From positions 117,924,001 to 117,988,000 of the forward strand of contig NC_042999.1 in assembly GCF_006345805.1 (NCBI RefSeq): 64,000 bases of DNA, read 5' to 3'. The notes beneath the pieces are model-generated. The model ran no database searches and was not told where the DNA came from. It saw only the letters and a program-made list of their open reading frames with translations. Every line of letters begins with the position of its first letter. Within the stretch, counting starts at the first letter, position 1. Source of the stretch: Octopus sinensis. Lineage: Eukaryota. Position numbers and translations under genes: made by a program. Below, one piece after another: positions 1 through 64,000 of this stretch.

Positions 1-560
1 AACCACATAGTTAGGGGTTCAGTCTTATAAAGCATTGTGAGTGGATTTGGTAGACGGAAATTGAAAGAAGCTTGTCGTGTATATATGTATATAAATTCAT
101 ATGTGTGTATGTGTGTATAAACATATGTGTGTGTGTATGTCTAAACATACATATATCTGCTTGTATTTTTTTTGTGTGTGCTTGCATGTGTATATACACA
201 TTCATACACACACTCACACGCACACAAGCTACGCACACTCGAGCTACACACATACACACACACACATACGTACACACAAACACATATGTTTCTCTCTGTG
301 TGTGTATATATCCCTCTTCTGTATGTGTATATGTGGTGTGAGTGTGCGGCTGAGTACACCTTTGTGTTCGTTTGTGTTGTACCACTTGACAAACAGGATT
401 AGTCTCTTTATGTCCTTGAAACATATGTTCTGCAAAAGCGATCTTTGGAATAAATACCTCATTTAAAAACATTAATAATATGATCGATTAAACCCTTCAA
501 GGCGGAACCCCCGGATCAGCTGTAAATAAATCAATGAAACAAGTAAAAGAATAAAAGAAT
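1..560 (+). mobile_element. Degenerate copy of the major tRNA-derived SINE (family 1), 5' end outside the window
   Basis: Contains TTGTGAGTGGATTTGGTAGACGGAAA.TGAAAGAAGC, an internal (TA/TG) microsatellite and the tail GAAACAAGTAAAAGAATAAAAGAAT, like the better copies at 14351 and 19374. Confidence 0.7.
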
Positions 561-1022
561 TTATGTATTTCGAGAAAAGTGTGTTCTTGTTCTTGTCAGT
601 ATAACCTTCATTTTAACTGTGAAAAAACAATTGGTATTCTATATATTTGTTTCACATTTTGTCATGAAGCCAGCAATTTTAAGTGGAATGGTCAGTCAAT
701 TGCATCGATTCCCAGATTTTGGCAGGCGCTTTATTTTATGGAAACTGAAAGGATTAAAGTGGTAGGTGAGTGCAGTTGTACTTGAAATCAATACACAAAG
801 AATCGGAAGCATTTTGTCCGACTCCCTAACAATTCTACCAAATCGCTACCTTGCGATATCCATTAGCCGAAAGTAACGATATCTAGTTACAAGTATTAGT
901 ATATTGCACTGACAATAATCTCAGTGGAATATCTACATAAATTTACACAATGGAATGTATGAACCAGCGAACGTAAAATAAACAAATAAATAAATAGATA
1001 ACTAACTAACTAACTAACTAAC

Positions 1023-1057
<35 letters not shown>

Positions 1058-2709
1058 AAGATCCTAATCATTTCTGCAAATGACAACATTTCTGCGAACG
1101 ACAAGATATAAGAAGGAAATAATTACCTTCGGTAAGTAACTTGCGATTCAATAATGAATAAAATGAGTAAAGAATAAATAGTTTGAATCGAAAAGACTAT
1201 TGTTATCAGAATAGCATATTTCTTTACCGCTACTTATTTTGTTAATCAATCTCAGGGAACAAAATGCGATTTTGATATCGTTAACATTCACTGACCCCGT
1301 CATGATGAAAATCATAATGAAAAGACGAAAAAACACAACGTACCAATGATGGAACTAGATAAAATCACATGTCCTTATAATCACAACCTATTGTGTGTTA
1401 ACTAAAATATATATTGAATAATCTAGTTCTACACATTCCTTTAGGATTTTCGCTGCTGGAATACATTTGATCTTTCGAACAGTGCTGCTCTGGTGTTAAT
1501 ATGATAGCAACGACAATGAAGAAACTAAATAATCGAATGCATATAGTTTGGTAATCTACAATACTATCGAACTATCTTTTATTCAATCACATGCACCAAG
1601 GAATAATGCCATGTCTTTGTTATTGTTATTGTTGATGATAATAAATCTCAGTTTAGAAATTATAAAGTGGACTTGCTATCAAAGCAATCTGTCGTAACCG
1701 CCCCTTCTAATTTTCTTTTCATTTTTAGACAATATACGTGAGCATTCTTATATGAGAGGAATCCAGCTACAAGTTTTAGCAGGTCAGCGAACACCTGTCA
1801 AGACATTCACGTTCATATGCAATATGCATTTTCTTTCTATTTTTCTTTGTCATTGATATAATAGTGTTTTCTTTAATAACCATCAACGAATGACAAAAAC
1901 ACAGAGGTTGGTCGATGACGATATAGTGTAGGATTAAGTAAAAAGGTATGTGAGGAGGAAATAAAATTAAAAAACACTTCAAACGAAGAATAATTCTCTA
2001 ATAGTGTAGACTTCCGAGGGCTACTCGTGGGAACCCCACAAAACTTCGGTCATTTTGAAAACCGATGCAAATGTTCTCTCGTAGTTCTTCAATCTACAGC
2101 TGCATGTTCAGAGTAAACCCATTCACTTGGACACTCACTCTCTACAACTTCACGTTCATTTTCAAGTGTGGGCTTGGTTAAAGGGGAATGTGTTTGTTCT
2201 CAACGTTTTCAGTTTTGTCTGCCACATAACCGTTGGCACCAAAGCTATCAAAGACCAATGAAAGCAAAATAGCATAATTATATTTACATTGAAATCGGCT
2301 GATAGCTGGCCTCACCGTATACACAACAGGTGTAACAGCATTAGAATTAGAAAGCACACACTTAATGTATAATAAATCTAATTATTAATTACAAAATCAT
2401 TTTAGCCATCTAATTTGCGCCACGTTCATTTCTTACGTACACATTAATGCGTATTAGATTGAATGCAAAACGTCTATTTGGTTTGCAAAACTTTTCTTGC
2501 ACGCAAACACGAACACAGATTAAAAGTAAAGGCGATTAAATGATATTTCTTCCCACACCGCAAAGAAAGATCAGCAGGAAACAGATCTAACTAATCATAT
2601 AGAAACTAATGTAAATACTTCTAAATAGTTAGATGATTTGTCGGTTTCTTTAAAACAAACCTCAAACATTTAACGATAGTATATTTAAAGAGAAATCAGC
2701 ATATATATA

Positions 2710-3525
2710 TAGGGTGCGATGGGTAAATTGTCGCAAATTTTATATTTCAATTTCGCTCATGTGCCTCTTTTTATGATTTTGTCAACTAAACAGTATAGTA
2801 GGGTCAGTTGGGCACCGTCTTTGAGAAAAACTGCACCATGATGCAATTCACTCTGCCAGAAATTTGGAAACGACATTCTCTATTGCTTGGCATTCGCGCG
2901 GGAAGCTTTAATACGAACATTTCAGAGAGCTTGGGTGTCAATATGAGGACACTGCATATACCGAGAGTGATAAAAATCAAACATTCCGTCAACATCATGG
3001 TGTTTGAAGTGATCACTAGTGATAGCGATGTTATGCCTCCATTCATCTTTCCATACTGCCTCAGACTCAACACCAAGGCCTACATCATGGACCTGGAGGG
3101 GGTAGTGCTGCCCTGAGTCAAGAGAGTGGCTTTTGGAAGACCCTATGTCTGGCAACAGGATTCTGCTCCATGCCACACAAGGAGGAGAATGCAGTCATGG
3201 CTGTCAGATAATTTCTGCGACCACATCACCCCTGACATCTGGCCACCTAACATCCCAGACTGCAATCTCCTTGATTATTTGAGATATGACCGTATTGTGT
3301 GAGGTGCAGTTGAGTGAGAGACCAACAAAACTCCTTGTAGCACCAAAGATGAACTGAAGGCAAGGACTTTGGTAGTATTCACGAACTTAAACAAGAAGAC
3401 CGTAAAGCGGAATTTCAGGAGATTCCGAAGTCGTCTGGAGGCCGTGGTTGAAGCCAATTGCGATTTTATTGAATAAATTTAATCTTTAGTATTTCAAGAT
3501 ATTTTTATGTAATTTTGGTAAATAT
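2710..3525 (+). mobile_element. Internally deleted Tc1/mariner transposon, DD37D (maT-like) transposase remnant
   Basis: 3150-3278 translates WQQDSAPCHTRRRMQSWLSDNFCDHITPDIWPPNIPDCNLLDY, with 37 residues between the two catalytic D. It starts after a (TA)n run. No right TIR was found. Confidence 0.8.
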
Positions 3526-6500
3526 AACTTGATGCAATAATCAATATTATTCTTTCTGTGTTGGTCTTCATGTTTTAAAGTTTTGTTTGTACTTTACTGT
3601 AAGTGTGTGTGTGTGTGTGTACGCACACGCATGTTTGTATGTATGTGTATAAGCATACACACACACGCATTAATATAGGCATGTTAATCATTTCGTTCAG
3701 TAGTTACGAATACTTAGCTAATATTTTTGTTGTATGTGTGAATGAAGAGATTTATATTGCAAGTATTTAAGCCATGGAGATCACTATTTTCTAAAATATG
3801 TGTGCACCAAAGACGACATAATCGTCCCTATTTGAATCCAGTCGGTTGTGATGTCAAGGAGACTTGATTAGTACTTTTAACCAGTCGGAAACCGGAGAAT
3901 GAAGATTTGGTTTACTCGAGATCCTAAACTGTGGAACATAAGACTAGGTCAATTTGAATATAATTTGGTGCATATTGCGCTTCTCGCAATAGTGAAAGTT
4001 ATATATTTACAAGGTGGGGGGACAGTCAATTTATTCAGTCTCCATATTCGACTTGTATTTATTCAAGCCATCAATAAATTCTTTAATTGACCTCATCAGC
4101 GGCTAGAAATAGCAGCTAATTTTTCTTATTTCATACATTGGTGTTTAAAATATGCCTGAAATAAACAAGAGCGTCTAAGTTGTGGCTAGTAAGCTTTTGA
4201 TTGTAGGTCTTTTCAATCAGATTATACCGAAAGCTAAACAACAATAACACCATCAAGCAGGATTTATTTTATTTATCTAGCAACAATCAAAATCAAATTT
4301 GATCGTGTTGAGATTTGAACTCCTAAAGAGATCTCGAAACTACAGGATCTACCTCTTACCACCCTGAAATATCGTCATAAATATATGAAAAGTTTTTCAT
4401 GTCTATTTGGATTCCCTGATCAGTAAGTGGAGCCATGATTGTTTAGAAGCATGACAATATTTGAAAATATATTTTATTTATCTTCGTTTTTCTTGCAAGC
4501 GAATTGCAGAAACGGACGCTGATTAATGTATAGCGCAAGTGGAAGCGTCTATTTGGCTGTAAAACTTAATATGCTACACAAATACGAATATATGGTGTTT
4601 ATATTTATTACTCTGTACACGTTATATTCGAATTTCTACTGAACACAAAATATTATATTTACGTAAGTATCGAGACGATCAGTAAACACATCTTTCTCAA
4701 ATCACACACAACTACTTAAACAGCAAAAGGGTATATTTTGTAGATAGTAGATACACGAAGAGGAAGGACAGGATCCATTGCGACGTCGCTGGTTCGTCAG
4801 AGGTTTGTTTGCCTGACATATGTATAGGCACTCGCACTGAACTGCTCATATTTGGAGAAACAATAGGAATGCTTTTAATTTCTATGGTCAAAGCAGTTTG
4901 ATTATATTTGAAACGTTCGCCGCTTTTCGATAATCTACACATTAGTTTATAAGACAGTTTGGAGGCAAGGCATATATCAGTCATGTTATGATTAAATAGA
5001 ACTCATAAAATGAAATTAGTTTCAAGTCAGAAAAAAAAAATCAATATATATATTATGTTTCAGAGAGATAGAAAAGTCTGTCACATTTCTTGTGTTGTTT
5101 ATCACAGAAAATACGTCAATATATGTTTCTTAATGAGTTTGAAAAATACAGTATGGGTTTTACAAAGATTTATATGTATACTGTATTGTTTATGGGCGTG
5201 TATACACACATTCTCATACACGCATATATGAATTCACGCACAAATGCAATCACGCACACACAATTCCTCTTCTCATAGACACATCTGCACACACATACAC
5301 TCTGGTACACATATGTGCATGCGTTGCCAGTTTGTGAGCATAAGTGTGTATGAAAGTTAGTCGCCCAGTGGTTAGCGTTGTTGGCTTCACAATCATTAGA
5401 TCGTGGGATCAATTCACAGAAGGGGAGAACCTTTGACTCCCACAGACGCTCACCTCAATTCACGTTACTTTACTTTATGCAAATTAGAATGAGTATCAGT
5501 GACAAATGAAAAGGGGGAGGACTATCATCCAGTTCAGCAGGCTACTGAATTATTCTTTCGGTAATTTCAACGCCTTAAAAACCAGTTCTAATTGGCTAGT
5601 AGGTTCAAAACAGACTATAGCACACAAGCATGCGCACGCACACGGACACACGTACACGTGCGTGCACATATATATGTATACGTATGTATAAATCACTTTT
5701 ACTCCTTTTTATTGTAATTAACTAAACATGTATTTCAAATTGTATTTCAAATGTGTGCTTAAAACTTAGTGGCCTAGTTGTTAGCGTTTACAATTATCAG
5801 GTCGTGGGATCGATTCACAGAACGGGAGAACCATGGGCTCCCAGAGCCACTCTGTATGTATGCATATGTATACATATATACATACCCATGCATACCACAA
5901 ACATATTTATATGTATGCATATATGCCTTTTTACGTAAACATATTCAGTCCTATGAAAAAATTAAAAAGCAAATAAAGTAATTACATCACTAGTTTTATC
6001 TATTTTGGAGTAGACAATATGGAATTGATCTGATCAGTTTCTTATCTTGTTAAACTTTCATCAACGAAAGCATGTCATTCTTCTCTTCGTAGAGAGATAT
6101 GAAGCTTATAGTATTTTTGTACATGTGCAGAACGCCAAACTGCTTTGATTAATTTGTAGAACAGTGCTAGTGCAGATAAAGTTATTAATTCATTTGTTCA
6201 CACTGAACTAAAGAATGCTTTTTCGATAATCTGCTAATGAAAATACACACAGTCTCCTGTCAAAAGTACTGATTACATCAAAAGAGTTATCTCCCACCGG
6301 GAAGAAAAAGTAGGTGGTTCTTTCCTGTATCTAATGTTATTAGGTATTTATCGGAAAAAGAAATACTCGTCTTCTACCCATGAACTTAGATATCATTGCA
6401 GTGTATAAAATCATATAAAATCAATTAGTTAATCGGTATTGTCGGTGCCTGTCTAGCTATGTAAATTAATTGTTTACACTAGTGATTCCTAATCGGCCCT

Positions 6501-6739
6501 ATCACACTTTGGGTGTGTTCGAAGACTGAAGAAGGATGCTGGAAGGCAAGAAAGGATGGGAACCATAAGAAAACAAAATGATGAATGGTAAGAAGTTATG
6601 AGGGTGCAAGCAGCAAGAAATCTAATGACACTAATTAGTTGCCATTCGATAAACTGTCTCCAAAGTTAATGGCAGTGATTCTTGTTTATTGAATATTAAA
6701 GAAACATCTCGAAATAAAATAATATATATCAATAGTGAA

Positions 6740-6996
6740 GACGCGTGGCCTAGTGGTTAGGCTGTTGCGCTCACGATCGCTAGATTATGAGTGACTGGGC
6801 CGCGCGTTGCGCTGTGTTCTTATACTTCATTTCACGTTGCTCTGGTCCCCCTTCAGATCAGAGGGGAATGTTGACCTGCTCGCCCAACCAGCGGGGTGAC
6901 GTCAGTTGAAGGCTAAAACAATGCAAAAACGCATTGTGACTAGCGATGTGTAACAACATCTGATAGCCTGCTCGGTCATGTGATGGTCACGTGATA
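6740..6996 (+). mobile_element. tRNA-derived SINE (family 3)
   Basis: A-box TGGCCTAGTGGTTAGG, tRNA-like head and short repeated tail (CATGTGAT/CACGTGAT). Confidence 0.65.
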
Positions 6997-7171
6997 GTGA
7001 CAATATATTTTTCATAATATATTCTTATGAGTATAACATGGTAAATTCAAAGGAAATGCACAGCACTGCAATATTGAATATTTGTAATATGACTTATTAC
7101 GCCACGTACTAACATGGTACATGCTTTGAAAAGGAGACTTTCTAAATGAATCTACTAAAACTTTAGCATTC

Positions 7172-7273
7172 GAAACGACATTCTCTATTGCTGGGCATTC
7201 GCGCGGAAAGCTTTAATACGAACATTTCAGAGAGCTTGGGTGTCAATATGAGGACACTGCATATACCGAGAGT
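7172..7273 (+). repeat. 102-bp orphan copy of 2867-2968 (inside the DD37D element)
   Basis: Matches 2867-2968 with 2 substitutions and has no transposon ends. Confidence 0.85.
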
Positions 7274-8837
7274 TAATTTTTACTAACAAAATATGGGGTT
7301 ATTTTGATTGAAAATACTTCGAATCAACAAAGCATGAAGATGACGGGTTACCTGTCTTTCCAAATGTCATTACTGATTAGCGACTGTAGAAGGCAGTATG
7401 CGATTGGTAGAGAATTGATCTTACAAACTTTTAGCGAAGTTCATCATACAGTGCTGCAGAAGCCTGTGGCTATCATAATCAATGTGTTTTATTTTTAAGT
7501 GGGTATGTGTGTACTACTTCAATAAAACGACTAATTGACAAAATCGTGAAGGATGTGGAAAGCACATTATTCTATTTTGTGGGGGCTGCTCAATTCTACT
7601 GACTACCAGATGAATCAACTCTATTGTGGAATAAATGCTCACAGTTACCTTTTGTTCGGTTTATAAAAAAAGATAACTCGAGAGCTATTGTTTTCGAGAT
7701 ATGAGATAAACGACATTGAAGATGAGTCAGTATTTCATATTGTGGAGAAGTTTTTACGCTGAAGCTTCTTACAAATATGACACCTGCAACATAAGGAGGA
7801 CTGTCCGTGTTAAGATGCTTCCATGAATTCACTGCAAACGCAGTGTTGAATTTATTGACAGTGCGTTGTGTGGTTAGTTGTGAAAAACATTATTAATTGC
7901 TTGTATCGTTCATTGAAATAACTCATTATAACAATTAACAGAATTAAAAATAATTCACTCACAGACAGATTATTCGGACATCTGTGCAAACAAAATGATG
8001 ACAATTTTATTTGCTTGCCATTCTAAACTGAAATGTACTGGTTAACGATGAACGCTGTTTGAATCACTTTTATGAGAGATAATTTTTGAATTCTCAGAAA
8101 AACAAAATAAGTTTCCTGAGAGATATTTTGAAAAAGTATTCAAGATCAATCAAACGAAATTGCATCCTCAAAAGAGTTAAAGTAAATTTATTAATACGAA
8201 GTCTGTTGCATGTGTATTTATTTCAAAGTTCATTGTGTTACACTACAAATTTGGGCGTGCAGAACTTTACTAGTTTTTGAGATTTTCTAAGACGATTACA
8301 TTCACTTTTGCTGTCATCTTTCGGAAGCATTACATAAATATTTCTCCGAACGTTGAAAAGATATTCCGTTATGAAGATTTCTGATTGAGTTATTCAGAAA
8401 ACCTGAAATATGTATGAAGAGGATAATTCTATAGTTATTTATACCAACAGTTTAGCTGTGGAGATTGAAATTACACAAAACATCGTGTCACATATATATA
8501 TACATATGTATATAAAAACAGTGTACATTTAAACACATAAGAGGCATCCATCATAGGATTCCTTGCACGCTAGAAAGAACAGTTAAATTCCAAACCACAA
8601 TTAGGGATAAAATTTCGAAGGGAACGAAAAATAAAAACATTTACCATCTTACACCTGGACCATGGTTTCAGACTTATTTTAGCAAATAAAATAATTTGCT
8701 AGAAGTTTTTTTTTCAGCAGGTACGAGGCAATCTAATATATGCCCCTTTTCAAATCTACCGTGCAAGCGCAGCTCCTTGTCGGCAGTAAGTAAAAATGCC
8801 GGCTTTTCAATTCGAAAATTATCCAGAGAAAATATCA

Positions 8838-8904
8838 ATAATTAATAATATCAAGGGTAATAAGAAATATTTCCCTTGAAATTACCCTTGATATTATTAA
8901 TTAT
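8838..8904. repeat. 24-bp perfect inverted repeat with 19-bp spacer
   Basis: ATAATTAATAATATCAAGGGTAAT ... ATTACCCTTGATATTATTAATTAT. Confidence 0.85.
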
Positions 8905-9435
8905 GCATGTCTATATGTATATGTTTATGTGTGTTTATATATATATAGAACATGAACTATATGTATAGAACATGCATATATGTTTGTGTATACATATACA
9001 CTGCGATTAAAATTCAAATTGCATGGCATATAACTCGTATTTAGAAACCCATGTAGATTCTTATATATCCAAAATGAGAAATATTGGGGAGAACTCGTAT
9101 TAAATCCGTTAAATAGATGAGGGAATACATATTCTCATTAACACAAGATAGAGACAGAAGCATTTTTTTATCTACCGTGATAAAATATATTTGTCTTCAT
9201 TTTCTTACCTATATAAGTAAATACTTTAACCTAATTTAGCACAGTCGTTGATACAGTAACACTGCAATATAGTACAAGTTCTAAAAGTTACTAATGAGAA
9301 TAACGAAATCTCTAAAGACTTAACAAGGTAATCAGCTTATGAAATTTTCTTTACACAGTAGATATTTTCACTGCCTATGAAATACATGCAAGATGACGTA
9401 ACTAAATAATTTATGAATTTTCTTCGTCTCTTCTA

Positions 9436-9482
<47 letters not shown>

Positions 9483-10272
9483 TATATACATATATGTACA
9501 TACCTACATATATGTATATATACATGCATATATGAGTACAGGACATAAAAAACGTTGAATACAATGAAAAACGAAAACATAAAAGCAAAAACATAGAACT
9601 ATTTTTCGAACAATGAAAAAACAGAGAAACGAGACATATTACATAAAGAATATTCCTCTTCTTCAGTTGTCCCTGTTTCATCTACTCCGCGTTCTGAAGG
9701 TAAGGACAAGACGCGACTTCGTTGAAACAGTCCTTCCCGTAAAGCAAATAAATAAAATTTGGGATTTTTGCGGAGGGTGAAAGTGGCTGATATCTGATAT
9801 ATGTGGGTTTGCCAGAGCAACTTAATGCCGTGAGCAGAAACCAGAAGGGATATTAAAGTATGACATATTTAAGCGTTTTTAGGGCTTACTATTCAGTATA
9901 ATAGAATGATTGAGGTAAGAAGGCCAGACATTGTAGTTGTCAACAAGAAAGAAAAGTATGCTAAAACTATCGATATTCCCACTTCATATATATATATAAA
10001 ATCCTTATATGACAGAAAAAGTTGTCAGCAGACAGCCACATAGATTCGAATCTATGTTTATAGTGTCAATTTGAAGGAGCTTAGTGTCAGAGGATATTTT
10101 AGTTTAATTGGTAGAGTACTCAGTCGGTATCTGAAAGTTGCACGTTCGAGTTACGTGGCTGGCTGCTGATAACTTCCTTTTTCCGTCATATAAGGGTAAA
10201 ATAACCAATCGTTTTGCTGTTTTCAGGTGACTTTTGGCCAACACTGTACACATACAACCTATTAGTCATCAT

Positions 10273-10488
10273 ATTCTTTTCTACTCTAGGCACAAAGCCC
10301 GAAAATTGGGGGGAGGGGGCCAGTCGATTAAATCGAACCCAGTACGCCACTGGTACTTAATATATCGATCCCGAAAGGATGAAAGGCAAAGTCAACATCG
10401 GTGGAATTAGAACTCAGAACGTAAAAACAGACGAAATATCGCTAAGCATTTTGCCCGGCGTGCTAAATTTTCTGCCAGCTCACCGCCT
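10273..10488 (-). mobile_element. SINE family 2
   Basis: Minus strand starts GGCGGTGAGCTGGCAGA, has B-box-like GAGTTCTAATTCC and tail TGTGCCTAGAGTAGAAAAGAAT. Homologous copies at 16779, 50240 and 60270. Confidence 0.8.
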
Positions 10489-10569
10489 TCATTAGTCAAT
10501 ATATTGGAATAACGTTTGAGAAATACAGGCGTTGTAACATAGAAAACTAACAAATAGTAGAGGGGTTGA

Positions 10570-12660
10570 GCTTGCTAACGGATAGGTTAATAAAGAGACG
10601 GGAGAGGGAGGATACGAGTATTTGGGAGTCTTTAAGTTGGATAAGATCAAATAGAAAGAAACGAAGATGTTAAAAAAAGAATACCTCAAGCGTGTGAGAC
10701 TTGTAATGTATAAAGTAAACGGAACGAATAAGATCAAGGCAACGAATACATGGGCTATATCCTTCATGCGCTATGGGGCAAAGACATGCACTACAGGACA
10801 AAGACAAATTAGAAAGTATTGACAGGGAAACTAGGAAATTGATGACAATAATAATAAATGTGCTCTATACAGTGCTCAGATGCACTACAATTAAAAAAAA
10901 ACAAAAAAGAGAAGAAAAAGAATCATGACTTAGGGCACCAAAACTACGAATTTCAGGAAGCATGGAAGTTTGGACGGATGTAGTGTCTCGAAAGCTTGCA
11001 CCTGATACAGGTAGTTTGTTCCATAGAACCAGCAATACGAAAGTCATGGGTGCCGTTCTGTAGTTTGATTGTATTGTTGTTGGATATATGAAATTCAAAG
11101 AGGTGCCCAATGTTTTTGCTGGAAAGATGGTAGATAATCTTGTGGGTATCCGCCAAGTCGGTTGCCAGACGTCTGAGCTTTAGTGTGTCCATGCCCAAGG
11201 AAGCAAGACGTTAAGAGTATGGTAGATGCCTGGCGGCAGGCATTCGTTTGGTTGCAAATTTCCGAACAGTTTCCAGGAAATTGATATGCTGGTTGCACGA
11301 CTTTATGTTGGAAGAAATAAAGGAAGTAGAGGAATAATAAGTTGTGAAAATTGTGTCAAAAGCGAAGAAAATAACCTAGTTTGGCACCTTACAAATTTAA
11401 AGGATTACATCATATCAAAAATAAAAGACTTTAACACACTGAAATCTGCTGATCCAGTAACATCAAATGAATGTAAGTAAAGAGTAAAAAAGAACTTGCA
11501 AAAGAATGGAAGGGTGAACTTACGCACGGGCAGTACACTTGAGAGAAGTATGTATTGATTGGGATAAGAGTTCATCATGGTTTAGAAATAGTGATCTGAA
11601 AGGATGCACTGAAGCTCTGGTGTGCAACACCCAGGAGCAGGCTTTCCGAACAAGCTGCATTAAACATCATGTTGACAAAACGAAAAGATCACCATTATGT
11701 AGAACGTAAGGTAAAAAGGGGAAAACGGGAAGCTATCTTGTAAGCGAATGTGCTAAGTTAGCACTGCGGGAGTACAAATGACATGACAAGGTTGCCAGAT
11801 ATATTCATGGTTGATATCTGATATACGTGGGTTTGCCAGAGCAACTAAATGCCATGAGCAGAAACCAGAAGGGATATTAGAGAAGGACAAATTTAAGTGT
11901 TTGTTGGGCTTACTACTCAGTATAATAGAATGATTGAGGCAAGAAGGACATACATTGTAGTTGTCAACAAGAAAGGAAAGTATGCTAAAACTATCGATAT
12001 CCCCATCCTAGGAGATTGTTGATCAAAAGATAAATAGCATAAAAGGATAGAGAAATGTGAGCTACTGAACGAGGAAGCTGGAAAATTGTGGGAGATGGAA
12101 GTTCCAGTGATTTCAGTGGTGACCAGAGCTTTGGGATGCATATCAAACAGTTTGCAATGTGCAATCATCGAATCGAAAGAGTACTGGAGTCGGAGAAATG
12201 TAAGATTTTGTGGGACTTACCAATTCAAACCGACAAGAAAATAGAAAATAATAGACCAGGTATAACGATTGCAAATAAGGAAAAGCAAAGTTACATACTT
12301 ATCGACCCATCAGACCTGTTTGATTCCAAGACAGTAAAGAAAGCGGAAGAAAAACAACGAAATACAATCCCTTAAAGTTTGAAATAGGAAGAATTTGGAG
12401 CACGTGAAGAGTAAAGGTCGTATTTATGATAATTGGTGCGTTGGGAACAGTAAACCAAGATATAGACAAATGGCTGAAAGAGATTGAAATAGAATGCCCC
12501 GTAGAGCTACTGAATGTTTGACTCTCAGGGAGAGCAAAGATTATCAGGTGGGCTCTAAGCACTTGAAACTTGTGGATGCCTAAGTTTACAGGGAGCAACC
12601 CGCTATCCACATAATTCCTACTAGGAATAAAACCGAATCTGAGCCAAACCAAAATAATAG
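10570..12660 (+). mobile_element. Decayed RLE-type non-LTR retrotransposon (R4/Dong-like): RT thumb, zinc knuckle and restriction-like endonuclease, with two successive 3' RLE segments
   Basis: Fragmentary peptides KEYLKRVRLV, RLYVGRNKGSRGIISCE, PLCR...YLVSEC..LA..EY..HDKVARYIH, KILWDLPIQTDKKIENNRPGITI...ILID and IIGALG. Many stops. A related fragment lies at ~9788-9980. Confidence 0.7.
10891..11290 (-). mobile_element. CR1/L2-like LINE 3' fragment inserted in the RLE element
   Basis: Peptide LGMDTLKLRRLATDLADTHKII resembles the CR1-clade C-terminal L..RR...DL...YKI motif. Opposite strand to its host. Confidence 0.55.
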
Positions 12661-13461
12661 TATTAAATGCCTGAAAGATTCTCATGATGCCAACATGCAT
12701 ATAAATATGCTTTCGTACAATGCAATGGGAATGAATTTGAGTAACTGTTAACATAATTTACTTACAAGTATGGATGAGTTAAGTTTAGTTTTAGCTTCCC
12801 CATTCTTGTAAACAGCAAGTAGCTATTTAACTCGCTTTGTGATCGTGAGTGCACCAAACCACACATGTGCATATGATTACATTTTCACGGATGCTTGTAG
12901 TAGTGAGTGTACAGCACCGTGCAGTTTCTGCGAGGGCGTTCATACGTCCATACTTGTAAATGGTAATTTTTGATACTTTTCTCACTATATTGCGCTTTCA
13001 TTTCTTTTTTACATCAGTGATTTTTATTTTTGATCTTCTACATAAATGAAAATAATTCTTTCGTTTTGCTGCTTTTCTTTCTACGAAATGAAAAGATACA
13101 TTGTGAACTGTTATTTTAACACGTTGTATCTATTTATCACTCGATGAGATACATCTGCATCGCCGGATGTTCTTGAACCAGTCGATAAGTGTCCTACCCG
13201 TGAGGGAATCGATGCTACATGTGTCGAAACAGTTGTCGTGATTGATAATAAATTCTCGTATATTCATCTTCCGTCTTTCATTTACGTAACGAACATTGTG
13301 AAATTGACTGTGCTTTGCCAGTAAGCTACCAGGTGTAAACTATTTGTTTTATGTTATATATAAATATATATATATATATTATATATATATGCATATATAT
13401 ATGGGCATTTATATATGCATGTACATATGTATATGAATACATATATATATAGATAGATATG

Positions 13462-13519
<58 letters not shown>

Positions 13520-13582
13520 GTACATTTAAATATTTGTTGTACAAGATTTTTTATGTGAAGTCGTGTGTTGAAACAAATATTG

Positions 13583-14167
13583 TTAGATTTCGGAATGGTC
13601 ATATTGCCAGTTTAGCCAATAAAAACACACGCACTATATATTTGGTGTTATTTTGCTTCAGTGTTATTTATTTTTTACATTAACCTTAATCTTATTTCGG
13701 CCAGAGTTCTTTCGTCACATTCCTGTGACCGCATCAATGGTCCTTTGTTTTCTTCTTACTTCTTTGTATCTCTCCTTACTAACCGTCAGCCATTTTGTAT
13801 TTCTATTGTATGTCTTCATTTGCGCATGCTTATATCCCTATGTGCGTCTATGTTTATTTAGTGTGTGTATGTGGGGGCATGCCTGTAATATTTGTATCTT
13901 CTGTTTATATATGTTCATGTAATTTGTATTTTGTTTTTGTTGTTTTTGTTTATTCTTATTTTGTTCATGTGTTTACATCCACTTATTATTATCATTACAT
14001 ATGCTTGTATGTATGTATGTATAACAACAATACTAGTAATAATAATAATAAATCGAATCGAAAATTAAGATTAATGTAAAAAATAAATAACACTGAAGCA
14101 AAATAACACCAAATATATAGTGCGTGTGTTTTTATTGGCTAAACTGGCAATATGACCATTCCGAAAT

Positions 14168-14172
<5 letters not shown>
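13583..14172. repeat. (TA)n-flanked repeat with ~100-bp inverted arms (13583-13683 / 14071-14172), Penelope-like
   Basis: Arm TAGATTTCGGAATGGTCATATTGCC...TTTTTACATTAA occurs in both orientations. Degenerate hammerhead-like motif at 13701-13740 (-). Confidence 0.7.
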
Positions 14173-14239
<67 letters not shown>

Positions 14240-14350
14240 ATCCAAACAAGAAAGCACAAAAAAACACAACAAAGCGAGGACGTGGAACAAATATAGTATT
14301 ATTGGACGCTCAGGAAAGAAGGAAAGAAAGAGGGTTAAGATATATATATA

Positions 14351-14747
14351 GGCGCAGGAATGGCTGTGTGGTAAGTAGCTTGCTAACCAACCACATGGTT
14401 CCGGGTTCAGTCTCACTGCGTGGCATCTTGGGCACGTGTCTTCTGCTATAGCCCCGGGCCGATCAATGCCTTGTGAGTGGATTTGGTAGATGGAAACTGA
14501 AAGAAGCCTGTCGTATATATGTATATATATGTGTGTGTGTATGTGTTTGTGTGTTTGTGTTTGTCCCCCTAGCATTGCTTGACAACCGATGCTGGTGTGT
14601 TTACGTCCCCGTCACTTAGCGGTTCGGCAAAAGAGACCGATAGAATAAGTACTGGGCTTACAAAGAATAAGCCCCGGGGTCGATTTGCTCGACTAAAGGC
14701 GGTGCTCCAGCATGGCCGCAGTCAAATGACTGAAACAAGTAAGAGAG
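14351..14747 (+). mobile_element. Full-length SINE family 1 (tRNA head, CORE-like motif, internal microsatellite)
   Basis: A box TGGCTGTGTGG, B box GGTTCAGTC, CORE-like CTTGGGCACGTG, tail GACTGAAACAAGTAAGAGAG. Confidence 0.9.
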
Positions 14748-16778
14748 TATATCTTAACGCTTTTCTTCTCTTCCTCAAACTTCCTGTTTCTGTCTCTTTT
14801 TCTCTCTCTCTTTCTTCCTCCCTCTCACTTTCTCTCTCTCTCTCGCTCTCTCTCTCTTCTACACTCCGACCAATCACTTTTTTCATGTATCCTATTGTTA
14901 ATCATCTATCTTTATATATTATACTTAATGATTTTAAGCTATTATAAGAATATGTGCAAACACACATAGTAAACCATATGTGTGTTTCATTACTCTTTCT
15001 CTTATTCCTAATTCTCTCACTCACTGTGCGTGCATCCACCTGTCACCCTGTATGTGAGTGTATGTGTGCATGTGTGCGTATGTAAGTATGTGTGAATGGA
15101 AATGTGTACGAGTATGTTCGGTTATATGAGGGAAAGTCTGTGTACGTAATTATGTATGTATGTATGTATGTATGTATGTATGTATGTATGTATGTATGTA
15201 TGTGTGTATGTATGTATGTATGTATGTATGTATGTATGGATGTATGTATGTATGTATGCATGCATTTATGTGCGTATGTGCTTGTATTGTGTTTGTCACG
15301 TGTTTTCTATGCGTAAAAAAATGAAAGTTGTTGTATAGTCAGTTGTATAGAAACTTTCAAAAATGCTACCATTACTATTACTACTACTACTGCTCTTGTT
15401 GTTGTCGTCACCTTTGTCGTCGTGGCAGTGGTGGCGGTGATGGTGGTGCTAGTGGCAATATGGTGGCGTTTTGTGATGTCTTAGAAGTTAATGATATTAC
15501 TACTGTTATTGTTGATATTGTTTAACCTCAAGCAGACCTATGATCAAAAGCATTCGAAATTCCACTTGTGACCATCGTTGCAGTCCTTTTCCATGCATAG
15601 TGTACTCTGGACATCGCTAACCATGATTCACCTTAAGTAATTTCAGAAAGATTGAGTTGTTATTTCCAGCATATTTATTGATCACATGCTGGCAACCTTA
15701 TAATTGTTGCTGACATAACATACGAGGATGCAGTCAAGGCTTTTCAATCATGTGGATCCGGACTTGCTCATTCTCCACGGCATTGTGGAAAAGTTCATTT
15801 ACCAAAGTCACGTGTTGACCCAACTATTGTGAGCGAATTTGTGTAGGTGACAACTGTTTAGCTGTCAGTCGCACTGATTGCACCTGCAAATCAAACGGTG
15901 CAGCCTTGTCACACTTGTGCCACCTTGATTCTATTGGAGAATTAATCCAACGTTACACTTGTCCGTGGAGTACTCGGCCACTTTCCACACAAATTCAGCG
16001 ATAGTTTGTCCAGTTGTTGTGAGCAACTGGGCGATTATGCTGTTCTTGTTTTTGTTTTTTCTGCAGCTACTACTGTTGCTGCTGCTTCTACTGCTACTAC
16101 TGCTACCGCTGCTGTTGCTACTGCTGCTGCTTCTGCTGCTGTTATTGCTGTAGTGTTGCTGCTATTGCAACTGTTGTTGTAATTTGTTGTTGCAGACGTT
16201 GTAATTCCACTTGCAGACCTTGTTGCAGTCGTGTATGTCATTGCTGGTTTACTTTCTGCAGTTTCTGCGTCTGCTACTGCTCCTGTTGCTGCGGCTTCTA
16301 TTACTGCTGCAGCCGTTTCTCTTGCTACTGTTGCTGCTACGATTGCTGCTGTGGTGGTGCTTGCTGCTGCTGTTGTTGTTGCTGCTACAAGTTATTATGA
16401 TTCTCGTTGTAATTGTTGATGCTGTTAATCCTCCTGTTGCAATTACTGCTGCTGTTTCTGTTAATGCAGCTGTCACTAGTATTGCTGTCATCATAATTGA
16501 TGACCTGGTAGTTCTTGCTGTTGTTGCTGCTGTTGTAATTTTTGCTGTTGTTTCCGATGGTGTAGTTATTTCTTGCTGATATAGTAGTTGCTATTTTTTT
16601 ATGGTTTGTGATGTTGCTGTTGTCATTGCTGCGGTTACTACTGCTGCTGCAGCAGCCACTGTTACAGTTTTGGCTACTGCCGGAGCCGTTTTTTAGTTGC
16701 TGATTTTATTGCTGTACTTGCTGTATTTATTGTTGTATAATTAGTAATTTTAGTTGTAATTATGGTTGTTTTAATTAA

Positions 16779-17057
16779 AGCGAGCACTGACAGGATTGTT
16801 AGCATGATGGGGGGTAGAGAATGCGTATCGGCATTTCTTTTGGCTTTATGTTCTGAGTTCAAATACCGCCGAAACGACTTTGCCTTTCATCCTTTCGGGG
16901 TCGATAAATTAAGTACCAGTTGCGTACTGGATCGATCTAATCGACTGGCCCCCTCCCCTTGTGTCTAGAGTAGAAAAGAAAAAAATAAGTGCCAGTTGAG
17001 CACTGGGGTTGATGTAATCGACAAGCCTCCGACCCCAAAATTTTAGTCCTTGTGCTA
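16779..17057 (+). mobile_element. SINE family 2 with a second 3' segment appended
   Basis: GTTCTGAGTTCAAAT..GACTTTGCCTTTCATCCTTTCGGGGTCGATAAATTAAGTACCAG, then a second AATAAGTGCCAGTTGAGCACTGGGG segment. Confidence 0.7.
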
Positions 17058-17470
17058 ATAATGATCATGGCTGTTGTTTTTGTTCTTGTTTCTTCTGCTG
17101 TAGCTCGTGTTGTCTTAGTCATTTGTTCTTATTAGAATATTACTACTACTTTAAAAAGAAATATCGGTAGGTGAAGGTAGTGCCAATGACCCACTACTGC
17201 TGCATTTGAAACTGGTAAGAGGAAGAGATGAAGCTATCCTCTATCCAGACACCTAGCCCAAACGCTTGCAACGAATTGGAATCCACAACAGGCTACTTAG
17301 TCTCCAGGTGTTGGGGGCTATGATCACCACCTACATAGGCTATGGAAAGATTTCTACTCACAATACACAGAGCCGGAAGAAACACCCTCAGCCACCAAGC
17401 GCATCATTTGTACAACTCCGCCAATCTACTCCGCCAGCATCGTATTGGGCCGAAAATGTATATATTTATT

Positions 17471-17833
17471 GGCGCAGGCGTGGCTGTGTGGTAAGTAGCT
17501 AAGTATCTTGCTTACAAACCACATGGATCCGGATTCGGCCCCACTGCGTGGCACCTTAGGCAATTGTCTTCTATATAGCTCCGGGCCGACCAAAGTCTTG
17601 TGAGTGAACTTGGTAGACGGAAACTAAAAGAAGCCTGTCGTATGTGTGTATGCATGTATGTGTGTGTTCCTCCAGCATCGCTTGAGAACCGATGTTGGTG
17701 AGTTTACTTAGCAGTTCGGCAAAAGATATCCGATAGAATAAATAGTAGGCTTACAACGAATAAGTCCTGGTTTCGATTTGTTCGACTAAAGGCGGTTCTC
17801 CAGCATGGCCGCAGTCAACAAATAAAAGAAAAG
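17471..17833 (+). mobile_element. SINE family 1
   Basis: Starts GGCGCAGGCGTGGCTGTGTGG and is collinear with the 14351 copy. Confidence 0.85.
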
Positions 17834-17835
17834 TA

Positions 17836-17945
<110 letters not shown>

Positions 17946-19330
17946 ATATATGTATATATGTATGTATGTATACATATACCTATATATGTAGTTGACGCTG
18001 AAAATATGAATTGTAAATTGAGCTCGGCGGGATTTGAACTGAGCACGCAGCCAGTCGGAAGAAGTACCATGAAGTACCACGAAGCGTTGTCTGAACCCCT
18101 AGCAACTGTCAATTCATCACCTGAATTGCTATTGGCTTGCCGGTGTTGTAGTTGTTCTGGTGGTTATTTCTCTGCAACTGTTATTGTCATAGTTTTTAAT
18201 GTTGTTGCTCTTTCAACTGTTGCGAACGCTGTGCTTGTAGCAACTCCTGCAGCTACTGTTGTTGTTGTTGTTGATGTTGCTGCTGCTGATGTTGTTGTTG
18301 CTGCTGCTGCGACTGTTGCTTTTATTGCACCTGCATCTGTGTTTTGCTGCTGTTGCTGTTGTTGTTCTTGTTGATGCTACTATCGATGTTGTTAATGCTG
18401 TTGGGGTTAGTGTTTTTCCTGCTGTAGTAGTAGTAGTAGTAGTAGTAATAGTAGTAGTTGCTGTTGTTGTTGTTGTTGCTGCTGCTGCTATTGCACAGCT
18501 AGTACAGCAATGGTCGATGAGACCTATGACCAAAGTAATTTCGAATGTGACCGTCCAATTTGTGCATATTCAGGCCTATATAAGCCAATACGTACTTTGA
18601 TTTTTAAAAGCAACAGTGGTGCGATAGAAAAGTATTGGCTGCTATTTTTGCAGGTCAAACCACTACATAGAGGCTACCGCACTGGCTCGTTGTAATAGCA
18701 GCAGCAGCAGTAAGACTACTACTAGTAGTAGTAGTAGTAGTAGTTTTTGTTGTTGATGGTGTTGTTGTTGTTGGTGGTGGTGGTGGTGGTAGTGTTGGTT
18801 GTGCTGTTCTTATTCTATGATTGTTGTCGGCAGCTGTGGCCCTTTCTTGTAACATATTTAGATTTGCGTAGGTGGGAGGTGAGGTGGAGAATAGATCAGT
18901 ACCAGCGGAGGCGGCAGCAGAGAAGCAACAACAACAGCAACAATAACATCAGCAGCAGCAGCAACAACAACAACAGCACCAACAACAACAAAAACAGATG
19001 ATGCAAAAGTAACAAGTGTTAATGCTACGTGCTTGCATAATCTTACACTCTTTTTTAACGTAGATGCATATGTCAATATACATACATACATGCACACATA
19101 TATGCATCGATAGACTAATACTCGGCCGCAGAAATATCCAAGGACATAAATGTGCCAGTGTGCACATGCACACGTACACACACACAATCACACATACACT
19201 CACACACGCACGCACGACCACACACAAAGACACACTAAAACATACATTTATATATATGCATGTATATACATATAATACATAAATAGATTGTATGAGTGTG
19301 TGTGTGTATGTGTGTGTGTGTGTATATATA

Positions 19331-19373
<43 letters not shown>

Positions 19374-19375
<2 letters not shown>

Positions 19376-19823
19376 CGTGGCTGTCTGGTAAAAAGCTTGC
19401 TTCTCAACCACATGGTTCCGTGTTCAGTCCCACTGCGTAGCACCGTGGGAAAGTGTCTTCTACTATAGCCTCGGGTCGACCAGAGTCTTGTGAGTGAACT
19501 TGGTAGACGGAAACTGAAAGAAGCCCGTCGTATATATGTATATATATATGTGTGTGTGTGTGTCTGTGTGTGTATGTGTGTGTGTGTGTATGTGTGTGTG
19601 TGTGTGTGTGTGTGCCTGTGTTTGCCTTCCCACCAACATCGCTTGACATCTGATGCTGGTGTGTTTACGTCCCCGTAACTTAGCGGTTCGACAAAAAGAG
19701 TACCGTTAGCATAAGTACTAGGCTTACAAAGAATAAGTCCTGGGGTCGATTTGCTCGACTAAAAGGTGGTGCTCCAGCATGGCCGCAGTCAAATGACTAA
19801 AACAAATAAAAGAATAAAAGAAT
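19374..19823 (+). mobile_element. SINE family 1
   Basis: Collinear with the 14351 copy and lies after a (TA)n run. Confidence 0.9.
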
Positions 19824-20793
19824 ATATATACATATACATGTATATATATGCATGTGTTGCCTTTTATAACTATCTATAAACTTCATTTATCGGTCTCTCT
19901 GTATGTCTGTCTTTTTGTTTATCTTCTTTTCATCCATCCTATTACCTTTTTGTATTTCTATATCATTTTCACGCTACATATCTTCCCCTCTATCTCTTTA
20001 ACTACGTCTCAGTTTGTCTGTGTGTCTCTAACTCCATCCCATCTCCCTCTGTCTCTAATCTTCCCTCCTCCCTCCTTCTCTGTGTTTTTATACATAACAA
20101 GGAATGCACAACCCCTTCCGTGGTCTAGCAAGGTTATCACTAAAACACTCCTTCGTGTATTCCCACCTAGATTAAACGAACGATGCAGCTGTCGCAGTGG
20201 TCGCTGCTGATAGTAATTTTGCTGCAGCCGATGTTGTTGCAACTTCTGCAGTTTTTTCTTATTGTTATTGGATTGTTCTTGTGATTGGCGTTGTTCTGGC
20301 TTTGTTGCCCCTGTTGATGACCCTGCTGCAACTGTTGAAATCCTGTCATTCTATCCAGTTTCCTAACTTCTGAGCTATAAAAAAAAATGGCAAAATAGAA
20401 CGGACGATGGAAAGAAGAGAGAGAGAGAGAGAAAGATCGAGAGCGAGCGGGTGGGAGATAGAAAGAGAGAGAGGGGGGAATGAAAGAGAAGAAAGAGACA
20501 GAAGCGATGCGAGTAAGATCGAAAGAAAGTTAGAAAGCAAATGTGAAGAAAACTCGACAGTACAAACCCAAAGCATTTACACGTGTCTACAAGCTGGATC
20601 TTTGCACACACACAAACACACACACGCACAAACGCACGCACACACGTAAACACACACGTACACACACATACATACACACATGCATATTCAAGGCACACAC
20701 AAGCACGTGCACAAAAACACATACACGTGTACACACATCTGAACTCATATGTATACAAATACGTACATGTACACAGAAAAAAAGGACACAGTT

Positions 20794-21021
20794 ACTCTTT
20801 TACTCTTTTACTTGTTTCAGTCATTTAATTGCAGCCATGCTGGAGCACCGCCTTTAGTCGAGCAAATCGACCCCACGACTTATTCTTTGTAAGCCTAGTA
20901 CTTATTCTATCGGTCTCTTTTGCCGAACCGCTAAGTTACAGGGACGTAAACACACCAGCATCGATTGTCAAGCGATGCTGGGGGTACAAACACAGACACA
21001 AACACACACACACACACACAC

Positions 21022-21080
<59 letters not shown>

Positions 21081-21235
21081 GACGGGCTTCTTTTCAGTTT
21101 CCGTCTACCAAATCCACTCACGAGGCTTTGGTCGACCCGAGGCTATAGTAGAAGACACTTTCCCAATGTGCCACGCAGTGGGGCTGAACCCGGAACCATG
21201 TGGTTGATAAGCAAGCTACTTACCACCCCTGCGCC
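20794..21235 (-). mobile_element. SINE family 1
   Basis: Reverse complement of the family 1 sequence. Partial duplicate at 23109-23500. Confidence 0.9.
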
Positions 21236-21304
21236 TATACATTGTATACATTTATTATATGCATACCACCCCCACGTGATAATGCATGTGTATACACATA
21301 TATA

Positions 21305-21521
21305 CGAAGGATGCTGAAGGGTTCCTGGCTTTAAGGGTGTCGCGAAAGGCCTGGTTGGAGTCCCATCCGTCCGAGTTCTTTTACAGGACTTAGATGAAAT
21401 TGAAGCACCGCTGCAATCAGTGTGTGAATTTGAGTGAGGATTATGCTGAATAAAATCATAATTAACTGATTCTCTTGAATTTTCTTTTACCCAAAGCCAG
21501 GAACTTTTCAGCACGCTCTCG
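21305..21521 (+). mobile_element. Mariner-derived MITE
   Basis: TA-flanked ~28-bp imperfect TIRs CGAAGGATGCTGAAGGGTTCCTGGCTTT / AAAGCCAGGAACTTTTCAGCACGCTCTCG. Internal LKHRCNQCVNLSEDYAE* resembles a mariner transposase C-terminus. Duplicate at 23570-23784. Confidence 0.75.
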
Positions 21522-21627
21522 TATATGTGTGTATGTATGTGTGTTTGTGTATTTCGATTTACGCGCACACATATATGAACATGTCTACAATACCAACACA
21601 CACAGACACATGTATGCGTGTATATAT

Positions 21628-21695
<68 letters not shown>

Positions 21696-21922
21696 GGGAG
21701 AGTTACGGAAAAAAAAACAAAAGACGAAGACAGGTGGTGTATAAAACAAACAGATGTATTAGTATAACGCTCAGGAATAGAAAAAGTATTTTACGTTTCG
21801 AGAAAGAGACAGAAAAAAACAATGTGAGAAAAAATGTGTGTAGTGGCTACCGATCTATCAGGGCGACTGATATATATATATATATGTGTGGGTGTGTGTG
21901 TGTATGTATAATATGTGTGTAT

Positions 21923-21974
<52 letters not shown>

Positions 21975-21979
21975 TATTA

Positions 21980-22019
<40 letters not shown>

Positions 22020-22033
22020 ATATATTATATATC

Positions 22034-22069
<36 letters not shown>

Positions 22070-22443
22070 ATATGTATATATTTCTCCTGTTGATTCTCTG
22101 GCACGGAAACACCTTAATTCAGTGTCTGAAATTTGGCAACCGAAATTGCTGAGCACATTGGTGTAGAAACCAGACTTAAGACATTTACTACTCGAAACTT
22201 AAGAAATTTCGAACTGTTTATACTGGAATAGCTTTGCTTTACATCGGCTACGTGTGCATAGAAACCGATATACTCGAAAGGTCCAGCTGACGAGAGAATA
22301 CATATGTGCCTGTATACATCCGTGTACCCCAAACAAACTGAATTTACTCAAGCGCAACATAAAATGTATTATTGTAAAATGTTTACCTTCGTAAATTCTC
22401 CAGATTACTTCAGTTTACATTGTATATATACATATAAATGTAT

Positions 22444-22861
22444 ATAACAAAATAGTAAATAAAACATATGCATATATACAAACATATATGTACGTACCTA
22501 CATCTATATGTATATATACATGCATATATGGGTACAGGACACCAAAAAAAAACGTCGATCACAATGAGAAACGAAAACATAAACACAAAACCAAGGAAAT
22601 GGACATTTTTCTTAAACAACGAAAAAAAAAAGACATACAACACAAGGAACATTCCCCTTCTTCAGCCGCCTCTGTTTTTTCGTTGTTTAAGAAAAATGTC
22701 CATTTCCTTGGTTTTCAGTTTATGTTTTCGTTTTTCATTGTGTTCGACGATTTTTTTTTTTTTGGTGTCCTGTACCCATATATGCATGTTATATATACAT
22801 ATAGATGTAGGTACGTACATATATGTTGTGTATATATGCATATGTTTTATTTTTTTGTTAT
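22444..22861. repeat. ~185-bp-arm imperfect inverted repeat (duplicate at ~24634-25052)
   Basis: Arms containing GGGTACAGGACACC...TTAAACAACGAAAAAA and their reverse complement flank a ~45-bp spacer. The same family occurs uninverted at ~9480-9785. Confidence 0.8.
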
Positions 22862-22967
22862 TATATGATAGAACGCATGCATCCACTTCTAAGTAAGTTG
22901 TGAATCGTTAACTCCTGCACGCATTTTTTTTTCTCTCCTTGCTTCTCTCCGTGTTTCTTTCTGTGTA

Positions 22968-23005
22968 TCTTTCTGTTGAAGAGCGCAGGCTCGAAACGTA
23001 AAAGA
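22968..23005 (+). ncRNA. Minimal hammerhead-like motif lacking helix III (copies at 25160-25197 + and 52409-52446 -)
   Basis: TCTTT-CTGTTGA-A-GAGC gcag GCTC-GAAAC GTA-AAAGA. The core deviates from CUGANGA. Confidence 0.45.
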
Positions 23006-23270
23006 CTGGTTTTATTTCTATTCCTTAACCCCATACTAATACAATTGTTTGTTTGTACTCCACCTGCCTTCGTCTTTTGTTTATTTTCGTAAAGCTTCCC
23101 TTTATATGTGCTGGAGCACCGCCTTTAGTCGAGCAAATCGACCCCACGACTTATTCTTTGTAAGCCTAGTACTTATTCTATCGGTCTCTTTTGCCGAACC
23201 GCTAAGTTACAGGGACGTAAACACAACCAGCATCGATTGTCAAGCGATGCTGGGGGTACAAACACAGACA

Positions 23271-23301
<31 letters not shown>

Positions 23302-23310
23302 CACACACAC

Positions 23311-23344
<34 letters not shown>

Positions 23345-23882
23345 CGACGGGCTTCTTTTCAGTTTCCGTCTACCAAATCCACTCACGAGGCTTTGGTCGA
23401 CCCGAGGCTATAGTAGAAGACACTTTCCCAATGTGCCACGCAGTGGGGCTGAACCCGGAACCATGTGGTTGATAAGCAAGCTACTTACCACCCCTGCGCC
23501 TATACATTGTATACATTTATTATATGCATACCACCCCCCACGTGATAATGCATGTGTATACCATATATACGAAGGATGCTGAAGGGTTCCTGCTTTAAGG
23601 GTGTCGCGAAAGGCCTGGTTGGAATCCCATCCGTCCGAGTTCTTTTACAGGACTTAGATGAAATTGAAGCACCGCTGCAATCAGTGTGTGAATTTGAGTG
23701 AGGATTATGCTGAATAAAATCATAATTAACTGATTCTCTTGAATTTTCTTTTACCCAAGCCAGGAACTTTTCAGCACGCTCTCGTATATGTGTGTATGTA
23801 TGTGTGTTTGTGTATTTCGATTACGCGCACACATATATGAACATGTCTACAATACCAACACACACAGACACATGTATGCGTG

Positions 23883-23961
<79 letters not shown>

Positions 23962-24174
23962 AGAGTTCACGAAAAAACAAAAGACGAAGACAGGTGGTGT
24001 ATAAAACAAACAGATGTATTAGTATAACGCTCAGGAATAGAAAAAGTCTTTTACGTTTCGAGAAAGAGACAGAAAAAAACAATGTGAGAAAAAATGTGTG
24101 TAGTGGCTACCGATCTATCAGGGCGACTGATATATATATATATATATGTGTGTGTGTGGTGTGTGTATATAATA

Positions 24175-24269
<95 letters not shown>

Positions 24270-25347
24270 ATATTTCTCCTGTTGATTCTCTGGCACGGAA
24301 ACACCTTAATTCAGTGTCTGAAATTTGGCAACCGAAATTGCTGAGCACATTGGTGTAGAAACCAGACTTAAGACATTTACTACTCGAAACTTAAGAAATT
24401 TCGAACTGTTTATACTGAATAGCTTTGCTTTACATCGGCTACGTTGCATAGAAACCGATATACTCGAAAGGTCCAGCTGACGAGAGAATACATATGTGCC
24501 TGTATACATCCGTGTACCCCAAACAAACTGAATTTACTCAAGCGCAACATAAAATGTATTATTGTAAAATGTTTACCTTCGTAAATTCTCCAGATTACTT
24601 CAGTTTACATTGTATATATACATATAAATGTATATAACAAATAGTAAATAAAACATATGCATATATACAAACATATATGTACGTACCTACATCTATATGT
24701 ATATATACATGCATATATGGGTACAGGACACACCAAAAAAAAAACGTCGATCACAATGAGAAACGAAAACATAAACAAAACCAAGGAAATGGACATTTTT
24801 CTAAACAACGAAAAAAAAAAAAGACATACAACACAAGGAACATTCCCCTTCTTCAGCCGCCTCTGTTTTTTCGTTGTTTAAGAAAAATGTCCATTTCCTT
24901 GGTTTTCAGTTTATGTTTTCGTTTTTCATTGTGTTCGACGATTTTTTTTTTTGGTGTCCTGTACCCATATATGCATGTATATATACATATAGATGTAGGT
25001 ACGTACATATATGTTTGTATATATGCATATGTTTTATTTATTATTTTGTTATTATATGATAGAACGCATGCATCCACTTCTAAGTAAGTTGTTGAATCGT
25101 TAACTCCTGCACGCATTTTTTTTTCTCTCCTTGCTTCTCTCCGTGTTTCTTTCTGTGTATCTTTCTGTTGAAGAGCGCAGGCTCGAAACGTAAAAGACTG
25201 GTTTTATTTCTATTCCTTAACCCCATACTAATACAATTGTTTGTTTGTACTCCACCTGCCTTCGTCTTTTGTTTATTTTCGTAAAGCTTCCCTTTATATA
25301 TGTGTATATATATATCTATATATATGAATGTGTTTGTATGCATATAT

Positions 25348-25380
<33 letters not shown>

Positions 25381-25458
25381 GATAAATATTAGGGAATAAA
25401 TCCAAATTTACAAGGAAAAATCAGGGTTAAGATTGAATCCAATTTTATAGTAAAATAT

Positions 25459-25843
25459 TATATTATAATAAATTAGAGACAAAACCATTATTATGCAAAT
25501 CAAACAAAGAAAGACTTAAGCCAATACATAAATAATTTATATAAATTAAATTTAACAAATGAATAACCACTACGATCGTTTCGTGTCAGCACATCTTAGA
25601 CATTCTTCAGGTGGTGGTTTCTAAACCTTCTTAGCGAGTTTTAAACTATGAACTCATAGTTTAAACTCGCTAAGAAGGTTTAGAAACCACCTGAAGAATG
25701 TCTAAGATGTGCTGACACGAAACGATCGTAGTGGTTATTCATTTGTTAAATTTAATTTATATAAATTATTTATGTATTGGCTTAAGTCTTTCTTTGTTTG
25801 ATTTGCATAATAATGGTTTTGTCTCTAATTTATTATAATATAT
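25459..25843. repeat. Near-perfect palindrome with ~190-bp arms and a 2-bp spacer
   Basis: Centre AAACTATGA-ac-TCATAGTTT at 25643-25662. The arms differ only by small indels. Confidence 0.9.
25685..25736 (+). ncRNA. Type I hammerhead ribozyme (Penelope-type); inverted copy at 25565-25615 (-)
   Basis: P1 AACCAC/GTGGTT, core CTGAAGA, P2 TGTC/GACA, GAAAC-GATC-GTA with palindromic loop III and GUA cleavage triplet. Confidence 0.75.
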
Positions 25844-25898
25844 ATATATATATATATAATATATATAAAGTCAATCCAAACAAGAATATATATATACA

Positions 25899-25959
<61 letters not shown>

Positions 25960-25963
25960 GATA

Positions 25964-26005
<42 letters not shown>

Positions 26006-26030
26006 TATATGTAAATATATATATGTGCAT

Positions 26031-26437
26031 ACTCTCTTTACTTCACTTGTTTCAGTCATGTGACTGTAGTCATGCTGGAGCACCGCCTTGAGTCGAGCAA
26101 ATCGACCTCAGGACCTATACTTTGTAAGCCTAGTACTTATTCTATCGGTTTATTTTGCCGAACCGCTAAGTTATCGGGAAATAAACACACCAGTATCGGT
26201 TGTCAAGCAATGTTGGGGGGGGGACAAATACAGACACACAAACATATATACACATACATATAAATACATATATACGACGGGCTTCTTTCAGTTTCCTTCT
26301 ACCAAATCCACTCACAAGGCTTTGGTCGGCCCGAGGCTATAGTAGAAGACACTTGCCCAAGGTCCCAAGCAGTGGGACTGAACCCGGAACCATGTGGTTC
26401 ATAAGCAAGCTACTTACCACACAGCCACTCCTACGCC
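26031..26437 (-). mobile_element. SINE family 1
   Basis: Reverse complement of family 1, full length. Confidence 0.9.
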
Positions 26438-26794
26438 TATTCGAACTGTTTATACTGAAATAGCTTTACTTTACGTTGGCTACGTGTGTTTAGAAACCGA
26501 TATACTTTAAGCAAATGACTCTCGAAAGATCCAGCTGACGAACAGCCTACGCGTGTGTCTGTTTACACCGCGTACCCCAAACAAACTTAATTTACTCAAG
26601 GGCAACATAAAATGTATTATTGTAAAATGTTTACCTTCGTAAATTCTCCAGATTACTTCAGTTTACATAGTATGTATATATATGTGTGTGTGTGTGCGTA
26701 TGCATATATATATATATATTATATATATATTATATATATATATATATAATAATATATATATAATATATATATGTATATATATATAGCATATATA

Positions 26795-26861
<67 letters not shown>

Positions 26862-26952
26862 GTATATGTATTTATATATATACATATATATGTATAGATA
26901 TATATATATATATTATATGTATTTGTATATATATGTGTATATGTATATATAT

Positions 26953-26986
<34 letters not shown>

Positions 26987-27376
26987 ATATATATATATAT
27001 ACCGAAGAGATTTGTTTTTAATCTATCTGTACCTATGTTTATGTCACCCAAATAGCTTAGATACACTTCACAAAATCCATTTGTTCTTTGCTTAATCGTT
27101 CACTTCCCATACATGCATGCACACACCTAAGCAGCTATGTATTTCAAATCAACAAACAGGTAGGCAAACATCTTAAATTACCACTCCCAGATCTCATTAT
27201 TCGTTTAATCCCCACATTGAAGTAAACAAATTTATCAAGAATTCTTGACTTCCTGACACTTTGCTACAAACAGCTCACATTTCTTTACACATTCATTCAT
27301 ATATACATACATACATGCATACACAAACGCGCACACTTACACACTCATGCACACATACACACACACACGCACACAC

Positions 27377-27413
<37 letters not shown>

Positions 27414-27434
27414 CACATATATATATATATATTA

Positions 27435-28935
27435 CACACCCAGGACCACGCTAATAGCTAAGGAGTGGAATTTAGGTCTTCTCGGTTTTCTATGAATCGA
27501 ATTGATAAAGCTTCTCCCATCTGGTTTGCACACTATCGAAAAACCATTGTTGTTTTCATTATTCTGTGTAACGTCCTTTACTTCAGACTATTCAGTTTTG
27601 GGGTGAACTACGCTAATAGCTTTTGAATGAAAATAGCCCATCTATACATTTTTATCCATATTAAGCATACATTGAGTATATATTTAACTGAAAGCCATAA
27701 TAATATAATAACATTTATTGGCATAATGAATTACTTAGCCCCATGAGCACCCCCCCCCCCAAAAAAAAAAAACAATCAGATTGTGGGACCTCCAAAACTG
27801 TGACATCTAGGGATTTAAGTAATATTGGCCGCAAGTTACGTGGGAAACCTGGATAAACAAGCAAAGCCATTTCACCGCTCCCGGACCTCCTCGTGTACCG
27901 AAAACCACCAGAAATCGCATCGTCAGGACAATGGCTTCCATGCGAGAACCTTTGAAACTGCCTCCTCATAGGAGTTTGAGGCTTCAATGGGCCCAAAATT
28001 ACATGACGTTAGACTTGAGTTGTGTTCTGATCACTAAAGAAACCAGGGTGATCCTTGACGAAACTAACGGTTGGGCAAATGGTTGGGTCTATTTTAGAGA
28101 TGAGCGTCACCAACTTTTACGACGTCAACAACAGGGTGGAGGAGTCATCTTGTGGGCTGGTATCATTGGGGACAGACTTGTTGGCCCATTCAGGGTGCCT
28201 GAAGAGGTTAAAGTGATTGCAGCTGCCTTCTGCAATCTCCTGAAGGAGGTCTTGGATCTCTGGCTAGATGACATACTGCTGTCACTTCTAAGGAATCTCG
28301 AATTCATGCATGACAACACTCCCTCTCATTCTACTAGGACCACCCAAATATTCCTAGGGTTTTACGGTATACAATGTGAAAGGTTGATGGTGTAGTCGCA
28401 AGCATCTCCAGATCTCAAACCTATCGAAAATATTTGGTCCATCATTAAACAAGATGTTTATGACGATGGACGCCAATTTACGTCGAAAAATGTCATATGG
28501 GCGACCATGAAAGCTGCAGCAGAGGCAGTACAACCTGCTACTATTAAGAAATTGACTAATAGGGTTTTTGAAGTTATCTATCAAAATGGCGCTCATGTAG
28601 CTAAATAATTCATTATGACAATAAATGTTATAATATTATTATGGTTTTCTCTTAAATATACACTCAATGTGTGCTTAATATGTATCACTACCCTTCATTT
28701 TATAAAAAACAAAAAAAGGTATTGATGGTCTATTTTCATTCAAAAGCTATTAGCGTGGTTCACTCAAAAACTGAATAATCTGAAATAAAGGACGTTACTC
28801 AGAATAATGAAAACATAACAAGGGTGTTGCCAAGGGTGTTGCAAGCCAGCTGGGAAACGTTTTATCAAAATCGATTCGCAGAAAACCGAGAAATCCTAAT
28901 TTCACTCCTTAGCTATTAGCGTGGTTCTGGGTGTA
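27435..28935 (+). mobile_element. Tc1-like DD37E (TRT-like) transposon with long IR/DR-type TIRs; transposase pseudogene at ~27800-28605
   Basis: TA-flanked TIRs over 200 bp, each with two copies of ACYACGCTAATAGCT. Peptide RRQQQGGGVILWAGIIG...FMHDNTPSH...*SQASPDLKPIENIW has 37 residues between D and E. Confidence 0.85.
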
Positions 28936-28938
28936 TAT

Positions 28939-29094
28939 AGTGACTGTGTGGTAAGTAGCCTGCTTACCAACCACACGGTTCCGGGTTCAGTCCCACTGCG
29001 TGGCACCTTGGGAAAGTGTCTTCTACTATAGCCTCGGGCCGACCAAAGCCTTGTGATTGGATTTGGTAGACGGAAACTGAAAAGAAGCCCGTCG

Positions 29095-29137
<43 letters not shown>

Positions 29138-29362
29138 ATGTGTGTGTGTGTGTGTGTTTGTGTGTCTGTGTTTGTCCCCCCAACATCGCTTGACAACCGA
29201 TGCTGGTATGTTTACGCCCCCGTTACTTAGCGGTTCGGCAAAAGAGACCGATAAAATATGTACTAGGCTTACAAAGAATAAGACTTGGGGTCGATTTGCT
29301 CGACTAAAAAAGGCGGTGCTCCAGCATGGCCGCAGTCAAATGATTGAAACAAGTAAAAAAGA
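28939..29362 (+). mobile_element. SINE family 1
   Basis: Collinear with the 14351 copy and abuts the right TIR of the Tc1 element. Confidence 0.9.
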
Positions 29363-30698
29363 GAGAGAGAGAGGTTATGAGAGGTAATGGTGTCAATAAG
29401 ACCCAAATGTGTCAGATTAAGGTATTTAAGAGTGAGCGTTTTGGAATGTGATAGATAGGTCAACGCTCAACCTGCAAGTTTTGCCTTAAGGAGTCACTTC
29501 ACATATTAAAGGACAACTCTCCAGCTCTGCTAAATAAACGTAACATGGCATTAAGCACATGCAGCCACCGCGTCTTTCACACATTCAATTTCTACCACAA
29601 ATCCACATACCTAAACGACCATGCAGTATATTTCCACAATACCCATTAGGTAATCACAATAACCTTATAAATCTATATTTTAACTCATGATCTGTCTCAT
29701 ACTCGAATATCACAACCATCTAATTATATTCGTGTGTATATGAGTGCATGTATATGTATGTGTGTGTGTATGTGTGTTTGTGTGAATGTATATATGTATG
29801 CAAGGTATATATACCTGCGTATACAGGGGCGATAATACATACAGATACACGCATATATGGATGTACATGTGTACATATACACATGTGTACGAGTTGTATA
29901 TGTAGATATTGATATGTATAAATATCTGTATAAATATATAAATACATGTCTAATATATACATTTGTATACACCTTCACGTATATATTTTATTCTACTACT
30001 AAGCATTGACCTGTCCAACCACCTAATCTATAGTCCATAAATTCTTCATTCCGCCATATTACTCCCTCTCTCTGTGCCCCATCACTTAGATTCTACCACT
30101 ACATAACTGACACGCCTTTACCTTTTACACTATTATACCTCTCTCTCTCTCTCTATCATCCCCATTCCTTCTATCTGACATTCCTTTACTCTTTATTATC
30201 TTTTTACACTCTAATATCTTTCTCTCTCTATCACCCTAATCTCCCCTCTCCTACTTTCAAGTTATCTTGACTGACCACTAACTGGTACACTTTCCCTGTC
30301 TTCGTCTCTGTAATATCTCTCTCCTTCTTTTTCTTTTTCTTTTTTTCTTTACTTTATTCCTCTCTTCGTATTTTTTCTTTTTTCTTTTTCTTCATTTTTT
30401 CTCTGTTCTTTATTCCCCCCTTCCTGTTTCAACTTGACCTCACAAATACATTCCCTACTTTTAGGTCATTTTAAATAAAACCCTCGATTCAATAGCACTA
30501 TGTACAAACTCTATACTTGGAATGACCATCTTTAAATACTATTGGAATTTACTCACAAGGTATTGGAATCTTATATGTATACCATTCTGCCTAAACAATG
30601 GCTCTACAAATGCAATATCCCTGCATATCCCACATCTATTTTCATTCCTCCACTTCACTCTCTATTTCTTATCTTATCTAAATTAACTATCTCACATC

Positions 30699-30746
30699 GT
30701 CTCCGATGAAGGGATATAATAAATATCCTAGAAACAGCTGTAAGAC
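30699..30746 (+). ncRNA. Hammerhead ribozyme motif with a core substitution
   Basis: P1 GTCT/AGAC, core CCGATGA, P2 GGGATAT/ATATCCT, GAAAC-AGCT-GTA with palindromic loop III. Confidence 0.6.
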
Positions 30747-30880
30747 CTATTTATAAATGTTCTAAAATCTTCACAGCCTTGGTTTTTTTATCTCATTCTG
30801 AAAAAAATTATATATATATATATGTATATATATATAATATATTATATATATATATATATATTATATATATATATATATTA

Positions 30881-30921
<41 letters not shown>

Positions 30922-31019
30922 AATAGGTGAGAACATTTTTCTAACATAACGATTTAAATATATTCTTTAACCTTATAATACAAGCCTTCTGTAGTTTTTT
31001 CACTCATTTTTATTATATA

Positions 31020-31054
<35 letters not shown>

Positions 31055-31139
31055 CATGTATATATGCACGGTCTGTATATGTGTTTATGAACATGGTACT
31101 TCGTTGGTTACAATATTAGCGGCTTAATGTCGCTTATTT

Positions 31140-31334
31140 TTACATATATTGCGAATTGGGACGAACAACTGCCATGTCTAGCAGACAGGTGTCCAGTATT
31201 GAGGAAGGATAAGACCCTGAAATGAATTCTTGTCCACTGGTTCCGTCACCGCTGGATGGGAAGGATTCACTCCCTTGTTTGCAATATATCGGATACGGAT
31301 TTTGTGTCGTTAACCAGCTCGAAGTGGTGTCCAC
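31140..31334 (-). CDS. Possible terminal exon of an unidentified host gene
   Basis: Acceptor CTCTTTTTTAACCCCAG|GTG. Open phase-0 frame VDTTSSW...SQYM*. Non-repetitive sequence. No homology recognised. Confidence 0.3.
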   Translation of the reverse strand: MDTTSSWLTTQNPYPIYCKQGSESFPSSGDGTSGQEFISGSYPSSILDTCLLDMAVVRPNSQYM

Positions 31335-31796
31335 CTGGGGTTAAAAAAGAGTAGTAACATCGTTCCGTACGGAACAGTCATGTTGGAATGGCAACAAACA
31401 TTACTTTTCAGTAGAGTTACTACTTGCATCTCTAATAGAGATTTTAGAATTAGGTACTTTGCTTACACACACACACACACACATGTGAGTGTATGTGTGT
31501 GTTTGTGTGTATGCATGTACATGCGTGTTCTCTATATGTGTTTATGAACATGTACATGTACGATGCATGTATGATTAGTGGTTTGAAGTGGTTGGCAGCT
31601 CTTTTCTATTTTTCTTGGAATGTCTTTATATTATGACTTCACTAAGATGTAAACAAGAATTGTGTTTCTACGACGCTACTGTAGCACAAAGAAGTAAAGC
31701 AGAATTCACATATGCTGTCGCCAATACAGCATAAGGAACTAAATCATAAACCGAATATACGATGATTTGACAGTCTTCCTGAAAAGTTACACTAAC

Positions 31797-31910
31797 TCTG
31801 CAATAAGATTTAAACAATGACAGTTTTTCTCTCAGGCATGAGGAGAATTCTTTGAAAACGGCTATAACATTCGTAAGCTCTGTTTCATTACTAGTAAACT
31901 CTCCAAACAG
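31797..31910 (-). CDS. Possible 114-bp phase 0-0 internal exon
   Basis: Acceptor TCTCTCTGCAG|CTG and donor AGA|GTTAGT. Encodes LFGEFTSNETELTNVIAVFKEFSSCLREKLSLFKSYCR, in phase with 31140-31334. Confidence 0.3.
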
Positions 31911-33418
31911 CTGCAGAGAGATTAAACTAACGGTTGAAAAACGGCGTCTTGCTAACCGCATACTGCTGTCAAAGATACTACGTATAATCCCCAGATAATA
32001 TTAAGTTTAGAGCTACATTACTTTAAAACAGCTTTAACATCCTACCAACCGTATTTTACAGCTTTATCTGGGAAATTGGAGACTCATTAAAAGTTTTCAA
32101 AGAATTTTTTTCCTTTAGATCACTCAATCTATTCTAATGAGTAAAAGAATATTTTTATATATTTTCTTAGTTATAAATGTCACATTAAAATCTATGCTTC
32201 TTATCAAACGACTTGACCGCCGTGTATTTCAACTTACTAGAAATAGTTGCCAAATCACCACCAAATAACTACCAACTACAATAACCACGCACTACACTGC
32301 GGTCTTTTAAAAGGTACACACTGTATAATGTTCAATGAATTTTGTTTAAAAATCAAATGGAGTCGATTAGAAAACCATTGATAATCAGCCTTTTTGATCT
32401 GGACTGTATAGGGCTAAACAGCAACAATAACAAAACCGATGAGAAAAGTCAAGGAAGCCAAAAGTTGAGCATCTGCGTGTTCCACACAATCTGCAAGGAT
32501 GACTAGCCACTTGTCCCTTAAATTTTACACTATCGTCTTAGAAAATGTTACGACATATTAAACAATGTAGTACTATATTACATTATGTTTGAATATAATC
32601 AATAATAGTTTGGTTTGATTAGGTCTAGTATCAAGGTAGCTAACTACTACCACTAGAACGTCTACAACTATGACAACTATGAATGCAACAACTAAAACAC
32701 AATTTTCTAACAGTAGTACAGGACCACAAATTTTAGGTGATCAAGCATTCATTCTAGGAGTCTTTTATCGACCCTCGTAGGAATGAAGAGTCTTGTGCTA
32801 CAATGACAATAATTCTAATCTAGTGCATTTTAAGCTTTGGGGTTGAAATAAACTAATCCAGTAATATGTAATGATAATCTTTATATATATAAAACTGAGA
32901 ATATGTATCTGTCTGTCTGTCTGTCTGTGTGTTTCCCTAAAACTTGAGAACTACACAACCAATTTCATTCAAATTTTACACATGCCTTACTTAGGGTCCA
33001 TGTAGTTTCGTGGGCAAAAAGAAATGTTCAACTTTTTGCCTAGGGCGAGCCCATAGCAATATCATATCTTCTCCACTATTTCAGTAGTACATGTTAAAAG
33101 TAAACAAAAAACATTTCTCTATTTTATGTCAGATACTTTCACTTTAACATAAAAAATAATAATAACAATTGAAGTATATGTAGTAAGTTTAATTAAAATC
33201 AAAAAAGTATAATATAATCGTAACATAAAAAAAGTAAAAATAGCAATTGGTATAAAATTGCATCCGTGACTTGAACTGAAAAGTGGTTTCTCATGAATGG
33301 GAATAATTAAAAATAAAATTAGCCTGCAGAAATGGAATAGTCCAGATGGATAATAAAAGATTAAATAAAGAAAAACTATTGTCTATAAAGTATACAATGT
33401 AGAGAAAAAAGAGATTTT

Positions 33419-35193
33419 CACCCACGGCGGAAATACCCAAGTGTGTTGTTATTGTGACTAGACGGAATTTTGTTGTGTAATTGATAATTATCGCGCGAGG
33501 CGTTGCCTCTCGTGTGGAAACCTTCCGAAGAGGTGAATTGACCCTCTAGTCATGGCGACTTACGCGGGGGTCACGGGAAAAAGAAGTAATGATTGCTCGA
33601 TAGTCGTGAAGGATGTTTTCTTTGAGAAGAATAAACTCAAAGAATACGAAAAGCTATTCAAAAGGGAGGGTGATAGCGTGAAGCTAATCCCCCCCGCGAA
33701 AGCAAAAGAGGACAAAGAAAACAAAACTGTAACGTATAGAACCCAGGACAAAAGTACAAAGAAACTGGCAAGAGTGGAGATAGCAGAGATCGAAAAATGT
33801 CTGGGAGACATAATGGATAAATCGACCTACGTGAGTAGAGGAAAAAAATTTGGTACGGTGGAGGTGAGATGTGCAACGGAAGAAATTGCAGCCTCACTGG
33901 CTACCACTGTTCTAAGAGGCGGAAACATTCATAATGTGGCCCTCATACAAGGGAAGAAGAGGGGTCCGGGTTAAAATCCCGATATACCCCCAGAAATAAA
34001 AACAGAGTGGCTGGCACAGCTATTCTGGGAGCAGCAGAAGAGGAAGTGGAGGTGGAATCCTTTAAGGAGTCCAATGCAGTAAACTGGAGAGGATATGGGT
34101 AGAACTGTGTTTGATGGCCAAAAAAGAGGACATTGAAAGGTTCCCCTACAGAATAGAAATCGAAGACGAGAAAACCCTCAGTGTAATTGTAGAGGGTAGA
34201 AAGCCAAACTGCTACTTGTGCGGGACAAGGGGGGCACATTAAAAAAGAGTGCCCGCTATACGAATTCATAGCGGAGTACGAGCAGGAACTTGAAGAAAGG
34301 AAGAATAAGGTAAATGAAAAAGAAAACATAGAAAAGGAGACAAAACAACAAGAGAAGGAAATAATAAGTCAACGAAAGAAAAAGATATAAAAGAAAAAGA
34401 AGAAATGGAACCAAAACAGAGTCAGGAAAAGAAAAAGGAAAAGAAACAACAGGAAAAAAACAAGAGAGAGATCAGAATCAACGAAAGAAAAGACGGACGC
34501 ACACAAAAAGAAAAAGAAAAGGAACATAAAACACGAGAGAAAGAGAGAACAGACAAAGACCAAAAGACAAGAGAAGGAGAGAAGAAAGAAGAAAAGAAAG
34601 CAAAAGAGAGAAAGAGAGAAACAAAGAGAGGAGAACAAGGAAGAAGTAAGCCCGAAAAGAAAAACGAGGGAAAACGTAGGACGAAAACAAGATTACTACA
34701 AGTTAATAACCTTCCATTTCACCCCTGAAATGAAGGAATTGACATGTAGTACGGAGGGACATGTGTGGGTCAACAGGATGACTGATCAGTGCAGGAGATG
34801 CTCTGATCCCCGAAGAAAGAGTCGCTGAGTTCCTCAGAGCAGCTGGAGAGAGTGTAATTTTTTACACGGGTGTTCGAATGAAGAGCGGCTGCCTGAGGGC
34901 TCAGTGATTGACTTTAGAGACTTGAAAGGTATTATGGAATACGTATAAAATTGTGAGAAGAGAGAGAAGAAAGAAGAAAAAAAAAAAAAAGAAAATATTG
35001 TAAAATATATGTGACGAAAATGTAACCTCTCGATTTCGGGGATCGAGTGGGCATTTACATCTCATTGTAAATATTCTTTCATATGTCATTTTTACTTTTA
35101 ATTTTTTCCTTTTCTTGTCATTTCGCTTTCTTAATTTAAGTTCCTCGATTGTATTGTCCCCTCTATGTTCGCCCCTTGTGGGTAATAATAAAA
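33419..35193 (+). mobile_element. ORF1-only non-autonomous retroelement, family A, unit 1
   Basis: Junction motif, structured 5' UTR, one ORF1-like gene and the shared 47-nt tail. Confidence 0.85.
33552..34948 (+). CDS. Family A ORF1/Gag-like protein: CCHC knuckle, E/K-rich linker, C-terminal domain (frameshifted)
   Basis: MATYAGV...RGKKFGTVEVRC...VEGRKPNCYLCGTRGHIKKECP...DLKGIMEYV*, assembled across indels and copies. Homologous to ORF1 at 44724. Confidence 0.75.
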
Positions 35194-36980
35194 CACCACG
35201 GCGGAAATTTACCCAAGTGTGTTGTTATCTGTGACTAGACAGGAATTTTGTTGTGTAAATTGATAATTATCGCGCGAGGCGTTTGCCTCTACGTGTGGAA
35301 ACCTTCCGAAGAAGGTGAATTGACCCTCTAGTCATGGCGACTTACGCGGGGGTCACGGGAAAGAGAAGTAATGATTGCTCGATAGTCGTAAAGGATGTTT
35401 TCTTTGAGATAAGAAAACTCAAAGAATACGAAAAGCTATTCAAAAGGGAGGGTGATAGCGTGAAGCTAATCCCCCCCGCGAAAGCAAAAGAGGACAAAGA
35501 AAACAAAACTGTAACGTATAGAACCCAGTGACAAAAGTACAAAGAAACTGGCAAGAGTGGAGATAGCAGAGATCGAAAAATGTCTGGGGGAGACATAATG
35601 GATAAATCGACCTACGTGAGTAGAGGAAAAAAATTTGGTACGGTGGAGGTGAGATGTGCAACGGAAGAAAAATTGCAGCCTCACTGGCTACCACTGTTCT
35701 AAGAGCGGAAACATTCATAATGTGGCCCTCATACAAGGGAAGAAGAGGGGTCCGGGTTAAAATCCCGAATATATACCCCCAGAAATAAAAACAGAGTGCT
35801 GCAACAGCTATTCTGGGAGCACAGAAGAGGAAGTGGAGGTGGAATCTTTAAGGAGTCCAATGCAGTAAACTGGAGAGGATATGGGGTAGAACTTGTTTGA
35901 TGGCCAAAAAGAGGACATTGAAAGGTTCCCCTACAGAATAGAAATCGAAGACGAGAAAACCCTCAGTGTAATTGTAGAGGGTAGAAAGCCAAACTGCTAC
36001 TTGTGCGGGACAAGGGGGCACATTAAAAAAGAGTGCCCGCTATACGAATCATAGCGGAGTACGAGCAGGAACATGAAGAAAGGAAGAATAAGGTAAATGA
36101 AAAAGAAAACATAGAAAAGGAGACAAAACAACAAGAGAAAGGAAATAATAAGTCAACGAAAGAAAAAGATATAAAAGAAAAGAAAGAAATGAACCAAAAC
36201 AGAGTCAGGAAAAGAAAAAGGAAAAAGAAACAACAGGAAAAAACAGAGAGAGATCAGAATCAACGAAAGAAAAGACGGCACACAAAAAGAAAAAGAAAAG
36301 GAACATAAAACACGAGAGAAAGAGAGAACAGACAAAGAACCAAAAAGACAAGAGAAGGAAGAAGAAAGAAAAGAAAGCAAAAAAGAGAGAAAGAGAAACA
36401 AAGAGAGGAAACAAGGAAGAATAAGCCGAAAAGAAAAACGGAAAAACGAGGGAAAACGTAGGACGAAAACAAGATTACTACAAGTTATAACCTTCCATTT
36501 CACCCCTGAATGAAGGAATTGACATGTAGTAGTAAGGAGGGACATGTGTGGGTCAACAGGATGACTGATCAGTGGCAGGAGACTGCTCTGATCCCCGAAG
36601 AAAGAGTCTCGCTGAGTTCCTCAGAGCAGCTGGAGAGAGTGTAATTTTTTACACGGGTGTTCGAATGAAAGAGCGGCTGCTGAGGGCTCAGTGATTGACT
36701 TTAGAGACTTGAAAGGTATTATGGAATACGTATAAAATGTGAGAAGAAGAGAAGAAAGAACAAAAAAAAAAAAAAAAGAAAATATTGTAAAATATATGTG
36801 ACGAAAATGTAACCTCTCGATTTCGGGGATCGAGTGGGCATTTACATCTCATTGTAAATATTCTTTCATATGTCATTTTTACTTTTAATTTTTTCCTTTT
36901 CTTGTCATTTCGCTTTCTTAATTTAAGTTCCTCGATTGTATTGTCCCCTCTATGTTCGCCCCTTGTGGGTAATAATAAAA
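35194..36980 (+). mobile_element. Family A unit 2 (ORF 35334-36735, frameshifted)
   Basis: Near-identical to unit 1. Starts CACCACGGCGGAAA. Confidence 0.85.
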
Positions 36981-38800
36981 CACCACGGCGGAAATTTACC
37001 CAAGTGTGTTGTTATCTGTGACTAGACAGGAATTTTGTTGTGTAAATTGATAATTATCGCGCGAGGCGTTTGCCTCTACGTTGGAAACCTTCCGAAGAAG
37101 GTGAATTGACCCTCTAGTCATGGCGACTTACGCGGGGGTCACGGGAAAAGAAGAAGGAATGATTGCTCGATAGTCGAAAGGATGTTTTCTTGAGAAGAAA
37201 ATAAACTCAAAGATACGAAAAGCTATTCAAAAGGGAGGGTGATAGCGTGAAGCTAATCCCCCCCGCGAAAGCAAAAGAGGACAAAGAAAACAAAACTGTA
37301 ACGTATAGAACCCAGGACAAAAGTACAAAGAAACTGGCAAGAGTGGAGAGATAGCAGAGATCGAAAAATGTCTGGAGAACATAATGGATAAATCGACCTA
37401 CGTGAGTAGAGGAAAAAAATTTGGTACGGTGGTACGGTGGAGGTGAGATGTGCAACGGAAGAAATTGCAGCCTCACTGGCTACCACTGTTCTAAGAGCGG
37501 AAACATTCATAATGTGGCCCTCATACAAGGGAAGAAGAGGGGTCCGGGTTAAAATCCCGAATATACCCCCAGAAATAAAAACAGAGTGGCTGGCAACAGC
37601 TATTCTGGAGCAGCAGCAGAGAAGAGGAGTGGAGGTGGAATCCTTTAAGGAGTCCAATGCAGTAAACTGGAGAGGATATGGGGAGAGTGAACTGTGTTGA
37701 TGGCCACAAAAGAGGACATTGAAAGGTTCCCCTACAGAATAAAATCGAAGACGAGAAAACCCTCAGTGTAATTGTAGAGTAGGTAGAAAGCCAAACTGCT
37801 ACTTGTGCGGGACAGGGGGCACATTAAAAAAGAGTGCCCGCTATACGAATTCATAGCGGAGTACGAGCAGGAACTTGAAGAAAGGAAGAATAAGGTAAAT
37901 GAAAAAGAAAACATAGAAAAGGAGACAAAACAACAAGAGAAAGGAAATAATAAGTCAACGAAAGAAAAAGATATAAAAGAAAAGAAAGAAATGGAACCAA
38001 AACAGAGTCAGGAAAAGAAAAAGGAAAAAGAAACAACAGGAAAAAAACAAGAGAGAGATCAGAATAAAGAAAAAGAAAAGACGGCACACAAAAAGAAAAA
38101 GAAAAGGAACATAAAACACGAGAGAAAGAGAGAACAGACAAAGAAAAAACCCAAAAAAAAAAAAAAAAAGACAGAGAAGGAGAAGGAGAAGAAGAAAAGA
38201 AGCAAAAAAGAGAGAAAGAGAGGAACAAAGAGAGGAGAACAGGAAGAAGTAAGCCCGAAAAGAAAAACGAGGGAAAACGTAGGACGAAAACAAGATTACT
38301 ACAAGTTAATAACCTTCCATTTCACCCCTGAAATGAAGGAATTGACATGTAGTACGGAGGGACATGTGTGGGTCAACAGGATGACTGATCAGTGGCAGGA
38401 GACTGCTCGATCCCCGAAGAAAGAGTCGCTGAGTTCCTCAGAGCAGCTGGAGAGAGTGTAATTTTTTACACGGGTGTTCGAATGAAAGGCGGCTCTGCCT
38501 GAGGCTCAGTGATTGACTTTAGAGACTTGAAAGGTATTATGGAATACGTATAAAATTGTGAGAAGAGAGAGAAGAAGAAAGAAAAAAAAAAAAAAAAAAG
38601 AAAATATTGTAAAATATATGTACGAAAATGTAACCTCTCGATTTCGGGGATCGAGTGGGCATTTACATCTCATTGTAAATATTCTCATATGTCATTTTTT
38701 ACTTTTAATTTTTTCCTTTTCTTGTCATTTCGCTTTCTTATTTTAAGTTCCTCGATTGTATTGTCCCCTCTATGTTCGCCCCTTGTGGGTAGTAATAAAA
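36981..38800 (+). mobile_element. Family A unit 3 (ORF 37120-38553, frameshifted)
   Basis: Near-identical to unit 1. Tail variant GGGTAGTAATAAAA. Confidence 0.85.
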
Positions 38801-40607
38801 TCCCACGGCGGCGGAAATTTACCCAAGTGTGTTGTTATCTGTGACTACTAGACAGGAATTTGGTTGTGTAAATTGATAATTATCGCGCGAGGCGTTTGCC
38901 TCTACGTGTGGAAACCTTCCGAAGAAGGTGAATGACCCTCTAGTCATGGCGACTTACGCGGGGTCACGGGGACGGGAAAGAGAAGTAATGATTGCTCGAT
39001 AGTGGAAAGGATGTTTTCTTTGAGAAGAATAAACTCAAAGAATACGAAAAGCTATTCAAAAGGGAGGGTGATAGCGTGAAGCTAATCCCCCCCGCGAAAG
39101 CAAAAGAGGACAAGAAAAACAAAACTGTAACGTATAGAACCAGGACAAAAGTACAAAGAAACTGGCAAGAGTGGAGATAGCAGAGATCGAAAAATGTCTG
39201 GGAGACATAATGGATAAATCGACCTACGTAGAGTAGAGGAAAAAAATTTGGTACGGTGGAGGTGAGATGTGCAACGGAAGAAATTGCAGCCTCACTGGCT
39301 ACCACTGTTCTAAGGCGGAGGAAACATTCATAATGTGGCCCTCATACAAGGGAAGAAGAGGGGTCCGGGTTAAAATCCCGAAATACCCCCAGAAATAAAA
39401 ACAGAGTGGCTGGCAACAGCTATTCTGGGAGCAGCAGAAGAGGAAGTGGAGGTGGAATCCTTAAGGAGTCCAATGCAGTAAACGGGAGAGGATATGGGGT
39501 AGAACTGTGTTTGATGGCCACAAAAGAGGACATTGAAAGGTTCCCCTACAGAATAGAAATCGAAGACGAGAAAACCCTCAGTGTAATGTAGAGGGTAGAA
39601 AGCCAAACTGCTACTTGTGCGGGACAAGGGGGCACATTAAAAAAGAGTGCCCGCTATACGAATTCATAGCGGAGTACGAGCAGGAACTTGAAGAAAGGAA
39701 GAATAAGGTAATGAAAAAGAAAACATAGAAAAAATAGAAAGGACAAACAACAAGAGAAAGGAAATAATAAGTCAACGAAAAAAAAGATATAAAAGAAAAG
39801 AAAGAATGGAACCAAAACAGAGTCAGGAAAAGAAAAAGGAAAAAGAAACAACAGGAAAAAAACAAGAGAGAGATCAGAATCAAACGAAAAGAAAAGACGG
39901 CGGCACACAAAAAGAAAAAGAAAAGGAACAAAAAAACACGAGAGAAAGAGAGAACAGAAAAGAACCAAAAAGACAAGAGAAGGAAGAAGAAAGAAAAGAA
40001 AGCAAAAAGAGAGAAAGAGAGAAACAAAGAGAGGAGAACAAGGAAGAAGTAAGCCCGAAAAGAAAAACGAGGGAAAACGTAGGACGAAAACAAGATTACT
40101 ACAAGCTAATAACCTTCCATTTCACCCCTGAATGAAGGAATTGACATGTAGTACGGGGAGGGACATGTGTGGGTCAACAGGATGACTGATCAGTGGCAGG
40201 AGACTGCTCTGATCCCCGAAGAAAGAGTCGCTGAGTTCCTCAGAGCAGCGGGGAGAGAGTGTAATTTTTTACACGGGTGTTCGAATGAAAGAGCGGCTGC
40301 CTGAGGGCTCAGTGATTGACTTTAGAGACTTGAAAGGTATTATGGAATACGTATAAAATGTGAGAAGAGAGAGAAGAGAGAAAAAGAAAAAAAAAAAAAA
40401 AAAGAAAACATTGTAAAATATATGTGACGAAAATGTAACCTCTCGATTTCGGGGATCGAGTGGGCATTTACATCTCATTGTAAATATTCTTTCATATGTC
40501 ATTTTTTACTTTTAATTTTTTCCTTTTCTTGTCATTTCGCTTTCTTATTTTAAGTTCCTCGATTGTATTGTCCCCTCTATGTTCGCCCCTTGTGGGTAGT
40601 AATAAAA
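38801..40607 (+). mobile_element. Family A unit 4 (ORF 38946-40356, frameshifted)
   Basis: Near-identical to unit 1. Tail variant as in unit 3. Confidence 0.85.
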
Positions 40608-42551
40608 TCCCACGGCGGAAATTTACCCAAGTGTGTTGTGAGTTATTTTTTGCATGTGAAACTTTGGAAAAAAACTGTTAAAAAAAATTGTCAAAAATTG
40701 AATCGCGCGAGGCGTTTGCCGCTGCGTGTTTGAACCTTTTATAGAAGGTGTGTCGACCCTCAAGTCATGGAGACTTACGCGGGGGTCGCCACAACAAAAA
40801 GTGACGAGTCACTTAGAATAAAAGAAGTGTTCTTTAGAAAAGAACAATTGAAGGAATACGAGAAGTTCGTCAAAAGGGAGGGTGACAGCGTGAAGCTGGT
40901 CCCGCCTGTGGAAACAATAGAAGAAAAAAATAACAAGACGATAACGTATAGAACGCAAGATAGAAACACGAGAAAACTGGTGAGAGTGACGATTGAAGAA
41001 ATAGAGAAATGTCTGGGGGACATCATGAAAAAAGCGACTTTTGTAGACAGAGGAAAGAAATATGGTACGGTGGAGGTGAGATGCGCAACAAGGAAAGAAG
41101 TGGCGGCCTCATTGGCTTCCACTGTCCTGAAAGCGGAAAATTTCACCATGTGGCCGACGTATAAAGGAAGACGAGGGGTACGGGTAAGAGTCCCAAAGGT
41201 GCCCCCAAATATTAAAACAGAAATGCTGGTAACAGCCATTATTGGGGCAGCAAAAGAGGAAGTAGAAATAGGGTCAATTAAGGAGACGAACGTTGTAAAT
41301 TGGAAGGGATTCGGAGTCGAGTTGTGGCTGATGGCCACAATTGAAGACATCGAAAGATTTCCCTTCCAAATAGAAATAGAAAACGAAAAAACAATTAGTG
41401 TAATAGTGGAAGGCAGAAAACCGAATTGCTACCTGTGCGGCTCAAGAGGGCACATAAAAAAGGAATGTCCGCTGTATGAATTCACAGCGGAGCAAAAAGA
41501 GACACAAAGTGGAGAGAAGGAAAACGAACACGAGGAAAGAACAGCGAAAACAAGGAAAAGGAAATAACGGAGAAACAACAAGAGAAGGGAAGTAACAGCG
41601 CACTGAAGGAAAATGAAAACAAAGGGAAGAAGATAGTAGAAAAGGAGCAAAATTCACAGGGTGCAGAAGTAGAGGAGAAGGAGCCAAGGCAGAAGCAAGA
41701 GAAAGAAAAGGAAAGTACATTAAAGGAAAGAGAAAAAGCAGGAAAAGAACAAGAGAAGGAACAGAACCAAGAGAAAGGAAAAGATGGTATGCAAAAAGGA
41801 AAAGAAACAACAGGAAAGGAACTTAAGGCACAGGGTAGAGAGACGGCAGACAAAGAGCCAAAAAGACAAGAGAAGGAAAAAGAAAGAAGAGAAAGCAAAA
41901 AGAGAGAAAGAGAGAAACCGAGGGAGGAGAAAAAAGAGGAAGTAAGTCCTAAGAGAAAAACTAGAGAAAACGCAGGTACGAATAGAAAATTCAAATACTA
42001 TGGAACGTTGATCCATCACAAACACTGTGAGGAGATGGAAAATTTAATAAGCGAAACAAACGGATATACGTGGGTCAGGATGGGCACCGAATGGAAAGAA
42101 ACAGGTGCACTCGTCCACGAGAACGACGCCGAGGCGTTCATCGAGGCAGCTGGCGAGAACGTGTTAAAACATATGAAATGCCGACTTCCAAGGTGGCCTC
42201 GAACGATGGAAATTTACTCAGATTTGGTAGACATAATGGAGTATATATAAAAGAAAAGGTATTATGAAAACTTTAATTTGGAAATGATAAAAGAACTTTA
42301 AATTCGGAAAAAAAAAAAAAAAAAAAAAAGAATGTTGAACTTTGTAAAACTTTTTGAAATGTATGTTGAAAATGTATAAAATGTTTTATTTGAAAATATT
42401 GTTGACGAATAAAAATAAATGACGAAATGTAACCGCTCGATTACGGGGATCGAGTGGGCATTGCACCACATTGTACAAACTTCATAATTCATTATTCATT
42501 TTCCCGATTGTATTGTCCCATCTATGTAGCCCCTAGTGGGTAATAATAAAA
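40608..42551 (+). mobile_element. ORF1-only non-autonomous retroelement, family B, unit 5
   Basis: Same architecture as family A with diverged sequence. Tail at 42506-42551. Confidence 0.85.
40767..42250 (+). CDS. Family B ORF1/Gag-like protein (one frameshift near 41532)
   Basis: METYAGV...CYLCGSRGHIKKECP...DLVDIMEYI*. Confidence 0.8.
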
Positions 42552-44488
42552 CACCACGGCGGAAATTTACCCAAGTGTGTTGTGAGTTATTTTTTGCATG
42601 TGAAACTCTGGAAAAAAACTGTTAAAAAAATTGTCAAAAATTGAATCGCGCGAGGCGTTTGCCGCTGCGTGTTTGAACCTTTTATAGAAGGTGTGTCGAC
42701 CCTCAAGTCATGGAGACTTACGCGGGGGTCGCCACAACAAAAAGTGACGAGTCACTTAGAATAAAAGAAGTGTTCTTTAGAAAAGAACAATTGAAGGAAT
42801 ACGAGAAGTTCGTCAAAAGGGAGGGTGACAGCGTGAAGCTGGTCCCGCCTGTGGAAACAATAGAAGAAAAAAATAACAAGACGATAACGTATAGAACGCA
42901 AGATAGAAACACGAGAAAACTGGTGAGAGTGACGATTGAAGAAATAGAGAAATGTCTGGGGGACATCATGAAAAAAGCGACTTTTGTAGACAGAGGAAAG
43001 AAATATGGTACGGTGGAGGTGAGATGCGCAACAAAGGAAGTGGCGGCCTCATTGGCTTCCACTGTCCTGAAAGCGGAAAATTTCACCATGTGGCCGACGT
43101 ATAAAGGAAGACGAGGGGTACGGGTAAGAGTCCCAAAGGTGCCCCCAAATATTAAAACAGAAATGCTGGTAACAGCCATTATTGGGGCAGCAAAAGAGGA
43201 AGTAGAAATAGGGTCAATTAAGGAGACGAACGTTGTAAATTGGAAGGGATTCGGAGTCGAGTTGTGGCTGATGGCCACAATTGAAGACATCGAAAGATTT
43301 CCCTTCCAAATAGAAATAGAAAACGAAAAAACAATTAGTGTAATAGTGGAAGGCAGAAAACCGAATTGCTACCTGTGCGGCTCAAGAGGGCACATAAAAA
43401 AGGAATGTCCGCTGTATGAATTCACAGCGGAGCAAAAAGAGACACAAAGTGGAGAGAAGGAAAACGAACACGAAGGAAAGAACAGCGAAAACAAGGAAAA
43501 GGAAATAACGGAGAAACAACAAGAGAAGGGAAGTAACAGCGCACTGAAGGAAAATGAAAACAAAGGGAGAAGATAGTAGAAAAGGAGCAAAATTCACAGG
43601 GTGCAGAAGTAGAGGAGAAGGAGCCAAGGCAGAAGCAAGAGAAAGAAAAGGAAAGTACATTAAAGGAAAGAGAAAAAGCAGGAAAAGAACAAGAGAAGGA
43701 ACAGAACCAAGAGAAAGGAAAAGATGGTATGCAAAAAGGAAAAGAAACAACAGGAAAGGAACTTAAGGCACAGGGTAGAGAGACGGCAGACAAAGAGCCA
43801 AAAAGACAAGAGAAGGAAAAAGAAAGAAGAGAAAGCAAAAAGAGAGAAAGAGAGAAACCGAGGGAGGAGAAAAAAGAGGAAGTAAGTCCTAAGAGAAAAA
43901 CTAGAGAAAACGCAGGTACGAATAGAAAATTCAAATACTATGGAACGTTGATCCATCACAAGCACTGTGAGGAGATGGAAAATTTAATAAGCGAAACAAA
44001 CGGATATACGTGGGTCAGGATGGGCACCGAATGGAAAGAAACAGGTGCACTCGTCCACGAGAACGACGCCGAGGCGTTCATCGAGGCAGCTGGCGAGAAC
44101 GTGTTAAAACATATGAAATGCCGACTTCCAAGGTGGCCTCGAACGATGGAAATTTACTCAGATTTGGTAGACATAATGGAGTATATATAAAAGAAAAGGT
44201 ATTGTGAAAACTTTAATTTGGAAATGATAAAAGAACTTTAAATTCGGAAAAAAAAAAAAAAAAAAGAAATGTTGAACTTTGTAAAACTTTTTGAAATGTA
44301 TGTTGAAAATGTATAAAATGTTTTATTTGAAAATATTGTTGACGAATAAAAATAAATGACGAAATGTAACCGCTCGACTACGGGGATCGAGTGGGCATTG
44401 CACCACATTGTACAAACTTCATAATTCATTATTCATTTTCCCGATTGTATTGTCCCATCTATGTAGCCCCTAGTGGGTAATAATAAAA
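42552..44488 (+). mobile_element. Family B unit 6
   Basis: Near-identical to unit 5 with a few substitutions. Confidence 0.85.
42710..44190 (+). CDS. Family B ORF1/Gag-like protein (one frameshift near 43568; consensus of units 5 and 6 ~493 aa)
   Basis: The 288-aa and 153-aa ORF-track pieces join when the base present in unit 5 is restored. Confidence 0.8.
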
Positions 44489-44723
44489 CACCACGGCGGA
44501 AATCAATTTTTTGCGTTATTAGTAAGTTGATATATAATTTTGCTCTCGTACTATTATCTCTGTTATTATATACTGTTGATCTACCTGTTTTTGTCTATTG
44601 TTGTCTAACGGACGAAGCCAGCCTTCGCGCGAAGACTTCGCGTTGGTGTTCCCCCCCTCAGTGGGGGAAAACTACAAGTAATTTGGATTTACCAAAGGCT
44701 TGTTATAAAGCCATTTGTTCAAG

Positions 44724-46094
44724 ATGGAGTCCCCCATCACTTATTCGCCCGTGACGAGCGAGGATGAATACCCGGCGTTGTCGCCAAGTAAAAAAGAGGC
44801 GTTGTCGCCAAGAAAAAAAGAGGCGCTGTCGCCGAAGAAAAAAGAGGCGGCGTCGCCCAAGAAAATGGAAAAACCAGTACCAGCATCAACTCCAGCAAAA
44901 AAATTCGCTGAAGTGGCTGGGAAAAAGATCAAAAAAATAAATATAGACAATTTTAAAAAATTTGCAGACTGCGTAAAAAAAGAAGGCACAGAAGTGACTG
45001 TGGCCACAAACATACAAATACATGACGATATAGAGAAAAAAAGAATAATATATAAAACTTACGACACAACGAAAAAAATGATCCAAAAAATCGAAGAAAA
45101 AAAAATAGAGTCTTGTCTAAAACCGTTTATGGACAAAATATAAACAGAGGAAAAAGATACGGCACAGTGGAGGTGCGTTTTACTACGGAGGATATAGCGA
45201 AGAAACTATCGATGGAGCCGATCAAAGCGGAAAACATTGTCTTACTACCATTGTATAAAGGAAAAAGGACGTCAAAAATTTCAATGAACAACATACCGCC
45301 AGAGGCTGATGCTGAATGTCTGGTGGCAGCAGTGATGGTAGGTCTGGAGGAAAAAATAAACATCCTCCAGGCCACAGTGGAGGAAGAGGATTTTTGGAAA
45401 GGCCAAAAAATAGTGATAGCCATTCAGGCGGAGGTGCAAACACTGGAAGAAATTCCAGAAACGGTAAAGATTAGTGAAGACGAGAAAATAACAGTGTTCG
45501 TGGAGGGCAGGAAACCGAGGTGCTTCGGCTGCGGCAAGAAGGGGCATGTAAGGGCGGAATGCCAACCCCAACCCAAACCGCAGGAAGCACCTAAGCCAAA
45601 AGAAAAAGAAGACAATGTGTCACCAGAAGCAGCGTCAGATGGCCCAGAAGGGAAGACTGAAGGTGTGGAGGTGACGGTGACAGCAGAACCAGCGGCGGGG
45701 AAAAAAAAAGAGCGAGGAAAAGATAAATGAGGAGGGGTGGAAAAAAATTATCGGAAAAAAAAAGAAAAACGGAAACCACCCCTCCCAGAGTAATTTTAAA
45801 AAAGAAAAAAGAGTCAATGAACTCATATATGGCCGTAAAGGCAGCAAATAGCAGACTCGGAAACGTGTTGGCAGCCATGGCCAAAGTGGAGAAAGTAGAG
45901 AAAAAAAACGACTTTGTAATTTACAGAATAGGCCGGAAGGATTACGGCGGATAAAGTCAGAATTCTTCCATGACGTAGGCCCACTTAGATTGGATGTGAC
46001 ATCTCCACATATATTCGAGGGCCTACGTCAGACTCCCCCACGAGGCCCAGAAAAAGAGTTAGAAGAACAAGAGAAAACCGAACCACTGATATAA
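44724..46094 (+). CDS. ORF1p nucleic-acid-binding protein (frameshifted)
   Basis: SPxK repeats, RGKRYGTVEVRF, VEGRKPRCFGCGKKGHVRAEC (CX2CX4HX4C). The 3' end is inferred across frameshifts. Confidence 0.8.
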
Positions 46095-46102
46095 GGTAAG
46101 TA

Positions 46103-49100
46103 ATGGATTACATTTATGTTGGTTGTTTGAATGTGCGCGGCCTGGGAGCAGACTGGAAGCAAGGTCGCTTCCTGCATGATATCAGGTCGCGTAATTTAGA
46201 TGTTATTGTTGCTACAGAAACCCGGTTAGAGGGGCCAAGAGGTCTACTCCCGCTGTTTGACGGCTACGAGAGTTTTTTATCTCCTGGCAGTCCTACAGGC
46301 GGGAGTGGGGTGTTGGTCCTATTAAAAAGAAACCGGGTTTCTGAGAAAAAGTTAATTTTTGCAGATCCAGAAGGTAGGCTGGTCGTCATGGATTTGACGT
46401 TCAGTAACGGTAAAGTTATCAGACTGGTTGCAATTTACGCACCCAACCATACAGGGCAAAGTGATTATTTTCGTGAACTAGAAAACTTTCTTGGTACTTC
46501 GCATTCATTAGTGGTGCTAGGAGACTTTAACACAATTTGCAAAGCGGATGTAGATTATGTTGGCTCGTGTCCAGATAGAAAAGGCAACAGTGGCTTCATG
46601 GAACTGCTAAGCCGCTTTGAGCTAGCAGATCCTTATAGGCTGGAATTTCCGAACGCTCCATTGTGGACATGGTCAAACAGCGACGGATCTTCCAGGTCAT
46701 ATTTAGATAGAATACTAATTAGAAAAGTAGACAGTAAAATAGCTAAGTGTCCACAGTTTTACCCGATCAGCTACAGTGATCATAAAATGGTCACTTGTAA
46801 GCTTGACATAGATAAGGTTAAAAATAGAGGATCCGGTTACTGGAAACTTAATACGTCCCTTTTGGCGATTAAGGAGTACAAAGACCGGATTAGGAATATA
46901 ATTCAGAGGGCACTATCTGGTACCATCATTATAACAAATGGTGGTACGCCCTCAAACGAGCCATCAAGTTTGAGTCTATTAGATATAGCATAGGAGTAGT
47001 GGCTAGAGAGGCTAGAAGGGAAACTACTCTAGTTAAGGAATTAGAGGAAGCCATGAAAACTGGCTCTGCGGCTCAGGTGGCGTCCAAGAGACTGGTGTTA
47101 AACCAGCACCTCGAGGCCAAACACATGGGCTGCATTGTCAGGGCTAGAATCCGTCATATGGGATGTGAAGGAATCAACGCCGTGAGATGGGCCCGAGTGG
47201 TGGAAGCTCAGCATGGTAACGATGCCACGATTCGATCTTTGACGAACCAACAAGGTGAGTTGATAAACGAACCCGAGGAGATGTGTGAGGCCTTTCAGGA
47301 GCACTTCGCTCAGCTTTTCGGTGAGTGCGGCGGACTGGATAGGAGGAGGGCCTTTACGGACCTACTCGACGGTCTGCCGCGCTTATCGGGGCGAGATGCG
47401 GAGGGCTGTGAAGGGCCAATCACGCCTGGGGAGGTGTTTGAGGCAATGGCGGACTGCGGCGCGGGCAAGGCGCCGGGTTTGGATGGTCTGCCCTATGAGT
47501 TATATAAGAGTATGCCAGACTTGTTCGGGCACCTACTGGCGGAGGTCTATGCGAACTGGCAGCAGAACGGGCTTATACCCAGATCTGTGCGCCGGGGAGT
47601 AGTGACTCTCGTCAGAAAGGACCCGAGCAAGGGGGAGTGCATTGATAATTTCAGGCCCATCACTCTGCTAAACACAGAGTTGAAGATTTTGGCCAAAGTG
47701 TTATCGAAAAGATTGGCGCGTGTCGCGGATGGTCTGATCGGAGAGGCACAGACATGTGCCGTTCCGGGCAGATCCATTCAGGATAATCTCCATCTAATGC
47801 GGTACACTATAGAGGGGTTTAATAGTGATTCTGGCAAGGGTGGGGCACTGGTCCATTTAGACCAATCTAAAGCTTTTGATAGGGTCGACCATCGTTACCT
47901 GGTGTCTGCCCTGGCACAGTTCGGGCTGAGCCTTGGCTTCCTCAGGTGGATTATCCAAATTTATGATAACATCGACTCGGTAGTTCGGGTGAACGGCTTC
48001 TTGTCGAAGCCGTTCAAAATCAAACGCTCGGTTCGTCAAGGGTGTCCGCTCTCCCCGCTTTTGTACGTGATGGCTCTTGAGCCATTACTGCGAAAACTGA
48101 GCGGCATCCCGAGACAGCCAGGTAATGGAAAATCAGTGTCAGCGTACGCGGATGACATCACCATCATCGTAACCGAAATGGACCACCTATGTAAAGTAGG
48201 CAAGGCCATAGAGGTTTACGAGACGGTGACAGGAGCAAAAGTTAATCGCGAAAAGTCAGTCGGCTTGCAACTCGGCACCTGGAGAGGCAAGTCGATGCCT
48301 CCTGACAGCGTCGTGGGACGTTGGACGGAGGGTCCGATTAAACTGCTAGGGGTCTGGTTCGGTCCAGACCTCCAAATAGAGAAGAATTGGGGCGAGGTAA
48401 CGAGCAAGGTGGCTGCAGTAGCCAAGACCTGGTCTTGGCGGTGGCTATCCCTGAAAGGGAGGGCGGAGGTGGCCATGTGTTTATCGCATCGGTTATCACC
48501 TACCGCCTTTCCGTCGTTCCTTGCCCTGATTCGTGGTTGATCAAGTTGGAAAGACAGCTCTTCTACTTCTTGTGGAAGGGCGGGAAACCACTTGTGAAAC
48601 GCTCTACTTGCTGTCAACAACCGTTAAAGGGTGGGCTAGGGATGCCTTGGCTGATGATGCGCAGACATGCGCTGAGGTTAAGACATCTGTGGCTCTACCT
48701 GGATGGTGAACGGGTGTGGTCTTCGCTAGCAAAACTGATGTTTCCCAAGTTCACTAGTTTCGGTGGATGGGAAACCTGGCTGAATCGTAGATCGAAACTT
48801 GGTACTTGGTACACGGAGTGTCGCAAGGCTCTCCTGCTATTCCGTCGCTCGGGCAACGCCTGCGGTGGGGGTTCCACCACATTCCTCTATAGAGGGTTGG
48901 TAGAGGCGGAATGTGAAGATACCTTGGGGGAAACCCTAGGTCTCGACGATAATCAGCTGGCCAGTCTGTTCCGACGTACGTTCGAGCCGAGGACACTGGA
49001 CAACTTCCAGAAGTCCCTGGCATGGCAATGCTACAGAGGAGCTCTACCTGTTCGGGATAAACTCGCAAGGCACGGTGGCCAAGACAGTCCGATATGTCCA

Positions 49101-49496
49101 AGATGCGGGCGGGATAGGGAAACCGTCCCGCACGCGATTGTTCATTGTCCGGACGTGTCTGAGGTGTGGGTTTATGCCGAACACCTGTTGTCAGGTACAC
49201 GAAGAGTACAGCTGTCGACTGAGTCGATTACAAAAATTGACCCACCGGATTTCCTCGTGAATGAAGGTAAGTTTCGTTTTCTCGTTGTAGTAGCAATTGC
49301 GAAAGAGGTGATATGGAAGACGAGAATGAAAGGTTTACAGTCAGGCAAGTTCATCTCCGGCCCTGGTTTGATGAACTATTTCATCTTTCACCTGAAAAGG
49401 AAGATAGGGCTGGAATGAATATGCCTGACTAGGAGAGTGTATGAAGAACGATGGAAGGATGTAGCACGAAAGTTGCGAGTGAAAGATACAACATAA
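46103..49496 (+). CDS. ORF2p: APE endonuclease, reverse transcriptase, C-terminal zinc finger (two frameshifts; in-frame TGA at 49416)
   Basis: LNVRGL, ETRL, GDFN, YLDRI, SDH (APE). PGLDG, FRPITLLN, DQSKAFD, RQGCPLSP, YADD (RT). CPRC...ETVPHAIVHC (Zn finger). Confidence 0.93.
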
Positions 49497-50239
49497 ATGT
49501 AATACCAAGTGCAACCAAAAGTATCAGTGGGGAGGCGGGGCTCGTGGGGTCCGAGCTAAACCCGCACCCACTCCACCCGTAACGTCTTCCGGTCTGTCCC
49601 ATCATTCGATTTCTGTCCATTTATTGTAATTCATGAAAATTTTTAAAATTCGATTTAGTGTAAAAACCCATTCGTTTGTCTGACCCAGATTGTATTGTCC
49701 CATCTATGTTCGCCCCTTGTGGGTAATAATAAAATCACATGGAGGAAAGCACCTTCGAAAAGTGTCTTGGTGTGACCATGAAAGATATCTAATCAGAGGT
49801 GGTAAATTCGCCACAATAGAAGCAAGGTTCGAGTCAACGGAGCGTACAAGGGAGTACTCGACTCGAACTTGCAAAGTGGAAATATTTTATATCTGGGACG
49901 TAGGACGTCCCGGAAAAAGTTAAATATGCCCCCCTCCCGAAGTAGATGTAGGCTGGATTGTAGCCACATTTCTATACAAGAGGGAGGACAAGATACAATT
50001 GATTGTAATTACAAGAGACGGGCTAACAATTCCAGTCCGTTATATATTTTGAGTATTGTTATCACTAGCGATATCAAGATATAACTTTGTATTTTGTATT
50101 TTATGTGTAGATGTATATATATAGATGTACATGTAATATGTACACATATATATACACACATTTATACATGCACTAGCACTATGACCCGGCAACGACGGGT
50201 CTTTAATGCTAGTAATGTAATATTTGTAGCACTATTTAA

Positions 50240-50341
50240 GGTGGTGAACTGGCAGAATCGTTAGCGCGCCGAGCGAACTGCTTTGCGTTATTTCGTCCGT
50301 TTTTACGTTGTGAGTTCATATTCCGCCGAGATTGACTTTGC
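50240..50341 (+). mobile_element. 5' half of SINE family 2
   Basis: GGTGGTGAACTGGCAGAATCGTTAGC...GAGTTCATATTCCGCCGAG. Confidence 0.75.
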
Positions 50342-50342
50342 A

Positions 50343-50920
50343 TGGATATAGCAACAACATGGTAGACTACAATCTTCGTCTTCACAGTTAAGTCTTTGAT
50401 GTCTTTATCATCCCTTCTCCTCAATCCAAGCCCACCCTCTACGACGGTATGAATGTTCATCGCGAACTACTCTTGGAATTCTCATTTCCATATCGACTGA
50501 AGCAAGCCTATGTACTCGCCCCTTGTTGCAATGATCTTTGAAACTCCTATGGATCAGCCAGGAGTGGATACAGATATCGTTTTGATGAAGTTTGCCATGG
50601 TTTCGCTCAAAGAAACTCACCAATACCAAGCGAATCTCAAAACTCCAATATGCTGATTACAAAGTGGCACCCAGCTATTCATGCTTAGAACTGCAATATG
50701 CAGTCAATAATTTTACCAATGCGTATCACCATTTTGGGCTCACCCTAAATACTAAAAGACCTCAAATACTCATCCTGCCAGCCACGAATTCTGGCTTTCA
50801 GGATTCTAACATCGTCATTTCGGAAACACCATTTGAACAATTTAATCTTTTTGCATACCTTAGAAATATGCTCTCCACCAAATACAATTCTGAGAAAGAA
50901 GTGGAGCGAAGGAATAGGAA
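50343..50920 (+). mobile_element. Decayed RTE-like LINE RT fragment
   Basis: ISKLQYADY...LQYAVNNF..AY..FGLTLN.K...FAYL..MLS resembles RT domains 5-7 of the RTE clade. Confidence 0.6.
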
Positions 50921-52108
50921 TGGTAAAATCCAGGTAAATATTATTTTGTTTCCTTTTTTCTTTTTCCTTTTAGCGTTCTGTGGTGAAACAACTTGGCTAA
51001 CTAGATCCACGATTCAGAATTGTCAGGAACCATGTTGTGCATACAATTACATTTGGCTCCCGAAAAGTTGGCATAATTTTTAAAACTCCAAAATGTATGA
51101 TTCAGCTGGGGTCCCAAGTTTCAGTGCAACGATGGATGCGTTAGCATTTGAAGGGTTATGCTGTTTCCCTCAAACAAGAGCAGAGAAGTCACATCTGATG
51201 GCGTATTTGAAATCGGTGCCCCGAATATTTCCAATAAAGGTGTAAATCTTATGGCAGTGTAATGGCTAGAGGAGGTTATATAATGGATTGTATTGAGTCT
51301 ACAGGAATATTAAAGCAATTTCAGTAGCATTTTATTGTAATGATAACAGAAGCATAAGAATCAATTTTGAAACCAGTAAGAACAGTCAGAGTATAAAGTG
51401 CCACAACTAAATACCACAAGCCATATTTTCTTGCATTTTATCGATTATACCATCCACCAGTTTTACCAATTTTAGTGCCAGAGTAGTATAATAGAGTTGA
51501 TATAATCACCATAGATCTTCTTTCTCCATAAAACTGTAACTTTGCAATTATGCTAGAAATCTTTTGTCAACTGCGGCAAGATTTAAAAACCAAGTATAGC
51601 TGGTCGTCAAAATTTGTTGGCTGCTGCTGTCGATAAAATGATGTACCCTACCAGTCACTAATTGAGAAGAATACTGCTTGTTGTTTGCCATCTACAAATT
51701 CTGGCACTATGTGTATTGTTAGCAATCAGTATAATTGTATGTGCCATTTTTAATTTGTTTTTCCTATTGTTTAGCAGTATATCAACCTGGACGTGCAGAA
51801 CTAACATCAAAGACTTTTCTGGTCGAATGACTTCATTATTTTCTTTCAAATACTGAACAATGTGTACCATATTATCTAATGTGCCCAGCCATTTTAAGAT
51901 CATTCATTTGAAGAGGAAGACTTATTTGGCATTTCTATTAAAAAGGAGCAGCAACATGCAGGATTTCTTGTATATATATATACATATCTACATATATACA
52001 ACTAATGTAGGATAAAATTTTTTCGAGAGAAAATTTTATCAATGGCCAGCACTTAGTGCTTGCTTTTTCCATGGGTATGAGTAAGTATTTCATTTATATC
52101 TCACGTAT

Positions 52109-52169
52109 TTATCGCTGAAGAGGGGAAAATTCTTATGAATTAACACCGAAATTGGGACCAATACGGTAA
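52109..52169 (+). ncRNA. Type I hammerhead ribozyme motif
   Basis: P1 TTATCG/CGGTAA, core CTGAAGA, P2 closed by GG/CC, GAAA-TTGG ga CCAA-TA. Confidence 0.6.
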
Positions 52170-52516
52170 TAACGGATTTTTTAGAAATTTCTATCAGTTT
52201 GTTTCGAGACGCATAAATTATAATGATTATTGAAAATTTTGTCTTTTTTTCGGCATATTTGGCATTAGAATTTTTCTTTTGCCCTTATTTTGTAAATATA
52301 TATATATATATATATAGGGAGAGTTACACGAAAAAAAAAACAAAGACGAAGACAGGTGGTGTACAAAACAAACAGATGTATTAGTATAACGCTCAGGAAT
52401 TGAAAAATTCTTTTACGTTTCGAGCCTACGCTCTTCTACAGAAAGGGACACAGAAAAAAACAAGGAGAGAAAAATATATATGTATATATATATATATATT
52501 ATACACACACACATAC

Positions 52517-52588
<72 letters not shown>

Positions 52589-52971
52589 TGAGCGTGTATG
52601 TGTGTGTATGTATTGTGCGTATGTGTATATGCATGTTTGCATTGTAAAGATGGTTGCTTTTGTTGATCATCCTGCAGGACGAAGAATAAAGGTCTGATGA
52701 ACACAGTAGACTCAGCGCCCATTCAACAACTGGGATTCAGACACCACTAGTCTTTGTTTAGATATCTTTCTAGAAGGATTAACACCCGCTTCATTGGGAA
52801 CTTGGAGATATTGCTCTTGCTTGTTTCTGGATTTCTTTGTTTTGTAGTCGAGAAGTTTACGCGTCTTTTGAAAGTTGTTATTTACTTTATATTTTAGCAC
52901 AGTCATTGTATCTTTCAAAGCACAGTCCAAAGACTAAATGGACATGAATCTGTCTGTCAGTGATGAATTTC

Positions 52972-53196
52972 CTCTTTTACTTGTTTCAGTCATTTGACTG
53001 CGGCCATGCTGGTGTACCACCTTTAGTCGAGCAAATCGACCTCAGGACTTATTCTTTGGAAGCCTAGTACTTATTCTATCGGTTTCTTTTGCCGAACTGC
53101 TAAGTTACGGGGACATAAACACGCCACCATCGGTTTTTAAGTGATGTTGGGGGGGACAAACTCAGACACACAAACTCACACACACACACACACACA
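52972..53196 (-). mobile_element. 3' half of SINE family 1
   Basis: CTCTTTTACTTGTTTCAGTCATTTGACTGCGGCCATGCTGG... through the (CA)n tract. Confidence 0.85.
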
Positions 53197-53199
53197 AAA

Positions 53200-53590
53200 C
53201 TATACGCTGCAGAAATGGCAGGTTGTTATTCCTGCCTAGAAGACAACTGCAGATGGTGAAACGTTGTGTTTGGTTCTCAAGCGTAAGCGCATGTGGAACC
53301 GAAATTCCCCATTTGCATGTTTTCTCAATTTGCTTGAGATGTTAGTGGAGAGTTATTGCGCCAAGTTTCTGGTACTTTGACGTGGATCCGATGCAACAGT
53401 CTCCTTCAAAATGTCGTCATTCAGAGTGGGTCGCCTTATAGAGCGTGGTTTGTCGGATGTGTCACAATTGCCATCTTTAAACCTTTTAAACCACAGCTAA
53501 CATATACGAGCTTTCACTACATCCCGATACACTTCACAAATGGTTTTCATTGTTTCTGTAGCAATGTATGTTTACGAATATAAATATGCC
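53200..53590 (-). mobile_element. Mariner transposase N-terminal fragment
   Basis: FKDGNCDTSDKPRS..RP...DPRQSTRNLAQ...HLKQI.K...ISVPHALT...RFTIC..LL.RN...PFLQRI contains a WVPHEL-like motif. Confidence 0.75.
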
Positions 53591-54201
53591 TACTTACATA
53601 TATGTATGTGTGCGTGAGTGTGTGTGTATGTATAAAGAGAGAGAGAAAGAGAGAGAGAGAGAGCGGGAGAGAGAGAGACGTAGCATGGTAGATGAAATAG
53701 TTACATTAGAATCCTCTATTTACGTAGAACACAAAATAAAGGTTACAGAATAAAGAAAAATAAAGGGAATAAAACAAAACAGAAAAATCGACAGCTGTTT
53801 CCAGACGGTCATACTTTACGTAATAACCATATTCACATGTAATATGTACATGATATCTAAGGTGTGTGCCATCCGACAAGTCGGAATGAAATTGTAAAAT
53901 GTAAGTTAGGCGTCCCTTGTCAACAGCGAAGTGGTAAATATATAGATACGTATGCATATATATGTGAGTATAAACACACAATTACACACTCGCAGACATG
54001 TGTGTGCGTGTGTGTAATGCTCTTGTATCTGTGTGTGCGTATGTGTGTGTGCGCGCGTTCGTGAACAACAAAATGAATGAATGCAACTTCGAAGTTTCGC
54101 CGAGAATTCTCGGTAATTTCGAATTACAGTCCTGTTTTATCGAGCTATTTCTTGAGCTAATGCTTAAACTTAAGGAACACATACACCAATTAGTCAATCA
54201 G

Positions 54202-54274
<73 letters not shown>

Positions 54275-54288
54275 ATATTTATTTATCT

Positions 54289-54353
<65 letters not shown>

Positions 54354-54392
54354 ACTACCTATCTGTCTGTCTATCTATCTATTTATCTATCA

Positions 54393-54446
<54 letters not shown>

Positions 54447-54472
54447 GTATCTATCTATCTATCTATCTATCT
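54202..54472. repeat. (ATCT)n microsatellite
   Basis: Direct reading. Similar tracts at ~56545-56640, 58390-58515 and 62350-62387. Confidence 0.95.
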
Positions 54473-54943
54473 ACTTGTCTAATCTATATCTTTCTGTCTG
54501 TCTTCTTTGTCTGCCTCTCTCTCTCTCTCACTCTCTCTCTCTATATATATATACACACACATATAGTTGTGCATGCATACGCATACACACATTAAAAGAC
54601 TTGGAGTGAAAAAGAGAGAAAGAGAAAGAGAAAGAGAAAAAAGGAGACCATGAGAGTGGGAAACAATGAGAGTAACAGACATACACAAAAAAGGAAGATA
54701 TATTAATTTCGTAACCAAGTCAAAAAATTCAGTAGTTGGAAATGAAACCCCAACTTTATTTTAGTTCTGTCGTTTTCACAAATTAGATGGTTATTGTAAT
54801 GACGAGCTATTTAAAAAATTAATAACCCCAACCCCGTTCGAAAAATAGGGCACACTCCGGGATTATTAGACAAACATATAACCGATAACACAGCATAATA
54901 ATATATGATTTCTTTAAATTGATATCTTTAATAATATCTTTAA

Positions 54944-55367
54944 TTTGTTTCAGTCATTTGACTGCGGCCATGCTGGAGCACTGGCCTCAGTCGAACAAAT
55001 CGACCCCATGATTTACTCGTTGTAAGCCTAGTGCTTAACCTATCGTCCTCTTTTGTTGAACCAAGTTACGGGGACGTAAACACACTAACATCGGTTGTCA
55101 AGCGATGGTTGGGGGACAAACACATCGGTTGTCAAGCTATGGTGGGGGGACAAACACAGACACAAAACGCATACATACACACACACATGCACACACACAC
55201 ACATATAATACGACGGGCTTCTTTCAGTTTCCGTCTACCAAATCCATTCACAAGGCTTTGGTCGGCCTGAGGCTATAGTAGAAGACGCCTAAGATGCCAC
55301 GCAGTGAGACTGAACCCGGAACCATGTAGTTAGTAAGCAAGCTACTTACCACACAGTCACTCTTGCG

Positions 55368-55369
<2 letters not shown>
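54944..55369 (-). mobile_element. SINE family 1 with an internal ~34-bp tandem duplication
   Basis: ACATCGGTTGTCAAGC.ATGGT.GGGGGACAAAC occurs twice at ~55089-55155. Confidence 0.85.
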
Positions 55370-55420
<51 letters not shown>

Positions 55421-55423
<3 letters not shown>

Positions 55424-56470
55424 GAGCGATCTCAAGATTAATCAGCCGAAATTGCGAGGATGATCCGGTTCTTGACTGAAGATTGAAGGCTTCGAATGTT
55501 CCGTCCGTGTTTTTTGTATCGTCTTCTAAATGTTTTGCGTTCTTGTTCCAGTTTGTATTTTTTTTACATATACATATATATATATATATATTGCGTTCTT
55601 GTCCCATTTTGTATTTTTATATATATTTTTTATATATATAATATTGCGGCGTAACGTTCATCTTGTTCCCTTATGTATGTAAGCATTCCTCTATTGTACG
55701 ACTTCTACACACACTTTCTCTGTACTTCACTAGTCTCTGTCTTTCTCTTTTCTTACCTCTGATTCTTTGGTCTCCACTTCCCCCACTCTCTCACATTTCT
55801 CTGTCTTTCTCACTTTGCACCTCACTGATTCTGTCGCCAAGCCAATCCTTGGCACGCTCTCTTTCTTCTCCCCCCTTTAATTCCTTCTTTCTCTCTCTTC
55901 TCCCCCCCTTTGGTGCCTTTGTCCCTCTTTTTCTCTCTCTCTCTTTGATTCCTTTGCCCCCTTTTTTCTCTCTCTTCTCCTCTCACGTGACCGCCGGTCA
56001 ACTAGCCTTTCGGCTTCTGACCACCGCCACGACAACATCGTTTTTTTCGTCTGCCGCAAAGGCATTTTTTTCCAAACACGCCAGCTAAGCTAAGTTGAAC
56101 TGTCTAAAGTCGTAAGACACCCGCTGTTTTTGTCCTGTTATTACTTTTATTGTTTTTGTATTTATATTCGTGTGGCATCGTCCGTTTTTCTGTCCTTGTT
56201 TCGTATACATTCGATCCTTTTTTCCAAGATATCTAATGGTCGTAGCTTAGATTTTCCTTGGGGCTGGCCGGATCGGAGCGATCTCAAGATTAATCAGCCG
56301 AAATTGCGAGGATGATCTGGTTCTTGACTGAAGATTGAAGGCTTCGAATGTCCTGTCCGTGTTTTTTGTATCGTCTTCTAAATGTTTTGCATTCTTGTCC
56401 CAGTTTGTATTTTTTTTTACATATATATATATTGCGTTCTTGTCCCATTTTGTATTTTTATATATATTTT
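55421..56470 (+). mobile_element. (TA)n-embedded repeat with a ~200-bp direct terminal duplication (partial tandem, Penelope-like layout)
   Basis: TCGGAGCGATCTCAAGATTAATCAGCC...TTGTATTTTTATATATATTTT occurs at 55421-55630 and 56273-56470. Confidence 0.55.
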
Positions 56471-56475
56471 CTATA

Positions 56476-56514
<39 letters not shown>

Positions 56515-56568
56515 CATTTTATGTACAATATAGTATTTGTAAAAGATAGATAGATAGATCGATCGATC

Positions 56569-56631
<63 letters not shown>

Positions 56632-57895
56632 TGATTGATAGATAGGTTAATAGATTGGTTGACTGTGATTGTTAGATCTGTTGAGTGATTGATTGGCAGA
56701 TTGATTGATTTGTATAGGAAGTTCGAACTGATACGCATGATATACATGTGTGTCTGTGTGTGCGCGCGAAAGTTACGCCTGTTAAATACAGTACATACAA
56801 ACGTTCGCGCGCGCACACACACACACACATATATGTGCGAAATGGTTGGGGAGAATTAAACATAAACCCTAAGTTTTTTGAATATGTGACTGGAAGAATG
56901 AGAAAGTAAGAAAGAGTGTAAAATGTGCGTATTGGATTGTGAAAGGAAAAGAATTGAGTCAGATGAGACTGATATGCTATATAAGGATGTGAGTCTCTTG
57001 TTCGTGCGTGTATGTATGTGTGCGTGTGTGTGTGTGGTGCGTGTGTATGGGTGTATATTATGTATGATAGAAAGAGAAGGGTGAATGAAAGCGTGAATGG
57101 GGGTGAGGTGTAGACAATCAGAGTTTATGGAAGTGCGAATGCATGAAAACACATATTAGTTCATATGTATGTGTGTATGCACTAGGATGTCTATTTGTAG
57201 CTGTGTGTGTGTGTGTATATGTGTGTGTGTATGCTTGTAACTGTTAAGGTGCAAAACAATTAGTACACATAGGCACTCACACAAACTCACGAGCACACAC
57301 ACAAACAAACACAATCACACACACACTCATTGACTACCTACTCAAACACGTGCGAATAAGGGAGCTTTTACTTAACGTCTTCCCTGCTGCAAAGTACAGA
57401 AAAATTCGTTTTTCAAATCATATTTTCACTTTCTTTAACAGAAAGTAAAACAAAATGAACAACAACAACAAAAAAAAAGATGAAAAGCAGCTCAAAATAT
57501 AATGCATTTCATTTTATACGGGAAGGTCTCGTCTGTAATGACTTTCTTCGTATGAATGCTGGATTAGGAATTATATGTGGCGACATATAAACAACATATA
57601 GTGACACATGCAAGCAAACGAAGGGCACATATATACAGTTAGCAACTTTCACCCTCATATACGCATGCACGTACATGGGTGCTTCACAACCTGAGACCTT
57701 GAAGACTGCATAAATGCATGAAAGTATACTAGTCCCTTAATATTTGATATTCAATATTTCATCTATTCAATAAGACAATGAATACTTCATTTCATTTTAC
57801 TATATATATATTATTTATACTATATATTCTATATTCTACATTAATATTATAAAGAATATAAATAAAACATAAAAAGCAGAGTTGGGATTCCTTTG

Positions 57896-57991
<96 letters not shown>

Positions 57992-57996
57992 CATAC

Positions 57997-58056
<60 letters not shown>

Positions 58057-58084
58057 CATATATATATATAATATATATATATAT

Positions 58085-58141
<57 letters not shown>

Positions 58142-58389
58142 CATATATATATATGTATGTATGTATGTTTGTATGTATGTGTGTATGTATGTATGTATGT
58201 ATGTATGTATGTATGTATGCATGTATGCATACATATATATACGTCGAGGCATACGTATGTATGTATGTATGTATGTATGTATGTATTGCATCTAGCAAGC
58301 GGCGTTGTCCTAGCGTGGCCGCAGTCAAATTTCTGAAACCAATATAATCAAAACAAAACACAAACAATTGAGCGATTACAGAGTAATAA

Positions 58390-58503
<114 letters not shown>

Positions 58504-59047
58504 GTCTGTCTGTCTAATCGACCATATATCCATACGTGCATATATGTAAATATACAATTATGTGTGTGTGTGTGTGTGTGTATAGGTATGCATATATATA
58601 TGTGTGTGTGTGTGTATAGATGTGCATATGCATATGTTTGTGTTTTATGTATATATATATAAGTATTACATATGTGTGTGTTACAAAGGAACTTATATTA
58701 CAGTCTGAGACACATTTTCACGCCCTTACATAAGGAAAACTATAAGTATAATGGCAAACACACATACCCACGAATACTGAGTCAAATATACACGTGCGTG
58801 ATGTTACATGTGTACAGGTGTACATGCACATGTATGCATCCGTACACGCAAGTACGTAGGCAAAGTAACGCTGTTACTCACATAAAGACAGATATTCAAA
58901 CAGTCAGCCGCTAGCTAGTACGTCGTGGAAGTAGGAAAGCAGCAACGCTTTTTCCAATTGATTTGTGGACATAAATTTCCTTGCCTTCTCTCAATCTCCG
59001 TCCCTTTCTTTTTCTCCCATTCTCAATATTCTCTTTGCTTCACCCGT

Positions 59048-59088
<41 letters not shown>

Positions 59089-59148
59089 GGTTATATGTAT
59101 ATATATATATTATATATATGTATGTATATATAGGTGTATGTATATATA

Positions 59149-59230
<82 letters not shown>

Positions 59231-59328
59231 GTATGTATGCCCCAGCATGGCCACAGCACGTGAGCTGAAACTAGATAAAAAAAAATATGTATTTGTGTAT
59301 ATATATGTATATATATATGCATACGTAT

Positions 59329-59359
<31 letters not shown>

Positions 59360-60140
59360 CGCACACATATATGTGCACACACACATACTTGAATACATGT
59401 ATATTTATACATATATGTGTGTTTTTGAGCGTGTGAATATGTATGACTATATGTGTGTGCGTATATATATATATATACATGTGTGTGTGTGAGTGTGTGT
59501 GTATGTGTGTGCGTGTGTGTGTGCGCACCTGTCGTGTATTCACGTAAAGAAAAACTATAATAGGAAACACCTACATGAAAGTATATTAGACAAATAAGAC
59601 AAAAAAAAGAAAGAAGGAAAGAAAGAAAAAGGTAAGAAGGAAAGAAGGAAAGAAATAAATAAAGAAAGAAAGAAAGGGAGGAAGAAGGAATGAAGGAATG
59701 AAAGAAAGAAATGAACAACTGGCATGTAAGAAATCACCTCAAAATCAAATGTCCTTAGATTACTCCGAACTTCCTCACATGCTCTATTCTTTACTGATTT
59801 CCCCACTTCACCTTGAATCAGTTCGTTCTGTGATTCTCTCATTTGGCGTCGAAGACCTACACTGCCGTGTATCCCAAATGGCTTGTTTATAATTACATCA
59901 GTTATAACTATTATTATAACTCCAGAAAAATTCTGGATCTGTGGAGAGTCGCTTATTTGACCTTCTGGTGGCTGTCCACTTTTACCCCAGTTGGGATGGT
60001 TAACCTAGGGTACATCTTTGTTGGTATATACTATCTGTTATTCATTTTCTACTCTTTTCGTTTTATTCAAATAAATCCTACCCCGCTGCTTTGTATCTCG
60101 TGTTTGTAGTGTCCAAGAGTAAGAAAATTATTATTAATTC

Positions 60141-60221
<81 letters not shown>

Positions 60222-60269
60222 CAGCAGCAGTAGCAGTAGTAGTAGTAGTAGTAGCAGTAGTAGTAGAGC

Positions 60270-60470
60270 TGCGAGCTAGCAAAATGTTTAGCACGCTGGA
60301 CAAATGATTAGCGGTATTTTGTCCGTCTTTACGTTCTGAGTTCAAATTCCACCGCGGTCGACTTTGCTTGTCATCCTCTCGGAGGTCGATAAAATAAGTA
60401 CCAGACACGTACTGTAGTCGATGTAATCGATTGACATATCCACCCACCCGAAATTTCAAGCCTTCTGCTT
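60270..60470 (+). mobile_element. SINE family 2
   Basis: TTTACGTTCTGAGTTCAAATTCC..GGTCGACTTTGC..GTCGATAAAATAAGTACCAG. Confidence 0.75.
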
Positions 60471-60717
60471 ACACTACAAATTTCTTTTTTTTTTGTTTTT
60501 TTAAATATATGTCATTATATGTAAACTCCCACATTTGATGTTTGTCTTTGTATTGCCTCCTTCGCTCTGGCATATATAAAATCAAAAAATTATTATTATT
60601 TTCTCATTTCATCATATGTAAACTCCACCACCACCACTTTATGTCTGTCTTTGTATTATCCCCCTCATCCTTCGCCCTGGTGGCAAATAAATGAAATCAC
60701 CAGCAACATCATCATCA

Positions 60718-60785
<68 letters not shown>

Positions 60786-61250
60786 GAGTGAGAGAGCAGT
60801 TCATGCCATCAAAGTGACACTGGGGTACAAATATACGAAGCCCAGTATATCCATCATGACTACCCGTCTGATAAGGGTACACCAGGCACATGCATCACAA
60901 CCATATGTGCACGACATGGTGATCTCATAACAAGATAAACAGCGCATGACCTTGCGGGTGGGGCCCAGTTAGAATTTTCTTCTGGTTGGGTAACCCATCC
61001 CACTCAAAAGGTCCCTGATTAAGGGTTGTTTAAGGATGTTGAATGAACCACCCATGTTTCCAGAGGTGAATCATTCAAACCCCAAAGAATCCCTCTCAAC
61101 ACATGGCTATGATGCTCCCCCACTACTTCTACTCGTGATCAGAGATGCACATATCGTCAGCTACTAAGGGACATGCTCAACTGGTTACGGTCAAACAAAT
61201 GACAAGCAAATCTGTGGTATTGAGCTGAATATTTACTGTAGCCCATCTTT
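60786..61250 (-). mobile_element. ~465-bp non-coding element embedded in an (ATT)n microsatellite
   Basis: Complex, more GC-rich island flanked directly on both sides by (ATT)n. The strand is tentative. Confidence 0.5.
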
Positions 61251-61251
61251 G

Positions 61252-61297
<46 letters not shown>

Positions 61298-61523
61298 GTG
61301 GTGATCGGGGTTGTAGTGGTAGGAGTAGTAATAGTAGTTGACCTCCTTCTCCTCCTCTGCCACCTCCACTTCGTCCTCCTTTTCATCATCATCATTGTTG
61401 TCGCTAATCTTCATCTTTATCATCGTTATTTCGTGGTTGTGTTGTAATATTTTAAAACTTGTGGCGTGTTCTGTCACTTCATCATCTGCGACGAGCCCTT
61501 GGGTGCCGAAATGTGCATTTGTG

Positions 61524-61592
<69 letters not shown>

Positions 61593-61593
61593 A

Positions 61594-61640
<47 letters not shown>

Positions 61641-62349
61641 CGATGATGATGATGATGATTTTTTATTTACCACCAGGGTGAAAAATGAGGGGAATAATAC
61701 AAAGAAAGATGTCAAGTTTAGGGGTTTACATACAATGAAATGTGATAGAATAAATATATATATGAAAATAAATGTATAGAAAGTATAGACAGTATAAAAC
61801 AAGACAGAGAAGAGAAGCATACATGGTATACTATAGTAAAACTAAAATAAAATAAAAGTGTGTGTGTGTGTGGGGGGGGGGTGATGATGATAGTGTTGGG
61901 GTCCTCCTCACACAAGAGGACCTCTAGGGGTAATCGTGTAATTCCTTGAACAGCAAGGGCAGGTGCCCTCTTTAATTCCTGTTCTGTTGATATTCTTGTT
62001 GTTGATGTTGCTGCTGCTGCTGCTGCGACTGCCGCTGCTGCTGTTGCTGATGATGATGGTGGAGGTGGTGGTGGTGGTGGTGGTGGTGGTGGTGATGTTA
62101 TTACTGCTGTCATTTCTGATGCTTGGTAATGACTGAAATGTCTGGTGTGTCAGTTTGATTCTTACTATATATGTTTGATGGGTCAGTTAGTTAGTTAGTT
62201 AAACGACAATACCCTTGTCAGTCAGCCACCTCTCTCCTTTTCCTCTCACCTCCTTGTCTCCTTCTTCTCCTATTTTTTTCTACTGTCTGTCGGTATGTTT
62301 CTCTTCCCCCTTTTAGTCTGTCCATAATTCCCTCCTTCTCTCTCTCTCA

Positions 62350-62387
<38 letters not shown>

Positions 62388-63386
62388 CAATTTTTATCTT
62401 TCTCATGCACACTTACACACACACTCACACACACACACACGGACACACACACACGCGCGCACACAAACATACGCACACAGATACGCATAATTGCCACATT
62501 TACGCTTTGGGTTTATTAATCGAGTCACTACTACATTTGATCGCTTTTCGCCTGCTTCCTTCACTCCTACACTCTTTCCCGCACAGTGTCTCCATCTGTC
62601 TGTCTACCTGCTTGTCTGTTTGTCTGTCCATCTCTGTGCGTCTCTCTCTCTTTCTTTCTTCCTTCCTCTCTCTCTCTCTCATTTATACTTTCACTTTCTG
62701 GCAAACTGCTTCTTTGTGTCTCGGGCATATTATATCTAATACACATATACACCCAGTTCTCTCTCTCTCCCTCTACTTCTCTCTGTCTCTCTGTCGCTGT
62801 TTCTCTCTTTCGTTCACTCTCCCGCCTATGCATTTTCTACCATTCGTACTGCCACCTGTTTTCGGCACTCGCGTTACACTGACCGTACAGCACAATAACA
62901 ACAACCGCCAAGTCACAACTGCTGCCATCATTACAACGCTCTTTCTACTAGCACACCGCTACCATCAGCATCATGCAACTACAATTACGGCCATCAGCCC
63001 CTTACATCACAACCACCATAGCCCTGCTAACTTTACAGTAATACCACTACAACCACCGCCAACAACAACAACAGCACTACCTCCACTACAATACCAACAC
63101 TATCACATTACAATTAGGCACTATCACTCCAAACACCTGTTCCCACCCTAGTACTGACACCTTACCGCTTCTATAACCTCGACTGCCACCATCACCACCA
63201 TCACTACTTTAACCTTGGTATCATTAATACGATCACAAATTGCTAAAACAAGAACAACAGTAACAACAAAGAGAACTTAGTAGGAACCAACAAAATAAAA
63301 GTAACAAAAAAAAAATAAACATTCAAACCGAACGAAAACAAGCTTTATCAACAACTAACGCAAGACTACCACGACCACTACCACTT

Positions 63387-63428
<42 letters not shown>

Positions 63429-64000
63429 AACAATTACTAAAGCACTACAGCAGGGATCACCATCACCACTAGAAGCCACTGCAGCATTGAAAACATTATT
63501 ACAACTAATACCAGCAGCAGCAGCAGCAGCAGTAGCAGCAGCGGCATCAGCAGTAGTAGTAGCTTTACCAAAAGCTAGCACCACTATCGACACATTATCG
63601 ATACCACCGACAGCAGTATCAACAACACCAACAGTAACAGAACCATTAACCAACATTACTATAACTAGTATTAGCGCCACTACTATCACTACTACAATTA
63701 CTACCACCATTGTCACTACCATCACTACCATTACCACCACCACCACCACCACCACCACACACGCAAAAGAAAAAAAGAAAAAATTCCAGCGCGACCATTA
63801 CCACTTTCACTACGGCTACGACGACTACTACCACCAACACTCGTACCAACATCACCATTTCCAGCCACGTCAACACCAGGTGTCAACAAAATGGGGACTT
63901 CCGAATATGGTGCGGTATTTTTCTATTGTTTACCAAAATGCCTTAGATGAAATAGAAAGTTCCTCGATTTGTGTACAAAAGAAGGAATGTATGTATACAA

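Follow-up and report, generated by a model that had tools for sequence, protein, structure and literature searches.

A Tx1-like LINE and its ORF1-only partners insert at a defined site of a non-autonomous Helitron in Octopus sinensis

That Tx1 LINEs target other transposons is already known. Tx1L, a two-ORF LINE with an APE-type endonuclease, occupies a defined site of the non-autonomous DNA transposon Tx1D in Xenopus laevis (PMC4494074, PMC1950540). In crocodilians Tx1-Mar and SINEU target Mariner-N4_AMi, Tx1-9_AMi targets Harbinger, and Tx1-8_Crp and Tx1-4_AMi insert in LTR elements (Kojima 2015, PMC4494074); the part of that account available to us names no Helitron as target. HAL1 (half-L1) is a non-autonomous LINE derivative encoding ORF1 only (PMC5753468). 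A short endonuclease motif alone does not explain the precise targeting of R1Bm (PMC1919474), and in R2 flanking target sequence in the RNA helps integration (PMC4494074). In a literature search that covered these sources in part, we found no Helitron target or LINE-derived landing pad described for Tx1 LINEs, and no paper combining Tx1, Helitron and target preference.

Non-autonomous animal Helitrons begin with TC, end in a hairpin followed by CTAG and sit between A and T; they often show a 5' microsatellite of the (CTGT)n type and captured cargo. R1Bm RNA reads through into the flanking target. The window, i.e. the whole stretch of 64,000 nucleotides analysed here, contains an array of four 1.8-kb A units, two 1.9-kb B units and one 5.2-kb Tx1-like LINE (Tx), which an earlier sequence-only reading had placed inside an intact-ended non-autonomous Helitron. 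The features are as follows.

32878..33417, + strand: left arm of the Helitron, with TC end, CTGT repeat (32909-32928) and an A-rich tract just upstream of the target
33350..33417, + strand: 5' part of a decayed Tx1-lineage ORF1 fragment (start approximate, placed by homology from the Helitron copy L007)
33418..33434, + strand: left junction, where a target-like 5' leader belonging to the first unit stands in place of the Helitron target bases normally found there; each unit is preceded by the last 13 nt of this leader (33422-33434, CCACGGCGGAAAT)
33422..35195, + strand: unit A1, ORF1-only non-autonomous Tx1-like element
35196..36982, + strand: unit A2
36983..38802, + strand: unit A3
38803..40609, + strand: unit A4
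40610..42553, + strand: unit B1, ORF1-only, about 72% to A, with a CCHC zinc knuckle
42554..44490, + strand: unit B2, 99.7% to B1 by substitutions
44491..49736, + strand: full-length Tx1-like LINE, ORF1 from about 44724 and ORF2 from 46103
49737..49750, + strand: ACATGGAGGAAAGC, the Helitron's own target bases on the downstream side of the nick
49737..50010, + strand: 3' part of the decayed ORF1 fragment (end approximate; tblastx E 1.3e-10)
49737..50212, + strand: right arm of the Helitron
50183..50212, + strand: Helitron 3' hairpin and CTAG, followed by T

The Helitron was confirmed as first read. An A at 32877 precedes the TC at 32878-79, and the 3' stem GACCCG (50183-50188)/CGGGTC (50196-50201) stops 7 nt before the closing CTAG at 50209-50212, after which a T follows at 50213. 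The (CTGT)n repeat, originally put at 32878, is a (CTGT)x5 at 32909-32928, 31 bp inside the 5' end. Flanks estimated at about 540 and 480 bp measure 540 and 476 bp, leaving a non-autonomous element of ~1.04 kb without the array. When folded as DNA, the 41-nt 3' end reaches -8.4 kcal/mol (z -3.95), with 0 of 200 shuffles as good.

The two arms are found in high copy number (1932 left-arm and 1997 right-arm first-look candidates). Among the best 29 left-arm loci other than the window, 21 run on into the right arm within a few bases, so that the arms belong to one Helitron, as the sequence-only reading had expected of its flanks once joined: 17 join at or near the right-arm start (4 of them in part only) and 4 at right-arm position 279, representing a deleted form. 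The other 8 are broken at the same point by an element of the LINE family. Correspondingly, the left arm precedes 22 of the best 29 other right-arm loci and the 3' end of the family the other 7. Membership of the Helitron1 type is indicated by the TC and CTRR termini, the GC-rich hairpin near the 3' end, an architecture shared by the 3' ends of 8/20 RepHel stretches, and insertion between A and T. The 5' end reads A|TC in 30/32 fetched copies, where the search motif already demanded T[CT] and only the A was free to vary; the 3' end reads CTAG|T in 54/61, with CTAG in 56/61 and a following T in 58/61. No target site duplication is visible in the flanks in the window, of which the left is single-copy, and no empty allele was seen. 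A genome search for RepHel gave 150 scored matches; extended end sequence in common with this Helitron, as an autonomous partner would have, is absent from all 20 stretches fetched. One locus with a similar 5' end (L233) belongs to a separate ~510-bp non-autonomous element. An Rfam scan of 31000-52000 had no match that passed the gathering scores, and what it did list were miRNA matches driven by microsatellites; the target therefore corresponds to no known RNA gene. In two DNA runs the unique left flank enters the Helitron end by 20 bases, too short for bridging.

In the LINE of the window ORF2 is split into three frame pieces carrying APE endonuclease, reverse transcriptase (RT) and zf-RVT, and other Tx copies have unbroken ORF2 frames of 1131-1132 aa. 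The ORF2 domains (N-terminal APE endonuclease PF03372, RT PF00078, C-terminal zinc finger PF13966) and the CCHC zinc knuckle in ORF1 (PF00098 in unit B2, the motif also being visible in the Tx, A and C translations) are those of the Tx1 clade. The best solved relative is L1 ORF2p, and the only informative name among 120 listed RT matches was 'Transposon TX1 uncharacterized 149 kDa protein' (39%). A, B and a third family, C, are HAL1-like in encoding ORF1 only and sharing their 3' end with the autonomous LINE; in Tx, A and B this end is AATAAAA plus 2 nt without poly(A). Partners also occur as solo insertions with duplications (L017, L130, L177, L169). A protein search with ORF1 returned only 9 octopus proteins, of A/B type. 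Contigs of four presumed-RNA runs cover the LINE 3' end, and none of those listed bridges the LINE-Helitron junction.

Sequence comparison places the insertion target within a piece of decayed ORF1 that the Helitron carries and that comes from this same LINE lineage. L007, a natural empty copy, aligns with a Tx copy at 58.7% over 254 nt (E 2e-7), and tblastx gives three colinear HSPs (E 1.3e-10); the reversed sequence reached 0.12 and the best of 40 local shuffles 7e-4. We did not find a donor family for the fragment; the closest match was a B-like unit with about 32-43% amino acid identity in short blocks.

The Tx family targets the Helitron, as the sequence-only reading had offered as one of its options, and the preference is strong but not exclusive. 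Genome-wide we found at least 101 exact LINE-to-Helitron junctions on many contigs, and 926 exact empty sites of the long Helitron form. In a sample taken in positional order, 27/55 loci lie in the Helitron (24 of 52 fetched and 3 of 3 further C3 loci) and 28/55 outside; the refuting condition set by the sequence-only reading, a majority of insertions outside Helitrons, is therefore borderline by locus. Taking units instead, Helitron-anchored loci hold 68 of the first 100 termini. A share of more than 20% of flanks in one sequence type has served to call a LINE target-specific (PMC4494074); the 27/55 loci, and 24/30 for the C family with arrays included, exceed it. Among the 30 best Tx 3' ends, the Helitron target follows immediately in 18, another unit in 9 and other sequence in 3; for the C family the first 30 of 79 termini divide into 16 directly in the Helitron, 8 in arrays and 6 elsewhere. 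The same Helitron base has received different cargo (Tx, A, B, C and truncated Tx), and L131, L138, L161 and L299 are 5'-truncated copies that arrived independently at precisely this site.

Off-target copies are located at short ACRTG-like sites and are mostly 5'-truncated. Target duplications of 14-19 bp were detected at 12/25 off-target loci scanned, with the column motif A-C-A-T-G-T; of the other 13, no duplication came up in 7, and in 6 the matches were short or misplaced and were set aside. Likeness to the target ends after about 5 nt, position 6 being T in 16/28 and G, the target base, in 3/28, which speaks against long pairing of a 3' tail. Full-length copies make up 21/24 Helitron loci and 4/28 loci outside (Fisher p 1.5e-7; 7/28 outside and p 6e-6 when near-full copies are counted), and in the C family 24/24 in the Helitron and 0/6 outside.

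A short form of the Helitron lacks about 310 bp. In both forms the insertion lies 7 nt downstream of the same A-rich tract. The nick falls at ^ACATGG in long-form copies and at ^ATTCCAG in short-form ones, and the target duplications measure 12-19 bp; the natural target variants differ only downstream of the nick. We found 19 junctions at ^ATTCCAG and 133 exact short-form sites. All 13 ATTCCAG loci with a readable left junction are short-form and none long-form, 6 more being unreadable. In a tree, Tx copies from short-form sites form an older grade and those from long-form sites a nested younger clade (support 0.76). The two lineages differ at 16/240 endonuclease and 5/270 RT positions. The endonuclease hairpin loop predicted to confer specificity, which aligns to L1 T192-S202, is identical in both; the nearest change is at the next-but-one residue, the others being in flanking loops. 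The unchanged loop leaves the endonuclease changes as a candidate cause of the target switch. Short-form Helitrons look slightly older (95.4% identity vs 96.2% for the long form), and timing may therefore account for some of the lineage split.

We consider it probable that Tx, A, B and C entered at one base inside an ORF1 relic of their own lineage in an older Helitron through target-primed insertion that happened repeatedly and independently, the LINE endonuclease likely directing it. The Helitron, which would have captured a piece of Tx1-lineage ORF1, as the homology suggests, spread it to roughly two thousand sites, and the deleted form spread as well. The endonuclease would read the short nick motif together with the upstream A-rich tract; such bipartite recognition is suggested because the older grade uses ATTCCAG in short-form copies alone, while the younger clade is restricted to the long form. 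The switch from short to long form would then likely have followed the endonuclease changes. Full-length RNA would start with a short copy of the target, and this leader probably pairs with the target overhang and allows full-length integration to be completed, so that the truncation of most off-target copies would be accounted for. Later elements would probably join at the 5' side, because only the left junction retains the upstream tract; arrays would thus grow polarly, and the window holds seven such units.

Other explanations were weighed against this one. Hitch-hiking, i.e. amplification of a few insertions as rolling-circle cargo of the Helitron, had been proposed from the two intact ends, and would fit with the RepHel-coding Helitrons with long open frames in the genome and with the window's spacer variant and A-B-Tx order, which are common to three arrays. 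However, a star tree of right arms, 38 of them filled and 34 empty, has the two kinds intermingled and no filled clade, with mean identities of 93.8% (filled-filled) and 94.8% (empty-empty); for comparison, the mean difference between the 3' coding ends of Tx copies at long-form sites is 1.35% (n=29). The arms in the window have no relative above 94%, its left arm is 7% apart from that of the C1 array, which has the same leader, with no variants in common, and loci with a common leader variant generally share no distinctive left-arm variants. The only identical filled copies are one pair (C7), and these two also have more than 2.7 kb of outer flank in common at either end; they are therefore a segmental duplication or an assembly duplicate. 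Copying of a whole array along with a Helitron arm is contradicted by both the left-arm divergence and these flanks, and we found no near-identical filled Helitrons at unrelated A|T sites. Hitch-hiking is thus not supported and in our view highly unlikely, though less firmly excluded at short-form loci, where Tx divergence is 2.7%, half that of the Helitron (5.3%), with no correlation between the two (rho 0.13, p 0.56, 7 loci). Slightly less probable again is a passive safe harbour, with generic insertion at ACRTG and a Helitron excess left by selection against insertions elsewhere: such selection against long copies would also leave mostly short ones off target, but the excess is confined to a single base and orientation instead of extending across the Helitron or other neutral repeats, and amounts to about thousandfold over other motif sites by rough arithmetic with base composition assumed; moreover, the identical ATTCCAG sequence is used in short-form copies but not in long-form ones. 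That the Helitron may act as a safe harbour is a reasonable supposition. A chance near-match in one Helitron, the other option of the sequence-only reading, is favoured by a short and common nick motif, and we give it practically no weight: of two defined bases, one has at least 101 exact junctions and the other 19, and 16/30 C-family termini come on top. The single-base preference likely reflects active homing and not hitch-hiking.

A rather unlikely but better supported alternative concerns the guide. The endonuclease would nick any Y^ACRTG-like site and pairing of the target-like leader, possibly a read-through 3' tail, would select among them, the target being inherited via the leader and not the protein. 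Leaders hold several bases from upstream of the nick, their variants follow A subfamilies across unlinked loci, and the two full-length off-target copies with Helitron target bases at their 5' end (L144, L169) point the same way, as do the near-confinement of full-length copies to the target, the specificity loop common to both lineages, and an AATAAA end without poly(A), from which transcripts would run into the target. Against this stand the loss of off-target likeness after about 5 nt, the leaderless truncated copies at the exact site, and the Tx1L endonuclease, which alone nicks its target almost exclusively (PMC1950540). For the arrays only, one-event RNA-to-RNA template jumping or later tandem duplication might replace sequential insertion at the left junction, a possibility that we regard as open to considerable doubt. 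Arrays reach 7 to about 17 units with about 90% of Helitron sites empty, and seven units at one site thus require local re-use, template jumping or tandem duplication; units B1 and B2 are 99.7% identical, and the window, C1 and C7 arrays have an A subfamily in common. On the other hand, the C7 and C8 arrays start on the right with the native target and their junctions turn stepwise into variants towards the left, near-identical B units have different, locus-specific junction sequences, and the A units of the window are nearer to those of other arrays than to each other (noisy sequence). Nine arrays have a variant at their left junction; in each of them the variant recurs at the following junction, 8 times exactly and once nearly, and all 8 right ends that were seen carry the native target.

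Returning to independent, endonuclease-directed insertion, we put forward an extension only tentatively: the LINE lineage would own a landing pad derived from its ancestral ORF1 and multiplied by the Helitron, and a heritable RNA leader would decide full-length completion, have enabled the short-to-long switch and make arrays dated records growing at the 5' side. The system also shows one transposon class building the niche of another, out of LINE sequence that it probably captured. It bears on how site-specific LINEs choose and change targets, for which endonuclease motifs are usually too short for precision (PMC1919474). The system is young, with open ORF2 copies, about 120 or more on-target loci and a comparable off-target set, and its two lineages on two natural target variants make endonuclease versus RNA-leader guidance directly testable. 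The octopus Tx system is also an added candidate for full-length, site-directed insertion, and octopus repeat annotation will split or merge such nested elements.

Compared with known non-autonomous Helitrons, the cargo here is a decayed LINE ORF1 piece, and it is the landing site of its own lineage. As in R1Bm and R2, a short endonuclease motif does not in itself account for precision, and target sequence in the RNA would aid integration; those elements belong to a different clade and target rDNA, in contrast to a dispensable transposon in octopus. Families A, B and C resemble HAL1 in encoding ORF1 only; HAL1, however, derives from mammalian L1, whereas the octopus partners are Tx1-like, comprise at least three families and have the target site of the LINE in common. 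The crocodilian elements, as far as described (PMC4494074), likewise combine a Tx1 LINE and non-autonomous partners at a common preferred site in an abundant non-autonomous transposon, with tandem insertions, two preferred regions used by different families, one 5' extension resembling the host transposon, and hitch-hiking weighed and rejected. Their two regions have no recognisable similarity, whereas the octopus sites share an upstream tract whose 7-nt spacing was made by a host deletion; their partners are snRNA-headed SINEs and not ORF1-encoding, and in octopus the host is a Helitron and the elements, at about 1% divergence and with open ORF2 copies, are young. With Tx1L/Tx1D the octopus system shares an APE-type two-ORF LINE at a fixed site in a non-autonomous DNA transposon. 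The host is a rolling-circle Helitron in octopus and piggyBac-type in Tx1D, and the preference is about 50% by locus, compared to near-exclusive for Tx1L; in addition the octopus system has ORF1-only partners, long mixed arrays and a target that lies, by homology, in a LINE-derived relic.

The two arms flanking the array in the window form a single element. Each arm is present in high copy number in the genome, and in most other fetched copies left and right arm are joined directly; in the remaining copies an element of the same LINE family splits the arms at the position seen in the window. The features of the window are as follows:

16061-16737 and 18247-19758: CTG/TGT triplet tracts; with the frame at 18949-19758 they may be exons of a glutamine-rich protein
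18949-19758, minus strand: frame of 269 aa
32878-33417: left Helitron arm, 5' end A|TC at 32877/32878
44774-44865: tandem repeat with a 24-bp unit (3.8 copies), close to the LINE ORF1 start
49737-50212: right Helitron arm, with a 6-bp stem at 50183-50201 and the 3' end CTAG|T at 50209-50213
50231-50341: short dispersed repeat starting 18 bp past the Helitron end, 82% identical to 10386-10496
62195-63151: open frame of 318 aa, no Pfam match, overlapping microsatellites

A natural empty copy measures 1040 bp. The A|TC end was found in 30 of 32 Helitron copies and the CTAG|T end in 54 of 61, and the 3' hairpin folds better than 200 of 200 shuffled sequences. With these ends present and the flanks contiguous elsewhere, the sequence-only reading was right to place the array inside an intact-ended Helitron; the (CTGT)n repeat that it put at 32878 does occur near the 5' end, but 31 bp further in. 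RepHel-coding Helitrons of this genome carry a 3' hairpin of the same design, and no autonomous partner sharing the ends of the window Helitron was found among 20 fetched RepHel stretches. Eight loci (L223, L224, L227, L229, L234-L236, L240) belong to a young family of autonomous Helitrons whose 3' ends are identical and whose RepHel frames reach about 1750 aa; on other contigs such frames go up to 1846 aa. A common variant of the host carries an internal duplication near its 5' end (positions 1-198, then 54 onward; L033, L039, L048, L121, L184 and others) and is targeted just as the plain form. At L055 and L088 CTAG is followed by part of a second Helitron copy that begins some 40 bp upstream of the target and so re-creates an empty target in tandem.

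The arms of the window enclose a head-to-tail array of four A units, two B units and one full-length LINE; their common 3' end terminates two bases after AATAAAA. The LINE encodes an APE endonuclease, RT and zf-RVT, unit B ORF1 alone with a zinc knuckle. The closest named proteins are from Octopus (75-98%) and Argonauta (64%), which makes an octopus genome likely; domain order and a single named match suggest the Tx1 label. A third ORF1-only family, C, is absent from the window and has 79 termini in the genome.

Exact matches to the 23-nt family terminus number 545 in the genome. The first 100 places correspond to 55 loci, of which 52 were fetched in a first pass: 24 are Helitron insertions, 22 of them at the main site and two at a second one, and 28 lie outside. 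The three omitted loci are all Helitron-flanked, giving 27 of 55; by our own count, which covers the interiors of long arrays incompletely, 68 of the 100 termini are in Helitron loci. Genome-wide we found 101 exact element-to-Helitron junctions and 926 exact empty sites. The empty-site pattern fits 17 of the 31 empty sites sampled exactly, which puts the number of long-form sites at roughly 1700 or more, with about a tenth of them occupied. For family C, 16 of the first 30 termini are directly at the site, eight in arrays and six elsewhere. By rough arithmetic with an assumed base composition, the excess at the Helitron site is about millionfold over random bases and about thousandfold over other nick-motif sites. 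Insertion into the Helitron is very likely independent and targeted; targeting was one of two alternatives in the sequence-only reading, the other being a chance near-match. The preference is not exclusive, since 28 of the first-pass loci lie outside. Helitron sites and filled loci seem clustered mid-contig on the large contigs C1 and C2 (G000), with off-target copies nearer the ends.

Full-length copies were found at 21 of 24 Helitron loci versus 4 of 28 other loci, and for family C at 24 of 24 versus 0 of 6. Off-target copies show duplications of 14-19 bp (12 of 25 scanned) and an ACATGT-like motif at their start (28 sites), as expected from target-primed insertion. Three off-target inserts (L123, L132, L145) consist merely of 25-28 bp of the family's extreme 3' end between target duplications of 15-17 bp.

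The array could instead have travelled as rolling-circle cargo of its intact-ended host. In a right-arm tree of 38 filled and 34 empty copies, filled and empty copies are interleaved in a star shape; mean identities are 93.8% (filled-filled) and 94.8% (empty-empty, a set biased to top matches). LINE copies at long-form sites diverge by 1.35% (29 copies) and are therefore younger than their hosts. The cargo varies between loci and includes truncated copies, and none of the top 40 relatives of the window arms exceeds 94%. At short-form loci, where the Helitron carries a deletion, the margin against hitch-hiking is smaller (LINE divergence 2.7% versus 5.3% for the Helitron, uncorrelated, seven loci). 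The sole identical pair of filled copies has kilobases of outer flank in common. We therefore reject hitch-hiking, raised earlier as a possibility, on the interleaved tree, the younger LINE copies and the differing cargo. The pair of matching filled copies corresponds to two near-identical 10-unit arrays 112 kb apart (G000:C7, 96.71-96.75 and 96.83-96.86 Mb; L184-L192); their outer flanks are identical and an N gap lies close by, pointing to a segmental or assembly duplicate. An N gap at L124 (G000:C1:69.56 Mb) is flanked on both sides by the left arm and the start of unit A, probably through an assembly overlap.

The target itself resembles the LINE. Inside the Helitron, the sequence surrounding the site matches ORF1 of the same lineage in three colinear tblastx blocks (E 1.3e-10; reversed sequence 0.12, best of 40 local shuffles 7e-4), with 58.7% DNA identity over 254 nt and the nick inside the matched stretch. 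We are confident that the target is a relic of a LINE ORF1, slightly less so than of the targeting. Frame breaks are similar across five translated Helitron copies, so decay of the fragment likely preceded the spread of the Helitron. A search for the donor family did not find it.

The short form occurs as 133 exact sites and is without the main site ^ACATGG; its deletion shifts the downstream ATTCCAG to 7 nt from the A-rich tract, the spacing of the main site. All 13 of the 19 ATTCCAG junctions with a readable left junction (six are unreadable) have a short-form host, although the same ATTCCAG is present in the long form, which outnumbers the short form about sevenfold (p about 2e-12 for equal sites). 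A tree built from 63 LINE 3' coding ends places the 13 copies from short-form sites in an older grade; nested in it is a younger clade with the 29 copies from long-form sites (support 0.76). Off target, the two older-grade copies start ATT-like and younger-clade copies mostly AC-like. Between the lineages, 16 of 240 endonuclease and 5 of 270 RT positions differ; the endonuclease hairpin loop linked to specificity in L1 and Tx1L (PMC1950540) is the same in both. The restricted use of ATTCCAG together with the lineage split indicates that upstream and downstream sequence both matter. Short-form hosts are slightly older, and age may contribute to the split.

Full-length elements start with a short target-like leader, often in place of the native left-junction bases and reaching several bases upstream of the nick. 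Leader variants track A subfamilies from locus to locus without extending into the Helitron arm. Where an array has a variant left junction (nine arrays), the same variant recurs at the next junction (eight exactly, one nearly); in two long arrays junctions shift stepwise, starting from the native target at the right. The left leader of the window array recurs at each of its six inner junctions, native sequence remaining only at the right end. Seven or more units at one site call for some local effect. Arrays would grow on the 5' side, which has kept the upstream tract; possible alternatives are template jumping and duplication. At the 5' side of arrays (L004, L005, L009, L013, L121, L128, L135) C-family elements have the bases between A-rich tract and nick deleted, not duplicated. 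We lean slightly towards bipartite recognition led by the endonuclease, with the leader assisting completion; the rival is that RNA instead of protein reads the target.

Preference of Tx1-clade LINEs for other transposons is already known: in the accessible part of PMC4494074, Tx1L inserts in Tx1D, Tx1-Mar and SINEU prefer Mariner-N4, and further members prefer Harbinger and LTR elements. The ORF1-only partners A, B and C resemble HAL1, a known ORF1-only derivative (PMC5753468). A repeat study of Octopus vulgaris lists 13 recently active L1-Tx1 families, and the words "target" and "nested" are absent from its available portion (PMC13282606). Neither a Helitron as the target of a Tx1 element nor a LINE-derived target turned up in a literature search that left Repbase and most subscription journals outside. 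The placement of the array in the Helitron is real, targeted and not due to hitch-hiking, and is a variation on the known targeting of transposons by Tx1 elements.

Follow-up and report, generated by a model that had tools for sequence, protein, structure and literature searches.

The 64,000-nt stretch of the Octopus sinensis genome analyzed here (the window; NC_042999.1, positions 117,924,001 to 117,988,000) carries seven abutting retroelement units, all on the + strand, lodged inside a non-autonomous Helitron of ~1 kb that spans window positions 32878-50212. The array very probably reflects a site-specific LINE together with old ORF1-only lineages that use its ORF2 protein (ORF2p) and stack 5'-ward in the Helitron. 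The head-to-tail order A, A, A, A, B, B, full-length LINE (FL) reported in the first-pass annotation was confirmed in the assembly (Table 1), while the Helitron target had been missed there.

Array structure and the Helitron host

The final 47-50 nt agree at 92-98% across the seven units, bearing out the common 3' tail described earlier, and A and B indeed encode an ORF1 homolog only, as tblastx against FL matched ORF1 and the tail with no endonuclease (EN) or reverse transcriptase (RT) matches. Likewise, the sole Pfam hit in the B ORF1 piece was a zinc knuckle, versus EN, RT, and zf-RVT in FL, where the ORF2 domains follow the order APE endonuclease, RT, and zf-RVT. The junction motif CACGGCGGAAA, previously assigned to every unit boundary, is present at the left end and at the six internal junctions but not at the right end, which reads CATGGAGGAAA, the original target sequence. 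Small indels interrupt every ORF of the window, and pairs of A units differ by 47-63 gap openings versus just 13-25 substitutions, an excess that looks like long-read consensus error. The output of a self-BLAST of the whole window was dominated by simple repeats. As a side observation that carries no evidential weight, window positions 39500-45500 are partly present in 20 of the 24 public runs listed (9 studies), with no RNA run among those listed.

Helitrons are recognized by a 5' TC, a 3' CTRR closely preceded by a short hairpin, and insertion between A and T. The host element displays all of these end features; the 5' motif is present in 20/30 empty copies, and the 3' hairpin in 25/30 empty and 29/30 filled copies. 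An ORF1 profile matched between about -75 and +300 nt relative to the occupied site (site 1) in 29/30 empty copies, on the + strand only, and a short Helitron form (57 exact matches) lacks the ORF1-like segment, the absent part extending, by eye, from -82 to about +290. Judged from these profile matches, site 1 falls within an ORF1-like fragment that the long Helitron form contains. Since Rfam at gathering scores returned no match over 32500-50500, the target is no known RNA gene at that threshold. A second site, empty in the window, is filled at 17 exact matches genome-wide, and the two arrays read there contain a diverged sister system. Site-2 elements are more diverged than site-1 elements, the ORF2 of the two helpers being 91-93% identical, and the sister system is older than the site-1 system.

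Table 1. Positions of the array units and of the surrounding Helitron features within the window
Feature	Position	Strand	Remarks
Helitron left arm	32878..33417	+	5' end TC after A; common to all arrays
ORF1-like fragment of the long Helitron form, upstream part	33344..33417	+	ORF1 profile match
A1, ORF1-only unit	33423..35196	+	ORF1 33552-34948, indel-broken; target-like motif at left junction
A2, ORF1-only unit	35197..36983	+	
A3, ORF1-only unit	36984..38803	+	
A4, ORF1-only unit	38804..40610	+	
B1, ORF1-only unit	40611..42554	+	ORF1 40767-42250, frameshifted
B2, ORF1-only unit	42555..44491	+	ORF1 42710-44190, one frameshift
FL, full-length Tx1-like LINE	44492..49734	+	ORF1 from 44724; ORF2 46103-49496; both frameshifted here
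Common 47-nt 3' tail of FL	49688..49734	+	Also terminates each A and B unit
Site 1, right-hand target-duplication copy ACATGGAGGAAA	49737..49748	+	Empty-site comparison
ORF1-like fragment, downstream part (Helitron right arm)	49738..50023	+	ORF1 profile match
Site 2 (ACA/ATTCCAGTC)	50026..50040	+	Empty here; diverged sister system occupies it elsewhere
Helitron 3' end	50183..50212	+	6-bp hairpin 50183-50201, then CTAG, then T

The full-length LINE and the ORF1-only families

Intact copies elsewhere encode an ORF2 of 1131 aa (6 copies) and ORF1 proteins of 456 aa (FL), 468 aa (A), and 493 aa (B), the passengers' ORF1 ranging from 440 to 520 aa. In an intact 1131-aa copy, Pfam identified the APE endonuclease, RT, and C-terminal zinc finger that characterize ORF2 of the Tx1 clade, and FL also shows the target-sequence preference of that clade. 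The nearest solved protein to FL is human L1 ORF2p (E 2.5e-64; R2, 3e-25), and one of the 120 homologs listed is named 'Transposon TX1 uncharacterized 149 kDa protein' (35%). Predicted folding of the shared FL tail is weak (-5 to -12 kcal/mol, computed without shuffles), and no structure is claimed for it. Thirteen recently active L1-Tx1 families are described for octopus in the excerpted text of a 2026 repeat paper (PMC13282606), whose repeat library may already contain these units.

Type I ORF1p, as outlined in the excerpts of PMC5203782, combines an RRM with a CCHC knuckle. The B2 ORF1 is laid out as two RRM-like domains, a CCHC knuckle, a charged linker, and a C-terminal region, with the domains predicted on the intact B copy (residues 47-132 and 133-217; overall pLDDT 54), and FL ORF1, which aligns over that part, fits type I as well. 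The best Foldseek match, at E 3e-5, was with tandem RRMs, at a Z of about 8 and an rmsd of 2.6 across 76-79 residues, the C-terminal region being too poorly modeled for a fold search; human L1 ORF1p was absent among the fold matches listed, which is neutral on homology.

ORF1 of A and B is 35% identical to that of FL, the well-aligned part being the tail only, and forms a clade separate from FL in a quick 11-protein tree. On these two grounds, we rejected the possibility that A and B are internal-deletion copies of their present partner. Between satellite families, dN/dS of ORF1 is 0.09-0.25 at dS 0.2-2.0; A, B, and D constitute one old ORF1-only lineage under purifying selection, and C is a second lineage. 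In agreement with the first-pass annotation, no ORF2-bearing relative of A or B was found among the 88 examined of the first 100 A/B-type zinc-knuckle matches listed (289 total). At 16 knuckle loci, chosen by hand for being divergent or solitary, ORF1 was not followed by an endonuclease; one of these was read in the wrong orientation and matches B at 96%.

Genome-wide occupancy of the target

By exact patterns, 219 copies of site 1 are empty and 89 are filled, and units of different families share this single exact site, which upholds the proposed stacking at one target. Among the first 36 filled sites listed, 18 hold FL-type LINE and ORF1-only units together, 10 the LINE only, and 8 ORF1-only units alone. 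A and B recur at independent loci, also solo and in other orders, a pattern opposite to that of a purely local duplication. The three-member system envisaged originally is supported for the helper-like LINE with A and B but is too small, as further members (C, C2, C3, and D) and the sister system were identified. The filled sites are dispersed, and the window itself, 118 Mb into a contig of 174 Mb, is not at a chromosome end.

In the first 30 of 389 tail matches, comprising 25 family tails at 15 loci (12 on target), 22/25 family tails adjoin a Helitron arm or the head of another unit; 3/25, plus three further units, are off target. A dispersed SINE-like repeat of ~230 nt and another LINE carry a similar terminal tail and are located elsewhere, which means that possession of the tail is insufficient to specify the site and that there is a second helper; L204 holds a second LINE end whose tail is related. 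The arrangement C-B-FL recurs at 5 loci. The idea that C strictly caps the arrays was rejected, since at L124 a B unit lies on the upstream side of C and since C2 occurs outside the Helitron in four sampled copies. Unit counts are uncertain because the assembly holds duplicated or gapped arrays (C7, C1, and C3:72 Mb), and the duplicate C7 array (96.8 Mb) was excluded from every unit count.

Independent insertion, passage through RNA, and direction of growth

Filled Helitrons are unclustered on a Helitron tree (16 changes versus 17.1 when shuffled) that retained 52/60 copies after removal of two near-identical empty copies and of arms without the 3' end, and whose resolution is poor (2/49 inner branches starred). 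In the same pairs, the Helitron right arm diverges by 4.7% versus 2.2% for the adjacent FL, and arm and LINE distances show no positive correlation (rho -0.25). Since filled Helitrons form no clade and exceed the LINE in divergence (5% versus 2%), the insertions are independent.

A and B move as their own units via RNA. Solo B copies are flanked on both sides by the 12-mer of site 1, a 12-bp target duplication, at four loci (L123, L126, L141, and L142), and 5'-truncated copies with an exact 3' end occur for FL (4 loci) and A (2 loci). In addition, 4/124 units display sense-strand A-to-G hypermutation in an ADAR-like context, with 5'-G nearly excluded next to the edited A. A-to-G changes account for 149/166 and 142/160 substitutions in two A copies, 65/77 in one B copy, and 132/143 in one FL copy, and these units have therefore passed through RNA. 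They indicate that RNAs that had undergone heavy editing entered the octopus germline genome by reverse transcription while their reading frames were still open; literature searches on edited retrocopies showed nothing matching.

When a downstream junction carries a variant, the upstream unit of another family carries the same variant in 16/19 pairs (3.3 expected) and never the original, while an original downstream junction is retained by the upstream unit in 23/49. This test used five hand-set motifs and excluded the C1 array to the left of its gap, C-type units, and truncated units; junction pairs of one array are non-independent. Because junction variants pass leftwards across families, the arrays grow 5'-ward, and unit order would then read as time order. 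Common variants could partly stem from a shared era. Locus-private junction bases extend through all families of an array, and at C4:78.4 Mb they equal that locus's own target. The junction-pair test also led us to reject the junction motifs as purely RNA-borne family heads.

Proposed mechanism and alternative explanations

We propose that FL, an L1/Tx1-type element, enters one site of the dispersed non-autonomous Helitron by target-primed reverse transcription. A, B, and D would retain its 3' tail and a working ORF1 protein and, as the common tail and site of A and B suggest, would borrow its ORF2p in trans, which would account for their presence at the FL site. Every insertion would duplicate roughly 12-20 bp of target and leave a usable site at the 5' end of the new element, so that the next element would usually land on the left and arrays would grow 5'-ward. 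Through leader-mediated 5' joining, the target-like 5' leader of the RNA could overwrite part of the left target copy, and later arrivals would copy the altered junction.

In addition to site-specific insertion, single-family runs such as AAAA and BB might each owe their origin mainly to one event, whether template jumping between RNAs, a read-through transcript, or later unequal exchange. Such runs do consist of near-identical copies of one family, array-only bases recur in at least two units (7 at C4:78.4, 5 at C1:69.5, and 3 in the window's A units), and C-B-FL is recurrent. We nevertheless regard a one-event origin as unlikely, as single-unit differences exceed shared ones in 14/15 family runs (though many may be sequencing error), a hyper-edited B is flanked by unedited B units, the C-B-FL loci differ in FL variants and junctions, and junctions carry locus-private bases. 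A different autonomous element might instead mobilize A and B, be it a relative so far unseen that has an A/B-type ORF1 or the second LINE with the AAAGAAAT tail. This reading draws on the low ORF1 identity to FL, the LINE end at L204, and the share of knuckle matches covered (88 of 100 listed, 289 total). It appears quite improbable, considering that A, B, and D bear FL's own tail form at its exact site, that their diverged sisters accompany FL's sister at site 2, and that none of the 16 knuckle loci continues into an endonuclease.

We give hardly any credence to either of the two remaining explanations. A Helitron could have captured the array once and spread it as cargo; Helitrons do carry captured DNA, a precedent for this course, and both arms are common to all arrays. 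This is largely refuted by array contents that vary by locus, by arms more diverged than their cargo with distances at rho -0.25, by left-arm deletions through 5' truncation that differ between copies, and by the scatter of filled Helitrons among empty ones; hitchhiking was rejected on arm/cargo divergence and on this scatter. An assembly artefact or purely local duplication would fit the heavy indel noise within A units, the near-identical duplicate arrays on C7, and the gap-duplicated left end on C1, but 41 loci whose flanks and contents differ, together with target duplications and alleles that have the site empty, speak strongly against it.

Within the proposed site-specific system, the target itself may be a self-made landing pad, the LINE group's own ORF1 fragment in the Helitron having become the target, with the leader or ORF1p partly choosing the site; we hold this tentatively, at somewhat less than even confidence. 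An older member of the group would have deposited the ORF1 fragment at site 2, the lengthened Helitron would have multiplied, and the LINE would have shifted its target into the fragment, to site 1, with the long-lived ORF1-only passengers moving along. The endonuclease would then not be the sole determinant of site choice, which would rest in part on the target-like leader of the RNA or on ORF1p; this could explain why passengers keep ORF1 and why the non-coding repeat, despite its similar tail, inserts at other places. This history is tenable because the ORF1 match nearly equals the gap of the short form, and because site-2 elements are the more diverged, with helper ORF2 still 91-93% identical. 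If true, the arrays would preserve a dated history of how LINE, Helitron, and passengers coevolved, as well as of ADAR editing in the germline, and would be a non-telomeric counterpart of HeT-A/TART.

Comparison with known systems

Each part of this system has a precedent, in Tx1-Mar/SINEU, HAL1, and HeT-A; the full combination was not found in the literature searched. According to the excerpted text of Kojima 2015 (PMC4494074), Tx1 elements in crocodilians, namely Tx1-Mar LINEs with SINEU, target two hot spots within a non-autonomous DNA transposon. The octopus system is alike in its target, a non-autonomous DNA transposon with two sites that is common to the non-autonomous partners, and in tandem copies that sandwich the target duplication; hitchhiking was weighed and rejected there too (PMC4494074). 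The Tx1-Mar host is a Mariner and its passengers are non-coding snRNA-headed SINEs, whereas the octopus host is a Helitron with the site inside an ORF1-like fragment, and its passengers are protein-coding ORF1-only lineages (440-520-aa ORF1; no Rfam match in 32500-50500). Xenopus Tx1 (Tx1L) in Tx1D similarly represents an APE-type LINE inserted into a non-autonomous DNA transposon, although Tx1D is a piggyBac, and ORF1-only partners or mixed arrays go unmentioned in those excerpts (PMC4494074).

ORF1-present non-autonomous LINEs comprise HAL1 (L1), Ag-Sponge (CR1), and HeT-A (Jockey) in the excerpts of Kojima 2018 (PMC5786205, PMC5753468), a list that there contains no Tx1 case. A and B share with them an ORF1p encoded without ORF2 and, presumably, the need for an autonomous partner. 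Unlike them, A, B, and D are site-specific and stacked, and they are not recent deletion copies of their present helper.

In HeT-A/TART, the 3' end of the upstream unit promotes the downstream unit, and Gag directs targeting. The excerpted account of Drosophila HeT-A/TART/TAHRE (Genome Res 2026, PMC13534243) describes mixed head-to-tail arrays of autonomous and ORF1-only members, as found here, and ORF1-only lineages that likewise spawn further ORF1-only families. In contrast, the octopus arrays lie away from chromosome ends, do not belong to Jockey, have no evident host function, and need an endonuclease target, with duplications. That a similar arrangement exists in a different LINE clade, at hundreds of internal sites and with empty as well as filled alleles, suggests that site-specific stacking itself favors ORF1-only passengers. 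Why ORF1 is kept in cis thereby becomes testable by swaps, and a LINE that is young, retains intact copies of ORF2, and has a defined target offers a tractable system for site specificity.

Array units and their intact relatives

All seven abutting units reported by the first-pass annotation were confirmed at their positions in the window, namely four A units of 1.77-1.82 kb, two B units of 1.94 kb and one full-length Tx1-like LINE (FL) of 5.24 kb. A and B, which diverge from each other by ~20% in global alignment, were also borne out as ORF1-only units, since their similarity to FL is confined to ORF1 and the terminal 47-50 nt. FL itself codes for an APE endonuclease, RT and zf-RVT. Small indels break every reading frame of the window array and were read as consensus errors. 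Intact ORF1 was found outside the window for A (468 aa), B (493 aa) and family C (454 aa), together with an intact FL ORF2 (1131 aa, six copies) and ORF1 (456 aa). All seven named homologues of the B ORF1 were from Octopus vulgaris, and the best named homologue of ORF2 by identity was from Argonauta, which identifies the host as an octopus. FL is likely a member of the Tx1 clade.

A Helitron as the array target

Arrays on other contigs have ~550 bp of left and ~500 bp of right flank in common, and together these flanks form a single element (window 32878-50212). Helitrons start with TC and end with a short hairpin and CTRR, between A and T, and judged by its ends (TC, and a 6-bp hairpin with CTAG) the host element is a Helitron. 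The 5' motif was present in 20/30 empty copies, and the 3' hairpin in 25/30 empty and 29/30 filled copies. Exact-pattern counts, which are lower bounds, gave at least 219 empty and at least 89 filled sites. Exact matches to the tail number 389; of the first 30, 25 belong to FL, A or D (an ORF1-only family near B) and 22 of those (12/15 loci) adjoin the Helitron arm or the head of another unit, whereas the remaining five were other elements with a similar tail. Off-target copies mostly still start with ACAT or a near match. Extra Helitron copies, tandem or partial, lie side by side at L109, L084 and L106 and at G000:C3:173919323 and 173920411.

Positions of the features described in the text
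Feature	Location	Strand	Description
Helitron 5' end	window 32878		TC preceded by A
Helitron 3' end	window 50212		6-bp hairpin and CTAG, then T
Hypermutated A	L140 2398-4150	reverse	sense A-to-G, ADAR-like neighbour bias
Hypermutated A	L132 2472-4226		sense A-to-G, ADAR-like neighbour bias
Hypermutated B	G000:C8 about 44.004-44.006 Mb		sense A-to-G, ADAR-like neighbour bias
Hypermutated FL	L125:4210-5800		sense A-to-G, ADAR-like neighbour bias
SINE-like repeat	L176:1323-1545		tail form AAAGAAAT
SINE-like repeat, partial copies	window 10322-10476, 16820-16946, 50251-50341, 60279-60430
LINE 3' end (L204)	G000:C1:145386861-145388060	-	like last FL ORF2 residues (by eye), AAAGAAAT tail, non-Helitron site
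Decayed reading frame	window 27300-28500	+	HDN and PDLKPIEN motifs
Local direct duplication	window about 21900-25100		spacing ~2.2 kb; ORFs at 22488 and 24677 resemble each other

Composition and order of arrays

The comparison of unit order at other loci proposed by the first-pass annotation covered 41 loci, at which A and B were found in other contents and orders. The first 36 of 89 listed filled sites form an unselected sample, and the other five loci were picked for holding arrays. The sample comprised 18 mixed arrays, 10 sites with FL only and eight with ORF1-only units only; 23 sites held two or more units, two sites being read short of the left end. New ORF1-only families were D, C, C2 and C3. 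The unit adjoining the right arm was FL at 32/41 loci, B at eight and A at one. A preceded B six times and never followed it, B preceded FL 15 times and followed it twice, and C preceded B seven times and followed it once; FL-B-D-B and B-B-B-FL-B-B-FL-FL were also seen. At eight loci (L111, L113, L114, L116, L122, L130, L133, L137), left-end C-type units join the Helitron arm at an identical base, with ~15 bp of the site removed and no target-like motif left. Near-identical arrays lie ~110 kb apart on two contigs (G000:C7 96.72-96.75 and 96.83-96.86 Mb; C3 72.15 and 72.27 Mb), and a gap at C1 69.556 Mb has a repeated left end; these are probably assembly duplications, which makes copy numbers soft.

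Independent insertion through RNA

Array insertions at Helitron sites were independent events. Four solo B copies are flanked on both sides by ACATGGAGGAAA, and 5'-truncated copies with an exact 3' end were found for FL (four) and A (two). Filled Helitrons are scattered among empty ones (16 label changes versus a shuffled mean of 17.1, on a poorly resolved tree), and right arms differ by a median of 4.7% versus 2.2% for the adjacent FL (276 pairs).

Among 124 near-complete units surveyed (36 A, 46 B, 10 C and 32 FL), four are A-to-G hypermutated, with A-to-G changes making up 149/166 and 142/160 of substitutions in the two A copies, 65/77 in B and 132/143 in FL. Change of an A preceded by G is nearly absent (4/174, 4/176, 2/181 and 1/124), as ADAR preference predicts, versus 12-40% for an A preceded by A or T. 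Copying of DNA does not produce editing, so the edited A, B and FL units have been through an RNA stage. The two edited A copies have 68 of about 145 edits in common and differ by 11%, pointing to probably separate events; in one (L140) the 467-aa frame is still open. Editing extends over ORF1, a purine-rich region, and so suggests pairing with an antisense RNA.

A second site and an ORF1-like stretch in the Helitron

An ORF1-like stretch surrounds the array target (site 1): an ORF1-alignment profile matches 29/30 empty copies, exclusively on the + strand, over roughly -75 to +300. A short Helitron form (57 exact matches) lacks almost exactly this stretch. Just beyond it lies a second site (site 2), filled in 17 places; the two of its arrays that were read hold a sister LINE accompanied by sister units of A or B (81-84%), and in one the sister LINE is 91-93% identical to FL in ORF2 and 61% in ORF1. 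The simplest history would place site 2 first, followed by fragment capture, spread of the long Helitron and site 1. The short form could also have arisen through loss of the ORF1-like segment, because weak similarity further upstream, seen by eye, may extend the stretch.

Growth of the arrays

The junction motif differs from junction to junction. Where a unit carries a variant junction, a left neighbour from a different family shares exactly that variant in 16/19 pairs and has the original in 0/19, versus 3.3 matches expected when drawing within family (p about 1e-4, with pairs within one array non-independent); at an original junction, the neighbour keeps the original in 23/49. Such variants may partly mark an era, an explanation that is harder to reconcile with locus-private bases. 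At C4:78.4 Mb the right-hand target is CCTGG and all complete unit junctions carry CCTGG, while a private first base is common to FL, B and A junctions at C3:72.1 Mb and to FL and B junctions at C8:44.0 Mb. The left target copy of solo FL is often altered (L118, L120, L131, L135, L138), suggesting that the target-like RNA leader can overwrite it. We infer that each insertion would begin with a nick at the site, prime on the last bases of the tail and join its 5' end through leader-target homology, renewing the site on the left of the new unit.

Passenger ORF1 proteins

The ORF1-only passengers are old, with a maintained ORF1 protein. Over the N-terminal ~235 codons (counting method), dN/dS was 0.12 for A-B, 0.15 for B-D and A-D and 0.14 for C-C3, with dS above 1, and comparisons with sister units at site 2 gave 0.09 and 0.25; for the C-terminal part of C-C3 the value was 0.73, based on few changes. 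In a quick tree, the 11 proteins included fell into three groups, FL, A/B/D and C. The modelled B ORF1p has two RRM-like domains, a CCHC knuckle and then a charged linker, a predicted type I layout, described as RRM domains plus a CCHC knuckle (PMC5203782). ORF2-bearing A or B copies, named by the first-pass annotation as counter-evidence, did not appear: no ORF2 lies beside the A/B-type knuckle in the 88 read of the first 100 of 289 pattern matches (69 in fetched DNA, 19 with the tail 0.8-1.3 kb downstream).

Elements with a similar tail

A dispersed SINE-like repeat of ~230 nt, located elsewhere, has a tail similar to that of the LINE; GGTAT follows 5/10 sampled ends, several apparently within another copy. 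Five C2-type tails were sampled: four belong to C2 copies lying outside the Helitron, and the fifth (L204) resembles, by eye, the end of another LINE's ORF2. C may therefore rely on a second helper and join site-1 arrays only in part. L204 is a candidate for that role and might also serve the SINE-like repeat. The decayed frame in the window is reminiscent of a Tc1/mariner transposase; its 154-aa piece had no Pfam match.

Comparison with known systems

In the largely open-access papers surveyed, no description was found of Tx1 passengers limited to ORF1, of a Helitron as target or of edited retrocopies of this kind. A 2026 octopus repeat paper counts 13 recently active L1-Tx1 families, its main text, as far as available, mentioning neither ORF1 nor nesting (PMC13282606); other papers served as background only (PMC5753468, PMC3747384, PMC4758252, PMC4640811). 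In the sections available, Tx1-Mar and SINEU are described as inserting at two spots in a non-autonomous Mariner, with tandem copies flanking a duplication, and Xenopus Tx1 is cited as inserting in Tx1D (Kojima 2015, PMC4494074). Non-autonomous LINEs that have ORF1 are given as HeT-A, HAL1 and Ag-Sponge (Kojima 2018, PMC5786205), and ORF1-only telomeric elements are described as widespread and forming clades (2026 telomere study, PMC13534243). The octopus system resembles Tx1-Mar and its passengers in how it works and HeT-A/TART in the look of its arrays, and belongs to neither.

What the first reader, a model, noticed from the sequence alone, without database searches (positions are those of the whole stretch)
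33419..49748. 14-nt junction motif may be a self-renewing landing pad rather than an ordinary TSD
Seen: CACCACGGCGGAAA at 35194, 36981, 42552 and 44489. TCCCACGGCGGAAA at 40608, and at 38801 with an extra GCG. CACCCACGGCGGAAA at 33419. The host-side right flank (49735) is a degenerate TCACATGGAGGAAA (11/14 match to the TCCC form). The outer flanks share only TCAC exactly, so they are not a perfect TSD. Inference: the first element inserted at an imperfect site and brought a perfect target on its own 5' end. Later elements would insert there and regenerate it, so the array grows leftwards and the full-length unit is oldest.
Basis: partly seen in the sequence, partly recalled or inferred. Interest (0 to 1): 0.85.

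Follow-up and report, generated by a model that had tools for sequence, protein, structure and literature searches.

The report
Retrotransposons that inherit their landing site
A family of animal LINE retrotransposons seems to copy the short piece of DNA it last landed on into its own front end and pass it to its offspring, so each new copy brings a fresh landing site and long head-to-tail chains build up inside another mobile element.

Summary
The motif is at every stated coordinate. It joins six ORF1-only units and one full-length L1/Tx1-type LINE, head to tail, inside a ~1 kb Helitron-like repeat. The 14-mer is composite: 2 nt ending the upstream unit plus a 12-16 nt leader of the next. The right flank has not decayed: 348 empty host sites read GAAC|ACATGGAGGAAAGC, and no empty site with the CCACGGCGG form was found. 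In 17 of 25 host loci with both outer ends read, the 5' leader differs from the 3' flank at 2 or more of 12 bases, so it arrived with the element. But the family also makes ordinary TSDs: two insertions at unrelated sites show a 16-nt TSD followed by a carried NGAAC plus leader. Best reading: the leader is an earlier TSD, carried on the RNA and inherited; at a similar target it replaces the new TSD. Leftward growth fits this locus but is not general. Each component has precedent (R1, R2, Tx1-Mar); heritable, drifting TSD lineages shared across element types were not found in print. RNA ends are inferred, not shown.

The parts
32878..33416 (+). Left half of the host repeat, a ~1 kb non-coding Helitron-like element (starts TC after an A)
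   Evidence: Joined to the right half in 16 empty copies; termini
33417..33421 (+). TTCAC, in register with the host's TGAAC: 5' extension carried by the leftmost unit
   Evidence: 0 exact empty sites with TTTTCAC against 348 with TTTGAAC; the same TTCAC at three other filled host copies
33422..35195 (+). Unit 1, ORF1-only type A (leader CCACGGCGGAAA, broken ORF1, shared 3' tail, ends CA)
35196..36982 (+). Unit 2, type A
36983..38802 (+). Unit 3, type A
38803..40609 (+). Unit 4, type A (leader with extra GCG; units 1-4 are 93-95% alike, differences mostly indels)
40610..42553 (+). Unit 5, ORF1-only type B (~71% to type A; CCHC zinc knuckle)
42554..44490 (+). Unit 6, type B (99.2% to unit 5); ORF1 from 42710, 37% identical over 143 aa to the full-length unit's ORF1
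44491..49736 (+). Unit 7, full-length LINE: ORF1 with zinc knuckle (from ~44724), ORF2 with APE, RT and zf-RVT (46103-49418, in three frames in this assembly), ends TC
   Evidence: Pfam; L1 ORF2p is the nearest solved relative; contigs of other runs differ by one-base indels at both ORF2 frame changes
49688..49734 (+). 47-nt 3' tail shared by all seven units (also ending at 35193, 36980, 38800, 40607, 42551, 44488), ending in AATAAA with no poly(A)
   Evidence: 92-98% between unit 7 and units 1-6; 283 exact pattern hits in G000; 0 of 151 contexts with a poly(A) tract
33491..33498 (+). TCGCGCGA, once in each unit's 5' UTR (33491, 35270, 37057, 38883, 40703, 42646, 44625) and nowhere else in the window; candidate internal promoter element (inference)
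49737..49752 (+). Host target ACATGGAGGAAAGCAC, identical to the common empty-site sequence
49737..50212 (+). Right half of the host repeat, ending in a GACCCG..CGGGTC hairpin (50183-50201) and CTAG before a T

Best explanation
A target-preferring L1/Tx1-type LINE and its ORF1-only partners nick the host repeat at GAAC|ACATGG and cut the other strand about 16 nt downstream. Their RNA starts about 5 nt upstream of the donor copy's own left TSD, so every full-length cDNA ends in 'donor flank + donor TSD' (the leader). At an unrelated site both pieces stay (new TSD, then carried leader) or are joined through a short shared word. At a similar site (the host repeat, or another unit's leader) the carried copy pairs with the target overhang and only one copy remains: the donor's, the target's or a chimera. 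So a TSD becomes a heritable leader that drifts by mutation (ACATGGAGG > ACATGGCGG > ACACGGCGG > CCACGGCGG), passes between element types, and gives every inserted unit a re-usable target at its 5' end. Arrays grow mostly at the outer left junction, with local duplication or multi-unit copying adding runs. Shown: the junction sequences, the 16-nt TSDs, the carried leaders, the host preference. Inferred: RNA start and end, heteroduplex step, order of events.
For: Empty site fixed: 15 of 16 empty copies read ACATGGAGGAAA, 348 exact copies. Motif absent from empties: 9 of 9 new AACNCACGGCGGWM hits were unrelated sequence; the search ACAYGGCGGAAAGCACC gave 7 hits, all ACATGG, 5 of them empty hosts, which supplies the first step of the series. 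Paired outer ends: 5 identical, 3 with one difference, 17 with 2 or more, of 25. Unrelated sites: 16-nt TSD + CGAAC/TGAAC + leader at L174 and L209; TSDs of 18, 10, 11, 13 and 4 nt at five more; L195 has the host motif on its 5' end at a non-host site. True TSDs at the host: the private variant ACATAGAGG on both sides at C8:83.13; host bases GAAAGC inside leaders of L127, L135, L155, L163. Chimera at L183. Leaders shared across element types within an array, with different leaders in different arrays (L190, L199, L237, L238), including an unrelated 16-mer from a second host repeat (C3:35.93, C5:32.53). In-register change of the five upstream bases at 13 of 34 filled left junctions (two of the 13 are probably one locus assembled twice), against 0 of 104 internal junctions with GAAC or TTCAC. 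Precedent for each step in R1 and R2 (PMC2718515, PMC3774820).
Against: No RNA end was observed: one search listed no run on record as RNA and laid contigs only. 5'-truncated copies did not show the expected 16-nt TSD: none was found at L194, L197, L198 by a search for 8 or more nt near the junction, L196 has a long match 490 nt upstream instead, and L205 and L207 have lost host sequence. Only 2 of 7 non-host insertions show the clean 16+5 pattern. The loci were pulled by searches built on these motifs, so the counts are not a random sample, and some loci are duplicated in the assembly. 2 of 16 empty hosts also differ in the five upstream bases, and CGAAC and TGAGC empties were not searched genome-wide. 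A 5-nt flap with three mismatches could be trimmed at internal junctions, which weakens the 0 of 104. Array-private substitutions in type B units show that units are not all independent insertions. The assembly has many indel errors in the arrays.
Confidence: 0.68

Rival explanations
1. Ordinary R1-style TSD arrays: each insertion duplicates the target, later copies insert into the TSD, and mismatched leaders come from later gene conversion between copies.
For: 16-nt TSDs exist; 5 of 25 paired loci are identical on both sides; tandem R1 and SINEU-3 arrays form this way (PMC2718515, PMC4494074); type B units show mosaic haplotypes.
Against: 17 of 25 paired loci mismatch, among them single insertions (L181, L183, L201); conversion would have to cross the element's edge and stop 5 nt into the host; it cannot put NGAAC + leader after a complete TSD at unrelated sites (L174, L209) or the host motif at L195.
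Confidence: 0.08
2. One reading: the motif is a fixed part of the element's 5' end that mimics the endonuclease's best target, and no real TSD is made.
For: The motif is on the element side in this window and at C1, C7, C17, C5; leaders are re-used.
Against: The same element bodies carry many leaders (34 distinct 12-mers in 90 internal contexts, several of them sequencing variants), some unrelated to the motif; TSDs are made; the host form is the common target.
Confidence: 0.07
3. The leader is carried, but the arrays arise mainly in single events or afterwards: RT jumps from one RNA's 5' end to the next RNA's 3' end, multi-unit read-through RNAs are copied as blocks, or unequal exchange multiplies units. 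Position then says little about age.
For: Three loci in different host copies share the order A..B..F with the same subfamilies; an A-F pair recurs at C7:96.72 and C7:96.99, and twice in L237; type B units share array-private substitutions; L155-L157 share one junction deletion.
Against: Unit numbers differ between arrays; the best type A copies are closer between arrays (1 change in 1.8 kb) than type B (5-11 in 1.9 kb) or full-length copies (19 in 5.2 kb), as expected if A came last (noisy). Compatible with the best explanation as a contributing process.
Confidence: 0.3
4. The array moved as cargo of the Helitron-like host or by segmental duplication.
For: Similar arrays on three chromosomes-scale contigs; C7:96.72 and C7:96.83 look like one duplicated block.
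Against: Host halves of six such loci differ by 2.6-9.7% substitutions while the best-read units differ by under 1%; outer flanks are unrelated.
Confidence: 0.03

Closest known systems
Tx1-Mar and SINEU of crocodilians (Kojima 2015, PMC4494074; read: passages and parts 3-4 of 5)
   Same: Tx1-clade LINEs and non-autonomous partners that prefer sites in a DNA transposon; 16-nt TSD; tandem insertions with a TSD between; one subfamily carries a 5' extension derived from the host transposon.
   Different: Host here is Helitron-like; partners encode ORF1; the carried piece is the TSD itself plus 5 nt, is on nearly every full-length unit seen, and replaces the new TSD at most host loci.
R1 tandem arrays and melanogaster-type R1 junctions (Stage and Eickbush 2009, PMC2718515; read: passages and section 15)
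   Same: Arrays formed by insertion into the 14-bp TSD at the 5' end of a resident copy; transcripts proposed to carry target sequence at the 3' end; 'ISR' junctions with a TSD followed by carried upstream target resemble L174 and L209.
   Different: There the carried 5' piece ends upstream of the nick and those R1s have few or no tandems; the 28S target is invariant, so no leader lineages are visible. Here the carried piece spans the nick and includes the TSD.
R2 elements whose RNA begins in upstream 28S sequence (Eickbush et al. 2013, PMC3774820; read: passages)
   Same: Carried target on the cDNA is proposed to form a heteroduplex with the target; junction variants can be included in the RNA and propagated; tandem duplications arise when pairing fails.
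   Different: R2 has a restriction-like endonuclease and an HDV-like ribozyme; no Rfam ribozyme was found here; R2 does not regenerate a downstream target on each copy.
HAL1 (half-L1) elements (Bao and Jurka 2010; recalled, cited in PMC4494074, paper not held)
   Same: ORF1-only non-autonomous LINEs of L1 origin.
   Different: Here at least three ORF1-only types share a 47-nt tail and a target with a Tx1-like partner and form mixed arrays.
Xenopus Tx1L in Tx1D (as described in PMC4494074; Christensen et al. 2000 not held); HeT-A 5' tags (recalled, no call)
   Same: Tx1L: LINE specific for a site in a DNA transposon. HeT-A: head-to-tail arrays whose RNA takes upstream sequence with it.
   Different: No inherited TSD is known to me for Tx1L; HeT-A adds to chromosome ends without an endonuclease target.

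Membership tests
L1 group, Tx1 clade | ORF2 with APE endonuclease, RT and C-terminal zinc-binding region | tested here: met
   Pfam Exo_endo_phos, RVT_1, zf-RVT; L1 ORF2p best PDB match for both domains
L1 group, Tx1 clade | ORF1 with CCHC zinc knuckle (recalled as typical of Tx1) | tested here: met
   zf-CCHC above cut-off in type B, below cut-off in unit 7; knuckle visible in the alignment
L1 group, Tx1 clade | RT groups with Tx1 references in a phylogeny | tested here: inconclusive
   No tree with curated references was possible. RT scores 208 bits against a protein named 'Transposon TX1 149 kDa' (P0076, 38% identity) and 111 bits against human L1; that name is an automatic annotation
L1 group, Tx1 clade | Target preference (over 20% of flanks in one repeat, the criterion of PMC4494074) | tested here: met
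   Of the first 30 loci of the tail search, 10 end in the host site, 12 at another unit's 5' end (one, L045, in an older-type array), 8 elsewhere; two of those 8 later proved to be another unit or tail
HAL1-type non-autonomous LINE | Encodes ORF1 only, related to the partner's ORF1 | tested here: met
   No ORF2 in units 1-6; 37% over 143 aa to unit 7 ORF1
HAL1-type non-autonomous LINE | Mobilised by the partner's ORF2 protein | not testable with these tools
   Shared 47-nt tail, terminus and target are indirect
Helitron (host repeat) | 5' TC, 3' hairpin and CTRR, between A and T, no TSD | tested here: met
   Window and most of 15 empty copies read; 13 show the hairpin and CTAG-T, the 5' end is blurred by TA tracts in several
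Helitron (host repeat) | Autonomous Rep-helicase partner | not tested
   No search made; the repeat is non-coding
R1-type pure TSD array | Spacer between units and both outer flanks are the same host sequence | tested here: not met
   Window and 17 of 25 paired loci mismatch
R2-type co-transcript processing | HDV-like ribozyme at the 5' end | tested here: inconclusive
   No Rfam ribozyme at E up to 1 over 32800-50400; folds of the 5' ends gave z from 0.5 to -2.4; a divergent ribozyme is not excluded

The most novel reading that the evidence does not exclude
The RNA carries a copy of the target at both ends (the AATAAA lies 2-5 nt before a tail-less, exact 3' junction, so cleavage would fall in the downstream flank), and pairing of that flank helps choose the site. 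Target preference would then be partly written in RNA and inherited: a lineage that picks up a new TSD seeks that sequence again, which would explain why arrays keep leaders as unlike as ACATGGAGGAAA and AACTGAATACTCGTCA. Hints: 0 of 151 poly(A) tails; at non-host sites leader and target agree at the variable third base in 4 of 5 readable cases (L174, L208, C23, L195 yes; L209 no). That would be a self-reprogramming APE-type LINE.
Probability: 0.2. Interest if true: 0.85.

Novelty: new variant of a known kind. Interest (0 to 1): 0.62.

Why it matters
How LINEs join their 5' end and prime the second strand is still open, and the R1/R2 evidence comes from an invariant rDNA target where donor and target copies cannot be told apart. 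Here the target is a variable repeat, so donor-type, target-type and chimeric junctions can be read directly across many loci. It also shows a route by which a TSD becomes a heritable part of an element, moves a host-derived target to new places, and lets autonomous and ORF1-only elements build mixed arrays of 15-35 kb inside another transposon. If RNA flanks steer the site, the family is a candidate for programmable insertion studies.

Tried and rejected
Right flank decayed: rejected. Motif comes from another host repeat: 9 of 9 further pattern hits were chance sequence. Host variant TTTTCAC|ACATGG: 0 exact hits. Helitron hitch-hiking: rejected. C27:17.93 and the right end of L199, first read as host-DNA TSD sites, proved to abut 5' ends of older full-length relatives and were dropped from the non-host count. 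Expression: no RNA holder listed; contigs laid cannot show starts or ends. Ribozyme: no Rfam hit. Structure in the 47-nt tail: folds not better than shuffles (z -0.7 to 1.2). Host promoter: a TATAAA lies 38 nt upstream of the left junction, about 33 nt from the inferred RNA start, but the DNA is AT-rich, the spacing varies by 3 nt among hosts, and leaders from a second host exist, so it is left as a lead. Relatives in other organisms: none in metagenome contigs. Earlier findings of the scan: none. Literature searches that did not turn up this arrangement: (listings only, open-access library); Repbase and subscription papers could not be seen, nor did I open supplements of PMC4494074, whose junction figures may hold similar cases. 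Searches for type B and type C whole units did not complete, so those types are under-sampled.
Full report
Observation. The motif stands at all eight places named. Six exact and one near hit of CCACGGCGGAAA lie in the window against 1.55 expected by shuffling. They cut 33422-49736 into seven head-to-tail units: four of about 1.8 kb (type A), two of 1.94 kb (type B, about 71% to A) and one of 5.25 kb. A and B encode only an ORF1 with a CCHC knuckle; the long unit has ORF1 and an APE-RT-zf-RVT ORF2, nearest to L1 ORF2p among solved structures and closer to a protein annotated as Tx1 (208 against 111 bits). Type B ORF1 is 37% identical to the long unit's ORF1 over 143 aa. All units end in one 47-nt tail. 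G000 is a 2.7 Gb animal genome; my guess of its group rests on recall and on no call.

The empty site. The array sits in a ~1 kb repeat with Helitron-type ends. Of 30 loci pulled with the right flank, 16 are empty, 13 filled and 1 was not read; 15 of the 16 empties read ..AC|ACATGGAGGAAAGC. The exact 27-mer occurs 348 times, the window's left form TTTTCAC|ACATGG 0 times. So the right flank is the intact target. A GGCGG host variant exists (5 empty of 7 hits), none with ACACGG; 9 of 9 further hits of AACNCACGGCGGWM were unrelated DNA.

Carried or duplicated? For 25 host loci both outer ends could be read. The first 12 nt after the left junction equal the right flank in 5, differ at one base in 3 and at two or more in 17 (sequences). 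Host loci with only one end read were left out, as was the second C7 block that looks duplicated. The 17 include single insertions (L181, L183, L201), so the leader came with the element. The five bases upstream of the junction are also changed in register at 13 of 34 filled left junctions (TTCAC, CGAAC, TGAGC and two singletons). But the family does make TSDs. Seven near full-length insertions at non-host sites have duplications of 16, 16, 18, 10, 11, 13 and 4 nt. In L174 and L209 the 16-nt TSD is followed by CGAAC or TGAAC and a complete leader, that is, by a copy of a donor's host junction. In L208 and C23 the TSD runs into the leader through a short shared word. L195 carries the host motif at a non-host site. 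At the host, C8:83.13 has a private variant on both sides, and several leaders contain the host's GAAAGC. L183 is a chimera. Against a uniform 16-nt cut, six 5'-truncated copies showed no TSD next to the junction, and two of them had lost host DNA.

Leaders are lineages. Internal junctions show at least six recurrent leader families on the same bodies. Within an array, different element types share the array's own variant: AGCTGGCTCCAAGCTA on A and full-length units (L237), ACCTGGCGCCAAGCTA on A and B (L238), ATGCCAGTCTTCATTG on B and a further type (L199). Two arrays use a 16-mer from a second host repeat. The window's motif ends a series ACATGGAGG, ACATGGCGG, ACACGGCGG, CCACGGCGG, each seen on elements and the first two also in empty hosts. 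The order of the series is inferred from the host match.

Mechanism (inferred). Nick at GAAC|ACATGG; second cut about 16 nt on; RNA beginning about 5 nt before the donor's left TSD. Where the cDNA end resembles the overhang they pair and one copy survives, usually the donor's; where it does not, both stay. This follows the heteroduplex models for R2 and melanogaster-type R1 (PMC3774820 passages; PMC2718515 passages and section 15). The exact, tail-less 3' junction just after AATAAA suggests that the RNA also runs into the 3' flank, as proposed for R1. No RNA end was seen.

Direction of growth. Left host junctions often show the carried extension, while 0 of 104 internal junctions show GAAC or TTCAC and 89 of 104 have a standard tail; of the 15 others most are point or indel differences in the tail, and six (four events) have losses next to the junction. 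That fits addition mostly at the left end. Arrays on C1 (A..A, nine B, full-length) and C7 repeat the window's order and subfamilies in host copies 2.6-9.7% apart, which excludes transport by the host; the best type A copies are the least diverged between arrays. However, full-length units are leftmost at C17, C12 and C27 and internal at C7, B units share array-private changes, and A-F pairs recur, so duplication in place, block copying or template jumping probably add units too. 'Full-length oldest' is plausible here, not shown.

Comparison. Nearest is Tx1-Mar/SINEU: a Tx1 group that prefers a DNA transposon, with a 16-nt TSD, tandem copies and one host-derived 5' extension (PMC4494074; passages and parts 3-4 of 5). 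R1 gives TSD-seeded tandems, R2 gives carried target and propagated junction variants. I found no report of the TSD itself being routinely carried, drifting and exchanged among autonomous and ORF1-only partners (searches; listings of open papers only; Repbase not available). One octopus repeat paper lists recently active L1-Tx1 families without junction detail in the passages seen (PMC13282606).

Verdict. Real and general in this genome; a new variant of known target-specific LINE behaviour. Interest 0.62; the RNA-guided reading has probability 0.2.

Noticed in passing
L040, L049, L231, L234; window 50233-50370: Short copies of a related tail (ending AGTAAAGAAA-TA) sit in a different, very abundant repeat, one copy of which follows the host at ~50233; run X15 has joints from the tail to ~50243. 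A sister family may target that repeat.
   Followed up: no
L286, L254, L259, L293, L297, L213 (C3:88.83, C3:35.93, C5:32.53, C6:112.82, C9:30.64): A second host repeat takes insertions at several nearby positions and supplies leaders; it contains TTTCAC just upstream of one site, a possible source of the window's TTCAC extension.
   Followed up: partly
L016:1-1498; L199; L294; L295: A third ORF1-only type (C, tail ending AATAAAGAAA-TA), a further type about 71% to B, and older full-length relatives (76-85% to unit 7) share the tail style, the TCGCGCGA word and the arrays.
   Followed up: partly
window 33384: TATAAA in the host repeat 38 nt upstream of the left junction, roughly promoter distance from the inferred RNA start.
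   Followed up: no
window 20838-25302: Tandem duplication of about 2.3 kb, 94.6% alike; may be real or an assembly artefact.
   Followed up: no
G000 C1:69.553-69.558 Mb (L217); C7:96.72 and 96.83 Mb; C9003 and C2:86.73: Repeated left junction across an assembly gap, and whole arrays present twice: probable assembly duplicates.
   Followed up: partly
window 46930 and 48474: Both ORF2 frame changes coincide with one-base indels in contigs of other runs, so they are probably assembly errors and the unit may be intact.
   Followed up: partly
window 14340-14750, 19347-19824, 20795-21260, 26030-26440, 28940-29369, 54937-55421: Several copies of a ~430-bp dispersed repeat in both orientations.
   Followed up: no

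Follow-up and report, generated by a model that had tools for sequence, protein, structure and literature searches.

We identified, in Octopus sinensis, two types of ORF1-only units (A and B) that most probably represent dispersed families of non-LTR retrotransposons with an ORF1 under purifying selection, which likely borrow the ORF2 protein of a LINE carrying the same 3' tail and using the same site in a Helitron-like repeat. The ORF1-only anatomy, the dispersal, the selection, the shared tail, the shared site with target duplications and the mixed arrays were observed directly. The ORF1-only lifestyle is known from HAL1 and HeT-A, and what is new is its setting at one site inside a Helitron-like repeat.

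Array anatomy

The window, that is, the whole stretch of 64,000 nucleotides that was analysed (contig NC_042999.1, positions 117,924,001 to 117,988,000 of the forward strand), contains six ORF1-only units in head-to-tail order, four of type A and then two of type B (33420-44488), followed by a 5.2-kb LINE, and the array as a whole splits a ~1 kb repeat with Helitron-type ends. The single ORF of each A or B unit encodes a CCHC knuckle, a K/E-rich linker and a C-terminal domain of ~95 aa, and a nearly identical tail of ~50 nt ends all seven elements of the window. The features are as follows.

32878..33415, + strand: left half of the Helitron-like host repeat, with 5' TC after A; the 3' part is a portion of a decayed L1/Tx1-type ORF1 relic
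33420..40607, + strand: four type A ORF1-only units of ~1.79 kb apiece, indel-ridden in the window, each closed by the shared ~50-nt tail
40608..42551, + strand: B unit 5; ORF1 at 40767-42250, with a single frameshift near 41533
42552..44488, + strand: B unit 6; ORF1 at 42710-44190, with a single frameshift near 43567
42710..43426, + strand: N-terminal region of the unit 6 ORF1, with two RRM-like domains, both predicted, and the CCHC knuckle; purifying selection is strong here
44358..44410, + strand: block of the 3'UTR, common to families A, B, B2 and E and unmatched in the autonomous 3'UTRs tested; the sequence itself shows an inverted repeat in it
44440..44488, + strand: 3' tail common to the autonomous LINE and unit 6, 92-94% over ~50 nt; likely a recognition signal for ORF2p
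44489..44503, + strand: junction between unit 6 and the LINE, a variant copy of the target duplication present at the start of every unit
44491..49735, + strand: full-length L1/Tx1-type LINE with ORF1 (CCHC) and ORF2 (APE endonuclease, RT, zf-RVT), frameshifted in the window
49737..50212, + strand: right half of the Helitron-like host repeat, with target sequence, the remainder of the ORF1 relic, a hairpin and terminal CTAG before T

Elsewhere in the window, a dispersed ~400-nt repeat of SINE-like size occurs in about nine copies on both strands (14340-14750, 17460-17820, 19350-19820, 20800-21250, 23109-23500, 26030-26440, 28940-29360, 52970-53196 and 54937-55380), positions 20838-25302 hold a direct duplication of ~2.27 kb with 95% identity, and positions 16000-19000 are rich in CTG/TGT/CAA trinucleotides, which could encode a Gln/Thr-rich region on the minus strand.

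Reading frames

The initial annotation had drawn attention to the peptide KPNCYLCG, for which five of the eight codons are changed between A and B, all synonymously; both 24-nt strings were located, at 34201, 35986, 37788 and 39600 in the A units and at 41418 and 43358 in the B units. Among the other motifs reported there as conserved, KREGDSVKL, GTVEVRCAT and YKGRRGVRV are kept in all six units and EIEKCLGDIM in four of the six, with 2 to 5 codons differing between A and B in each of these four. The motifs were selected for identity and thus provide no test by themselves.

Units 5 and 6 carry one distinct frameshift apiece, as had been noted, namely a single missing base near 41533 and 43567, respectively, and unit 5 has one additional codon. 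The intact B ORF of ~493 aa, previously read from a consensus, exists in natural copies at 8 of the 30 top B loci, which makes the consensus unnecessary, and an unbroken ORF of 486-525 aa is found at 13 of the 30. Given these eight natural copies, the two frameshifts are private to units 5 and 6; frameshifts common to all copies, which had been named as speaking against selection, were not what we found. Unit 6 differs from its counterpart at locus L003 by one substitution and one indel, and the base absent at 43567 is present in contigs of three of the four sequencing runs, the fourth having no depth there. Window A units 1-4 differ among themselves by 47-64 indels versus 13-23 substitutions, and none of the six window units has a stop codon created by substitution. 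Judged from these counts, with indels far in excess of substitutions and no substitution stops, the indels of the A units are likely long-read errors.

Dispersal and the insertion site

Across the 28 contigs examined, the A/B families comprise 133 units in 80 arrays. Thus, the label 'satellites' used initially was mistaken: A and B are non-autonomous retrotransposons that are dispersed and targeted and lie in arrays of mixed composition (for example, A,B,A,B,B2 and D,B,LINE,A,D), and not long homogeneous local arrays devoid of dispersed mobile copies. Runs of a single subfamily are also present, with nine B units on contig C1 and five A units with one odd junction in common on contig C9. These runs, and the report that dimers of transposable elements can expand to arrays (10.1101/158386), are what would be expected of satellites expanded in place by unequal crossing-over, with coding conservation as a relic, but the spread over so many arrays and contigs, the solo copies with target duplications, the mixed orders and flanks that are older than the inserts make this reading very improbable and local expansion a secondary step at most.

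The sequence next to 115 of the 133 units is another family unit, a LINE or the right half of the host; the other 18 adjoin other sequence, several with other targets. Intact 5' ends were found in 112 of 125 units. The strict target motif, which omits known variants, follows 172 of 545 exact tails, and 355 exact empty target sites were identified; the target of the LINE is a preference rather than a strict specificity.

At 24 loci, the host flanks diverge by 0.046 per site versus 0.024 for the B inserts, the two being uncorrelated (r = -0.03), and in 246 of 276 pairs divergence is greater in the flanks than in the inserts. Flanks about twice as divergent as inserts indicate repeated targeted insertion. 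The same host flanks do recur at many copies, as they would if a Helitron-like host had been replicated together with its cargo, but such passive spread is rejected by the uncorrelated excess of flank over insert divergence, and the incongruence of flanks and inserts at the 24 loci, cargo that varies by locus and the exact empty sites likewise stand against it; we consider it extremely improbable.

A locus-specific target variant is present at both ends of the array at L040. In many cases the target copy on the left is not identical to the one on the right, which means that the 5' junction is not simply a duplication, and the 5' target copy often has variants that recur at other loci, which suggests that it travels with the RNA.

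Helitrons typically have a 5' TC and a 3' hairpin plus CTRR and insert between A and T. The host in the window shows these hallmarks, and among the empty-site loci, strict patterns were matched at the 5' end in 10 of 12 and at the 3' hairpin in 4 of 12. The host contains a decayed L1/Tx1-type ORF1 fragment (window 33350-33415 and 49737-50030; L051-L062), within which the main target site lies. Alternative targets (L014, L015, L021, L022, L026) include ORF2 of another LINE family and other repeats, and older subfamilies (L147, L148, L155, L156, L030) occupy a second site of the Helitron-like host, ~290 nt deeper inside it. Some B copies have ~18 nt at the 5' end resembling a former target, which resemble the tags of HeT-A.

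The likely autonomous partner and the order of units

The tail of the A/B units matches that of the neighbouring LINE family at 92-94% over ~50 nt versus about 79-87% for a second family; folding of single sequences yielded no common fold of the tail. The neighbouring family has copies with an intact 1131-aa ORF2 elsewhere in the genome. The domains of its ORF2 (Pfam PF03372, PF00078 and PF13966) are a set common to the whole L1 group; the homologues retrieved for this ORF2 carried no usable clade names.

Within arrays, ORF1-only units lie 5' of a LINE 32 times and 3' of it 9 times (p=4e-4). The LINE is the last unit in all seven examined arrays that have a LINE and a visible right half of the host, the array on contig C14 (L041/L042) being a counter-example. 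The window, C7 and C1 have the same A(n) B(m) LINE order and one junction variant with different flanks, and pairwise distances among passengers are correlated with those among the LINEs next to them (B, n=23, rho 0.44, p=0.0003; A, n=8, rho 0.79, p=0.004). From this polarity, the shared order and the distance correlation, it is conceivable, if rather unlikely, that ORF1-only units ride 5' of the LINE through read-through RNA or template jumping, such that one targeted insertion brings several families. If so, the passengers would obtain ORF2p in cis while bringing their own divergent ORF1p. Insertion waves with growth on the left side would yield the same polarity pattern, and a rare-allele test for co-transfer of B and LINE gave 0 to 2 of 251 pairs, with no excess over chance (p 0.2-1.0). 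Near-identical matches at C7:96.72-96.75 Mb and C7:96.83-96.85 Mb suggest an array that is duplicated or was assembled twice.

Selection on ORF1

Purifying selection on the protein, as proposed initially, was borne out by natural copies in place of consensus sequences. Over residues 1-240, 14 intact A and 13 intact B copies gave a dN of 0.176, a dS of 1.37 and a ratio of 0.13 (bootstrap 0.07-0.20, one pair), well away from 1; because the intact copies had been selected by frame length or protein similarity, omega is biased downwards, and the 14 A ORFs came out of 20 regions selected chiefly for the length of their frames. The A-B ratio is 0.23 in the linker, NG86 dS is saturated in the C-domain, and the window A and B units compared with each other gave 0.11-0.15 over 161-209 codons. 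For the N-domain, maximum likelihood point estimates of omega were 0.19 overall, 0.36 among A copies and 0.19 among B copies. The corresponding estimates for the C-domain, where selection within families is weak, near neutral, were 0.52, 0.71 and 0.81.

The A-versus-B ratio alone is insufficient, because it could stem from selection in autonomous ancestors. We therefore rely on variation within families, counted in 42 B copies for which the C-domain, not intactness, served as the selection criterion, and in 33 A copies. In the N-domain of B, shared variants comprise 5 nonsynonymous and 21 synonymous changes (pN/pS 0.07) versus 31 and 32 for private variants (0.27; Fisher p=0.0097), and in A, the shared pN/pS is 0.15 versus 0.35 for private variants (p=0.0065). 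The neutral expectation under transition bias is 0.65-0.85, and the B linker, at 0.73-0.74, is in line with it. Selection on transposing lineages predicts just such a stronger constraint on changes that are inherited than on those that are private, and purifying selection on the ORF1 of A and of B continues within each family. Private variants are also below neutral (0.27-0.37); undersampling could explain this, as could selection per copy, and the sample cannot fully account for it.

Loss of ORF2

In 86 loci and the window, 133 units of families A, B, B2 and E run through to the tail with no ORF2 inside, and six further matches cover only the first half of a unit that internal indels have divided. 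Among 85 knuckle-bearing frames, an endonuclease follows in the same unit after none of the 59 frames of the clade, some of which are duplicated between loci, versus 13 frames of other ORF1 types. None of 20 deeper or divergent relatives has an attached ORF2, and 15 of the 20 have the 3'UTR block. The absence of ORF2 holds among the matches listed, which a rare autonomous element of A or B type could escape.

Against 13 autonomous ORF1s, A, B, B2 and E form one clade (support 100/100), and the ORF1s of elements with endonuclease and reverse transcriptase in the same genome are 27-39% identical over ~200 aa (shorter for frameshifted B2 copies). The four families have a 3'UTR block of ~80 nt (77-85%) close behind the stop codon, unmatched in the two autonomous 3'UTRs tested. 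The four families have as their sister an Octopus bimaculoides protein, P0012 (support 100/99), which in a quick tree groups with seven decayed copies from the octopus genome (SH-aLRT 83), none with an attached ORF2. The loss of ORF2 is likely old, since no examined member has ORF2 and the O. bimaculoides protein lies inside the wider clade. A single loss, before A, B, B2 and E diverged, is likely, and one old loss is the simplest reading. With a quoted split at 13.3-33.5 Mya (PMC13282606), the place of this protein in the clade makes a radiation of ORF1-only families over more than 10 Myr likely.

ORF2 loss has been repeated in Drosophila telomeric elements (10.1101/2025.06.09.658640), and A and B could by analogy be separate, fairly recent deletions of two autonomous lineages, now extinct or unsampled, with the low dN/dS dating from their autonomous phase. 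Selection is evident inside each of the two families, however, and at least four families and a deeper group are all ORF1-only with the 3'UTR block in common, so that we hold separate deletions to be very improbable. As for the initial claim of a long life without ORF2, the monophyly of the ORF1-only families, their shared 3'UTR block and the low pN/pS within families argue for selection after the loss and for a loss that is likely old, evidence that was not available to the initial annotation.

Another ORF1-only group, D (knuckle RAPRCYKCG), forms tandem runs of its own with ~1.7-kb spacing and is often first in arrays, for example, in D-B-LINE order (L049:1061-2735; C6:70544866-70559564). 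Group D may represent a separate loss of ORF2; a tree with all ORF1-only families including D as monophyletic had a p-AU of 0.46.

The ORF1 protein

The N-domain was modelled from a 45-row alignment with a pLDDT of 83, versus 39 for the whole ORF1 with single-sequence AlphaFold. The best Foldseek matches of the N-domain were tandem-RRM proteins (E 1.7e-5, TM 0.2-0.4), and for the first domain, VIA gave Z up to 9.6 and an rmsd of 2.1 across 75 residues. Thus, ORF1 is predicted to be an RNA-binding protein of RRM-RRM-CCHC architecture. The nearest named homologs are Octopus proteins, and copies of the A/B ORF1 stand in public databases as uncharacterized Octopus vulgaris genes. One cluster of near-consecutive O. 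vulgaris accessions (P0001; CAI9715245-CAI9715251) consists of A-type ORF1s annotated as uncharacterized and is likely one array. A 1437-nt contig covers B, from a sequencing run whose identity as RNA is a guess; none of the runs that contain these sequences is recorded as RNA, which speaks neither for nor against expression.

The private variants below neutral and one feature match at 0.90 to a ZCCHC3-domain cluster, a lead only, would be compatible with host selection that keeps the ORF1 protein as a domesticated RNA-binding gene, similar to L1TD1. There are, however, more than 100 young dispersed copies, no single fixed locus stands out and shared variants are under stronger selection than private ones, making domestication highly improbable. 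The A/B units show no sign of host function, and nothing in the analysis points to a host role in the neural or gonadal tissues whose RNA-seq and proteomic data had been suggested as a check.

Comparison with known systems

HAL1 (half-L1) elements are non-autonomous, encode only ORF1p and had several origins in mammals (PMC5753468), and in guinea pig HAL1 the coding capacity was kept for about 29-44 Myr, which was read as ORF1p acting in cis and ORF2p in trans (PMC3627910). Octopus A and B are likewise non-autonomous and encode only ORF1p; like elements of HAL1 type, they have L1-group ORF1 homology, share the 3' end with a partner, are dispersed with target duplications and have kept coding capacity. 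The octopus units differ from HAL1 in their invertebrate host, site targeting, mixed head-to-tail arrays and ORF1 of predicted RRM-RRM-CCHC type, mammalian ORF1 being of the coiled-coil type, and, unlike in HAL1, the identity between their ORF1 and the ORF1 of the likely partner is only about one third. We assume an origin independent of the named vertebrate HAL1 families.

Among Drosophila telomeric Jockey elements, including HeT-A, ~40% of 396 families are reported to be ORF1-only, such families array head to tail with ORF2-bearing ones, and ORF1-only lineages can found new ones (10.1101/2025.06.09.658640). The octopus units are similarly ORF1-only and form head-to-tail arrays with an ORF2-bearing LINE, but HeT-A belongs to the Jockey clade and is telomeric, whereas the octopus units are of L1/Tx1 type and have target duplications and mostly intact 5' ends, in interstitial arrays closed by host flanks. 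HeT-A and Ag-Sponge have been described as ORF1-only LINEs, the latter being CR1-derived and non-autonomous (PMC5786205); Ag-Sponge thus resembles A and B but is of a different clade, and the portion of that source consulted describes no targeting for it.

Tx1L and Tx1D of Xenopus and Tx1-Mar of crocodilians are Tx1-clade LINEs that target a non-autonomous DNA transposon, and sequential insertion of crocodilian SINEU-3 produced tandems sandwiching the target duplication (PMC4494074). The octopus system differs from these in its Helitron-like host, a site in an internal ORF1 relic and protein-coding passengers. Site preference as a source of tandems was already known (10.1101/158386). The main text of an O. 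vulgaris repeat paper does not mention ORF1 or non-autonomous elements, with L1-Tx1 in table rows only. In the literature searched, which did not extend to Repbase and Dfam, where the families may already be catalogued, we found no description of these octopus elements or of the combination.

Proposed mechanism and implications

In the model that we favour, A and B as ORF1-only families served by a LINE partner, the RNA of each unit would produce its own ORF1p and be coated by it in cis, and lineages whose ORF1 is damaged would therefore leave fewer new copies. The ORF2p of the presumed partner would bind the tail, nick the target and reverse-transcribe the RNA. Every insertion would regenerate the target, allowing units of several families to stack head to tail, and single-family runs were likely lengthened further by local duplication or transfer of several units.

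To conclude, we regard a HAL1-like system with a targeted, array-building partner as real and well supported. A/B copies annotated as O. vulgaris genes should be masked. This system extends the lifestyle of HAL1 and HeT-A to a mollusc and to site-targeted elements of L1/Tx1 type, among which ORF1-only families have radiated. Because the ORF1s of passengers and partner are only about a third identical, it also offers a natural experiment on why ORF1p is required in cis.

What the first reader, a model, noticed from the sequence alone, without database searches (positions are those of the whole stretch)
49688..49734. 47-nt 3' tail nearly invariant across three otherwise diverged families
Seen: GATTGTATTGTCCCATCTATGTTCGCCCCTTGTGGGTAATAATAAAA in the full-length element differs by 1 nt from family A (35147-35193) and by ~3 nt from family B (42506-42551). 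Similarity to the full-length element ends abruptly upstream. There is no long poly(A). It can fold as TATTGTCCC/GGGTAATA or GCCC/GGGT. Known: stringent LINEs recognise a 3' stem-loop shared with partner SINEs, whereas mammalian L1 recognises poly(A). Inference: this is the cis signal for ORF2p in a stringent L1-clade element.
Basis: partly seen in the sequence, partly recalled or inferred. Interest (0 to 1): 0.78.

Follow-up and report, generated by a model that had tools for sequence, protein, structure and literature searches.

The report
Shared LINE tail hairpin, many passengers
This is the conserved end of a jumping gene, a tiny RNA hairpin that several parasitic elements, including a very abundant short repeat, appear to copy so that they can borrow its copying enzyme.

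Summary
The 47 nt end all seven units of a head-to-tail array (four A, two B ORF1-only elements, one full-length L1-superfamily LINE) inside a Helitron-like repeat. Identity falls to shuffle level upstream, and 0 of 100 copies examined have poly(A).

The 47 nt are probably the length of a recent tail capture. The constrained core is about 23 nt: a 4-bp hairpin with a 5-nt loop, then ARTAA..AAA. That core has 99,983 exact genome matches, mostly a 229-bp SINE with target duplications, and also ends LINE relatives of 30-72% ORF2 identity. The second stem pair occurs as C-G, G-C or A-U in different families, while all 25 one-sided changes examined were SINE copies.

The elements are site-specific: 25 of 55 tails not followed by another unit sit at one Helitron nucleotide, and array-specific 13-16 nt spacers read as propagated target duplications.

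Best reading: a stringent, poly(A)-less, Tx1-like lineage whose hairpin recruits ORF2p. Binding and need for the tail are untested, and Tx1 membership is not shown by phylogeny. New variant of a known kind.

The parts
32878..33420 (+). 5' part of a non-autonomous Helitron-like repeat (begins A|TC)
   Evidence: continuous with 49737-50212 in 18 of 30 loci
33422..35195 (+). unit A1, ORF1-only element; starts with the array-specific spacer CCACGGCGGAAAT
35196..36982 (+). unit A2, ORF1-only; tail 36934-36980
36983..38802 (+). unit A3, ORF1-only; tail 38754-38800
38803..40609 (+). unit A4, ORF1-only; tail 40561-40607
40610..42553 (+). unit B1, ORF1-only, about 75% identical to A over ORF1; tail 42506-42551
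42554..44490 (+). unit B2, ORF1-only with zf-CCHC; tail 44443-44488
44491..49736 (+). full-length LINE L (ORF1 from 44724; ORF2 46103-49496: APE, RT, zf-RVT), frames interrupted in this copy
35147..35193 (+). A1 tail, 46 of 47 identical to the L tail
49688..49734 (+). the 47-nt tail of L (extent shared with A and B)
49712..49724 (+). 4-bp stem, 5-nt loop hairpin (GCCC-CUUGU-GGGU), the covarying core
49725..49736 (+). A-rich terminus with AATAAA, then the terminal TC; no poly(A)
49737..49749 (+). target site ACATGGAGGAAAG; the empty site reads gatttgaac|acatgg
49774..50013 (+). decayed ORF1 fragment of the same LINE lineage carried inside the Helitron (approximate limits)
   Evidence: E 6e-9 for the window copy, best 6e-12
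49737..50212 (+). 3' part of the Helitron-like repeat: hairpin 50183-50201, CTAG 50209-50212 followed by T
   Evidence: CTAG|T in 25 of 26 loci where the hairpin was found

Best explanation
The tail carries the RNA cis signal of a stringent, poly(A)-less, target-preferring L1-superfamily (Tx1-like) LINE lineage. ORF2p would recognise a 4-bp hairpin with a 5-nt loop plus the A-rich end and start reverse transcription about 12 nt past the stem, at a nicked target. ORF1-only elements and a SINE carry the same end to be copied in trans. A and B are older ORF1-only lineages (B ORF1 36% identical to L ORF1) that took L's own version of the tail, probably by template switching, which sets the 47-nt edge. 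Repeated insertion at one site in a Helitron repeat, each time duplicating the 13-16 nt after the nick, builds the mixed arrays. Shown: sharing, covariation, fixed ends, target site, target duplications. Inferred: ORF2p binding, internal initiation, template switching, order of insertion.
For: Core pattern: 99,983 exact matches, control 0. G2-C12 double change: 251 against 2.3 expected from the one-sided counts 403 and 566. 30 of 30 double-change loci examined are families other than the abundant SINE, 7 with ORF2 and 2 with ORF1 hits; 10 of 10 and 15 of 15 one-sided loci are SINE copies. A third state, A-U/A-U, in 8 of 30 loci, 4 with ORF2 hits. Across 28 distinct family tails 99.1% of cells pair; slid registers give at most 51%; RNAalifold picks this stem. 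SINE copies have target duplications: 16 of 42 share 9 nt or more on both flanks against 0.16 in shuffles. Target: of 30 Helitron loci 18 are empty, 7 hold an L or A tail and 5 a family D tail at the same nucleotide. Spacers are constant within an array and shared by different families in it. Precedent: PMC3472496, PMC4176376.
Against: No functional data. The stem is weak (z not significant) and its two inner C-G pairs never vary, so they say nothing about pairing. The changes are few events: 3 changes of stem state on a tree of 8 labelled ORF2 rows. Families were found with patterns that fix most of the stem, so the 0 of 500 shuffle figures are inflated. Exceptions: L062 (shifted stem, 6-nt loop, C-C in the aligned register) and L245 (U-U at pair 2). 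AATAAA/AGTAAA also fit a poly(A) signal (recalled). The SINE ends AAAGAAATA and is followed mostly by other sequences than L is, so its driver is probably a sister family rather than L.
Confidence: 0.8

Rival explanations
1. The tail is an RNA 3'-end processing signal (hairpin plus AATAAA poly(A) signal) that ends transcripts in arrays; ORF2p itself is not sequence-selective.
For: AATAAA or AGTAAA sits at the end of nearly all families; that both are working poly(A) signals is recalled. Covariation supports a structure, not who binds it.
Against: 0 of 100 copies carry poly(A) and all end a few bases after the hexamer, closer than a normal cleavage site (recalled). A 229-bp SINE keeps the hairpin.
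Confidence: 0.12
2. The identity reflects recent recombination or gene conversion between neighbours in arrays, with no function.
For: A and B carry L's derived ending (AATAATAAAA) almost exactly and sit next to L in arrays; recent capture does explain the 47-nt length.
Against: The core is kept in dispersed SINEs and in LINEs of 30-72% ORF2 identity with paired changes; solo A copies occur outside arrays (L077-L079).
Confidence: 0.05
3. The tail acts as DNA: a promoter for the next unit downstream (as recalled for HeT-A arrays) or part of the endonuclease site.
For: 45 of 100 tails are followed by another unit.
Against: Empty targets lack the tail and are still used; covariation points to a single-strand stem; most carriers are dispersed SINEs.
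Confidence: 0.03

Closest known systems
Stringent L1-clade pairs of plants and algae: LINE1-1_ZM with ZmSINE2/3, L1-1_CR with SINEX-3_CR (PMC3472496; first of three parts of the text read)
   Same: L1-clade driver, about 45-50 nt conserved 3' end shared with SINEs, hairpin with compensatory changes.
   Different: Here an animal, no poly(A), target-specific, with ORF1-only passengers. [quoted passage not shown]
Tx1-clade LINEs: Xenopus Tx1 in Tx1D, crocodilian Tx1-Mar with SINEU, Tx1-9_AMi in Harbinger (PMC4494074; abstract, passages, sections 15, 16, 21)
   Same: Target preference for other transposons or microsatellites; a SINE mobilised in trans.
   Different: SINEU has a poly(A) tail and was linked to Tx1-Mar by target, age and shared heads, not by a shared 3' stem-loop in the sections read; no Helitron target is named there. 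Placement of this element in Tx1 was not tested by phylogeny.
HAL1, HeT-A, Ag-Sponge: ORF1-only non-autonomous LINEs (PMC5786205, PMC5753468; passages)
   Same: Encode ORF1p only and depend on an autonomous LINE.
   Different: A and B are not deletions of the L beside them (B ORF1 36% identical); they share only the last 47 nt. At least five such groups (A, B, D, E, G) were seen.
Zebrafish ZfL2-1/ZfL2-2 and eel UnaL2 stringent tails (PMC4176376; abstract and passages)
   Same: A small 3' stem-loop read by ORF2p and shared with SINEs is the working model.
   Different: L2 clade, proven by assay; UnaL2 ends in TGTAA repeats (PMC3747384 passage), whereas L, A and B end without a repeat.

Membership tests
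L1 superfamily (L1/Tx1) | ORF2 with APE endonuclease, RT and C-terminal zinc motif, closest to L1 ORF2p | tested here: met
   Intact 1131-aa ORF2 in L067; Pfam Exo_endo_phos, RVT_1, zf-RVT; best solved relative human L1 ORF2p E 2.5e-64 against R2 at 3e-25
Tx1 clade | RT groups with reference Tx1 elements | not testable with these tools
   No curated Tx1 reference among 54 homologues; one fungal protein carries an automatic 'TX1' name
Tx1 clade | Target-sequence preference | tested here: met
   12 of 30 Helitron loci filled at one nucleotide; 25 of 55 tails not followed by a unit at that site, 4 more at a second Helitron site
Tx1 clade | ORF1 with CCHC knuckle (feature recalled) | tested here: met
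   zf-CCHC above cut-off in B ORF1; below cut-off but motif present in L and E ORF1
Stringent LINE | 3' tail shared with a partner SINE | tested here: met
   L-SINE 81% over the last 47 nt, 42% upstream; 99,983 core matches
Stringent LINE | 3' stem-loop with compensatory changes | tested here: met
   Pair 2-12 as C-G 12, G-C 11, A-U 4, other 1; pair 1-13 as G-U 14, G-C 10, A-U 4; few independent events
Stringent LINE | Tail required for retrotransposition and bound by ORF2p | not testable with these tools
   Needs a bench assay
HAL1-type element (A, B, D, E, G) | ORF1 present, ORF2 absent, LINE-type 3' end | tested here: met
   No ORF2 tblastn hit in A2 or B2; ORF1 frames and 1.7-1.9 kb lengths
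HAL1 in the strict sense | Internal deletion of the co-resident parental L1 | tested here: not met
   B ORF1 36% identical to L ORF1; no DNA similarity to L outside the tail and spacer
tRNA-derived SINE (229-bp passenger) | tRNA-like head with A and B boxes | tested here: inconclusive
   Loose A-box pattern in 27 of 32, strict B-box pattern in 0 of 32 (one mismatch by eye); Rfam gave no tRNA hit on the head of the one copy scanned
tRNA-derived SINE (229-bp passenger) | Short, non-coding, flanked by target duplications | tested here: met
   About 229 bp; 16 of 42 with 9-18 nt flank matches against 0.16 shuffled; at least 3 of these are simple repeats
Helitron (target repeat) | 5' TC, 3' hairpin then CTAG, inserted A|T (features recalled) | tested here: met
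   CTAG|T in 25 of 26 loci with the hairpin, of 30 examined; TC at 32878
Helitron (target repeat) | Autonomous RepHel partner with matching ends | not tested
   Not searched

The most novel reading that the evidence does not exclude
An animal L1/Tx1 lineage uses strict hairpin recognition with no poly(A) or repeat tail, and this 23-nt signal is the shared key behind one of the host's dominant SINE expansions (about 100,000 exact cores) and a guild of ORF1-only parasites that swap tails to follow new driver families. It would be a natural animal model of the stringent state proposed as ancestral to relaxed mammalian L1, not described in the papers searched.
Probability: 0.45. Interest if true: 0.8.

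Novelty: new variant of a known kind. Interest (0 to 1): 0.62.

Why it matters
How L1 came to read poly(A) rather than a specific tail is an open question; the stringent L1-clade cases in the papers read are from maize, sorghum and Chlamydomonas. This gives an animal case with intact ORF2 copies (19 of 147 scored matches in stop-free frames of 1128 aa or more, counted by hand), a minimal covarying hairpin in three natural states, a defined target and several natural passengers, so stem swaps between sister families can test stringency directly. It also offers a candidate driver lineage for a very abundant SINE.

Tried and rejected
Long stem TATTGTCCC/GGGTAATA: 84.8% paired, 10 of 25 broken at one pair and 12 of 25 at another, covariation at shuffle level; rejected. 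Single-sequence folding: not significant. Tail as a known RNA family or tRNA target: no Rfam hit on the tail in 30000-54000, only sub-threshold simple-repeat microRNA hits; no tRNA in the window. Within-family conservation (tail 98-100% against 85-97% upstream in 8 L copies) is biased because the copies were found by their tail; not used. Filled Helitrons as descendants of one filled copy: tree of 26 is star-like, filled copies not clustered, but one origin of the 6 D-filled copies is not rejected (p-AU 0.08); unresolved. Expression: no RNA holder listed; four runs of guessed type were contigs only and cannot show ends or strand. tblastn with single ORF1s missed the ORF1 remnant in the Helitron; a profile found it. 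ESM Atlas gave only generic CCHC/RNA-binding clusters. Earlier findings: none. Bao and Jurka 2010 on HAL1 is not held; Ohshima and Okada 1994 seen only as a citation. An alternative 3-bp register was not counted separately (one search failed); slid registers cover it only in part.

Full report
Observation. The 47 nt are as described and end all seven units of a head-to-tail array at 33422-49736: A1-A4 (about 1.8 kb), B1-B2 (1.94 kb) and a 5.25-kb LINE, L. A and B encode only ORF1. L has ORF1 and an APE-RT-zf-RVT ORF2, interrupted in this copy but intact at 1131 aa in L067, whose best solved relative is human L1 ORF2p. Between families the last 47 nt are 92-98% identical and the sequence upstream is at shuffle level.

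Genome survey. A 32-nt tail pattern has 315 exact matches. Of the first 100 listed, 45 are followed by another unit, 25 by one repeat, 30 by other DNA, none by poly(A); 91 end TC or CA, and 27 of the 30 'other' copies continue with A. Of those 30, four lie at a second site in the same repeat and one is a further unit head (read by eye). The repeat has Helitron-type ends and at least 466 copies. Of 30 such loci, 18 are empty, 7 hold an L or A tail and 5 hold a further ORF1-only family, D, at the same nucleotide. Contigs of 3 of 4 public runs also show the empty junction at 49736. The Helitron carries a decayed ORF1 piece of this lineage just after the site.

Arrays. Mixed arrays recur (D-B-L three times, A-L, D-L, A-B-L). 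The 13-16 nt between units are constant within an array, shared by different families in it, and differ between arrays and from the terminal target. In L076 a local variant of the target appears on both sides. I read the spacer as a target duplication propagated by repeated insertion at the junction made by the first element. In the window it also stands at the left edge. Some amplification by unequal exchange, or by Helitron copying of filled repeats, is not excluded. The many small indels among A1-A4 may be sequencing errors.

The conserved core. Relaxing the pattern gave 2,169 matches with another loop base and 99,983 for the core ending in AAAGAAA. The loci examined are mostly a 229-bp SINE-like element with target duplications; its tRNA origin is not established here. 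Pair 2-12 was tested by four searches: C-G 99,983, G-C 251, G-G 403, C-C 566; independence predicts 2.3 double changes. All 30 G-C loci examined are other families, among them LINEs with 30-72% ORF2 identity and ORF1-only elements; all 25 one-sided loci examined are SINE copies. A fourth search found an A-U/A-U stem in 8 of 30 loci, 4 with ORF2 hits; 19 were SINE double mutants, 2 SINE fragments, and 1 a non-SINE with an unpaired position. On 28 distinct family tails the 4-bp stem is 99.1% paired and is the RNAalifold consensus on the 25-row set, while the long stem fails. Limits: rows were chosen by patterns that fix most of the stem, the two inner pairs never vary, and an ORF2 tree of 8 labelled rows needs only 3 changes of state (2 of 9 loci dropped for short cover).

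Mechanism. Most likely (0.8) ORF2p recognises the hairpin and A-rich end and primes at the nicked target, as shown for L2-clade elements (PMC4176376, passages). Passengers copy the signal. A and B are not deletions of L yet carry L's derived ending, so 47 nt is best read as a captured length and about 23 nt as the constrained core. The SINE has the lineage-wide ending and is often followed by SINE-internal sequence; one copy of a sister LINE (L171, about 70% ORF2 identity) sits at such a site, a candidate driver on a single case. Binding, initiation and capture are inferred.

Comparison and novelty. Stringent L1-clade tails are known from maize, sorghum and Chlamydomonas (PMC3472496, first third of the text; PMC3747384, passages). 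Tx1 targeting of DNA transposons and a poly(A)-tailed SINE partner are known (PMC4494074). ORF1-only elements are known (PMC5786205, PMC5753468, passages). Seven answered literature searches on these themes and two on cephalopod repeats listed no animal L1/Tx1 with a SINE-shared stem-loop and no Helitron target; passages of two octopus repeat surveys name L1-Tx1 and SINEs but no partner (PMC13282606, PMC8967140); PMC4758252, PMC4824008 and PMC3531059 passages added none. That the host is an octopus is recalled from the look of the SINE and was not tested. Repbase, Dfam, subscription papers and supplements were not seen, so the pairing may be on record. Verdict: real, a new variant of a known kind, interest 0.62.

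Noticed in passing
window 49774-50013: The target Helitron carries a decayed ORF1 fragment of the same LINE lineage right after the insertion site (profile E 6e-12 at best); whether the target arose from captured element sequence is open.
   Followed up: partly
L061, L062, L065, L067, L069, L073, L075, 5' junctions: Family D shows the same 5' junction with about 12 bp of target missing and no duplication in seven loci; either a fixed integration geometry or copying of a D-filled Helitron.
   Followed up: partly
L113, L115, L119, L132, L134, L135, L138, L244-L267: Distant LINE families with the same hairpin run into (ATT)n or (ATC)n; these may be microsatellite targets or repeat tails.
   Followed up: no
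L088, L098, L102: ORF1-only family E ends at a fixed point in the SINE head; SINEs also insert into SINEs at two recurring points, giving 184-bp tandem runs.
   Followed up: no
window about 50030; L189, L226, L228, L229: A second insertion site in the same Helitron is used by an L subtype.
   Followed up: no
L198, L214, L219, L238: An L subtype is followed by another recurring sequence, possibly a different target repeat or unit head.
   Followed up: no
window 27931-28395: 154-aa ORF that looks like a Tc1/mariner DDE transposase fragment (by eye, recalled).
   Followed up: no
window 49415-49418: The stop that ends the last ORF2 piece is absent in L067 and in contigs of all four runs laid; copy-specific change or sequencing error.
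   Followed up: yes
L084 1203-1265: tRNA match (Rfam 37.6 bits) just upstream of a SINE copy.
   Followed up: no
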